32,000 bases of DNA, taken from contig NC_010628.1 of NCBI RefSeq assembly GCF_000020025.1, positions 3,900,001 to 3,932,000 of the forward strand, given 5' to 3'. Under the pieces are notes generated by a model. That model searched no databases. It saw nothing but the letters and a program-made list of their open reading frames with translations, and had not been told where the DNA came from. Made by a program: the position numbers and the translations under genes. Shown here piece by piece: positions 1 to 32,000 of this stretch; position 1 is the stretch's first letter; each line of letters opens with the position of its first letter. This stretch comes from Nostoc punctiforme PCC 73102. Lineage in GTDB: Bacteria; Cyanobacteriota; Cyanobacteriia; Cyanobacteriales; Nostocaceae.

Positions 1-1185
1 CACCATCTCAATGGCTTATTGGTAGGCCCAACGATGGTATCTTTAGCAATGGCTAATGTCTTTGAGCAAATCGATCCCAAAACGCACACACTTGACATTG
101 AGCAGTTAGCAGGTAATCAAAAACATTTACTTGAAGCTTTTGAAATCCTGGCCTTACAGGGCTGGGTTGTAATTCAAGGTCGTCAAGTTCAGTTCATCCG
201 TACAGGCTTATATGCGATTTCTAGAGCCTACGCTTACGGAGTCACAGTTTCTTATTTACCAACATTTGAGAAGGTTCCTGAACTGTTATTTGGCAATCCC
301 ACTATTTTATGGAGACGAGATACTGATGGACATGAAACCCATGTGAATCGTCCAGTAAATATTTGGGGTAGCGGACTAGCTCATCAGACCTACTTCCAGA
401 AAGTTGACGCGATTATTAGAGATATCTTTAACCGTCCGATTGACGAACAACCCAAAGGAATTGTAGATATGGGTTGTGGGGATGGTACATTCATGGAGCA
501 TATCTATCACGTCATTCAAAATCAGACTCTGAGAGGGAAATATCTCAATGATAATCCCTTGATTATGGTCTGTGCTGACTATAATCAAGCCTCTCGAGAA
601 GCTACTTACAAAAGACTCAAGGATTTGCAGTCGCCAATAAGCGTCATCTTTGGTGATATTAACGACCCAGACGAATTAGCAAAAACAATACTCGCCAAAT
701 ATGGAATACTATCTAACGAGTTTCTCCATGTCAGATCGTTTTTAGATCACAACCGTCCTTTTATCAGTCCCACAATGGGCAATATGGGCTGTGAATTGAG
801 TTCTACAGGAGCTTTTGTTTGTAGGGGTCGAATGATTATAGCAAATGAACTCTTACAAAATTTATTAGAGCATTTACAGCGTTGGAAACCACATATTGGG
901 CGATTTGGTTTGTTAGTCCTAGACTTACATACGATTCCGCCAGCCCTAGCAGCAGCAAATATTGGGTATACCTTAGCCACAGCTTATGATGCGACTCATG
1001 GTTATACCGATCAATATCCGATTGAATTGAATCAATTCATCGCTGCGGCAAAATTAGCTGGATTAACTCCCGATCTCCGCTACCAAGCCAAGTTTCCACC
1101 CAATGATTTGGCTACAGTTAGTCTCAATCTATTTGTGCCTATGGAAGTGGGGAGTGGTGAGTCCGATTCTGACTGGATTGTTTAA
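1..1185 (+). CDS. class I SAM-dependent methyltransferase, probably 5'-truncated by the window edge
   Basis: Frame 1 is open from nt 1 with no upstream stop. The first in-frame starts are TTG 19 and ATG 34. SAM-binding motif I 'IVDMGCGDGTF' lies at about nt 460-492. The N-terminal helical segment ('VSLAMANVFEQI...LEAFEILALQGWV') resembles the substrate/dimerisation region of small-molecule methyltransferases. Stop TAA 1183-1185. Substrate and O- versus C-/N-methylation cannot be read from the sequence. Confidence 0.7.
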   Translation, partial: HHLNGLLVGPTMVSLAMANVFEQIDPKTHTLDIEQLAGNQKHLLEAFEILALQGWVVIQGRQVQFIRTGLYAISRAYAYGVTVSYLPTFEKVPELLFGNPTILWRRDTDGHETHVNRPVNIWGSGLAHQTYFQKVDAIIRDIFNRPIDEQPKGIVDMGCGDGTFMEHIYHVIQNQTLRGKYLNDNPLIMVCADYNQASREATYKRLKDLQSPISVIFGDINDPDELAKTILAKYGILSNEFLHVRSFLDHNRPFISPTMGNMGCELSSTGAFVCRGRMIIANELLQNLLEHLQRWKPHIGRFGLLVLDLHTIPPALAAANIGYTLATAYDATHGYTDQYPIELNQFIAAAKLAGLTPDLRYQAKFPPNDLATVSLNLFVPMEVGSGESDSDWIV

Positions 1186-1243
1186 AATACGAACTCCAGA
1201 GGAGAATGGCACTAAGAAAAGCTGAAAGCTTCGCCTGGAGTGG

Positions 1244-1336
1244 GTGTGGGAGGTGTGGGGAGAATGAGGAGGAATTGAGAATGGGTGCGGCATCTATCGC
1301 TTGGGAGCAACACAGTACCTCCCACACCTCCCACAC
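1244..1336. repeat. perfect 16-bp inverted repeat (GTGTGGGAGGTGTGGG / CCCACACCTCCCACAC) with a 61-nt loop, in the methyltransferase-PKS1 spacer
   Basis: Read directly: left arm 1244-1259, right arm 1321-1336, exact reverse complements. Each arm is an internal GTGTGGG..GTGTGGG duplication. The surroundings are G/A-rich (1238-1290). Function is unknown (RNA hairpin, attenuator, or repeat element). Confidence 0.6.
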
Positions 1337-4300
1337 TCAAAAGCCTTACAAATAATGGATTCGCCGTTATCTTAGTGCCATTCCTCCAGAGGATACGAAG
1401 AGTTCATCAGGTCATACTGCAAAATCAAGTAGGTGGATTAGAGTTGTCTAATAACTTTAACGAAAAAGCGATCGCCATTATCGGGATGTCGGGACGTTTT
1501 CCCAAAGCAAACAACCTGGATGAATACTGGCAAAATCTCAAAAATGGGGTTGAATGTATTTCATTTCTGAGCGATGAGGAACTAGCGGCGGAAGGTGTAG
1601 ATGCTTCTACCCTTAACGATCCCAAGTATGTCAAAGCCATTCCGATGATTGACAATGTGGAATACTTCGATGCCGGATTCTTTAGCTATTCACCTAGAGA
1701 AGCCAAACTCATTGATCCTCAACATCGTGTATTTCTAGAGTGTGCTTGGGAAGCTCTAGAAGATGCTGGGTGCGACCCTGAGAACTATGAGCATCCTATC
1801 GGTTTTTACGCAGGAGCAAGTATTAATACTTACATTCTGGATTGTATTTTAGGCGATCGCTTGCGTCCTAAACTTGATTTTGAAAGCTTCTTGGAAACCT
1901 TCGTTGGTAGTGACAAAGACTTTCTCACCAGTCGCGTATCTTACAGATTAAATTTGAGAGGGCCTAGCGTCACAGTCCAAACGGCTTGTTCCACTTCCTT
2001 AGTTGCAGTACATTTAGCTTGTCAAGGCTTGTTGAATGGCGACTGCAATATGGCTTTAGCTGGAGCAATTTCCGTCAGAGTACCTCATCGTGCTGGTTAT
2101 TACTATCGTGGTGGTGGTATTGTTTCTCCTGATGGACATTGCCGCGCCTTTGATGCCGAGGCTGGGGGGACTGTTTTTGGTAGCGGTGGTGGAATTGTCG
2201 TTTTGAAGAAGTTAGCGAATGCTTTAGAAGATGGCGATCGCATTCACGCTATCATTCGGGCGACAGCAATTAACAATGATGGTGCCCTCAAAACTAGTTA
2301 CACTGCACCAGGGGTAATCGGACAGAAAAACGCCATCATTGATGCTCTATCCAAAGCTGGGATTAGTCCTGAAACCATCTCATATATCGAAGCTCACGGC
2401 ACCGGTACTCCCATTGGCGACCCCATCGAAATCGATGCCTTAACCCAGGCATTTCACACACAAACTCAAAAACAGGGATTTTGTGCGATCGGTTCGGTCA
2501 AGCCAAATATCGGTCATTTGGATGTAGCATCGGGTATGGCTGGACTAATCAAGCTGATTCTGGCTTTGAAACACCAGCAGATACCACCAAGTATTAACTT
2601 TAACCAACCAAATCCACACATTGACTTTGCCAGTAGTCCCTTTTACGTCAATACAAAACTCTCGCCTTGGCAAACCAATCAAATTCCCCGCCGCGCTGGA
2701 GTGACAGCCCTTGGGCTGGGAGGGACTAATGCCCATGCGATTCTTGAGGAAGCGCCAACTGGGAATGACGGCGATAAGGAAGATCAGGGTGATGGGTATT
2801 ATTTACTACCTTTGTCTGCGAGAAGTTCAGAAGCCTTAAAGTGTTTAGCAAAGTCCTATCAAGACTTTCTTAGCACTCGACCAGAAAGTCTACCAGACAT
2901 TTGCTACACTGCCAGCGTCCGCCGCAGTCATCATACTCATCGGCTGAGTTTGTTAGTCCGTTCCCGCGATGAACTATTGCAGTTACTAGAAACATACCTC
3001 CAGGGAGAACTACACTCACAGATTACAACGGGTATCCAAACTCCAGATCGTCAGCATCTACCGATTTTTATCTTCCCTGGACAAGGTTCTCAGTGGTTGG
3101 GTATGGGACGCAAGTTATTACAGCAAGAACCTGTATTTAAGGCTGCTATAGTTCAGTGTGATCAAGCTATCAATCAATATACAAATTGGTCATTGCTCGA
3201 ACAATTGATATTTGACGAGGCTGATTCACGTTTAGCAGAAATTGATGTTATCCAACCGACTTTATTTGCCGTTGAGATAGCCTTGGCAATGCTTTGGCAA
3301 TCATGGGGGATTAAACCTGCGGCTGTCGTCGGTCACAGCATGGGAGAAGTAGCAGCAGCTTATATCGCAGGTGCTTTAAACTTAGAAGATGCCGCCAAGA
3401 TTATCTGTAAGCGCAGCCAAGTAATTAAACGGGTTAGCGGTCAGGGTGCAATGGCTGTAGTTGGTTTATCTTTGGAACAAGCCCAAAAGGTGATAGTTGG
3501 CTATGAAAACTGCGTATCTGTAGCCGTGAGCAATGGCCCGATATCCACTGTTTTATCAGGCGATCCCAAGGCGATAGAAACTATTCTGGCGAATTTACAA
3601 GCCAAAAATATTTTTTGCCGCTTAGTGAAAGTAGATGTCGCTTCCCACAGTCCGCAAATGGAACCTTTACAAGAGGAACTGCGGCAACTTTTACAAGGAA
3701 TTCAACCTCAAGCAGCAACTATCCCCATCTATTCCACAGTCACAGGTAAATTAATTGATGGCTTGGATTTAGATACAACCTATTGGGTAAAGAATTTACG
3801 AGAGCCTGTATTGTTCTCGACGGCTATTCAAAGCTTGATAGGTGAAGGACATGAAGTTTTTCTCGAAATTAGCCCGCATCCAATTTTAACCACAGCCATT
3901 GAGCAAGGACTACAGTATAGCGATCGCCAAGGTGTTGTACTTCCTTCCCTGAAACGCAACGAAGATGAATTAGCTGTGATGCTCAATTCCCTTGGTGCGG
4001 TGTATACTGCGGGATATCCTGTAAATTGGCGCAAACTCTATCCCGACGGTGAAAACCACATTCAACTACCCACTTATCCCTGGCAACGTCAGCGATACTG
4101 GTTAGATAGAAAAATTGCCCGCAAAACACCACTTCCAGAAGAAACGAATAAATCTGCAATATCAGAAGAATGCACCGATTTGTTCTATGATCTAACTTGG
4201 CGGTTGAAACCACAACAAAATTCCACTAGTAAAAATAACCAAGATAGTTTGTGGTTGATTTTTAGCGATCGTCAAGGCTTAGGAACTGCCTTAGCATCCC

Positions 4301-6132
4301 AATTACAGGCGCAAGGTGCAACTTGTTACTTTGTGATACCTGGCAATAGTTACAGCGAATCTTCACAAGGACATTTCACAATCAATCCTACCGATCCCGA
4401 AGATTTGCAGCAACTAATCAAAGATGCAAAGGCAAGCAGTCAGCTACCTCTGCGGGGAATCGTGTATTTGTGGAGCCTGGATATTGCTTCTGCACAAGTC
4501 ACCGAAACATCCTTGCAAGATGCCGAAAAGTTACTCTGCGGTAGCGTGCTGCACTTGATTCAAGCCTTGGTGAAAAATCCCCCGTCAGACTGGCCGCATT
4601 TATGGTTAGTCACGCAAAACACCCAACCAGTCAAATCTTCCGTCAATTCTCAGGCGCTACCCCAATCACTTTTATGGGGACTGGGAAGGGTGATAGCACT
4701 GGAACACCCAGAATTGTGGGGTGGTTTAATTGACCTTGATAAAACCACCGCAGACCAAGCAGCCATCCTGTTGGCAGAAATCCAAACAGCCGACGGAGAG
4801 GATCAAGTTGCTTGGCGTGATGGTCAAAGATATGTTGCACGTCTCGTCACCAGTACCGTGCCAAAGGCATTGAAGCCGTTAACAGAATTTAATACCGATG
4901 GCACTTACTTAATCACAGGTGGTTTAGGAGGACTAGGTTTAAAACTGGCAGCTTGGTTAGTCGCCAAAGGTGCAAGACACCTAGTTCTCACAGGTAGACA
5001 AGGATTGCCAGAGCGTTCTTTATGGAATACCTTACCGCCAGATGACAAGCACAAAAAGGCAATTACAGCCATTCAAACATTAGAAGCTCAAGGTGCAACA
5101 GTTAAAGTTGTGCAAGCGGATGTCAGCAACTTTAGCCAGATGCAAGCTGTATTTGCCAGCAATACTCACTGGCGCGGCATCATCCATGCAGCTGGGATTT
5201 CTATCCCTCAAAACTTGGCAGAGATGAGTTTAAGCACATATCAAAATGTCTTAGCAGCCAAAGTTAGCGGTACTTGGATATTGCATCAGTTGACTCAAAA
5301 TCTCCAACTAGACTTTTTGATTTTGTTTTCCTCAGCCGCCGCCATCTGGGGTTCTAGCGGACTTGCGCCTTATGCGTCAGCAAACCACTTCTTGGATATT
5401 TTGGCTCATTATCGCCAAGGAAACAACTTACCAGTATTGAGTGTTAACTGGGGTAGTTGGGATGAGATAAACGTTGTTGCAGCTGAAGTCCAAAGCCTGT
5501 GGTCGCGTGTCGGGTTAAAACCGATGGCTGTCACACAAACCCTAGAAGCGTTGAAGTTATGTTTGCAATCAGGTGTAGTACAAAAAACAGTCGCAGATGT
5601 TGACTGGAGTATCTTTAAACCCACATTTGAAGTCAGACGACACAGACCGCTACTAGCAGAGTTGGGACAACCGCAGGAAAAACAAGAAAATAGCGCTGTA
5701 AGCAAGTCAGAGCTATTGTTGCAGCTAGAGAAGAGTTTAGCAGGCGATCGCCATAACTTACTCATCACTCATCTGCAAATGATAGTGAGTGAGATTTTGG
5801 ATCTAGACCCAGAAAATCCTCCCGAAAACCAGCAAGGATTTTTCCAAATGGGTATGGATTCTCTCATGTCTATCCAACTAAAAAATCGGCTAGAAGCAAG
5901 TTTAAACCATCCCCTACCTTCAACCCTCGCTTTTGATTATCCCAACATCGAAATGCTAGCTAACTATCTAACACAAGAAGTACTAGCTCCAATTTTCCGT
6001 CAACATCTTGAAACAACCCAAGATATATCTACACAGCCAACATCACAAAATCAAAGCAATAGCTTAGATGAGCTTTTCTTGCAAATAGAATCGCTTTCCG
6101 AAGACGCAGTAACACAGTTATTTTTGAACTAG
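1285..6132 (+). CDS. modular type I polyketide synthase, one module: KS-AT-KR-ACP
   Basis: KS: 'IAIIGMSGRFP', active-site Cys in 'TACSTSL' (codon 1987-1989), 'EAHGTGT', 'NIGH'. AT: 'GQGSQ', 'GHSMGE' (Ser codon 3337-3339), 'IDVIQP', 'VASH'. No DH between 'YPWQRQRYW' and the KR structural half. KR: 'TGGLGGLG' (about 4915-4938), 'AAIWGSSG...YASAN'. ACP: 'GMDSL' (Ser 5860-5862). The start is uncertain: nt 1285 is a GTG and this reading frame runs through the hairpin arm. In-frame alternatives are GTG 1375 and TTG 1444, the latter 13 codons before the conserved KS N-terminus. Confidence 0.93.
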   Translation: MRHLSLGSNTVPPTPPTLKSLTNNGFAVILVPFLQRIRRVHQVILQNQVGGLELSNNFNEKAIAIIGMSGRFPKANNLDEYWQNLKNGVECISFLSDEELAAEGVDASTLNDPKYVKAIPMIDNVEYFDAGFFSYSPREAKLIDPQHRVFLECAWEALEDAGCDPENYEHPIGFYAGASINTYILDCILGDRLRPKLDFESFLETFVGSDKDFLTSRVSYRLNLRGPSVTVQTACSTSLVAVHLACQGLLNGDCNMALAGAISVRVPHRAGYYYRGGGIVSPDGHCRAFDAEAGGTVFGSGGGIVVLKKLANALEDGDRIHAIIRATAINNDGALKTSYTAPGVIGQKNAIIDALSKAGISPETISYIEAHGTGTPIGDPIEIDALTQAFHTQTQKQGFCAIGSVKPNIGHLDVASGMAGLIKLILALKHQQIPPSINFNQPNPHIDFASSPFYVNTKLSPWQTNQIPRRAGVTALGLGGTNAHAILEEAPTGNDGDKEDQGDGYYLLPLSARSSEALKCLAKSYQDFLSTRPESLPDICYTASVRRSHHTHRLSLLVRSRDELLQLLETYLQGELHSQITTGIQTPDRQHLPIFIFPGQGSQWLGMGRKLLQQEPVFKAAIVQCDQAINQYTNWSLLEQLIFDEADSRLAEIDVIQPTLFAVEIALAMLWQSWGIKPAAVVGHSMGEVAAAYIAGALNLEDAAKIICKRSQVIKRVSGQGAMAVVGLSLEQAQKVIVGYENCVSVAVSNGPISTVLSGDPKAIETILANLQAKNIFCRLVKVDVASHSPQMEPLQEELRQLLQGIQPQAATIPIYSTVTGKLIDGLDLDTTYWVKNLREPVLFSTAIQSLIGEGHEVFLEISPHPILTTAIEQGLQYSDRQGVVLPSLKRNEDELAVMLNSLGAVYTAGYPVNWRKLYPDGENHIQLPTYPWQRQRYWLDRKIARKTPLPEETNKSAISEECTDLFYDLTWRLKPQQNSTSKNNQDSLWLIFSDRQGLGTALASQLQAQGATCYFVIPGNSYSESSQGHFTINPTDPEDLQQLIKDAKASSQLPLRGIVYLWSLDIASAQVTETSLQDAEKLLCGSVLHLIQALVKNPPSDWPHLWLVTQNTQPVKSSVNSQALPQSLLWGLGRVIALEHPELWGGLIDLDKTTADQAAILLAEIQTADGEDQVAWRDGQRYVARLVTSTVPKALKPLTEFNTDGTYLITGGLGGLGLKLAAWLVAKGARHLVLTGRQGLPERSLWNTLPPDDKHKKAITAIQTLEAQGATVKVVQADVSNFSQMQAVFASNTHWRGIIHAAGISIPQNLAEMSLSTYQNVLAAKVSGTWILHQLTQNLQLDFLILFSSAAAIWGSSGLAPYASANHFLDILAHYRQGNNLPVLSVNWGSWDEINVVAAEVQSLWSRVGLKPMAVTQTLEALKLCLQSGVVQKTVADVDWSIFKPTFEVRRHRPLLAELGQPQEKQENSAVSKSELLLQLEKSLAGDRHNLLITHLQMIVSEILDLDPENPPENQQGFFQMGMDSLMSIQLKNRLEASLNHPLPSTLAFDYPNIEMLANYLTQEVLAPIFRQHLETTQDISTQPTSQNQSNSLDELFLQIESLSEDAVTQLFLN

Positions 6133-6152
6133 TTTTTCAGGAGAATAAAGCA

Positions 6153-6404
6153 ATGTCCATCATCTACACCGTTTTAGATAACATCTCTCAAATGTCAGGA
6201 ATCAAAAAAATACTAGCGATTCTCAGCACATTTTTTATTGTGTCAATTTTGATTACAGGTTTATACTTACTCTTTAGAACGTATAATGAAGTAGGCTTAA
6301 TTTCCATCATGTCAATTTACTTTATTTTGATGCCTCGTGATTCTTTTCTTGAGCGAAAAGAAATGAGAAAAATGGAAAAGCGAATGAATGTAGTCAAAGT
6401 CTAA
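6153..6404 (+). CDS. hypothetical small membrane protein (83 aa), doubtful
   Basis: ATG preceded by AGGAG ('caggagaataaagcaATG'). Two hydrophobic stretches ('ILAILSTFFIVSILITGLYLLF', 'GLISIMSIYFILM'). Very AT-rich, with no recognisable family. It could be a chance ORF in AT-rich spacer. Confidence 0.3.
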   Translation: MSIIYTVLDNISQMSGIKKILAILSTFFIVSILITGLYLLFRTYNEVGLISIMSIYFILMPRDSFLERKEMRKMEKRMNVVKV

Positions 6405-6527
6405 ATAAAAAAATCTCATAAATCTTTCTGCATCAAACAATTTTGGATTTTAAATTGAGATGATACCTGTTTGTGCAGCGTTCCCACAGGGTATATTGGG
6501 GCTTGCTTCAGAATTTTGAGATTTTAA

Positions 6528-6549
6528 TTTTGGAATTTTAAATCCAAAA
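6528..6549. promoter_or_regulatory. palindromic site TTTTGGA-N8-TCCAAAA in the AT-rich spacer upstream of the thioesterase gene; candidate operator/promoter element
   Basis: Read directly: 7-bp inverted arms at 6528-6534 and 6543-6549. A related copy 'AATTTTGGATTTTAAATT' at 6439-6456 is a 16/17 inverted match to 6534-6550. It lies about 80 nt upstream of ATG 6627. No known binding-site consensus was recognised (not NtcA GTA-N8-TAC). Confidence 0.25.
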
Positions 6550-6626
6550 TATAAAATTATCTAAAAATTAAACACTCGCCCAAAAATTATCTTTCCAACT
6601 CCAGCTAAGTAAAAATAAGAAAAGCG

Positions 6627-7394
6627 ATGACTGCTACCAAAGAACTTAACACCTGGATTTTTTCACCAAAACTAAATACAAAAGCTAAACTTCGCTTCTT
6701 TTGCTTTCCTTATGCTGGAGGTGGTACTTCATTATTTCGAGATTGGGTTAATGGCTTACCTTCAGATGTAGAAGTATGCCAAGTTCTGCTTCCAGGACAC
6801 GATACTCGCATCAAAGAAAAGCCATTTTCCCATCTCATTACCTTAATAGAAGCAATGGTTCCAGGGTTATTACCCTACCTGGATATGCCATTTGTTTTTT
6901 ATGGTCATAGCATGGGAGCATTGCTGTGTTTTGAAGCGGCTCGTCGCCTTAGCAAACAACATAATTTAGAACCCAGACATTTATTTGTTTCTGGTAGCCG
7001 CGCTCCACAAACTCCATGTTTTCTAAAACCCACACATCATTTACCAGGTAACTTATTTATCGATGAAATCAACAAGCGCTACAAAGCCATCCCCAAGGAG
7101 ATTTTAAATAACCAAGAAATCATGCAGTTATTTTTGCCAGTTCTTAAAGCAGACTTTTCAATAATTGAAACTTATGAATATACTCCTGACTTACCATTAA
7201 ATTGTTCCATTTCCGCCTTTGGTGGACTGCAAGACGAAATGGTAAATATAGAAGATATTGCTGCATGGCAAGACCAAACATCTGGAAGATTTACCTTGCA
7301 GATGATTGAGGGAGAGCATTTTTTCATCAATCATAAAAAACAAGAAATACTGAAAGCTATATCTGAGCAACTAGTAGAAACCTTAACAATTTAA
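6627..7394 (+). CDS. type II (editing) thioesterase, alpha/beta hydrolase
   Basis: 255 aa. 'FCFPYAGGG' N-terminal motif, nucleophile elbow 'GHSMGA', and C-terminal 'GEHFF' His region, all typical of free-standing PKS/NRPS TEII proteins. Confidence 0.9.
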   Translation: MTATKELNTWIFSPKLNTKAKLRFFCFPYAGGGTSLFRDWVNGLPSDVEVCQVLLPGHDTRIKEKPFSHLITLIEAMVPGLLPYLDMPFVFYGHSMGALLCFEAARRLSKQHNLEPRHLFVSGSRAPQTPCFLKPTHHLPGNLFIDEINKRYKAIPKEILNNQEIMQLFLPVLKADFSIIETYEYTPDLPLNCSISAFGGLQDEMVNIEDIAAWQDQTSGRFTLQMIEGEHFFINHKKQEILKAISEQLVETLTI

Positions 7395-7409
7395 TTCTCG
7401 GAGGTAGCT

Positions 7410-7640
7410 TTGGAAACCCTAACAGATATTTTTTCAGATGTATTAAACATCTCACCTTTAGAAATCACAGATCAACTCAGCCCCAATACTCTCAAAAATT
7501 GGAACAGTATGGCGCACATGAAGCTAGTAATGGCTATAGAAGAAGCCTACAATATAGTTTTCACAGTTGACGATGTGAAATCTGTAAAATCCTTCGCAGA
7601 CGCTCGCCAAATTCTACTTCAAAAAGGAGTCGAATCCTAA
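7410..7640 (+). CDS. free-standing acyl carrier protein (ACP-A)
   Basis: 76 aa. TTG start 5 nt after a strong GGAGG (7400-7404). Four-helix-size protein with candidate phosphopantetheine Ser in 'KNWNSMAHMKLVMAIEE' (Ser codon 7506-7508). This is a WDSxxH-type carrier motif with Asn in place of Asp. It sits 20 nt upstream of the E1alpha gene. Confidence 0.75.
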   Translation: METLTDIFSDVLNISPLEITDQLSPNTLKNWNSMAHMKLVMAIEEAYNIVFTVDDVKSVKSFADARQILLQKGVES

Positions 7641-7660
7641 CCTCTAAAATTACCTTCTGT

Positions 7661-8626
7661 GTGAGCTTTTTCTACACCCCAGCATCAGCCATGAAACTTG
7701 ATACCCTCCCCCCAATCCGAGAAACTCGAAAACTGACTCCAATTTCAGATGATGACTTAGCAATCATACTGATGATTCGCCACTTTGAATTATCACTTTT
7801 AGAGCTATTTTCTAGTGGTAAATTAAACGGTACAACCCATACTTGCCTCGGTCAAGAATACATCCCTGTAGCACTCAAGGCAGTTTTAACTGATAGTGAC
7901 TTTATCCTCAGCAATCATCGCGGACACGGCCATTACCTCGCAAGATTTGAAGATCCTGAAGGCTTGTTAGCAGAAATTATGGGTAAAGAAGGTGCAGTTT
8001 GTCATGGTGTGGGTGGAAGTCAGCACATCTACAGAAAAAATTATTTATCTACAGGAATTCAAGGCGAAAGTTTGCCTGTAGCTGCTGGGATAGCCTTGCA
8101 TTTACGCCGCCAAGGTAACTTTGGGATGGCTGTAGTTCACATTGGCGATGGTACTTGGGGTGAAGGAGGAGTTTACGAAGCCTTAAACATTGCCCAATTG
8201 TGGGGTTTACCTGTTTTAGTAATTGTAGAAAATAACAAAATAGCTCAGTCTACTCCTACTCAACTGCAAATGGCAGGCACAATTGCAGGTCGTGTTCAAG
8301 GTTTTGGAATTAATTATTTAAAAGTAGACTCAATAGATATTAACGAGATTAGGACACTGATTAGCTCTCACATTCAATCTGCTAGAACTAAATCTTTGCC
8401 CTTAGTAATTGAATTTGATACTAATCGAGTCGGCCCCCATAGTAAAGGTGACGATACACGAGATATTCAAGAACTAGAAAGAATTCAAAAATGGGATTGG
8501 TATTCAGTTTATCAACAGCAATATTCCGACCAATTTGAGCGGATAGAGCTAAAAGTTAAAACTGAAATAAGTAGCTTGATTAGAGATGTTGAATCTAGAG
8601 AATTAGTACAATGGAAACTACTCTAA
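7661..8626 (+). CDS. thiamine-diphosphate-dependent 2-oxoacid dehydrogenase E1 component, alpha subunit
   Basis: 'NHRGHGH' motif and TPP-binding 'GDGTWGEGGVYEALNIAQLWGLPVLVIVENN' (GDG...NN). The size fits E1alpha of PDH/BCKDH/acetoin dehydrogenase. Start is GTG 7661, or alternatively ATG 7691. Confidence 0.9.
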   Translation: MSFFYTPASAMKLDTLPPIRETRKLTPISDDDLAIILMIRHFELSLLELFSSGKLNGTTHTCLGQEYIPVALKAVLTDSDFILSNHRGHGHYLARFEDPEGLLAEIMGKEGAVCHGVGGSQHIYRKNYLSTGIQGESLPVAAGIALHLRRQGNFGMAVVHIGDGTWGEGGVYEALNIAQLWGLPVLVIVENNKIAQSTPTQLQMAGTIAGRVQGFGINYLKVDSIDINEIRTLISSHIQSARTKSLPLVIEFDTNRVGPHSKGDDTRDIQELERIQKWDWYSVYQQQYSDQFERIELKVKTEISSLIRDVESRELVQWKLL

Positions 8627-9642
8627 AAAGAACCGAGCGAGTTGTTGAGAACTTAAATCGTGCCCTACATCATATATTTGCTGTAGATCCTCAAGTTTTT
8701 TTAATTGGTGAAGATATCCTCGACCCCTATGGAGGAGCATTCAAAGTTGGTAAAGGATTATCTTCTAATTACCCAGATAGAGTTTTAACTACACCAATTA
8801 GCGAAGAAGCAATTGTGGGGATAGGTGGTGGTTTAGCTTTGTGTGGCAATAAACCTATTATCGAAATCATGTTTGGTGATTTCATTGCCTTGGGATTCGA
8901 TCAGATTTTAAATTTTGCTTCCAAATCTGTATCAATGTATGGCACAAAATTAGACTTAAATATGATTGTTCGCTGTGCAGTGGGTGGTAACAGAGGATAT
9001 GGCCCGACTCATAGCCAAAGTTTGCAAAAGCATTTTGTTGGTATTCCCAATTTATATTTATTTGAATTATCGCCATTGCATGATAATATTGCAGTGTTTG
9101 AAAAGTTGGTTAATTTAACTTTTCCCTGCATCTTTTTTGAAGATAAGGTACTCTATACTCAAAGAATTTATGCTGATGGATTGATTGACGATCTGTTTAG
9201 TTATGAATTTTTAGATTCTGCCAAGAATTTCGCTAGAATTTATGCCGATAGTTTTGAAGAAAATAACTGCTTGCTAATTTCACCAGGAGGATTAGTACCA
9301 AGATGTTTAGCTGCGGCGCGGGAATTATTTATTGATTGGGAAATTGAAACTCAGATTATTGTTCCCAGTCAACTATATCCTTTTGAATTAGAAACCATCA
9401 TCGATTTATTAGCAGATAGCACTCATATCTTTATTGTGGAAGATAGTGTAGCTGGCGGTACATGGGGGAGTGAAGTTGCTCATCAAATCTACAGTAGGCT
9501 TTGGGGTAAGTTAAAAAATCCTGTCAAATTGATTCACTCAAAAAATAGTATTATTCCTTCTTCTGCTCATTTAGAGAAGCAGGTGATTGTGCAGAAAGAA
9601 GATATTTGCAATTCTGTCAAGGAAGCCGTATTGTATGTATGA
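8611..9642 (+). CDS. 2-oxoacid dehydrogenase E1 component, beta subunit
   Basis: 'IGEDILDPYGGAFKVGKGL...RVLTTPISEEAIVGIGGGLAL...PIIEIMFGDFIALGFDQILNFASK' matches the transketolase-like pyrimidine-binding domain of E1beta. The start overlaps the E1alpha stop by 16 nt. Confidence 0.9.
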   Translation: METTLKRTERVVENLNRALHHIFAVDPQVFLIGEDILDPYGGAFKVGKGLSSNYPDRVLTTPISEEAIVGIGGGLALCGNKPIIEIMFGDFIALGFDQILNFASKSVSMYGTKLDLNMIVRCAVGGNRGYGPTHSQSLQKHFVGIPNLYLFELSPLHDNIAVFEKLVNLTFPCIFFEDKVLYTQRIYADGLIDDLFSYEFLDSAKNFARIYADSFEENNCLLISPGGLVPRCLAAARELFIDWEIETQIIVPSQLYPFELETIIDLLADSTHIFIVEDSVAGGTWGSEVAHQIYSRLWGKLKNPVKLIHSKNSIIPSSAHLEKQVIVQKEDICNSVKEAVLYV

Positions 9643-10738
9643 GATAATTCTGCCAAAATTTAATAATAATGATGAGAGCTATACGTTGTTATACTGGTTG
9701 TCTGATATAGGTAAGCCAGTAAATAAAGAAGAAGCGATCGCAATATTTGAAACGTCCAAAGCAGCTTTTGATTTAGAGAGTGAAGCAGAGGGTATTTTGC
9801 ATACCTTACCTGAAGCGGGTGATGAATGCAAACCTGGAGATGTCATTGGATATTTATTTGAAACTGAAGCAGAAAGACAAGATTTTCTCAATAGCTCAGG
9901 AAAGAAAGCAAAGATAACGAATGATAAATCTTTAACTATTACCAAGGTTGCTCAAGAATTAATTGATAAACATGGTATTTCTGAAGAAAATATCAGAAAA
10001 TTAGGTAAGAATATTATTAAAAGACCAGATATTGAAAAGTTAATTAGCGAACAGAGTCGAGATGAAGTTACTGGTTTAGAAATATCTCGCCAACAAATGG
10101 CGATCGCCCGCGTAGTCACCCAATCGCATACACAAATTCCCAAAGCATTTTTGTTGATGAAAATCTACGGTGATGCTGCAACTCAAATGTTAAGTGACTA
10201 TGGAAAAAAACATGATATTATTATCGGCTTACCAGAACTATTAATTAAAATCACAGCTACTTTACTATCAGAATTTCCGTTTTTCTTTGGTAGCTTAATT
10301 GATGACAATAGATTCATGCCTGGAGAAGTGGCTAATATCGGAGTTACCCTTGATTTAGGCAAAGGTTTATTTATTCCTGTAATTAAAAATGTCGGTGAAA
10401 TATCTCTAGCAGATATCGCCAATAAATTGATGGAATTCAGATTGAAAGCTATGCGCGGTCAGTTTAATGAAGAAGAATTGAATCAGGGAAATATTTCTCT
10501 TTCTATTAATATGGATAAAGATTCTCTAGTAACAATTCCGATCATTCTACCTTCTCAAAGTTGTATGTTATCTCTTGGAGGAATCCAAGAAGAACTTTAT
10601 TTAGGCTCTGAACAAAATGTCAAGAATCGTAGCTATATAAATTTAGGACTTGCTTACGACCACAGAGTTATTAATGGTCGAGAAGCTGCTCAATTTTTAA
10701 CTAAAATTAAGACTAAAGTTGAACAACCAAGTATATAA
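9635..10738 (+). CDS. lipoyl-domain dihydrolipoamide acyltransferase (E2)-like protein
   Basis: N-terminal lipoyl domain with 'ETSKA' (Lys codon 9758-9760). A peripheral-subunit-binding-like segment 'ITKVAQELIDKHGISEENIRKLG'. C-terminal 2-oxoacid dehydrogenase acyltransferase domain with catalytic 'AYDHRVINGREAAQFL' (His codon 10661-10663), where Asn replaces the Asp of the canonical DHRxxDG. The start was chosen at ATG 9635 (ATGTATGA overlap with the E1beta stop) rather than the track's 9587, because 'MYEIILPKF' is where lipoyl domains begin. Confidence 0.87.
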   Translation: MYEIILPKFNNNDESYTLLYWLSDIGKPVNKEEAIAIFETSKAAFDLESEAEGILHTLPEAGDECKPGDVIGYLFETEAERQDFLNSSGKKAKITNDKSLTITKVAQELIDKHGISEENIRKLGKNIIKRPDIEKLISEQSRDEVTGLEISRQQMAIARVVTQSHTQIPKAFLLMKIYGDAATQMLSDYGKKHDIIIGLPELLIKITATLLSEFPFFFGSLIDDNRFMPGEVANIGVTLDLGKGLFIPVIKNVGEISLADIANKLMEFRLKAMRGQFNEEELNQGNISLSINMDKDSLVTIPIILPSQSCMLSLGGIQEELYLGSEQNVKNRSYINLGLAYDHRVINGREAAQFLTKIKTKVEQPSI

Positions 10739-10815
10739 GTATCACCATCTGCATCCATAGGTCGTTAATTTAATTCTTCATCCCAGCATCAGGGTAAAAA
10801 CTAGAGGAAATAATT

Positions 10816-13800
10816 ATGGGTAAACTTCCAGAGCGCATCACGAATCTTTCAGCTACTAAACTAGCGCTCTTGGTACAACAAATGCGTGCCAAAACTGATG
10901 GAATCGAACTGTTAAACGCCGAACCTATTGCAATTATTGGTATGGGTTGCCGATTTCCTGGTGGAAGTGATAACCCTGAAGCATTTTGGCAGAATCTTCG
11001 TAATGGTGTTGACGCTATTAGCGAAATTCCGCCAGACCGTTGGGATGCAGACGCATATTATGACCCTAATCCTGATGCACCAGGCAAAATGTATTCCCGA
11101 TATGGTGGTTTTATTGGTCAAATCGACAAATTCGAGCCAGAATTTTTCGGTATCTCGCCACGGGAAGCGCAGAGTCTCGATCCCCAGCAACGGTTAATGT
11201 TGGAAGTCAGCTGGGAAGCGCTGGAAAATGCCGGGATTCCTCTGAATCAATTGCAGAGAAGTAAAACAGGCGTTTTTGTTGGTATTACCACCACAGATTA
11301 CCTGCAATTGCAGACTGGTCTTGCAGATGATGAACTGATAAATGCTTATACAAATTCTGGCGGAGCAATTAATTTTGCGGCTGGTAGATTATCTTATTTT
11401 TTAGGATTACAAGGGCCGAGTTTAGCTGTAGAAACCGCCTGTTCGTCATCTTTAGTAGCAGTTCATTTAGCTTGTCAAAGTCTGCGTAATCAAGAAAGTG
11501 ATTTGGCGATCGCAGCTGGTGTTAACCTAATTGTCATACCGGAGATGAACGTCAGGCTGTGTAAAGCCAAGATGATTGCCACTGACGGACGTTGCAAAAC
11601 CTTTGATAGCAGTGCGGATGGTTTTGGACGTTCTGAAGGTTGCGGTGTTTTGGTACTGAAACGCCTTTCCCAAGCATTAGCCGACGGTAACAACATCGTA
11701 GCTTTGATTCGCGGTTCGGCAGTCAATCAAGATGGTTCTAGCAGTGGTCTCACCGTACCCAACGGATTAGCACAACAAGCAGTAGTACGGCAAGCATTAG
11801 CCAACGCCGGACTAGAACCCCATCAAGTTAGCTATATCGAAACCCACGGTACTGGCACATCTTTGGGAGATCCGATTGAGGTAAATGCCTTGGGTGCAGT
11901 GTTTGGTAAAGAAAAAACAGCTAATCAACCCTTAATGTTAGGGTCTGTCAAAACCAATATTGGTCATACAGAGGCAGCAGCAGGCGTAGCTGGCATCATT
12001 AAAGTAGCTTTAGCGCTACAGCATCAAGAAATTCCACCACATCTGCATTTTCAAACACCCAACCCTCACATTGCTTGGCAGGATTTACCAGTTGCAGTTC
12101 CGACTAAGCTGACACCTTGGCTACCACACGAACAACGCCGCATTGCTGGGGTAAGTTCTTTTGGTGCAAGTGGGACAAATGCTCATATAGTATTGGAAGA
12201 AGCACCTGTGAAGAAAGTAGGGGGAGCAGGGGAGCAGGGGAGTAGAGGAGAAGAAATTACAGAGCGTCCTTTACATCTATTAACACTGTCAGCCAAACAT
12301 CCCCAAGCTCTGAGTGAAATTGCACAACGCTACATCAAATACTTTTCATCTCACCCAGATATACTTCTTGGCAACATCACCCACGCCTCACAAGTTGGCA
12401 GAACCCATTTCTCACATCGCCTTGCAATCATCGCCGCAGACAACGCACATATCCAACAACAGTTGCAAGCCTACCTCGACACCACCGAAGTCATCGGTAT
12501 CTATCACGGACAGGCTAGCCAGCAAACTAAAAAAATTGCTTTTCTCTTTACTGGACAAGGGTCACAGTATCGCCACATGGGTCGCCAACTTTACCAAACT
12601 CAGCCTAGTTTCCGTCAAACACTCGACGAATGCGATACCTTACTGCAACCTTTGTTAGGCGAATCAATTTTACAGGTGATATTCTCTGACAATTTAGAAG
12701 ATACTCGCCTCGATCAAACTGCCTACACTCAAGTTGCATTATTTGTTATAGAATACGCTCTTGCTCAACTTTGGTTGTCTTGGGGTATCCGTCCTCATGC
12801 TGTACTCGGTCACAGTGTCGGTGAGTATGTCGCTGCTTGCATTGCTGGTATTTTTTCCCTAGAAGACGCACTGAAATTAATTGTGCAACGTGCTGCTTTA
12901 ATGCAAGGACTACCTCAAGGTGGAGGAATGGCAGCAGTATTCACCACGGTAGAGCAAGTTACACCGTTAATTGCTGACTATCCACAACAGTTGAGTCTTG
13001 CCGCTATCAATGGCGAACACAGCATTGTCTTATCTGGGGAATTAGAGATACTCACAACAGTGCTGCAAAAATTAGAAAGTGAGGGTATTGAAACCAGAAG
13101 ATTGCAAGTATCCCATGCTTTTCACTCGCCCTTAATGCAGCCAATGCTGACAGAGTTTGCCAAAGTAGCAGCATCAGTAAAATATCAACAGCCGCAATTA
13201 GATATTATCTCCAATGTCACAGGTAAGATTGTCAGACATGAGGAAATGTCAAATGCGACTTACTGGGTAGAGCATATCCTCGCAAGTGTGCAATTTGCTG
13301 CCAGTATGCAGACATTGTATCAAGCACGATATGAGGTATTTATAGAAGTCGGTTCCCATCCGACATTGTTGGGAATGGCACGGCGCGAGTGTCCCGAACA
13401 CTTGGATATGGAAGGATTATGGCTGGCTTCGCTGCGTAAAGGTAGAGAAGATTGGCAGCAGTTGTTAGATTCCGTGGCACAGTTGTATGTGGCGGGAGTA
13501 GAGGTTGATTGGCGGCGTTTTGAGGCTGATTATCCGCGCTCTCAGGTAATTTTGCCGAATTATCCTTGGCAAATACAGCGTTATTGGGTGAGTGATGGCA
13601 AGAAAAAGCGATCGCCCCTGCAAAAACTATTACATCCCTTACTCGGTCAAAGATTGCGATCGCCCTTAGCTGACACAATTATCTTTGAGAGACAACTCAG
13701 CACAGCCGATGTGCCCTTCATTGACGATCACCGTATCTACGGTATGGTAGTAGTTCCCACAGTTGCCTACTTAGAGATGGCTTGGGCAGCTGCTACGGAA

Positions 13801-16440
13801 GTCATTGGTAAGGGTGTTTGTGTTTTAGAACAAGTTGCTATCCGCGAGGCATTCGTACTGGCAGAGGGTGAAACCCGCACTACACAATTACTTCTCACAC
13901 CAGACGACAAAGGATATACTTTCCAAATCTTCAGCTTGGCATCCCCGGAAAAAGAAGACGGAACCGCTTGGAATCTCCACGCATCTGGTAAGCTGCGAGT
14001 TGAGCCTATACCAGAACACCAAATCATTGCAGATTTCTCACCCACAGCACTACAAGAACGCAGTCTGCAAGAACTATCCGGTGGAGTGTTCTATCCTTGC
14101 TTACACAAACGCGGACTAGAATTTGGCTCTAGCTTTTTGGGTATAGAAACACTCTGGAAACTCCAGAACGAAGTGTTAGCAAAAATTCAAATGCCAGTAT
14201 CCATCATGGCAGAGGCGGGTAATTATAATATGCACCCAGCCCAATTTGATGCTTGCTTGCAGTTGTTTTTGGCTGACTTACCCAGTGAAGATGATGTGTT
14301 CATCCCCATTGGTTTAGATAAGTTGTGCTTTTACGGGCAACCCACGACTGAGTTGTGGTCATATATGCGTCTGCACATTGGTAATACACCCAACCCAGAA
14401 ACCTTTGATGTGGATGTCTGTATTGTAAATCCGGCTGGTGAGGTGGTAGCCCAAGTTGAGAAAATGCACCTCAAACGTGCGCCCAGAAAAGCTTTACAGC
14501 GCATTGCCCAGAAGAGTTTACATGATTGGCTGTATGAAATTAAATGGCAACCAAAAGTCCTACAGTCGCCTATCCAAGCTACTGTAACGGGGCATTGGCT
14601 GATCCTAGCTGACCACAGTGCGATCGCAGTAGAATTAGCCGAGTTCATAGAAAAATCTGGGCAAACTTGCAAGTTAGTCTTTGCCAGTCAGGAATACCAT
14701 CGTCAAGACTTTGAACAACTGTTCGAGAATTGTGCAAAAGATCAAGAATTGCGTGGTGTAATTTATCTGTGGGGAATAGATTCGACTTTAACAGATAAAA
14801 CTTCTGCCAGTTTCCCCGCTTTGCTTCAAGCTTTAGTCGCCGCAAAATTATCTCAGCAACCCAAGTTATGGTTAGTTACACGGGGTTGTGTACCTGTGGA
14901 GTTAAAACCAGGAGAATTGAGTATTGCCCAAACTCCTCTCTGGGGATTGGGAAGAACCCTAGCTGTAGAACACCCGGATTTGTGGGGAGGATTAATCGAT
15001 TTAGATCCAGGAACAAGCTTAGTCGAGCAAGCATCAAGTTTGCGGACTGAAATTAACCATCCAACTGAAGAACAAGTCGCTTTTCGGGCTGGACAACGCT
15101 ATGTACCTCGGTTGTTGCGCTATCAACCGTCATTCTCGGTAGAACCTCTAAAAATTAAATCTAACGCTACGTATTTAATTACGGGTTGTTTTGATGATAT
15201 TCACGTGAATCTTGCCAGTTGGCTAATTGAAAAAGGCGCTGAACATCTCGTGTTGATGGGAGAAGGAGAACCTGCACCAGAAATTTGCGATCGCCTCAAG
15301 CAAATGCACGCAATTAATCCAACTGTAGTATTATTTAACTTCAGTAGCTCCAAGTCAGAACAAGTCGCAAATGTTTTTCAATATATTGAAGACAAACTGC
15401 CAAGTCTATCTGGTATCATCCATACCGAAGGTATACACGAAGACAGCATACTTTTACATCAAACACGAGATGGGTTTGGTAGAGTCCTCGCAGCCAAGGT
15501 AACAGGAGCCTGGAATCTGCATATTCTCACTCAGGAAATCCCCTTAGACTTCTTTGTAATGTTTTCCTCAGCGTTATGCCTACTAGGTTCGCCTGGACAA
15601 GGTAATTACGCTGCGGCTAACGCTTTTGTTGATGCTTTAGCCCACTATCGTCAATCTCTGGGTTTACCTGCTCTGAGTGTTAACTGGGCACCTTGGGGGC
15701 ATCAAGATAATCCTATTGTCCGACGCTGGGCAACTTGGGGCGTAGATACAATTGATTGGCAACAAAGTTTGAAAATTTTAGAACAACTACTGACTGATAA
15801 TGTCGCGCAAGTTGCCGTCATGCCAGTGCAGTGGAGCAAGTTTACTCAAGCCTTTCCTAGAGGAAAAAAAGAGGCAGAGGGGCAGAGGGGATGGGGAGCA
15901 GAGGGGAAAGAAGATGGACTTTTGCCCACAAGGGAAGGGGCTTATAACGAAAATATTTTTTCTGCTCTGCTCGTCTATCCAGGATCTCTGCTTTCTTCTC
16001 AACCGAAATCTTCGCCAGCATCCCAGTTATACGAACGTTTAGAAAACGCTCCTCCCAGCAGACGCAAAGACTTAATATTTGAAGCCGTACAAGGGGAGGT
16101 TGCCAAAGTCTTGCGGATGAAATCAGCCCAGGTAGATGGGAAAAAGCCTTTTAACACAATGGGTATGGATTCTCTGACAGCAGTGGAACTGCGAAACGCC
16201 CTCATGGAATTGTTGAAAGTAACATTACCTGCAACCCTTGTCTTTGAATATCCCAGCCTAGAAAGCTTGTCTGAGTATTTAGCTGAGTTGGTGATTCTCA
16301 AAATCCCATCGTCCGCAACAAAGGAACTACCTACTGCTCCCAGCAAGATTAACTTGGCTGTAGAGCAAATGGAACAGTTTTCCGAAGATGAGCTAGAAGC
16401 CCTACTAGCTCAAGAACTGGCAACTCTTAATGAGTCATGA
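10816..16440 (+). CDS. modular type I polyketide synthase, one module: KS-AT-DH-KR*-ACP (KR cofactor site degenerate)
   Basis: N-terminal helical docking-like segment. KS Cys in 'ETACSSSL' (11440-11442), 'THGTGT', 'NIGH'. AT 'GQGSQ', 'TAYTQ', 'GHSVGE' (Ser 12814-12816), 'HAFH' (malonyl-type signature). DH 'HPLLG', 'DDHRIYGMVVVP' (His 13729-13731), 'HPAQFDACLQ'. KR region with 'TGCFDDIHVN' in place of TGGxGxxG. ACP 'GMDSL' (Ser 16171-16173). Acidic C-terminal helix 'FSEDELEALLAQEL'. Confidence 0.95.
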   Translation: MGKLPERITNLSATKLALLVQQMRAKTDGIELLNAEPIAIIGMGCRFPGGSDNPEAFWQNLRNGVDAISEIPPDRWDADAYYDPNPDAPGKMYSRYGGFIGQIDKFEPEFFGISPREAQSLDPQQRLMLEVSWEALENAGIPLNQLQRSKTGVFVGITTTDYLQLQTGLADDELINAYTNSGGAINFAAGRLSYFLGLQGPSLAVETACSSSLVAVHLACQSLRNQESDLAIAAGVNLIVIPEMNVRLCKAKMIATDGRCKTFDSSADGFGRSEGCGVLVLKRLSQALADGNNIVALIRGSAVNQDGSSSGLTVPNGLAQQAVVRQALANAGLEPHQVSYIETHGTGTSLGDPIEVNALGAVFGKEKTANQPLMLGSVKTNIGHTEAAAGVAGIIKVALALQHQEIPPHLHFQTPNPHIAWQDLPVAVPTKLTPWLPHEQRRIAGVSSFGASGTNAHIVLEEAPVKKVGGAGEQGSRGEEITERPLHLLTLSAKHPQALSEIAQRYIKYFSSHPDILLGNITHASQVGRTHFSHRLAIIAADNAHIQQQLQAYLDTTEVIGIYHGQASQQTKKIAFLFTGQGSQYRHMGRQLYQTQPSFRQTLDECDTLLQPLLGESILQVIFSDNLEDTRLDQTAYTQVALFVIEYALAQLWLSWGIRPHAVLGHSVGEYVAACIAGIFSLEDALKLIVQRAALMQGLPQGGGMAAVFTTVEQVTPLIADYPQQLSLAAINGEHSIVLSGELEILTTVLQKLESEGIETRRLQVSHAFHSPLMQPMLTEFAKVAASVKYQQPQLDIISNVTGKIVRHEEMSNATYWVEHILASVQFAASMQTLYQARYEVFIEVGSHPTLLGMARRECPEHLDMEGLWLASLRKGREDWQQLLDSVAQLYVAGVEVDWRRFEADYPRSQVILPNYPWQIQRYWVSDGKKKRSPLQKLLHPLLGQRLRSPLADTIIFERQLSTADVPFIDDHRIYGMVVVPTVAYLEMAWAAATEVIGKGVCVLEQVAIREAFVLAEGETRTTQLLLTPDDKGYTFQIFSLASPEKEDGTAWNLHASGKLRVEPIPEHQIIADFSPTALQERSLQELSGGVFYPCLHKRGLEFGSSFLGIETLWKLQNEVLAKIQMPVSIMAEAGNYNMHPAQFDACLQLFLADLPSEDDVFIPIGLDKLCFYGQPTTELWSYMRLHIGNTPNPETFDVDVCIVNPAGEVVAQVEKMHLKRAPRKALQRIAQKSLHDWLYEIKWQPKVLQSPIQATVTGHWLILADHSAIAVELAEFIEKSGQTCKLVFASQEYHRQDFEQLFENCAKDQELRGVIYLWGIDSTLTDKTSASFPALLQALVAAKLSQQPKLWLVTRGCVPVELKPGELSIAQTPLWGLGRTLAVEHPDLWGGLIDLDPGTSLVEQASSLRTEINHPTEEQVAFRAGQRYVPRLLRYQPSFSVEPLKIKSNATYLITGCFDDIHVNLASWLIEKGAEHLVLMGEGEPAPEICDRLKQMHAINPTVVLFNFSSSKSEQVANVFQYIEDKLPSLSGIIHTEGIHEDSILLHQTRDGFGRVLAAKVTGAWNLHILTQEIPLDFFVMFSSALCLLGSPGQGNYAAANAFVDALAHYRQSLGLPALSVNWAPWGHQDNPIVRRWATWGVDTIDWQQSLKILEQLLTDNVAQVAVMPVQWSKFTQAFPRGKKEAEGQRGWGAEGKEDGLLPTREGAYNENIFSALLVYPGSLLSSQPKSSPASQLYERLENAPPSRRKDLIFEAVQGEVAKVLRMKSAQVDGKKPFNTMGMDSLTAVELRNALMELLKVTLPATLVFEYPSLESLSEYLAELVILKIPSSATKELPTAPSKINLAVEQMEQFSEDELEALLAQELATLNES
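12221..12252 (+). repeat. in-frame 8-nt tandem array (GGGGAGCA x ~4) at the KS2/KS-AT-linker boundary
   Basis: Read directly: ggggagca ggggagca ggggagta gaggagaa. Encodes 'GGAGEQGSRGEE'. Followed by the conserved 'ITERPLHLLTLSAK'. Confidence 0.85.
15166..15700 (+). other. KR domain of PKS2 with a destroyed NADPH-binding signature (predicted inactive, KR0)
   Basis: Aligned by eye to the KRs of PKS1 and PKS3. 'TGGLGALG' becomes 'TGCFDDIH' (15181-15204), 'SRR' becomes 'GEG', 'ADV' becomes 'FNF', and 'HAAG' becomes 'HTEG'. The Lys ('AAKVTG'), Ser ('FSS') and Tyr ('NYAAAN') positions are retained. Confidence 0.7.
15871..15910 (+). repeat. in-frame 8-nt tandem array (GGGGCAGA-type x ~5) in the KR2-ACP2 linker
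   Basis: Read directly: gaggcaga ggggcaga ggggatgg ggagcaga ggggaaag. Encodes 'EAEGQRGWGAEGK'. Confidence 0.8.
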
Positions 16441-19400
16441 AGATGAACACCCCAGAACGTACTGACCAGCTACGGCGGGCATTAGTCGCCCTAAAGGAAC
16501 TCCGCACCAAGCTTGATGCCATTGAACAGGATCGGCAAGAAGCGATCGCCATTGTCGGTATGGGATGCCGATTTCCCGGAGGAGTTAACAACCTCGAAAC
16601 CTATTGGCAATTATTGAGCCAAGGTATTGATGCTAGCCGGGAAATTCCCAGCGATCGCTGGTCGGTCGATAGCTTCTATACGCCTCATCCTGACACCCCT
16701 GGTAAAATGTACACCCGTCGGGGTAGCTTTATCGACCAAGTTGATGGCTTTGATGCCGATTTCTTTGGGATTGCGCCGCGAGAAGCAGTCAGTATAGACC
16801 CGCAACAGCGATTGTTGCTGGAAGTTGCCTGGGAAGCTTTAGAAAATGCCGGACAAAGCACAGAGAAATTAGAAGGTAGTGCCACTGGTGTATTTATTGG
16901 CATTTCCACCAACGACTACGCCCGCTTCCACATCAATAGCGGCGACCCCAATCGCATTGATGCTTACTCATTTATTGGTTGCACTCCCAGCGTAGTTTCT
17001 GGTCGTTTGTCTTACGTTTTTGGGTTACAGGGGCCAAGTCTCACCATAGATACAGCTTGTTCATCTTCCCTCACAGCCATTCACCTAGCTTGTGAAAGCT
17101 TACGCAAATGCGAGTGTAACTTGGCTTTGGCTGGTGGTGTCAACTTGATGCTGGCTCCAGAAACCACGATTTATTTTTGTCAGGTGAAAGCCTTAGCAGC
17201 AGACGGTCGCTGCAAAACCTTTGATGCTGCTGCCGATGGCTACGGACGAGGAGAAGGCTGTGGTGTCGTCGTACTCAAGCGTTTGCCGGATGCTTTAGCA
17301 GATGGCGATCGCATCTTTGGTTTGATTCGCGGTTCCGCCGTCAATCAAGACGGACGCAGCAACGGTATGACTGCCCCCAACGGCTCGGCTCAACAAGCAG
17401 TGATTCGCCAAGCATTAGCGGCGGCGGCAGTACAACCCCAGGAGATTGGTTATGTGGAAGCTCACGGTACGGGAACCGTCTTAGGCGACCCAATAGAGAT
17501 TCGCGCCTTAGCATCGGTACTTTGTGCTGACAGGAGTCAAGATAATGCATTAATTGTTGGTTCTGTCAAGACTAATATCGGACATTTAGAAGCTGCGGCT
17601 GGGATTGCTGGAATTATGAAAGTAGTTCTGGCTTTACAGCATCGACAAATTCCACCACATTTACATTTCAAACAAGCAAATCCGCATATCGATTGGCAGG
17701 AATTACCGTTAGTTATTCCTACTCAGCTTACTCCCTGGATTTCAGACCGACTGCTGGCTGGGGTTAGCTCCTTTGGGATGAGTGGGACTAATGCTCATGT
17801 GGTTTTGGAAGCAGCACCGGTTGAAGAGGACAAGGGGACAAGAGGACAAGGGGACAAGAGGAATGATGAAAGCGATCGCGTTTATCTTTTACCTTTGTCT
17901 GCTAGAAGCCCGGAGGCTCTCAAAGAAATAGCTAAAGCATACCGAGAATTGTTATCAGGTTCGCTAAAGCTTGAAGATATTTGTTATACAGCTAGTTTAC
18001 GGCGGGTTCATTACGAATATCGTTTGGGGTTAGTGGGAAATTCGGCGGAAGAATTAGCGAATCAACTTCAAGATTTCCTAGAAGATATTCCCAATTCTGA
18101 TGTTAATTGGGGATATCAAGGTTCTAGCCGTCGCCAGCAAATTGCCTTTGTGTTTTCTGGACAGGGTTCTCAATGGCTGGGTATGGGGCAAGAACTCTTG
18201 ACGCAGGAGCCTGTATTCCGGGAGGCTTTAGAAGAGTGCGATCGCATTATCCAATCTCATACGTATTGGTCGCTAATTGCCGAACTGTCCGCACCGCCAG
18301 AGAAATCCCGTCTGGATGAAACGGAAATCGCTCAACCTGCGATTTTATCTCTGCAAGTAGCACTAGTGGCGCTGTGGCGGGCTTGGGGTGTGGAACCAAG
18401 TGCAGTTGTAGGTCATAGCGTTGGGGAAATTACGGCTGCTTACGTGGCGGGTGTGTTGACTTTGGCAGATGCTTTGTGGATTGTGATACAACGTGCCAAA
18501 CTGATGCAGCAAGCAACAGGCCACGGCAAAATGGCAATGCTGCATTTACCAGAGAAAGCTGTGGCAGAACTGATTGCACCTTATGAAGACAAAATAGCGA
18601 TCGCAGCGATAAACAGTCCTTTTTCAACAGTCATCTCTGGTGCAATCGAGGCAATTGAAATTATCCTAGAAAAAGTCGAACAGCAAGGAGTATTCTGTCG
18701 CCGCTTACCAGTGAATTACGCTTTTCACTGCCCGCAGATGGACGGCTATAGTCGAGAATTAGAGAGAATTCTCGAAGATATTCAGCCAAAATCGCCATAT
18801 TTGCAGATTTTCTCCACCGTTAGCGGTCAACCAGAAGATTCGCCTCTGCCCCTTTGCGCCTCTGCCCCTCTGCCTCTTTTTGACGCTGCCTATTGGGGGC
18901 GGAATATGCGGCAATCTGTACGATTTGCCGAGGCAATGGATAGTCTGATCCAAGCTGGATACAACCTGTTTGTAGAGGTTGCCCCTCATTCTGTCCTCGC
19001 CAAAGATATGCTGGAGTGCCTCAGTCAGACTCAGCAGCAGGGAACAGTTTTACCAACCATGCGGCGAGGAGATTCCACAGTCAGCTTAAGGTCATTAGCC
19101 AAACTTTACACTTTAGGACATAAAGTTAACTGGGATAATTTCTATCCCAATGGTGGCAAATTTGTACAGTTACCGACTTATCCTTGGCAACGCAAACGCT
19201 ACTGGATTGAGCCAATACAGCCGAATGTTATTTCCACCACCGCTTCAGAATTATCAGATTGGCTGTACGAAATTCAATGGCAACCACAAGCATTATTAAT
19301 CAAACAGCAGACCATTGCTCCTACCCATTGGTTAATTTTTAGCGATCGCTCTGGCATCGGTGAAACCCTAGAACGCATACTACAAGCCCAAGGACACACC

Positions 19401-22400
19401 ACCACCGTACTTTACTGTACAGATGCATCTTGTACAGACGCGATTCATCGCGTCTCTAAAGTCTCCAACTTACAGATTGTCCATCTGTGGAGTTTGGATA
19501 ACACTGAACAGTTAGTTAATTGTGGTGGCGTACTAGACTTACTACAAGCCTTGGCACAAGTAGAATTACCAGCAGTCAAACTATGGCTAGTAACCCAAGG
19601 CGCACAGCCTGTAGGGGAAATTAGCAAAGAATTGGCGATTGCCGCTGCACCGCTTTGGGGTATAAGTCGAGTCATAGCAATGGAGTGTGCTGAAATCTGG
19701 GGAGGCATTATAGATATAGACCCAGCAAGCACTCTAGAGGAAGCGGCTAACTTACTAGCCGCCGAACTATCTCAATCAAAGAGCCAAGAAAATCAACTAG
19801 CTTTTCGCCAACAGCAACGTTATGTGGCTCGTCTAACGCGGACAGTTGCAATTGTATCAACCTCACCTTTGAGCCTCCGAACCGATAGCACGTACTTAAT
19901 TACAGGTGGATTGGGTGCTTTGGGATTACGGGTAGCCCATTGGTTGGTAGAAAGAGGCGCGCGTCATCTGTTATTACTCAGCCGTCGTCCTCCTGGAGAA
20001 CAAGCGCAAGCAGCTATTCAGGAGATGGAACAGGAGGGCGCACATATTCAGGTTGCCTTAGCAGATGTCACCAATCAAGCTGAACTTAGCACCATATTAC
20101 ACAACCTGAATTATCCCCTACGTGGCATTATCCATGCAGCAGGAGTATTAGACGATGGCATACTACTGCGACAAACTTGGGAACGGTTCGCCAAAGTCTT
20201 AGCTCCCAAAATCGATGGAGCTTGGAATTTGCATCTTCTCAGCCGCGACTGTGCCCTAGATTTCTTCGTCATGTTTTCGTCAGTGGCTTCTTTAATAGGC
20301 TCCCCAGGTCAAGGGAACTACGCCGCTGCCAATATGTATTTAGATATACTTGCTCATTATCGACGACATCAAGGCTTACCCGCTTTGAGTATCAATTGGG
20401 GACCTTGGTCAGATGTAGGTATGGCAGCTGATTTAAATCATCGCAACCTTTGGAGTACTGAGAACGGAGTTAGTTACATTACTCCAGAACAGGGATTGCG
20501 CGCCTTAGAAGAACTGCTCAAACAAGGGAAAACTCAAGCCGGAGTCGTACCGATCGCCTGGGATAAATTCTCTACAGCCGTGCAACTACCATTGTTGCAG
20601 CAACTTACTACCAAGGTAAGTCAATCACCATCTCAGCCCTTCTTACTACGGCAATTGGAATCTACACCAGTGAGCGATCGCCGGGAATTGCTGATGTCAG
20701 CCGTACAAGACCAAGTGGTAAGAGTGCTGAGGTTAGATAATAGCCGCCCCATCGACCCGGAACGCCCCTTGCAAGAAATGGGTATGGATTCCCTGATGGC
20801 GGTAGAATTGCGAAATACTCTCGGAAAGTTGGTAGATAAAACTTTACCCGCAGCTTTGATTTTTGACTATCCGAGCATCTCAAATTTGACAGAGTATTTA
20901 GGTAAAGAATTGGGGATATTTGCGACAACTGCATTACCGCCGACTGTGGAGAGTCGGGAACTATCACCTACAGAAGCGATTGCTGTTGTGGGGATGAGTT
21001 GTAGATTCCCTGGGGCAGATGATTTAGAGAGTTTCTGGCAACTCTTATGTAATGGTACAGATGCAATTCGAGAAGTACCGGGCGATCGCTGGGATGTAGA
21101 TGAATTTTACGATCCAGACTTGTCTTTTCCTGGGACGATGAATACTCGCTGGGGCGGCTTCATCAATAATATAGACCACTTTGACCCCCAATTTTTTGGT
21201 ATCTCTGCCAGCGAAGCCCGCAGCATGGATCCCCAGCAACGCCTACTCTTAGAAGTTTCCTGGGAAGCTTTGGAACACGCAGGCTATAGTTCCGAGCATC
21301 TGGCAGGTAGTCAAACAGGAGTATTCACAGGTATCAGCACTTGGGATTACTTCACACTACAACTAGACCCACCTCCACGGGGCGGTACAGGGATGGCTTT
21401 GAGTATTGCAGCTAACCGTCTTTCCTATCTCTTAGATTTGCGCGGGCCAAGCATGGCAGTTGATACGGCTTGTTCTTCTTCCTTGGTAGCGGTTGATTTA
21501 GCCTGTCAAAGCTTGCGGAACGGTAAATGCGATCTGGCATTAGCAGGGGGTGTAAATATCATCCTCTCACCATTAACTACCGTTGCCTGCTCCCAAGCGG
21601 GGATGATGGCTGCTGATGGACACTGCAAAACATTTGACCAGCGAGCTGATGGTTATGTCCGGGGAGAAGGCTGTGGCGTAGTCGTACTCAAACGTTTATC
21701 CGATGCTCTCAGAGATGACGACCATATTCTGGCTCTGGTGCGTGGTTCTGCTGTCAATCAAGATGGACGCAGCAATGGTTTAACTGCCCCTAATGGTTTA
21801 GCCCAACAAGCTGTAATTCGCCAAGCCTTACAAAATGCTGCCGTCACTCCCGACGGCATCAGTTACGTTGAAGCCCACGGTACAGGCACAGCTTTGGGTG
21901 ATGCCATTGAAGTAGAATCCCTGTGGACAGTACTCAAGGAAGGTCGCACTGACAATCAGCCTTGCCGGATCAGTTCTGTGAAAACTAATATTGGTCACTT
22001 AGAAGCAGCTGCAGGGATAGCTGGTTTCATTAAACTAGTGCTGTTGTTGCATCGAGAACAGATTCCTCCTCACCTCAACTTGCAAACTATCAATCCCGTG
22101 TTGAATTTGGAGCAAACCCAGCTACAAATTCCCACCTCCTTGCAACTGTGGAAACGAGGTGAGCAGCCGCGATTAGCGGGGATTAGTTCTTTTGGCTTTG
22201 GTGGGACTAACGTTCATGCAATTGTGGAAGAAGCACCCTTGGAGAAAGCAGGGGGAGCAGAGGAGCAGAGGAGCAGGGGAGAAGAAATTATAATTGAGCG
22301 TCCTTTGCATCTACTTACGCTGTCAGCAAAAAGTGAATCAGCTTTGCAAAACTTGATTGGGCGTTACCACCACTATTTACAGGAAAATACAGGCGATCGC

Positions 22401-23384
22401 TTGGCTGATATCTGCTATACCGCTAATATGGGACGTAGCCATTTTGCTCATCGTCTAGCATTTGTGGTCAATTCTCAGGCGCAGTTACGAGATACCCTTG
22501 CCGCTTTCAATGTAAGAGAAAAAAGTCCTGATGTACTGTACGGCAAGCTTGATACTCAACGCCAGCCAAAAGTTGCTTTTATTTTTGCTGGTGAAGGTTC
22601 GCAGTATGTTGGTATGGGTAAGCAGCTTTACAAAACCCAGCCGCAGTTTCGCTCAATTTTAGAAGATTGCGATCGCCTCCTACAACATCATCTTCAACAA
22701 TCCCTACTTGCAATCCTCGAAGATGAATCACTGTTAACACAACCCCGTTACGCTAGTCCTGCTGTATTCGCCTTGGGATACGCCTTAGCCCAACTTTGGC
22801 GCAGTTGGGGCGTACAACCTAGTGTAGTCATGGGTGGCGGAGTTGGTGAGTATATCGCCGCTTGTGTGGCTGGCGTGTTCAGTTTGGAAGATGGTTTGCG
22901 GTTAATTACTCAGCAGGAATCATGGGCAGAATTCGAGCCAATTGCCAAGCAGGTGAAATTTCAAGTGCCCCAAATTCCGATGGTGTCAACCTTCTATGGG
23001 CAACTGTTAGCTGCTGACTATATCCCAGATATTGACTACTGGAGACGATGCTGGCAAGCACCAGCGTTATTTAAAGGAGCAATGTTAGCCCTTACACAAA
23101 AAGGGTGCAATTTATTCTTAGAGATTGGCTCTGATCCCCAATTATCCGAGATCCAACAGCAAGGTACTTGGTTACAATCAATTGACGATTGGACAGTATT
23201 ATTACATAGCATGATTGCATTTTATATCAATGGTGTAGCAATTGATTGGCAAAAGTTTGAACAAGGATATCAGCGTTGTCGTGTGGTCTTGCCGACTTAT
23301 CCCTTTGAACGAAAGCGGTACTGGCTCGATCCGGCAGTTATCAGATCCTTTAGCAAAAAGGAGGAAAATTTATGCAACGAGTAG
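16437..23384 (+). CDS. bimodular type I polyketide synthase: KS-AT-KR-ACP-KS-AT* (terminal AT dead, no terminal ACP)
   Basis: ATGA overlap with the PKS2 stop. Module 3: KS Cys 'DTACSSSL' (17058-17060); AT 'GHSVGE' (Ser 18417-18419), 'YAFH'; KR 'TGGLGALG' (about 19902-19925) with an 'LDD' motif and 'NYAAAN'; ACP 'GMDSL' (Ser 20790-20792). Module 4: KS 'VDTACSSSL' (Cys 21471-21473), 'AHGTGT', 'NIGH'; then an AT remnant and 'YPFERKRYW'. The protein ends 18 aa later. Confidence 0.95.
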   Translation: MKMNTPERTDQLRRALVALKELRTKLDAIEQDRQEAIAIVGMGCRFPGGVNNLETYWQLLSQGIDASREIPSDRWSVDSFYTPHPDTPGKMYTRRGSFIDQVDGFDADFFGIAPREAVSIDPQQRLLLEVAWEALENAGQSTEKLEGSATGVFIGISTNDYARFHINSGDPNRIDAYSFIGCTPSVVSGRLSYVFGLQGPSLTIDTACSSSLTAIHLACESLRKCECNLALAGGVNLMLAPETTIYFCQVKALAADGRCKTFDAAADGYGRGEGCGVVVLKRLPDALADGDRIFGLIRGSAVNQDGRSNGMTAPNGSAQQAVIRQALAAAAVQPQEIGYVEAHGTGTVLGDPIEIRALASVLCADRSQDNALIVGSVKTNIGHLEAAAGIAGIMKVVLALQHRQIPPHLHFKQANPHIDWQELPLVIPTQLTPWISDRLLAGVSSFGMSGTNAHVVLEAAPVEEDKGTRGQGDKRNDESDRVYLLPLSARSPEALKEIAKAYRELLSGSLKLEDICYTASLRRVHYEYRLGLVGNSAEELANQLQDFLEDIPNSDVNWGYQGSSRRQQIAFVFSGQGSQWLGMGQELLTQEPVFREALEECDRIIQSHTYWSLIAELSAPPEKSRLDETEIAQPAILSLQVALVALWRAWGVEPSAVVGHSVGEITAAYVAGVLTLADALWIVIQRAKLMQQATGHGKMAMLHLPEKAVAELIAPYEDKIAIAAINSPFSTVISGAIEAIEIILEKVEQQGVFCRRLPVNYAFHCPQMDGYSRELERILEDIQPKSPYLQIFSTVSGQPEDSPLPLCASAPLPLFDAAYWGRNMRQSVRFAEAMDSLIQAGYNLFVEVAPHSVLAKDMLECLSQTQQQGTVLPTMRRGDSTVSLRSLAKLYTLGHKVNWDNFYPNGGKFVQLPTYPWQRKRYWIEPIQPNVISTTASELSDWLYEIQWQPQALLIKQQTIAPTHWLIFSDRSGIGETLERILQAQGHTTTVLYCTDASCTDAIHRVSKVSNLQIVHLWSLDNTEQLVNCGGVLDLLQALAQVELPAVKLWLVTQGAQPVGEISKELAIAAAPLWGISRVIAMECAEIWGGIIDIDPASTLEEAANLLAAELSQSKSQENQLAFRQQQRYVARLTRTVAIVSTSPLSLRTDSTYLITGGLGALGLRVAHWLVERGARHLLLLSRRPPGEQAQAAIQEMEQEGAHIQVALADVTNQAELSTILHNLNYPLRGIIHAAGVLDDGILLRQTWERFAKVLAPKIDGAWNLHLLSRDCALDFFVMFSSVASLIGSPGQGNYAAANMYLDILAHYRRHQGLPALSINWGPWSDVGMAADLNHRNLWSTENGVSYITPEQGLRALEELLKQGKTQAGVVPIAWDKFSTAVQLPLLQQLTTKVSQSPSQPFLLRQLESTPVSDRRELLMSAVQDQVVRVLRLDNSRPIDPERPLQEMGMDSLMAVELRNTLGKLVDKTLPAALIFDYPSISNLTEYLGKELGIFATTALPPTVESRELSPTEAIAVVGMSCRFPGADDLESFWQLLCNGTDAIREVPGDRWDVDEFYDPDLSFPGTMNTRWGGFINNIDHFDPQFFGISASEARSMDPQQRLLLEVSWEALEHAGYSSEHLAGSQTGVFTGISTWDYFTLQLDPPPRGGTGMALSIAANRLSYLLDLRGPSMAVDTACSSSLVAVDLACQSLRNGKCDLALAGGVNIILSPLTTVACSQAGMMAADGHCKTFDQRADGYVRGEGCGVVVLKRLSDALRDDDHILALVRGSAVNQDGRSNGLTAPNGLAQQAVIRQALQNAAVTPDGISYVEAHGTGTALGDAIEVESLWTVLKEGRTDNQPCRISSVKTNIGHLEAAAGIAGFIKLVLLLHREQIPPHLNLQTINPVLNLEQTQLQIPTSLQLWKRGEQPRLAGISSFGFGGTNVHAIVEEAPLEKAGGAEEQRSRGEEIIIERPLHLLTLSAKSESALQNLIGRYHHYLQENTGDRLADICYTANMGRSHFAHRLAFVVNSQAQLRDTLAAFNVREKSPDVLYGKLDTQRQPKVAFIFAGEGSQYVGMGKQLYKTQPQFRSILEDCDRLLQHHLQQSLLAILEDESLLTQPRYASPAVFALGYALAQLWRSWGVQPSVVMGGGVGEYIAACVAGVFSLEDGLRLITQQESWAEFEPIAKQVKFQVPQIPMVSTFYGQLLAADYIPDIDYWRRCWQAPALFKGAMLALTQKGCNLFLEIGSDPQLSEIQQQGTWLQSIDDWTVLLHSMIAFYINGVAIDWQKFEQGYQRCRVVLPTYPFERKRYWLDPAVIRSFSKKEENLCNE
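17826..17865 (+). repeat. in-frame 8-nt tandem array (GAGGACAA/GGGGACAA x 5) at the KS3/linker boundary
   Basis: Read directly: gaggacaa ggggacaa gaggacaa ggggacaa gaggaatg. Encodes 'EDKGTRGQGDKRN'. Confidence 0.85.
18841..18880 (-). repeat. 8-nt tandem array in reverse orientation (CCCCTCTG-type x ~5) inside the AT3 domain
   Basis: Read directly: cgcctctg cccctttg cgcctctg cccctctg cctctttt. CCCCTCTG is the reverse complement of CAGAGGGG, a cyclic permutation of the GGGGCAGA unit at 15879-15886. Encodes 'SPLPLCASAPLPLF'. This makes the loop between 'TVSG' and 'YW' about 9-10 aa longer than in AT1 and AT2. Confidence 0.8.
22252..22283 (+). repeat. in-frame 8-nt tandem array (GGGGAGCA/GAGGAGCA x 4) at the KS4/linker boundary
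   Basis: Read directly: ggggagca gaggagca gaggagca ggggagaa. Encodes 'GGAEEQRSRGEE'. Followed by 'IIIERPLHLLTLSAK'. Confidence 0.85.
22570..23330 (+). other. degenerate acyltransferase remnant (AT0) plus post-AT linker at the C-terminus of PKS3
   Basis: 'GQGSQ' becomes 'GEGSQ'. Active-site 'GHSVGE' becomes 'GGGVGE' (22833-22850; nucleophilic Ser and preceding His both Gly). By-eye alignment to AT2 shows roughly 90 aa missing between 'LRLITQ' and 'FEPIAKQVKF', including the small subdomain and the HAFH motif. Confidence 0.8.
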
Positions 23385-24598
23385 GAATTGAGAAAATTAA
23401 TTTATACGCTGGTCGTTTCTGTGCTGATGCCCTGGAATTAGCTAATTTACAAGGTAAAGATTTGGATTACGTGTCTAAACAAGTAAAAGTAAAGACACGT
23501 TCTGTAATTCCTGCCTACGAAGATACAGTTACCTTATCGGTGAATGCAGCCAAGCGCCTCCTTTCCCCAGAAGATGCGCGGGATATCGAATTGTTGATTG
23601 TGGCAACGGAATCGGCTGTGGATTTTGGCAAACCTGTATCTACTTGGGTACATCGGTATTGTAATTTACCTCCCCATTGCCGTAGCTTTGAACTCAAACA
23701 CGCCTGCTACGGGTTGACAGCAGCCGTCAAAACAGCAGCAATGTGGCTGCAAGGAGGACTTACCCCTGGTAAAAAGGCATTAGTTATCGGCTGTGACTAT
23801 AGCCGTCCTCACCTTGATGACCGTGATAATTTTATTGGCGGTGGTGCAGCTATTGCTATGCTGATTAGTACCGATCCCAAGGTATTTGAAATTGACTTGC
23901 ATCCCGCAGGCTTTTGGACTAATGAAATTTCTGATACCTTCCGTCCGACTGCGAGAGTTGAAATTGGCGACAATCAAACCAGTCTTTACTCTTACTTAGA
24001 TGCTTTGGAAGCCTCTTACACCCACTACGAAAAACTTGTGGGGGGAGTAGATTATGACAAGGATTTCCAAAAACATATTTATCACACACCCTTTCCGGGA
24101 ATGCCCTTACAAGCGCATCGGACTTTGCTGAGTTTATTAGAAGTTAACGACTCGAAAATCTATGAGGAGAATTATCAAAAAAAGGTACAAGAAGGCATTT
24201 ACTTCGCCCAGCAGGTAGGTAGTACTTATGGCTCATCTACATTCTTATGTTTGCTAAGTTTGTTACACTATGCCCAGGATTTACACGCAGGTGATCGCAT
24301 TTCGATTTTTGCCTATGGTTCTGGTTGTCAAGGTGAATTTTATCGCGGCACTGTCAGTCCGGGTGCAATTGAATACATCCGTTCTTTGGATATTGACCGT
24401 CATTTGCAAGAACGTTTGCCATTATCTCTGATGGAATACGAACTTTTGGAATACGCACGAGAAAAATATATTGATGCGCCTGATTATCAACCCAAAAGAG
24501 ACAGTTTCCAAAACGCTTATGACAAACTCTATGCCGGACAGGAACTGTTGGTATTAAAACAGGTAAAAAATTACTACAGGCAATACGAATGGAGCTAA
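23372..24598 (+). CDS. HMG-CoA synthase-like beta-branching enzyme (HCS; PksG/CurD family)
   Basis: 408 aa. Catalytic Glu in 'VATESAVDFGK', Cys in 'LKHACYG' (codon 23705-23707), His in 'IYHTPFPGM'. Start ATG 23372 follows GGAGGAAAA and overlaps the PKS3 stop by 13 nt. Confidence 0.93.
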   Translation: MQRVGIEKINLYAGRFCADALELANLQGKDLDYVSKQVKVKTRSVIPAYEDTVTLSVNAAKRLLSPEDARDIELLIVATESAVDFGKPVSTWVHRYCNLPPHCRSFELKHACYGLTAAVKTAAMWLQGGLTPGKKALVIGCDYSRPHLDDRDNFIGGGAAIAMLISTDPKVFEIDLHPAGFWTNEISDTFRPTARVEIGDNQTSLYSYLDALEASYTHYEKLVGGVDYDKDFQKHIYHTPFPGMPLQAHRTLLSLLEVNDSKIYEENYQKKVQEGIYFAQQVGSTYGSSTFLCLLSLLHYAQDLHAGDRISIFAYGSGCQGEFYRGTVSPGAIEYIRSLDIDRHLQERLPLSLMEYELLEYAREKYIDAPDYQPKRDSFQNAYDKLYAGQELLVLKQVKNYYRQYEWS

Positions 24599-25398
24599 AG
24601 TTAAAAGCAATTGAGTATCAAATAGATTCAGGAGTCGCTCACATCACATTATCAGCACCAGAAACTGGTAATGCTTTGAACGGCGAGATGTTGGGACAGT
24701 TTTATCAAGCTTTGCAAAATGCGATCGCTAACCCAACTTGTCGAGTTATTGTAATTTCTAGTATAGGCGCTGACTTTTGTACAGGGATGGACTTTAACGC
24801 CATCTTTGCCAATGGTTCCCGTCCTGATTTAGCGCCACTGCATGCCTTTCGTGATTGTCTGTTACTAATTTATAGTTCTCCTAGACCAGTCATAACCTGT
24901 GTGACAGGTAATGTTACAGGTGGTGGCGTGGGTATAGTCGCTGCATCCGACATCGTACTCGCCGAGGAAAATGTTCTATTCATGCTGTCAGAAGTGCTGG
25001 TGGGGATGATTCCTGCTGTAATTACGCCCTTTTTATTGTGTCGTCTTTCCTCCTCCCAGGTGAAATATCTCACTCTTAGTTCTAGAGGTATTGATGGAAA
25101 CGAAGCCAAAAATTGGGGACTGGTGGACGAAATTGCTAGTGATGGGATGAACGATACACTCAACCGCCAGATTCAACGTTTATTCTATTCTTCACCGGAA
25201 GCGATCGCCGAAAGCAAACAATATTTTGACACATTTATCGGTCAAGATTTGCGACACCAAACCGAATTCGCCATGCAACGCCTACAGAAATGGTTAGAAC
25301 AACCCCAAATTACCACAGCCATCCATCAGTTTAGTGAAGGCTATTCACCACCCTGGTTTCAAAAATATAGGAGGAATAGCACTAATTATCCAAAATAA
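24589..25398 (+). CDS. enoyl-CoA hydratase/crotonase-fold protein, ECH1 (dehydratase of the beta-branching cassette)
   Basis: Crotonase-fold N-terminus ('GVAHITLSAPETGNALNGEM...GADFCTGMD') and 'VTGNVTGGGVGIVAASDIVLA'. It sits immediately after the HCS (10-nt overlap) and before the PksI-like ECH2. The ECH1 assignment rests on cassette order and on not matching the ECH2 pattern. Confidence 0.82.
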   Translation: MELKLKAIEYQIDSGVAHITLSAPETGNALNGEMLGQFYQALQNAIANPTCRVIVISSIGADFCTGMDFNAIFANGSRPDLAPLHAFRDCLLLIYSSPRPVITCVTGNVTGGGVGIVAASDIVLAEENVLFMLSEVLVGMIPAVITPFLLCRLSSSQVKYLTLSSRGIDGNEAKNWGLVDEIASDGMNDTLNRQIQRLFYSSPEAIAESKQYFDTFIGQDLRHQTEFAMQRLQKWLEQPQITTAIHQFSEGYSPPWFQKYRRNSTNYPK

Positions 25399-25463
25399 GC
25401 CTACAAATATAAAACTAGATTCTGACTCTCTTAATTACGAACTCCGAATTACAAATTAGTATT

Positions 25464-26210
25464 ATGTCCGAAATTGTAACTCTTTCATGTTTAGAAGATG
25501 GGATTTATCAAATCAATTTAAATGATCTACAAAACGATAATCAACTCACAGATGAGTTAGTTGATATTTTTTTAAAAAAAATAGCAGAATGCGCTAAAAA
25601 TCCTCATTTAAAGGTATTGTTAATAACAGGTCTTCCTAAGATTTTTTGTGGTGGTGCTAGCTTAGATGTACTGCAAAAATTGCTGCGTGGTGACACAGAA
25701 GTTAAAGACCTCTTACTACCAACAGAACTATTACGGTTTCCCGTTCCCGTAATCGCAGCAATGGAAGGACATGCCGTAGGAGGCGGATTATTAATTGCCT
25801 TATGTTGCGATGTAATTATAGCCGCACAAGAAAGTCGTTATGGCGTGAATTTTGCTGGATTAGGATTTACCCCTGGCATGGGAACAACATCTTTACTTCC
25901 ATCATTAGTCGGTCCATTATTCGCCCATGAAATGATCCTCACTGCCAAACTTTACAAAGGTAGAGAACTACAGGGAAGAGGACTATTTAATGATGTCGTC
26001 CCCAAACAACAAGTCATAGAAGTAGCGATGGATATCGCCCGCAACATTGCCGAAAAACCCAAGCACGTATTGGAAATGGTCAAGGATACTTTGGCACTTC
26101 CCCGCCAACGTGCTTTACAAGAGGCTATGTCTCGCGAACATCTAATGCATACTGTATGTTTTAATCATCCAGATACTCAATCTATTGTCAAAGATATGTA
26201 TATTTCCTAA
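25464..26210 (+). CDS. crotonase-fold decarboxylase, ECH2 (PksI / CurF-N-terminal type)
   Basis: 'FCGGAS', 'VPVIAAMEGHAVGGG', 'GFTPGMGTT', 'AEKPKHVLEMVKDTL', 'EHLMHTVCF'. These closely follow the pattern I recall for B. subtilis PksI. Confidence 0.85.
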   Translation: MSEIVTLSCLEDGIYQINLNDLQNDNQLTDELVDIFLKKIAECAKNPHLKVLLITGLPKIFCGGASLDVLQKLLRGDTEVKDLLLPTELLRFPVPVIAAMEGHAVGGGLLIALCCDVIIAAQESRYGVNFAGLGFTPGMGTTSLLPSLVGPLFAHEMILTAKLYKGRELQGRGLFNDVVPKQQVIEVAMDIARNIAEKPKHVLEMVKDTLALPRQRALQEAMSREHLMHTVCFNHPDTQSIVKDMYIS

Positions 26211-26269
26211 TAATAACAGTAGATTTTATCAGCGTTTAATTATTCTTTTTGGAGATTAGGAGAAAAATC

Positions 26270-26533
26270 ATGGTGCAACAAACAGTTGAGCAACAAGTCC
26301 TGAATGTAGTTACCAAACACATGCGCTTGAACATTGAAGGTTTAGAAAATGCAAACATCGATCCAACAAAGTCAATGCGCGATTTGGGTGCTACCAGTTT
26401 AGATGCAGTAGAGATTGCCTCAGCTTCGATGAGAGAGTTAAAAGTGAAAGTTCCTAGAACCAAACTCGGCAGTGTTAAGAACATTCAAGAACTTGTAGAC
26501 TTACTTGCTGAAATCAAAATACAGCAAGGGTGA
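26270..26533 (+). CDS. free-standing acyl carrier protein (ACP-B), HCS-cassette donor-ACP type
   Basis: ATG 26270 follows AGGAG (26259-26263); the track's TTG 26249 is less likely. 'DLGATSLDAVEI' (Ser codon 26396-26398) and 'KVKVPRTKLGSVKNIQELVDLL' resemble the 'LGxxSxxRAEI...KIPRxEL...KNIGEL' pattern I recall for AcpK/CurB-type donor ACPs. Confidence 0.8.
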   Translation: MVQQTVEQQVLNVVTKHMRLNIEGLENANIDPTKSMRDLGATSLDAVEIASASMRELKVKVPRTKLGSVKNIQELVDLLAEIKIQQG

Positions 26534-26542
26534 AAAGTGCTA

Positions 26543-26570
26543 AGACGCGATTAATCGCGTCTGTACAAGA
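26543..26570. repeat. dispersed palindromic repeat, copy 1 (AGACGCGATTAATCGCGTCT + GTACAAGA), intergenic
   Basis: Perfect 20-bp palindrome at 26543-26562, 10 nt after the ACP-B stop. Flanked by 9-bp direct repeats AGTGCTAAG at 26536-26544 and 26574-26582. A second copy lies at 29693-29720. Confidence 0.8.
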
Positions 26571-26595
26571 AAGAGTGCTAAGTCAAAATACTAGT

Positions 26596-26623
26596 CCCCA
26601 GTCCCCAATCCCCGGTTCCCCCT
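26596..26623. repeat. STRR-type heptamer tandem array (CCCCAGT CCCCAAT CCCCGGT TCCCCCT)
   Basis: Read directly. CCCCAGT is the classical cyanobacterial STRR1 unit. The array ends 3 nt before the PKS4 ATG (26627). Confidence 0.85.
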
Positions 26624-26626
26624 GTT

Positions 26627-29600
26627 ATGAAGAACACTAAACAACAATACAACAAGGAAGCGATCGCTGTTATTGGTATGGGATGCCGATTTCCTGGGGC
26701 AAAAAATCCTGCTGCTTTCTGGCAAATGTTGCGGGATGGGATGAATGCTATTACACAAGTTCCCGCCAATCGTTGGTCAATGGATGACCTCTACGACCCA
26801 GATTTGGCGACCCCTGGAACGATGAATAGCCGTTGGGGAGGGTTTCTGCAAAATGTAGACCAGTTTGATGCTAAATTCTTCGGCATTTCTCCCGGTGAAG
26901 CCGCAAGTACAGACCCGCAGCAGCGTTTGTTACTAGAGGTAGCTTGGGAGACTTTAGAAAATGCTGGTTTAAATCCGCAACAAGTTTCAGGAAGTCAAAC
27001 AGGAGTATACATAGGCATTGGTAGCAACGATTATGCCAATGTTTGCTTTGAGGATTTGACTCAACTAAATGCTTATTTTGTGACAGGCAATGCCCTCTGT
27101 ACAACAGTGAATCGCCTGTCTTACTTCTTTGGTTGGCAAGGGCCGAGTCTGGCATTAGACACTGGCTGTTCTTCATCCCTGGTTGCCATCCATCTTGCCT
27201 GCCAAAGTTTGCGAACAAGAGAAATTGACCAAGCTTTGGTAGGGGCTGTTAACCTGATTTTGTCACCCAAAGCTAACATCGGATTATCCCAAGCTTGGAT
27301 GATGACATCAGATAATTGTTGCAAAAGTTTTGATGCGGCGGCTGATGGTTACGTGCGGGGTGAAGGTTGCGGTTTAGTTTTGCTCAAGCGTCTAGAAGAT
27401 GCCATTAGGGACAAAGACCGGATTTTAGGGATTATCCGGGGTTCAGCCGTTAATCAAAATGGCTTTGGGAAAAACTTGACTGCACCCAATCAACTAGCAC
27501 AGCAGTCAGTTATCAGTCAGGCGTTGGCAAATGCTGGAGTTGAACCACAACAAATTAGCTATATTGAAGCCCACGGAGTCGGCACACCCTTGGCTGATGT
27601 GACGGAAGCCAGCGCCCTTAAAGCAGTCTTGCGGCCAGAGGGGGATACTCTACCGTGTTTTCTCAGTTCCGTCAAAACCAACATTGGACATTTAGAACCG
27701 GCTGCGGGAATTGCTGCTTTAATTAAAGTTTTACTGTGTTTCCAACACCAAGAAATTCCACCACACCTTCATTTTCAAACCCTAAATCCAGATATTGGCG
27801 ATGATTTTCCCTTTATCATTCCCACCACAGCAAGTCCTTGGGAATTGAACAATACACCTCGTTTGGCTGGAATTAATTCCTTTGGTTTGGGGGGAACTAA
27901 TGCCCATCTTGTTTTAGAAGAACCACCATTGGAGAGAGCAGAGGAGCAGGGGAGCAGGGGGACAGAGGAGCAGAGGAGCAGAGGAGGAGAAAATACAATT
28001 GAGCGTCCGTTACATTTGTTGACGCTATCAGCTAACAGTGAAAAGGCATTACGAGAATTAGCTAATCTTTATAATACACATATTGCTAAATCTGTCAATA
28101 TTTATTTGCCAGATATTTGCTACTCAGCAAATATAGGTAGAGCAGCTTTGAAACACCGCTTGGCTATACTGGTGGATACATTTGAAAGCTTGCAACAAGA
28201 ATTATCAGCCTTCGCCAGTGAACAAGAGGCGGGAGAATGGTTTTATGGTCAACAGAACTCTATTAAAGTTGGATTCTTGTTTACAGGACAAGGAACACAA
28301 TACATTGATATGGGTCGTGAACTCTACGATACACAACCTGTATTTCGTGAGGTACTGGAACGTTGCGATCGCCTACTCACCCCTCATTTAAATAAGTCGT
28401 TATTATCAATACTTTATCCTGAATCTGGTAGCAAACTATTACTACACGAAACCGCTTACACCCAACCTGCTTTGTTTGGCCTAGAGTTCGCCTTAGCAGA
28501 AATGTGGCGTTCCTGGGGAATCAAGCCGTATTGTGTTATGGGCTACAGCTTAGGTGAATATGTCGCTGCTTGTGTTGCGGGCGTTCTCAGCTTGGAAGAT
28601 GCCTTAATTTTAGTAGCAAAGCGGGGGCAACTGATGCAGCAGTTACCGCAAACTGGGGCTATGGCTTGGGTATATACCTCAATAGACAAAGTAATAACAG
28701 TACTCTTGCCATATCAGCATCAGGTTGGTATCGCTGCCATCCACGGCCAAGAAGAAATCTTGATTGCTGGTAAAAGTCAAGCTGTGCAGCAAATTCTCCA
28801 ACAGTTGAAAAGTGAGGGCATAGCTTTTCTCAAGCTGAAGATAAATCAAGCCTTTCACTCTCCAGCCGTCGAGCCAATATTGGATGCAATGGAGGAACTT
28901 GCTGCCACATTCACCTACAACCCACCGCAGATAAATTGGGTTTCTAGTGTGACTGGAAAATTAGTGGAGGCGATCGCACCCCAACATTGGCGTAATCATC
29001 TCCGAGATACATTACAATTTTCAACGGCAGTTGATACCCTAATTGCTCAAGGTTGTAACCTGTTCCTGGAATTAGGGCCGAGTTCGACCTTAGCGGAAGC
29101 AGGTAAGCGATATCGACCCCAAAGTGAGGAAATTTGGTTATCTTCTCTGAAAGAAGGATTTGAGGATTGGCAGCAGGTATTATCAACACTGAGTGCCTTG
29201 TATGTACAGGGAGCAAATGTTAACTGGGCAGGATTTGACCACAATTACCAACACCAACGCCTAGAACTACCAACTTACCCTTTCCAAAGAAAGCGCCATT
29301 GGATAGACGCAAGAACGCAAAGACCGGAGATAAATTTTGTAGGGACGCGAAATTTGGCATTTCCACTGTGGGAAAACTTGAATTTAGAGGAGATGTCAGC
29401 TAGTCAGCGTTGGGAAAAACTGCAAGCCTACGTGCAAACTGAGGCAGCAACTGTTCTGGGACTGGAACCGACAGAGAAACTCGACCCAAACGAGGGATTT
29501 GCTACCTTGGGGATGAAATCTCTAATGGCAATTGAGTTAAAAAACCACATTCAAACGCAACTAGGACATTCTTATTCCCTAGCCGCTACCTTGGCATTTG

Positions 29601-32000
29601 ATTATCCCACAATTACCACGCTCACAGAATATTTGGGTAGGGAAGTCCTAAATTTAGATTCTCCCTCTACTAACCATGAAAATCTCCCCCAATCTTGTAA
29701 AGACGCGATTAATCGCATCTCTACTGAAGATATTGCCATTATTGCGATGGGTTGTCGCTTTCCTGGAGGTGCAAATAATCCCGAACAGTTCTGGCAAATC
29801 CTCCAAAAAGGTATCGATGCTATTACAGAAATTCCCTCGCAACGCTGGAACTTGGATAATTACTTTGACTCAGAGCCAGAAACACCAGGTAAAATGTACA
29901 CCCGTCACGGAGGATTTATTGCAGACATTGACCAATTTGACGCGCAGTTTTTCGGTATCAGTCCCCGTGAAGCCATCAGCCTCGACCCACAACAACGCAT
30001 ACTGTTAGAAGTAAGTTGGGAAGCTTTAGAAAATGCGGCTATTGCACCACAGAATCTTGTAGGAAGTCAGACAGGTGTGTTCATTGGTCTGATTTCCAAC
30101 GAGTATATGCAACTGCAAATTCAGCACAAAGACCCAGAAAAAATTGATGCTTATTACGGTACAGGCGGTATTGGTAGTGCAGCGGCAGGGAGGATATCTC
30201 ATAGCTTGGGGCTGCGCGGGCCTAGCTTGGTAGTGGATACTGCTTGCTCGTCCTCGCTGGTTAGCATTCATTTAGCAGTTCAAAGCCTGCGACGTGGAGA
30301 GTGCAATTTAGCATTAGCGGGTGGCGTAAACTTGATACTTCTGCCGGAGACGAATATTTTCTTATCAAAATCCAAGGCTGTAGCTGCCGATGGACGCTGT
30401 AAAACCTTTGATGCTTCAGCTAATGGCTTTGTTCGAGGAGAGGGATGTGGTGTAGTTGTATTGAAACGACTCTCTGAAGCTTTAGCTGATAATGACCCAA
30501 TCTTGGCTGTAATTCGGGGTTCAGCAGTGAATCATGATGGACGTAGCAGTGGTTTTACCGTCCCCAGTACAACAGCGCAACAAGAATTGTTACATCAAGC
30601 ATTAGCTAACGCCAATGTAGAAGCCCAGCAGGTGAGTTATATCGAAGCTCATGGGACTGGCACATCCTTGGGAGATCCGATTGAGGTTGGTGCATTAGCA
30701 TCTGTACTCTGTGCAGGACGTTCTTTTGAACAGCCACTAGTAATTAGTTCCGTTAAAACTAACATTGGTCATTTGGAAGCAGCGGCTGGGGTAGCGGGTT
30801 TGATGAAGGTTGTTTTGGCTCTACAGCATCAAGAAATTCCGCCACACTTGCACTTGCAACAACCTAATCCGATGATTGCTTGGGAGCAATTGCCATTGAG
30901 TGTCCCTACATCTGGGCAATCTTGGGTAGTTAAGGACTCGGCGCGGATTGGTGGGGTGAGTTCTTTTGGGATGAGTGGTACTAATGCTCATGTGATTGTG
31001 CAGGAAGCACCTTTGGGGGGAGCAGGAGAGCAGGGGAACAGGGGAGCAGAAATTACAATTGAGCGTCCTTTACACTTACTCTGCCTTTCTGCTAAACATT
31101 CCAATTCCTTGCGACAATTAGCTGAACAATACATCGACTATTTGGGCAAGCATGGCGATATTTCTTTGGCTAATATTACCTACACTGCCCAAGTCGGACG
31201 TTCTCATTTTTCTCATCGTTTGGCTGTTATTGCCTCATCTCATGCCGAGATGCAAGCAAAGCTGGAGGAAGCAGAGTATGACTATCAAGTAGATAGTGGA
31301 AATTTCACCAGATGCGCCTTTTTATTTACTGGGCAAGGGTCGCAGTATGTAGGGATGGGAAGACAACTGTATGAAACCCAACCTGGTTTTCGTCGGATAT
31401 TAGATGAATGCGATCGCATTCTCCAACTTTTCCTCAACAAATCCATCCTATCAGTCATCTTTGCTGACACCACAGAAAATCCACTCCTCGACCAAACTGC
31501 CTACACTCAACCAGCTTTATTTGTCTTAGAATACGCCTTGGCGCAACTGTGGATTTCTTGGGGTATCCGTCCCTCTGCGGTGCTTGGCCACAGTGTCGGA
31601 GAATATGTGGCTGCTTGTGTGGCTGGTATTTTCTCCCTTGAGGACGGATTGAAATTGATTGCCCACCGCGCCCGCCTGATGCAGGCATTACCGCAAACAG
31701 GAGGTATGGCTGCGGTTTTCGCCAGCGCAGAAGTTGTAGAACCCTTGATTGCATCCTATCCTCAACAACTCAGTATTGCTGCGTATAACGGAGAACAAAG
31801 TTTAGTTATCTCAGGCGAGATGCAGGCATTAACAGCAGTTTTGCAAAAACTAGAAAGTCAAAGCATCGAAACGCGAATTTTGCAAGTATCTCACGCCTTC
31901 CACTCGCCGTTAATGGCATCAATGTTGGCAGAGTTTGAGCAAGTTGCCCAGCAAATTGCCTATCATTCCCCACAACTGGAAATCGTTTCTAATGTTAGTG
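26627..32000 (+). CDS. modular type I polyketide synthase, 3'-partial: KS-AT-ACP-KS-AT...
   Basis: Not in the ORF track because no stop is reached. I translated it by hand from ATG 26627 to nt 32000 and found no stop. Module 5: 'IAVIGMGCRFPG', KS Cys 'DTGCSSSL' (27167-27169), 'AHGVGT', 'NIGH'; AT 'GQGTQ', 'GYSLGE' (28541-28558), 'QAFHS' (28847-28861); ACP 'GMKSL' (Ser 29519-29521). Module 6: 'IAIIAMGCRFPGG', KS Cys 'DTACSSSL' (30245-30247), 'AHGTGT', 'NIGH'; AT 'GQGSQ', 'GHSVGE' (Ser 31592-31594), 'HAFHS'. Confidence 0.93.
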   Translation, partial: MKNTKQQYNKEAIAVIGMGCRFPGAKNPAAFWQMLRDGMNAITQVPANRWSMDDLYDPDLATPGTMNSRWGGFLQNVDQFDAKFFGISPGEAASTDPQQRLLLEVAWETLENAGLNPQQVSGSQTGVYIGIGSNDYANVCFEDLTQLNAYFVTGNALCTTVNRLSYFFGWQGPSLALDTGCSSSLVAIHLACQSLRTREIDQALVGAVNLILSPKANIGLSQAWMMTSDNCCKSFDAAADGYVRGEGCGLVLLKRLEDAIRDKDRILGIIRGSAVNQNGFGKNLTAPNQLAQQSVISQALANAGVEPQQISYIEAHGVGTPLADVTEASALKAVLRPEGDTLPCFLSSVKTNIGHLEPAAGIAALIKVLLCFQHQEIPPHLHFQTLNPDIGDDFPFIIPTTASPWELNNTPRLAGINSFGLGGTNAHLVLEEPPLERAEEQGSRGTEEQRSRGGENTIERPLHLLTLSANSEKALRELANLYNTHIAKSVNIYLPDICYSANIGRAALKHRLAILVDTFESLQQELSAFASEQEAGEWFYGQQNSIKVGFLFTGQGTQYIDMGRELYDTQPVFREVLERCDRLLTPHLNKSLLSILYPESGSKLLLHETAYTQPALFGLEFALAEMWRSWGIKPYCVMGYSLGEYVAACVAGVLSLEDALILVAKRGQLMQQLPQTGAMAWVYTSIDKVITVLLPYQHQVGIAAIHGQEEILIAGKSQAVQQILQQLKSEGIAFLKLKINQAFHSPAVEPILDAMEELAATFTYNPPQINWVSSVTGKLVEAIAPQHWRNHLRDTLQFSTAVDTLIAQGCNLFLELGPSSTLAEAGKRYRPQSEEIWLSSLKEGFEDWQQVLSTLSALYVQGANVNWAGFDHNYQHQRLELPTYPFQRKRHWIDARTQRPEINFVGTRNLAFPLWENLNLEEMSASQRWEKLQAYVQTEAATVLGLEPTEKLDPNEGFATLGMKSLMAIELKNHIQTQLGHSYSLAATLAFDYPTITTLTEYLGREVLNLDSPSTNHENLPQSCKDAINRISTEDIAIIAMGCRFPGGANNPEQFWQILQKGIDAITEIPSQRWNLDNYFDSEPETPGKMYTRHGGFIADIDQFDAQFFGISPREAISLDPQQRILLEVSWEALENAAIAPQNLVGSQTGVFIGLISNEYMQLQIQHKDPEKIDAYYGTGGIGSAAAGRISHSLGLRGPSLVVDTACSSSLVSIHLAVQSLRRGECNLALAGGVNLILLPETNIFLSKSKAVAADGRCKTFDASANGFVRGEGCGVVVLKRLSEALADNDPILAVIRGSAVNHDGRSSGFTVPSTTAQQELLHQALANANVEAQQVSYIEAHGTGTSLGDPIEVGALASVLCAGRSFEQPLVISSVKTNIGHLEAAAGVAGLMKVVLALQHQEIPPHLHLQQPNPMIAWEQLPLSVPTSGQSWVVKDSARIGGVSSFGMSGTNAHVIVQEAPLGGAGEQGNRGAEITIERPLHLLCLSAKHSNSLRQLAEQYIDYLGKHGDISLANITYTAQVGRSHFSHRLAVIASSHAEMQAKLEEAEYDYQVDSGNFTRCAFLFTGQGSQYVGMGRQLYETQPGFRRILDECDRILQLFLNKSILSVIFADTTENPLLDQTAYTQPALFVLEYALAQLWISWGIRPSAVLGHSVGEYVAACVAGIFSLEDGLKLIAHRARLMQALPQTGGMAAVFASAEVVEPLIASYPQQLSIAAYNGEQSLVISGEMQALTAVLQKLESQSIETRILQVSHAFHSPLMASMLAEFEQVAQQIAYHSPQLEIVSNVS
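27933..27988 (+). repeat. in-frame 8-nt tandem array (GAGGAGCA/GGGGAGCA x 7) at the KS5/linker boundary
   Basis: Read directly: agagagca gaggagca ggggagca gggggaca gaggagca gaggagca gaggagga. Encodes 'RAEEQGSRGTEEQRSRGGE'. Followed by 'NTIERPLHLLTLSAN'. Confidence 0.85.
29693..29720. repeat. dispersed palindromic repeat, copy 2 (reverse orientation), inside the ACP5-KS6 linker coding sequence
   Basis: TCTTGTAA+AGACGCGATTAATCGCATCT. The reverse complement matches copy 1 at 19/20 core positions and 7/8 positions of the TACAAGA flank. Translated in frame as 'SCKDAINRIS'. Confidence 0.8.
31017..31048 (+). repeat. in-frame 8-nt tandem array (GGGGAGCA-type x 4) at the KS6/linker boundary
   Basis: Read directly: ggggagca ggagagca ggggaaca ggggagca. 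Encodes 'GGAGEQGNRGA'. Followed by 'EITIERPLHLLCLSAK'. Confidence 0.85.

Follow-up and report, generated by a model that had tools for sequence, protein, structure and literature searches.

Genes of the locus

The window, i.e., the whole stretch of 32,000 nucleotides from Nostoc punctiforme that was analysed, lies in an orphan polyketide cluster in which a set of four genes resembling pyruvate dehydrogenase (PDH) is embedded. All features described here are encoded on the + strand. Direct re-reading of the window found the four genes co-directional and at the coordinates assigned by an earlier sequence-only reading, with motifs and overlaps as described there. They encode ACP-A, a carrier of the NapC/QncM/SclQ1 type with 76 aa (7410..7640, PF00550); E1alpha, the ThDP-binding subunit (7691..8626, PF00676); E1beta, with the pyrimidine-binding domain PF02779 and the transketolase C-terminal domain PF02780 (8611..9642); and E2 with 367 aa (9635..10738), composed of a lipoyl domain, a segment resembling a subunit-binding domain (PSBD), and an acyltransferase domain. 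ACP-A has a TTG start with GGAGG upstream, and E1alpha follows it after 50 nt. The E1alpha frame itself opens at GTG 7661, and orthologous genes are called from the ATG equivalent to 7691, giving 311 aa. As read from the sequence, E1alpha and E1beta overlap by 16 nt (8611/8626), E1beta and E2 by ATGTATGA (9635-9642).

Immediately preceding the set, at a distance of 15 nt from ACP-A, is the type II thioesterase gene noted earlier (6627..7394, PF00975 at 145.8 bits), which adjoins the ACP on its upstream side in every cyanobacterial locus and is a probable editing enzyme for the carrier. It follows PKS1 (1444..6132, KS-AT-KR-ACP by Pfam domains), the proposed acceptor of an ACP-A-bound starter, and a conserved ORF of 83 aa with two hydrophobic segments (6153..6404), for which a Pfam search gave no match and which all further cyanobacterial clusters in the comparison retain (L001, L088, and L003, a divergent one). 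Downstream are PKS2 (10816..16440, KS-AT-DH-KR-ACP), the next module after PKS1, with an N-terminal docking-type helix, and a beta-branching cassette of HCS, ECH1, ECH2, and ACP-B (23372..26533, profile matches). The last PKS gene continues past the 3' end of the window. Gene order is retained in a cyanobacterial cluster whose E2 shares merely 58% identity.

The methyltransferase placed upstream of PKS1 by the sequence-only reading is present as an AprA-related SAM methyltransferase (1..1185; AprA_N, WH_AprA, Methyltransf_36, and no carrier domain; PF23525 at 345 bits), but not as a complete gene: its frame is open from base 1, and the window edge cuts off the 5' third. Orthologues comprise 584-591 aa, of which the window holds the 3' two-thirds. 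In those clusters the methyltransferase gene comes first, preceded by a gap of 1 kb and genes on the opposite strand. Only position links it to the E1/E2 set.

Family placement of E1, E2, and the carrier

E1alpha (PF00676 at 166.6 bits) carries the expected ThDP motif GDG...NN, with GDG spanning aa 152-154 and NN aa 181-182. In E2, the lipoyl-Lys is Lys42 (nt 9758-9760) in ETSKA and the catalytic His is His343 (nt 10661-10663) in DHRVING, both invariant in the E2 alignment. Pfam assigns 23.0 bits to the lipoyl and 128.7 bits to the catalytic domain. The subunit-binding-like segment (approximately aa 100-135) is real: it can be aligned to canonical PSBDs, and its predicted structure is helix-loop-helix; PF02817 (PSBD) was not detected in E2 by Pfam. 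An AF2 model of E2 (pLDDT 85.5) matches solved E2 cores at ~2 A rmsd in a fold search.

Folds, GDG...NN, the E1beta Glu, lipoyl-Lys, DHRxxxG, and the expected chemistry up to the acyl-lipoyl stage are common to the set and to canonical PDH, BCKDH, and acetoin dehydrogenase. The label "PDH-like" makes the set appear closer to these complexes than it is, E1 being of the type published as two-component transketolase, and the set differs from canonical complexes in sequence, in a PSBD unseen by Pfam, in its putative ACP acceptor, in lacking an E3, and in its location in a secondary-metabolite cluster.

E1alpha shares 51-57% identity with loci of Nap-type architecture and 48-57% with the non-cyanobacterial loci of the clade, as opposed to 27-35% with canonical E1alpha. 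The respective values for E1beta are 47-54% to the clade (47-51% to Nap-type architecture) and 27-29% to canonical proteins, where a single fragmentary alignment gives 35%. In phmmer comparisons, clade versus canonical loci score 318-397 versus 80-149 bits (E1alpha), 341-418 versus 99-124 bits (E1beta), and 149-276 versus 41-81 bits (E2). The equivalog models were not reached by E1alpha (PDH model; 184.8, cut-off 393.85), E1beta (146.7, cut-off 321), or E2 (137, cut-off 378.65). A database search with E2 revealed about 100 clusters at 194-767 bits, 293-429 aa in length and all devoid of PF02817, from which there is a step down to canonical E2, scoring no more than 124 bits. A housekeeping 2-oxoacid dehydrogenase (PDH/BCKDH/OGDH) was rejected on the missed cut-offs, the lack of PF02817, and the E1alpha identities.

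The comparison of E1 with PDH and BCKDH types by profiles and phylogeny, proposed by the sequence-only reading, placed E1alpha and E1beta in an assembly-line clade, separated in a neighbor-joining tree by a long stem with a bootstrap of 100%. Six loci reveal the order E1alpha, 75-aa ACP, fused E1beta::E2, which matches the NapB (306 aa), NapC (76 aa), and NapD (754 aa) entries of the dnacin table (PMC7570522); such Nap-type loci are recognised by gene architecture and protein sizes alone and serve as stand-ins for NapB/NapD, QncN/QncL, and SclQ2-4. Among the residues that distinguish these loci from canonical E1, the window has 52/75 in E1alpha (including GGSQH, GIQG, GDGTWGEG, NNKIAQS, and GPHS) and 58/94 in E1beta (including THSQ, K140, H141, and G144). 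The clade-specific changes of E1alpha adjoin catalytic motifs.

These changes bear on a reading in which the set is a variant 2-oxoacid dehydrogenase that puts a plain acyl starter on ACP-A, either pyruvate-derived acetyl or 2-oxoisovalerate-derived isobutyryl, where the AprA-related methyltransferase might take isobutyryl towards a t-butyl (pivaloyl) starter. The top Pfam and NCBIfam matches are indeed PDH-type models, the methyltransferase heads the cluster, and 2-oxoacids have been proposed to prime carriers in other systems (PMC5384830). However, every equivalog cut-off is missed by a factor of at least 2, the low E1 identities include BCKDH-type operons, and throughout the clade polar residues replace hydrophobic ones beside catalytic motifs, e.g., Gln in place of Met or Val. 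The methyltransferase, moreover, belongs to a very large and mostly standalone family, and its next relative lies in a PKS cluster in which no E1/E2 can be seen. AprA MT2 requires a decarboxylating dimethylmalonyl substrate, which differs from isobutyryl-ACP. We regard this reading as unlikely.

For the carrier, the phosphopantetheine site given by the sequence-only reading is located at Ser33 (nt 7506-7508) in NWNSMAH. PF00550 is matched at 24.3 bits (cut-off 20.8), while an NCBIfam profile search returned generic ACP models alone, at 20 bits or less. The motif W-x-S-[LM]-x-H is common to ACP-A and 12/12 ACPs adjoining E1alpha in other loci, with Trp at -2 in 12/12 and His at +3 in 11/12; ACPs of Nap-type architecture display it as W-x-S-L-x-H. 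The published ACP homologues are likewise 76 aa long (PMC6335953, PMC7570522). No W-x-S-type ACP was found at the Kutzneria locus, where a thioesterase is fused to a carrier domain adjoining the E1/E2 set, so members of the family differ in acceptor carrier.

Genomic context points in the same direction. C, A, or KS domains lie within 10 kb of 16/17 clade loci, tying the set to assembly lines; the 67 canonical E2 loci are all without C or KS, five of them having just an adenylate-enzyme match. The window contains no homologue of E3 (dihydrolipoamide dehydrogenase), as had been observed before, and no E3 gene was found in the 20 clade loci examined; its absence is normal for the family and no peculiarity of the Nostoc locus (PMC5384830). 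By sequence relationship, E1alpha, E1beta, E2, and ACP-A all belong to a small assembly-line-associated clade that holds the loci of NapB-NapC-NapD order. Clade placement and ACP signature thus argue for the relation to Qnc/Nap/Etu-type systems suggested earlier, in which the acyl group would be handed over to an own ACP for an assembly line.

The bkd genes boost acyl-CoA precursors in some actinobacterial PKS clusters. Correspondingly, the Nostoc set might merely raise an acyl-CoA pool by transfer from E2 to CoA, with ACP-A in an unrelated role, and CoA-dependent E2 cores share the catalytic His/Asp motif and the fold of its E2. This we consider highly improbable: most clade loci have the family-specific ACP beside or between the E1/E2 genes, an ACP-E2 fusion (P0101) occurs among the E2 database matches, and the published homologues load an ACP (PMC6335953, PMC7570522).

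PKS1 and the beta-branching cassette

If ACP-A is charged by E2, two recipients of its acyl group come into question, PKS1 and the HCS of the beta-branching cassette. The start of PKS1 is probably TTG 1444 rather than GTG 1285. It yields a protein of 1562 aa, equal to orthologues, with eight residues preceding the KS. The view that PKS1 has neither docking region nor loading module was borne out: there are only these eight residues N-terminal to the KS, and no loading module was found upstream or in ~50 kb of the orthologous cluster. All six PKS proteins seen in this survey, which covers ~50 kb and stops before the downstream end of the cluster, begin with a KS. The PKS1 KS retains Cys-His-His and shares 47-49% identity with KS domains beside E1/E2 sets of Streptomyces malaysiensis and Kutzneria, versus 39-42% with KS domains of its own cluster. 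In S. malaysiensis, the module beside the set is KS-AT-KR-ACP, like PKS1.

Since the methyltransferase is the first gene, the PKS proteins begin with a KS, and PKS1 lacks a docking region and has a KS akin to those beside other sets, the suggestion that ACP-A acts as loading carrier for PKS1 gains support from sequence comparison. On the other hand, the gene order of PKS need not be module order, and a loading module may lie beyond the ~50 kb covered.

The second suggestion of the sequence-only reading was that the set supplies acetyl-ACP to HCS (23372-24598) in place of the absent decarboxylating KS (KS-DC), the malonyl-ACP decarboxylase; acetyl-S-ACP-A formed from pyruvate would then be the acetyl donor. 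In fact, the exchange by which a KS-DC is usually recognised, Cys to Ser or Cys to Gln, occurs in 0/6 KS domains of the window, which score at most 134 bits against a PksF-type model with a cut-off of 445. In addition, PKS3 ends in a KS and a degenerate AT with no ACP, so that ACP-B could act as acceptor and not as donor. Yet ACP-B lies within the cassette and has its best match, 56 bits, to NF005502/PRK07117, whereas generic ACP models give no more than 29 bits. NF005502/PRK07117 is, we presume, the AcpK donor-ACP model, and ACP-A gives no match to it. The set adjoins PKS1, 12.6 kb upstream of HCS; its E1 is of the transketolase-type clade and not a PDH E1; and in none of the non-cyanobacterial loci examined does HCS adjoin the set. 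As ACP-B, not ACP-A, matches the presumed donor-type model, sequence comparison disfavours this suggestion, which appears quite improbable. ACP-A was also rejected as a donor ACP of the AcpK/CurB type, having generic ACP matches only and counterpart sets elsewhere that lack HCS.

Published relatives and the proposed glycolyl route

The relatives of the set point to the acyl group. In PMC6335953 and PMC7570522, Nap/Qnc/SclQ members are described as making glycolyl-S-ACP from ketose phosphates; Peng et al. 2012, as cited there, is the source for formation of glycolicacyl-S-ACP by a two-component transketolase and an ACP, and naphthyridinomycin NapB/NapC/NapD, quinocarcin QncN/QncM/QncL, and dnacin DinU/DinT/DinS are given as the same type of system. 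The Nap/Qnc/Din systems and the Nostoc set share a ThDP E1alpha, E1beta, lipoyl-E2, a 76-aa ACP, an assembly-line cluster, and the lack of E3. They differ in that Nostoc E1beta and E2 are separate proteins instead of a fused E1beta::E2, that Nostoc E2 retains the PSBD-like segment missing from the fused proteins, and that the likely acceptor is the KS of a cis-AT PKS in a cyanobacterium rather than an NRPS.

By description, SclQ1-4 of Streptomyces sclerotialus are alike in layout: four separate genes (76, 305, 338, and 386 aa) in the order ACP, E1alpha, E1beta, E2, compared to 76, 311, 343, and 367 aa in Nostoc. Product structure and homology, rather than enzymology, underlie their assignment to the glycolic acid moiety of scleric acid (PMC6335953); their partner is an NRPS, unlike the Nostoc PKS. 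In the pepteridine system of Photorhabdus (plu2796-2798), a carrier domain is primed straight by a PDH-like E1/E2 pair, which draws on the E3 of primary metabolism (PMC5384830). Together with Craig and Brady 2011, as cited there, this represents a precedent for 2-oxoacid-derived carrier priming. The pepteridine E2, unlike the unfused Nostoc E2, carries fused T and C domains, and 2-oxoacids are the proposed source of the acyl groups.

FkbH-type supply of glyceryl-ACP or (hydroxy/methoxy)malonyl-ACP also provides PKS with a hydroxylated short acyl group on an ACP from central sugar metabolism, but through an unrelated HAD-type phosphatase/transferase with neither ThDP nor lipoyl group.

Taken together, we favour, with moderate confidence, the reading that the set is a split-gene member of the NapB/NapC/NapD, QncN/QncM/QncL, and SclQ1-4 platform and provides glycolyl-S-ACP-A as starter for PKS1. 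By analogy, glycolyl is most likely the acyl group on ACP-A; it is likelier than acetyl or branched-chain acyl because E1 is of the two-component transketolase type, although the identity of the acyl group is the least certain part of the proposal. Gene content, motifs, clade membership, and genomic associations come directly from the sequence data. Transfer to ACP-A we infer from homology to the published systems, and we likewise infer PKS1 as acceptor and the borrowing of E3.

In this route, a ketose phosphate (or hydroxypyruvate) would be the donor of a C2 unit, which E1alpha-beta, tethered by the PSBD-like segment of E2, would bind to ThDP as dihydroxyethyl-ThDP and pass oxidatively onto lipoyl-Lys42, forming glycolyl-S-lipoyl. 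The acyltransferase domain (His343) would then deliver the glycolyl group to the phosphopantetheine arm at Ser33 of ACP-A in place of CoA, and the docking-less KS of PKS1 would accept it as polyketide starter for one extension followed by ketoreduction. A housekeeping E3 would re-oxidise the dihydrolipoyl arm, and the adjacent thioesterase would remove mis-acylated carrier.

The set belongs to a rare, already described enzyme family, here in the apparent context of a cyanobacterial cis-AT PKS starter, and we found no description in the literature of this platform in such a role. Tentatively, at somewhat less than even chances, it could be the first transketolase-type E1/lipoyl-E2/ACP platform that primes a cis-AT PKS instead of an NRPS, with a glycolyl starter drawn directly from sugar phosphate in a cyanobacterium. 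If this is true, the iron-type AprA-related methyltransferase may alkylate the glycolyl unit or the first extender, and the set with its dedicated KS-AT-KR-ACP module, as present in Nostoc and Streptomyces malaysiensis, would constitute a portable "glycolyl loading cassette".

Gene order and composition of the window

On the + strand, the window opens with an AprA-related methyltransferase gene (MT, 1-1185, truncated by the 5' edge), followed by PKS1 (KS-AT-KR-ACP), which most likely starts at TTG 1444, 8 residues ahead of the KS. Next come an ORF of 83 aa with two hydrophobic segments (6153-6404) and a type II thioesterase (TEII, 6627-7394). The four-gene set itself is composed of the carrier protein ACP-A (76 aa, 7410-7640), E1alpha (311 aa, 7661/7691-8626), E1beta (343 aa, 8611-9642), and the lipoyl-E2 (367 aa, 9635-10738), where ATG 7691 is the most likely start of E1alpha, judged by the start called in its orthologues. 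Downstream, on the same strand, lie PKS2 (KS-AT-DH-KR-ACP), PKS3 (KS-AT-KR-ACP-KS-AT, C-terminus 20949-23384), the beta-branching cassette HCS, ECH1, ECH2, and the second small carrier protein ACP-B (23372-26533), and finally PKS4, which extends past the 3' end of the window. Every motif that the sequence-only reading had named for the set was located in the window sequence, and direct reading verified both the 16-nt and the ATGTATGA overlap between its genes.

No terminator was found between genes on the + strand in a scan of the window, and consensus scans for an internal promoter or terminator giving the set its own operon stayed at background level throughout the window. TEII, E1alpha, E1beta, and E2 (6627-10738) reveal a GC3 of 0.24-0.29, versus 0.35-0.41 for MT, PKS1-4, HCS, and ECH1; this low-GC3 island is consistent with insertion of the TEII-to-E2 block between PKS genes. 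The 83-aa ORF has no Pfam match and is conserved across the cyanobacterial clusters used for comparison (L001, L088, and the divergent L003).

A clade apart from canonical 2-oxoacid dehydrogenases

E1alpha, E1beta, and E2 fall at least 2-fold short of the NCBI equivalog cut-offs for PDH and OGDH. When 5.8 billion proteins were searched with E2 as the query, a tight group of approximately 100 clusters (194-767 bits, 293-429 aa) emerged, without the Pfam E3-binding domain; the next scores below it belong to canonical E2 and reach at most 124 bits. As a sample of this clade we retrieved 17 distinct loci, to be compared with 67 canonical E2 loci. In 16 of the 17 clade loci, C, A, or KS domains are encoded no more than 10 kb away, whereas canonical E2 loci have an adenylate-forming enzyme alone nearby in 5 of 67 cases and C or KS in none. 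Bit scores against clade loci versus canonical operons are 318-397 versus 80-149 for E1alpha, 341-418 versus 99-124 for E1beta, and 149-276 versus 41-81 for E2. Identity of E1alpha amounts to 48-57% with clade members from Actinobacteria and Paenibacillus, but to 27-35% with canonical E1alpha. In a neighbour-joining tree of E1alpha and E1beta, the clade is recovered in 100% of 200 bootstraps, with a long stem and short internal branches, and the cyanobacterial proteins are sister to those of Paenibacillus in 82% of the replicates. The profile searches and phylogeny proposed by the earlier reading group E1alpha and E1beta with the assembly-line clade and apart from canonical E1, the Nap-type loci in this comparison having been chosen by architecture. 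Housekeeping PDH or BCKDH is ruled out by equivalog scores, identity, and tree; on these sequence criteria, the set is not a housekeeping dehydrogenase.

A scan of a genome collection with an E2 profile yielded at least 13 clade loci among the matches listed, most of which were canonical E2; no named Nap, Qnc, or Scl producer was among them. A PDB search found no solved structure of a clade member, the best matches being canonical E1 at approximately 120 bits. The predicted structure of E2 has high confidence (pLDDT 85.5), and in its catalytic domain it agrees with solved E2 cores to about 2 A on superposition.

Neither the window nor the 10 kb around the set in 20 clade loci contains a homologue of dihydrolipoamide dehydrogenase (E3), so that its absence here is typical. 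The same point on the missing E3 was made in the pepteridine paper, in which E3 is proposed to be recruited from primary metabolism (PMC5384830). The subunit-binding-like segment attributed to E2 was borne out: it aligns with canonical peripheral-subunit-binding domains, and two short helices are predicted, forming a helix-loop-helix at about aa 100-135 (window 9930-10040). Such a segment occurs in every split-type E2, whereas none of the six fused E1beta::E2 proteins (L012-L017) has one. The simplest reading of this distribution suggests that it tethers E1 rather than E3 and is dispensable after fusion, which hints at how E1 is held in such minimal complexes.

Relation to Nap, Qnc, and Scl systems and the acyl group

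The order E1alpha, 75-aa ACP, and fused E1beta::E2 (714-794 aa in the tightest ORFs) is found in six actinobacterial loci, here called Nap-type. It equals the architecture of NapB/NapC/NapD, whose homologues in the dnacin table are DinU (306 aa), DinT (76 aa), and DinS (754 aa), respectively (PMC7570522). Enzymes of the NapB/NapD type are described as two-component transketolases, which transfer a hydroxyethyl unit from xylulose-5-phosphate to an ACP (PMC7570522). The scleric acid cluster encodes the split form, SclQ1-4 (76, 305, 338, and 386 aa), homologous to QncM, QncN, and QncL, to which the glycolic acid unit of scleric acid has been attributed (PMC6335953). The window proteins, with 76, 311, 343, and 367 aa, are likewise split.

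ACP-A carries NWNSMAH at the phosphopantetheine serine. In place of the usual G-x-D-S-L, W-x-S-[LM]-x-H is common to ACP-A and the ACPs adjoining E1alpha in Paenibacillus, Streptomyces malaysiensis, and each of the six Nap-type loci. Residues kept in Nap-type loci and rare in canonical E1 number 75 in E1alpha and 94 in E1beta, of which the window has 52 and 58, respectively. Several Nap-type-specific residues adjoin invariant cofactor or catalytic residues and exchange hydrophobic for polar side chains. The canonical E1alpha motifs GGSMH, GIVG, and GDGA are replaced in the clade by GGSQH, GIQG, and GDGTW, respectively; in E1beta, THSQ takes the place of QHSQ, and a Lys-His pair is gained. These active-site changes may reflect a hydroxylated substrate. 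Clade membership, together with the active-site changes in common with Nap-type loci, inclines us slightly towards glycolyl as the acyl group, while transfer of a plain acyl group from a 2-oxoacid seems rather unlikely.

In Rhizomonospora (L011, 3-6188) and Luedemannella (L019, 652-6441), the set adjoins a single C-A-PCP-TE NRPS, an arrangement resembling the scleric acid logic; the raw reading frame of this NRPS runs on into an MFS transporter ORF. In Kutzneria sp. CA-103260 (L005, 6577-7668), a thioesterase fused to a GGYSL-type carrier domain is immediately adjacent to E1alpha, and the locus lacks a W-x-S-type ACP, which indicates that acceptor carrier and editing thioesterase vary within the family. 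Nostoc, in contrast, has a separate TEII, 15 nt upstream of ACP-A.

The acceptor of the acyl group and the product

According to the first of two earlier hypotheses, ACP-A carries the starter unit for PKS1. In two orthologous genomes, the cluster begins with MT; upstream of it are a gap of 1 kb and genes on the opposite strand, some of them not conserved, and no loading module was found there. PKS4, PKS5, and PKS6 each begin with a KS, and no conventional loading module was seen over about 50 kb of cluster. The KS of PKS1 is competent (Cys-His-His); PKS1 has no docking helix, unlike PKS2 and PKS3, which possess N-terminal coiled-coil regions of about 35 residues. The PKS1 KS (window 1444-2800) shares 47-49% identity (354-386 bits) with the KS beside the set in S. 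malaysiensis (L010, 15801-20873) and Kutzneria (L005, 250-3279), versus 39-42% (300-331 bits) with the remaining five KS domains in its cluster. The S. malaysiensis module is organized as KS-AT-KR-ACP, as is PKS1. A KS subtype seems to travel with the set, and since this pairing recurs across phyla, it provides the strongest argument in this analysis that PKS1 would be fed by ACP-A. The absence of a visible loader, the docking-less PKS1, and the KS kinship across phyla all support the hypothesis.

The AT of PKS1 (3300-3700) carries GHSMG and VASH; the PKS2 AT and the second PKS4 AT carry GHSVG and HAFH. Because of this difference, the first extender may be other than plain malonyl, which could relate to MT. 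Orthologues of MT comprise 584-591 aa without a carrier domain (L087, L088, L091, L092). The family is very large (4006 matches at E < 1e-10), and the matches listed are standalone proteins of about 545 aa from several phyla; a 52%-identical relative is located at another PKS cluster without visible E1/E2. PKS1 has no C-MT domain. MT could act on the ACP-A-bound unit or on malonyl- or beta-ketoacyl-PKS1.

The second hypothesis, in which the set donates acetyl groups to HCS, appears improbable. It draws on the lack of a decarboxylating KS in the window, where we agree with the earlier reading, as neither motif check nor PksF-type model finds one, and on PKS3 ending in a KS and a degenerate AT without an ACP. 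However, the cassette contains its own ACP-B, whose best match is NCBIfam NF005502/PRK07117 (56 bits), a model without a match in ACP-A, and HCS accompanies none of the non-cyanobacterial sets. ECH1 and ECH2 match PRK07112 and PRK07110; all three models go back to genes for beta-branching in the pksX cluster of B. subtilis, PRK07117 representing the donor ACP AcpK. The Trp "beta-branching flag" is carried by no ACP in the window and is therefore uninformative here. In the terminal AT of PKS3, GHSxG is changed to GGGVG and about 60 residues are deleted; the first module of PKS4 (region 26582-29650) reads KS(HGVGT)-AT(GYSLG)-ACP(GMKSL).

Nostoc sp. C057, N. calcicola FACHB-389, and a Trichormus MAG possess the cluster with identical gene order, as does a metagenomic cyanobacterium with an E2 of only 58% identity; its downstream half (PKS3 to PKS6) is present in Nostoc sp. 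C110. The one paper found on PKS clusters of this N. punctiforme strain assigned nostoclide and nostovalerolactone to another cluster (pks1) and called the remaining PKS clusters orphan. Orphan PKS clusters are reported to be induced at high density or under AraC_PKS1 conditions. Both compounds are ruled out as the product, since pks1 has FAAL and ACAD loading without such a set.

As a whole, the initial observation is confirmed, the hypothesis of a PKS1 starter is supported and made more precise, and the system belongs to a published enzyme family rather than representing a novel type of machinery. Literature searches on glycolyl-ACP, on PKS starters provided by such a platform, and on cyanobacterial examples found none; no description of the set supplying a starter to a cis-AT PKS of cyanobacteria was found in the literature searched. 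Annotation pipelines at present label such genes pyruvate or 2-oxoglutarate dehydrogenase, and we offer W-x-S-[LM]-x-H in the ACP, ETSKA in E2, and GGSQH, GIQG, and GDGTW in E1alpha as signatures. An orphan PKS cluster of N. punctiforme, a genetically tractable model symbiont, gains a testable function and a predicted hydroxymethyl terminus at the chain start, which helps in predicting the structure of the product and in finding it with the guidance of mass spectrometry. If true, a rare carrier-priming route of tetrahydroisoquinoline antibiotics and scleric acid would be extended to polyketide starters and to cyanobacteria.

Follow-up and report, generated by a model that had tools for sequence, protein, structure and literature searches.

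A KS-AT-type HMG-CoA synthase cassette in Nostoc punctiforme PCC 73102 in which a modular ketosynthase and a free-standing ACP may form a split extension module

Introduction

β-Branching cassettes provide one of the main routes by which polyketides acquire methyl, vinyl-chloride and cyclopropyl side groups, and also serve as engineering targets. The textbook cassette needs a ketosynthase (KS) with a Cys-to-Ser change (KS^S) for the acetyl donor. In its canonical form, as in curacin (CurB-CurF), bacillaene (AcpK/PksF-I), thiomarinol and virginiamycin M, the KS^S is free-standing, the gene order is ACP-KS-HCS and the acceptor ACPs occur in tandem.

A different cassette has been described for haliangicin from Haliangium ochraceum, with the components HliL, HliM, HliN, HliO and HliC (PMC4768178). 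There HliL, a free-standing KS-AT protein of 950 aa with an intact Cys-His-His (CHH) set, was named as a possible replacement for the missing KS^S, and CroD of crocacin was cited as a similar precedent (PMC4768178, Suppl. Fig. S13, Table S2). The haliangicin genes are scattered, with HliC lying apart, and HliP (KS-ACP-KS-AT-DH-KR-ACP) opens with an extra KS that has no AT, followed by an ACP; to explain the structure of the product, a single extension was placed after HliT and before the second HliP module (PMC4768178). The crocacin genes CroD-CroH are those of Mueller et al., 2014, as cited in PMC4768178, and crocacin carries an (E,E)-dienamide (PMC10094535). In the literature searched, we found no biochemical studies of the mechanism of CroD/HliL or of CylE/CylF. 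A further point of comparison is provided by the non-elongating KS0-ACP modules of trans-AT systems, with which the KS that follows the cassette (KS5-type, below) shares a retained Cys, a degenerate HGTGT motif, the usual absence of an AT and an ACP that feeds the next module.

Here, we analyzed a 32,000-nucleotide stretch of the Nostoc punctiforme PCC 73102 genome (NC_010628.1, positions 3,900,001 to 3,932,000; hereafter the window). The region belongs to the KS-AT-type HCS cassettes known from crocacin (CroD-CroH) and haliangicin (HliL-O, HliC, HliP). Its HCS (YP_001866566) was already listed as the top BLAST match of HliM (PMC4768178, Table 1), and the best database matches of HliM, HliO and HliC are the HCS and ECH proteins encoded here (PMC4768178). 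An initial sequence-only reading of the window had taken the layout to be undescribed for a cis-AT system; this novelty does not stand, given that both the cassette and one of the two models offered for it, in which the KS-AT didomain decarboxylates malonyl-ACP in place of KS^S, are in the haliangicin paper, with CroD as precedent.

Results

The cassette follows an ACP-less KS-AT didomain with an intact KS and a dead AT

PKS3 has the domain order KS-AT-KR-ACP-KS-AT and terminates without an ACP behind its last AT (AT*), its stop overlapping the start of the HCS gene by 13 nt (Table 1). All three catalytic positions of its last ketosynthase, KS4, are intact, and KS4 shares 77.5% identity with its ortholog in locus L007, the highest value among the KS domains of the cluster; the domain is under strong constraint. 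The adjoining AT* has lost the GQGSQ and GHSxG motifs, the malonyl-binding Arg and, through an internal deletion of ~82 residues, the small subdomain with the AFHS His motif. In lacking a functional AT it departs from the didomain of the CroD/HliL type, as do its counterparts in L007 and L010. AT* is decayed yet retained as a scaffold.

Table 1. Features of PKS3, the cassette and PKS4 (window coordinates).
Feature	Position	Strand	Evidence and motifs
PKS3	16437-23384	+	KS-AT-KR-ACP-KS-AT; stop at 23384
ACP3 of PKS3, ordinary modular ACP	20700-20900	+	Pfam PP-binding, aa 1422-1488; directly 5' of and fused to KS4; GMDSL 20781-20795
KS4, modular ketosynthase, Cys-His-His intact; proposed chain-extending KS of a split module	20973-22241	+	domain and motif calls; start EAIAVVGMSCR; DTACSSS 21462-21482, Cys codon TGT 21471-21473; EAHGTGT 21870-21890; KTNIGH 21981-21998
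KS-AT linker, then AT*, dead acyltransferase remnant	22242-23036	+	AT* proper ~22572-23036; GEGSQ, GGGVG, Arg lost, ~82-residue deletion including AFHS
Post-AT linker and C-terminal tail of PKS3, without ACP	23037-23384	+	family-conserved peptide WLDPAVIRSF 23322-23351
HCS, HMG-CoA synthase-like, 3-hydroxy-3-methylglutaryl-ACP synthase	23372-24598	+	Pfam PF01154, PF08540; WP_012409604
ECH1, dehydratase of the cassette	24589-25398	+	Pfam ECH_1
ECH2, decarboxylase of the cassette	25464-26210	+	NF005496 (PksI-like), 330.5 bits, cutoff 215
ACP-B, free-standing CurB/AcpK-type carrier	26270-26533	+	GATSL; PDB and HMM comparisons
PKS4 N-terminus and KS5, proposed hand-over KS, non-extending or gatekeeping	26627-27946	+	DTGCSSS 27158-27178; HGTGT changed to HGVGT 27566-27586; NIGH kept
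AT5	28262-29176	+	GQGTQ, GYSLG 28541-28558, Arg kept, QAFHS
ACP5, modular-type, fused 5' of KS6	29414-29626	+	GMKSL 29510-29524
KS6-AT6, ordinary extending module, runs past the window end	29729-32000	+	domain calls

To judge from the model scores, KS4 does not belong to the KS^S: the PksF-type model NF005490 gave it 131.6 bits (cutoff 445), compared with 949 bits for a type I PKS model. Its identity to genuine KS^S proteins was 26-30% (tblastn), and the Cys-to-Ser change, which lies in the motif GGASASG in five genuine KS^S, is absent from its DTACSSS motif. In a neighbor-joining tree the genuine KS^S split off from all modular KS domains in 60/60 bootstraps. We also considered whether KS4-type and KS5-type domains each form one clade travelling with the cassette, which the tree did not support (3/60 and 0/60, respectively; KS5-type subgroups A and B reached 34/60 and 49/60), the KS^S split being the sole robust one. 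Across phyla, orthology is thus based on position and not on the tree.

No free-standing KS is encoded in the window, in which all open stretches of ≥150 codons were accounted for, and tblastn of five genuine KS^S proteins against it matched nothing beyond the six modular KS domains (21-30% identity). Nor was a KS^S found in the 4.5 kb upstream (N. punctiforme assemblies), in the 10 kb downstream (close Nostoc relatives) or within ±10 kb of the HCS at ~29 further cassette loci. When a Nostoc KS^S was used as query in a protein search, none of the named proteins among the best 120 of 2589 matches came from N. punctiforme. The sequence-only reading, which had described a non-canonical cassette without a Cys-to-Ser KS, preceded by a motif-intact KS and a dead AT with no ACP, is thus borne out, down to the Cys codon and the 13-nt overlap, and the KS^S just outside the window that would have refuted it did not turn up in the flanks covered (4.5 kb upstream in N. 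punctiforme assemblies, 10 kb downstream in close Nostoc relatives).

The cassette enzymes and their donor-type ACP

The presence of HCS, ECH1, ECH2 and a donor-type ACP, as noted in the sequence-only reading, was confirmed. HCS has CurD (4e-75), VirC and PksG as its closest PDB structures; its identity is 46-77% to HCS of other KS-AT-type loci, against 31-40% for the HCS of canonical cassettes on plasmids. Two proteins carry the Pfam ECH_1 domain, as expected of an ECH1/ECH2 pair; ECH1 scored 165 bits on the PksH-like model NF005498, under its cutoff of 250. The enzymes and the small ACP are thus homologous to those of the canonical cassette, the differences being the missing free-standing KS^S, the order HCS-ECH1-ECH2-ACP and the absence of tandem acceptor ACPs.

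For ACP-B the closest PDB structure is CurB (8e-11, compared with ~5e-4 for fatty-acid-synthase ACPs). On an HMM built from seven canonical donor ACPs, on which modular ACPs have a median of 9 bits, it scored 66.6 bits, against 31.8 bits on the modular-ACP HMM; its score on NF005502 was 56 bits, below the cutoff of 79. ACP-B is 70% identical to its L007 ortholog (modular ACPs, ~50%). By these comparisons ACP-B is a donor-type ACP of the CurB/AcpK class. The Trp 'flag' of acceptor ACPs is absent from both ACP-B and ACP5; because this flag is not universal among acceptor ACPs, it was not used as a criterion.

PKS4 opens with an atypical KS and supplies the only plausible AT

PKS4, which is 2850 aa long in the longer contig L001, begins with KS5, preceded by just 12 residues and with no N-terminal docking helix. 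When held against the features of a trans-AT KS0, KS5 retains the Cys and has an altered HGTGT motif; in contrast to KS0, the His is kept, with Thr changed to Val instead, the system is cis-AT and there is a cognate AT, AT5, with its Ser, Arg and His. AT5 is the sole catalytically plausible AT for the ensemble of KS4, ACP-B, KS5 and ACP5, and is likely the substitute for the dead AT*. ACP5 is clearly modular (94.8 bits on the modular-ACP HMM, 2.1 on the donor-ACP HMM). PKS4, with its atypical KS5, AT5 (GYSLG) and ACP5 (GMKSL), had been left unweighed in the sequence-only reading.

The same cassette layout recurs over five phyla

The order KS(-AT), HCS, ECH1, ECH2, ACP was found at ~29 loci besides N. 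punctiforme (~26 of 32 genome-scan loci together with L007, L008 and L010), in Cyanobacteria, Chloroflexota, Acidobacteriota, Actinomycetota and Myxococcota, and N. punctiforme shows these features of the CroD/HliL type: an ACP-less Cys-His-His KS(-AT) directly 5' of HCS, the order HCS-ECH1-ECH2-small ACP and an HCS nearest to its own type. At the ~29 further loci the KS4-type domain is always fused behind, or docked to, an upstream ACP; free-standing KS4-type proteins have an N-terminal extension, usually of ~38 aa and coiled-coil-like. The upstream module, wherever visible, has reducing domains (KR, DH-KR or DH-ER-KR), with the exception of one Nostoc clade, so that the β-keto group must arise after that module. 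In the L018-type Nostoc clade NIGN takes the place of NIGH in the KS-AT, and the module before it is non-reducing; given this clade, the cassette family may be mechanistically non-uniform.

In nearly all loci reaching that far, a KS with an altered HGTGT motif and then an ACP lie 3' of the cassette. These KS5-type proteins have 5-22 residues ahead of the KS and never a docking helix. Docking tails at the C-terminus are seen in A. panamensis both on the upstream PKS and on the KS*-ACP protein, in the latter case toward the next PKS. Among the KS5-type domains examined the Cys is kept in 100% and HGTGT is altered in all: its His is replaced by Gln in at least nine lineages (including L017, L019, L023, L027, L028, L029 and the L018 clade), and other variants are HGSGS (L040), HGAGS (L041) and HGVGS (L008). 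This pattern fits a transacylating KS and not a decarboxylating one. Most KS5-type positional homologs lack an adjoining AT, and the two ATs are complementary: the Nostoc group and L007 combine a dead AT4 with a retained AT5, whereas in A. panamensis and the majority of the others AT4 is active and AT5 missing. Haliangicin falls into line with this layout, HliP opening with a KS and an ACP as PKS4 does; its first KS is without an AT and its HliL is free-standing, in contrast to N. punctiforme.

Crocacin lacks the KS5-ACP5 pair

At the crocacin locus of C. crocatus (L049) the order is CroC (KS-AT-DH-KR-ACP), CroD (KS-AT), HCS, ECH, ECH, CroH (an 83-aa ACP) and CroI. As in N. punctiforme, an ACP-less Cys-His-His KS-AT lies directly 5' of HCS-ECH-ECH and a small CurB-like ACP, and KS^S is absent; the HCS is 51% identical, and CroH aligns end to end with ACP-B. 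CroD, however, is a free-standing protein of 930 aa that has a docking helix at its N-terminus and whose AT is active (GHSVGE), unlike the fused KS4 with its dead AT. The two loci also differ in what follows the cassette, namely KS5-AT5-ACP5 in N. punctiforme and an NRPS C domain in crocacin, where CroI opens with C-A-PCP and KS*-ACP is absent. The crocacin dienamide, with its 3-methyl group, needs one further extension past CroC. Because the locus has neither KS5 nor ACP5, CroD and CroH alone can supply this extension.

Other candidate components of the cluster

The PDH-like E1/E2 genes of the window had been suggested as an alternative source of the acetyl donor. This was set aside, as none showed at the other cassette loci (±10 kb domain maps, in which E1/E2 were not among the queries); these genes more likely serve starter-unit supply. 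The 83-aa ORF at 6153-6404 does not encode an ACP; should the 'ACP-A' of the sequence-only reading refer to this ORF, the real small ACP is the one beside the E1/E2 genes, at 7410-7640. Assignment of the cluster to pks1 (nvl/ncl) of Krumbholz, 2022 was rejected, as pks1 has tetronate-type genes, and the literature searched gave nothing specific on N. punctiforme pks2-4 or on the accessions or locus tags of the cluster.

Discussion

The comparison favors a reading in which an extension module is split between KS4 and the free ACP-B, ACP-B is the site of branching and KS5 passes the chain to ACP5; we give it a probability of about 0.45. It retains from the sequence-only reading the split module of KS4-AT* and ACP-B with branching on this carrier, and drops the PDH-like acetyl supply, for which the comparison offered no support. 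The β-hydroxyacyl chain would move in cis from ACP3, to which KS4 is fused, to the KS4 Cys. Because AT* is dead, malonate would be loaded on ACP-B in trans by AT5 of PKS4. KS4 would then condense the chain with malonyl-ACP-B to give β-ketoacyl-ACP-B, as suggested by the wiring and by crocacin, where no other part can extend. HCS would add the acetyl-derived C2 unit, ECH1 would dehydrate and ECH2 decarboxylate, all on ACP-B, which is proposed to carry the extension product of KS4 and is probably the carrier of the acetyl donor as well. The donor, the weakest step, is most likely acetyl-ACP-B arising from a second malonyl-ACP-B through decarboxylation by unacylated KS4, which corresponds to the 'bifunctional KS' idea from the literature. 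Finally, KS5 would take the branched chain off ACP-B and place it on ACP5, probably without extension, given that its positional homologs have lost the HGTGT His and the AT, and ACP5 would feed KS6 in cis; a transfer-only activity of KS5 is thus predicted. A CurB-type ACP can in principle serve as acceptor: in vitro, acetoacetyl on such an ACP was accepted by CurD with 3-fold lower efficiency (PMC11522927).

Several points weigh against the split-module reading. ACP-B descends from donor ACPs, so that a donor-only role is the conservative assumption; KS5 here retains its Cys and both His residues and is accompanied by AT5 and ACP5, and could extend in the normal way; and the formation of clean acetyl-ACP by a Cys-intact KS is assumed, when an acyl-loaded KS4 would condense rather than merely decarboxylate. 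The lack of tree support for KS4-type and KS5-type clades and the deviating L018-type Nostoc clade count against it as well. The published hypothesis for HliL and CroD (PMC4768178) is that the KS-AT only replaces KS^S. Applied here, KS4(-AT*) would convert malonyl-ACP-B to acetyl-ACP-B, KS5-AT5-ACP5 would extend and β-ketoacyl-ACP5 would be the HCS acceptor. The canonical donor and acceptor roles are thereby preserved, in keeping with the CurB/AcpK-like nature of ACP-B and with a C-H-H KS5 that has an apparently functional AT5, a modular ACP5 and zero reductive domains. KS4, however, sits covalently behind ACP3 with its Cys intact, so that condensation is expected once it is acylated and malonyl-ACP-B is bound, and the docking helices toward an upstream PKS are found on free-standing KS4 homologs and never on the KS5-type. 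In L017 and L019, moreover, where the upstream module is reducing, the KS5-type domain has Gln for the HGTGT His and no AT, so it cannot be the extending KS there, and crocacin has no KS5 or ACP5 at all. We consider this assignment unlikely.

Somewhat less likely still is extension by KS4 as well as KS5 in the Nostoc lineage, with branching after KS4 and ACP-B and with KS5-AT5-ACP5 then adding a malonate whose β-keto group reaches KS6 unreduced. The module count is not fixed by any known product of the cluster, KS5 keeps its Cys and both His residues, and AT5 has its Ser, Arg and AFHS His, its GYSLG variant being conserved in three distant lineages (Nostoc, L007 and L036). Retention of AT5 is, however, no sign that KS5 extends, because it is needed anyway to make up for AT*; HGTGT is altered in every KS5-type domain, and the haliangicin authors need just a single extension at the equivalent point. 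A further reading, in which KS4 extends onto ACP5 in trans and KS5 is the functional KS^S equivalent that makes acetyl-ACP-B, with ACP-B as donor only, would give each part a canonical role and would explain the missing docking helix, as expected for an enzyme acting on a free ACP. Genuine KS^S also show relaxed HGTGT motifs (HGSGS, HGTGS, HGSAS) that resemble some of the KS5-type (L040, L041, L008). We rate it as improbable because the Cys and not the His is invariant in KS5-type domains, the reverse of the known decarboxylating KS (KS^S, KSQ), and because branching proceeds in crocacin, which has neither KS5 nor ACP5. Least probable is an ordinary Cys-to-Ser KS elsewhere in the N. punctiforme genome that makes acetyl-ACP-B in trans, with KS4 and KS5 ordinary or vestigial: no KS^S was found within 4.5 kb upstream in N. 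punctiforme assemblies, within 10 kb downstream in close Nostoc relatives or within ±10 kb of the HCS at the ~29 loci, and a family trait spread over five phyla is unlikely to rely each time on an unlinked gene.

Extended to the whole family, the split-module reading becomes more doubtful, with odds clearly below those for the N. punctiforme locus. The family would then operate without a dedicated decarboxylating KS, one free CurB-like ACP would be extension carrier, HCS acceptor and acetyl donor, and the degenerate KS5, together with its ACP, would be the adaptor through which the branched chain must re-enter the assembly line. The donor could come from unacylated KS4, or HCS could use malonyl-ACP-B directly, with decarboxylation taking place on HCS itself.

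A second cassette type without KS^S, so far mentioned only in passing for two myxobacterial pathways, thus extends over at least five phyla. The copy in N. punctiforme PCC 73102, a genetically tractable strain, separates the functions, with the KS4-side AT dead and the KS5-side AT live. For genome mining, a missing KS^S does not mean an incomplete cassette, and in structure prediction an ACP-less KS-AT adjoining HCS is to be read as a probable module. If true, the reading for the whole family would represent a new β-branching logic in cis-AT PKSs, and the published assignment of CroD/HliL would have to be revised.

The branching cassette lacks a free-standing decarboxylating KS

The cluster lies on the chromosome of Nostoc punctiforme PCC 73102; PKS1 is ACC81614, PKS2 ACC81621, PKS3 WP_083782404 and the HCS ACC81623/WP_012409604. 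The features described in the sequence-only reading are all present where it had placed them. KS4, the second KS of PKS3, has its Cys codon (TGT), HGTGT and NIGH intact. In AT*, the AT fused behind it, GEGSQ is found, GGGVG replaces GHSxG, the malonyl-binding Arg is gone and an internal deletion of ~82 residues has taken the small subdomain and the AFHS histidine; AT* is predicted to be dead, and both flanking linkers (KS-AT and post-AT) are retained. No ACP follows, and the PKS3 and HCS genes overlap by 13 nt.

Features of the cluster, in window coordinates; the listed cluster genes are on the + strand throughout
Feature	Position	Strand	Remark
AprA_N/WH/MT2-like protein, 3' part	1-1185	+	full length 594 aa in L050
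PKS1: KS-AT-KR-ACP	1285-6132	+	
83-aa ORF	6153-6404	+	hydrophobic
Type II thioesterase	6627-7394	+	
76-aa ACP	7410-7640	+	PF00550
E1α, E1β, E2 of 2-oxoacid-dehydrogenase-like complex	7661-10738	+	
PKS2: KS-AT-DH-KR-ACP	10816-16440	+	
PKS3: KS-AT-KR-ACP-KS4-AT*	16437-23384	+	KS4 starts at 20973
KS4 Cys codon	21471-21473		TGT
PKS3 tail peptide	23322-23351	+	WLDPAVIRSF
HCS	23372-24598	+	
ECH1	24589-25398	+	
ECH2	25464-26210	+	
ACP-B	26270-26533	+	
PKS4: KS5-AT5-ACP5-KS6-AT6...	26627 onward	+	2850 aa in contig L001
AT5 motif	28541-28558	+	GYSLG instead of GHSxG

To look for a free-standing KS with the active-site Cys-to-Ser change (KS^S, or KS-DC), five genuine proteins from canonical cassettes on plasmids were used as queries. 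They matched only the six modular KS domains of the window, at 21-30% identity, and no further KS-like sequence was found there. Nor was a KS^S encoded ahead of the cluster (4.5 kb, N. punctiforme assemblies) or beyond ACP-B (10 kb downstream, two close Nostoc relatives). Among ~29 cassette loci, none had a free-standing KS^S within ±10 kb. For the bae cluster of Bacillus velezensis pDMB05-1, the PLSDB gene table, which is incomplete, lists the HCS gene directly after acpK, with no pksF-like KS between them.

On the PksF-type model NF005490 (cutoff 445) KS4 itself reached 131.6 bits, vs 949 bits on a type I PKS model. A phylogeny of KS4 against KS-DC enzymes had been proposed; a neighbor-joining tree was built from 82 KS domains, and in 60/60 bootstraps it set the five KS^S sequences, with the active site GGASASG and HGSGS, HGTGS or HGSAS as the other motif, apart on a long branch. 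KS4 is thus not a KS^S relative. The same tree resolved neither the KS4-type nor the KS5-type domains (KS5 being the first KS of PKS4) as a single clade, and cross-phylum homology is therefore based on position. KS4 shares 77.5% identity with its ortholog in L007, a distant contig of cyanobacterial origin, more than KS3 (71.5%), KS5 (70.2%) or KS6 (64.8%), and AT* is 45% identical, with indels; KS4 is under strong constraint. In the close relative Nostoc sp. ATCC 53789 (L053 5783-6988) the gene caller divides PKS3 between KS4 and the linker/AT*, into pieces of 1979+ aa and 401 aa, which reflects a frameshift or else a true split with AT* as a protein of its own.

Upstream, the cluster starts with the free-standing AprA_N/winged-helix/MT2-like methyltransferase (L050 617-2401), followed by PKS1, the thioesterase, the small ACP and E1α/E1β/E2. 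The 76-aa ORF between thioesterase and E1α, which falls below the length limit of the default ORF list, is a true carrier protein (24.3 bits vs a cutoff of 20.8; carrier motif NWNSMAH), and the 83-aa ORF, which matched no ACP model, is probably not an ACP. The genes at 1-10738 look like an unusual starter supply, a 2-oxoacid-derived C2 or acyl unit being put onto an ACP and then possibly methylated. Because methyltransferase/E1/E2-type starter genes were seen at none of the other cassette loci (by domain maps, with E1/E2 outside the query set), we place them outside the branching machinery; the earlier idea that the PDH-like/ACP-A system gives the acetyl donor thus finds no comparative support.

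The cassette belongs to a family found across phyla

Loci were gathered from HCS relatives, their contigs and an HCS-alignment scan of one genome per species. Apart from the N. punctiforme loci, ~29 others have a core arrangement in common: an upstream module ending in ACP, an ACP-less KS(-AT), HCS, ECH1, ECH2 and a small ACP, then (an ER at some loci) a KS5-type KS with a rare AT and an ACP, and the next module. The hosts are cyanobacteria (Nostoc, Microcoleus, Westiellopsis, Amazonocrinis, Anthocerotibacter and one Prochlorococcaceae MAG), Chloroflexota, Acidobacteriota, Actinomycetota (Solwaraspora, Micromonospora) and Myxococcota. HCS proteins of KS-AT-type loci share 46-77% identity with the window HCS, vs 31-40% for canonical-cassette HCS on plasmids. 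A free-standing enoyl reductase (ADH_zinc_N type), which presumably reduces the branch olefin, directly follows the small ACP in L008 (13019-14032), L013, L027 and L028, unlike in the N. punctiforme cassette.

The sequence-only reading had taken its layout to be undescribed for a cis-AT system. This does not hold, since the cassette type has been published for crocacin and haliangicin, with the window HCS cited (PMC4768178). In haliangicin, hliL, M, N, O and C are assigned to the β-methyl branching cassette (Sun et al. 2016, PMC4768178); HliL is listed in Table 1 of that paper as 'PKS (KS-AT)' of 950 aa, the best matches of HliM, HliO and HliC are N. punctiforme proteins of the window, and HliP has the order KS-ACP-KS-AT-DH-KR-ACP. 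The hypothesis in its supplement corresponds to the proposal that KS4-AT* decarboxylates malonyl-ACP-B. Of the earlier interpretation, the non-canonical nature of the cassette stands and the split module formed by KS4-AT* and ACP-B is favored in part; the novelty does not stand.

ACP-B, the small free ACP after ECH2, has CurB as its closest solved relative (8e-11, vs ~5e-4 for fatty-acid-synthase ACPs), can be aligned over its full length with CurB, AcpK and other donor ACPs, and scores 66.6 bits on an HMM of seven genuine donor ACPs, on which modular ACPs have a median of 9 bits. It is strongly conserved across phyla (consensus ...YGASSLDIVEIVSxxMRELKIKVPRTELAxLKNIxELVDLF) and, as judged from sequence, is a donor-type ACP; ACP5 is an ordinary modular ACP. 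An acetoacetyl-loaded CurB-type ACP is taken as acceptor by CurD in vitro, ~3-fold below the natural acceptor (PMC11522927), which makes a dual role for a CurB-like ACP chemically reasonable.

Wiring suggests chain entry at KS4 and exit at ACP5

Most free-standing KS4-type proteins have a coiled-coil-like N-terminal extension of ~38 aa (for example ...YxxLMKNALLELxxxQSKLxxxEQAKTEPIAIIG), the exceptions being L027 (7 aa) and L031 (31 aa without a clear coiled coil); the remaining KS4-type domains, that of the window included, are fused directly behind an ACP. In KS5-type proteins merely 5-22 residues precede the KS. In A. panamensis, docking tails end the upstream PKS and the KS5-type KS-ACP protein, and a docking helix begins the next PKS. 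This pattern of docking and fusion indicates that the chain enters at KS4 and exits from ACP5. Immediately ahead of KS4 lies a reducing module (KR, DH-KR or DH-ER-KR) in the window, L007, L008, L013, L015, L017, L019, L032, L034, L036, L041 and the crocacin locus, so that the β-keto acceptor must arise after that module.

At the extreme C-terminus of the KS-AT proteins, a peptide W-L-[DE]-P-x-E-[IM]-[KR]-[ST]-[YF] is kept across phyla (L007, L008, L013, L019, L027, L031, L032, L036, L041 and L049), with variants such as WLEPHEIKSY in A. panamensis and WLEDHEMRPF in CroD; it may serve in docking to ACP-B, HCS or KS5. The PKS3 tail peptide sits after the post-AT linker.

The peptide is missing from the KS-AT of a second Nostoc cluster (L018, L020-L022, L024-L026, L030 and L042), ordered FAAL-ACP-KS-AT-cMT-ACP, KS-AT, HCS, ECH1, ECH2, ACP, an unknown 372-aa protein, radical SAM, KS(QGSGS)-ACP and FAAL-ACP-TE. 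Its KS-AT retains the docking helix and has Asn for the second His (C-H-N; NIGN for NIGH), and this didomain may not extend. Together with the non-reducing upstream module, this suggests that the family is perhaps not uniform.

KS5-type domains have an invariant Cys and in no case the canonical HGTGT: the motif is HGVGT in the window, L007, L015, L032, L034 and L035, HGVGS in L008 and L036, QGTGT or QGTGS in L017, L019, L023, L027 and L028, QGSGS and similar in the L018 clade, HGSGS in L040 and HGAGS in L041. Such a pattern, in which the Cys never varies and the first His can be lost, marks a transacylating KS; in decarboxylating KSs (KS^S, KSQ) it is the other way round. Most KS5-type domains lack an AT. 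Where the AT of the KS4-type didomain is dead (Nostoc group, L007 and L010), a GYSLG AT5 is present wherever the downstream region is visible (L010 ends earlier); where it is active, AT5 is usually missing, and L036 has both. The Tyr is common to three distant lineages, the N. punctiforme group, L007 and the Prochlorococcaceae MAG (L036). With Ser, Arg and the His of AFHS retained, AT5 is probably functional despite this unusual residue.

In the crocacin locus of Chondromyces crocatus (L049), CroC (KS-AT-DH-KR-ACP with a C-terminal docking tail) is followed by CroD (KS-AT with an N-terminal docking helix, DTACSSS, HGTGT and GHSVGE), HCS, two ECHs, the 83-aa ACP CroH of the ACP-B family, and CroI, which begins directly with C-A-PCP; the locus contains no KS5-type KS-ACP. 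We take the crocacin dienamide to be a 3-methyl-2,4-dienamide and crocacin C to be 7,9-dimethoxy-3,6,8-trimethyl-11-phenylundeca-2,4,10-trienamide. The 4,5-double bond of the (E,E)-dienamide (PMC10094535) comes from CroC, and another malonate extension must supply C1-C2 and the keto group at C3, where the methyl branch is then introduced. CroD and CroH are the sole parts available for this last extension, and it must be from CroH that the C domain accepts the chain. The crocacin locus thus speaks for chain extension by the KS-AT didomain, with the acceptor on the CurB-like ACP.

A proposed split extension module with branching on ACP-B

On sequence evidence we tentatively favor, at a probability of about 0.45, a split KS4/ACP-B extension with branching on ACP-B and hand-over by KS5 to ACP5. 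The chain would move in cis from ACP3, the PKS3 ACP upstream of KS4, to KS4, and ACP-B would be loaded in trans by AT5 because AT* is dead. Condensation by KS4 would give β-ketoacyl-ACP-B, on which HCS, ECH1 and ECH2 would build the branch; the finished chain would be taken on the KS5 Cys and handed to ACP5, probably without extension, the next step being at KS6. This reading is weakest on the acetyl donor, whose simplest source would be decarboxylation of malonyl-ACP-B to acetyl-ACP-B by KS4 (compare the 'bifunctional' idea in the literature); alternatively, HCS may use malonyl-ACP-B directly.

In the published model KS4 would be a decarboxylase only and KS5-AT5-ACP5 would extend, with which the C-H-H, AT and modular ACP retained by the window KS5 agree, as does the donor ancestry of ACP-B; given the wiring, the KS5 homologs without His and without AT behind reducing modules, and the crocacin locus, we consider it unlikely. 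That KS4 and KS5 both extend in Nostoc is quite unlikely. Extension by KS4 onto ACP5, with KS5 as the decarboxylase, would agree with the parts list, but it conflicts with the conservation pattern of KS5 and with crocacin and is improbable. A KS^S encoded at an unlinked site would be hard to reconcile with a trait common to the whole cassette family, and is very improbable.

The fused KS4, the dead AT* and the retained AT5 are peculiarities of the window cassette, and together they make it a good test system.
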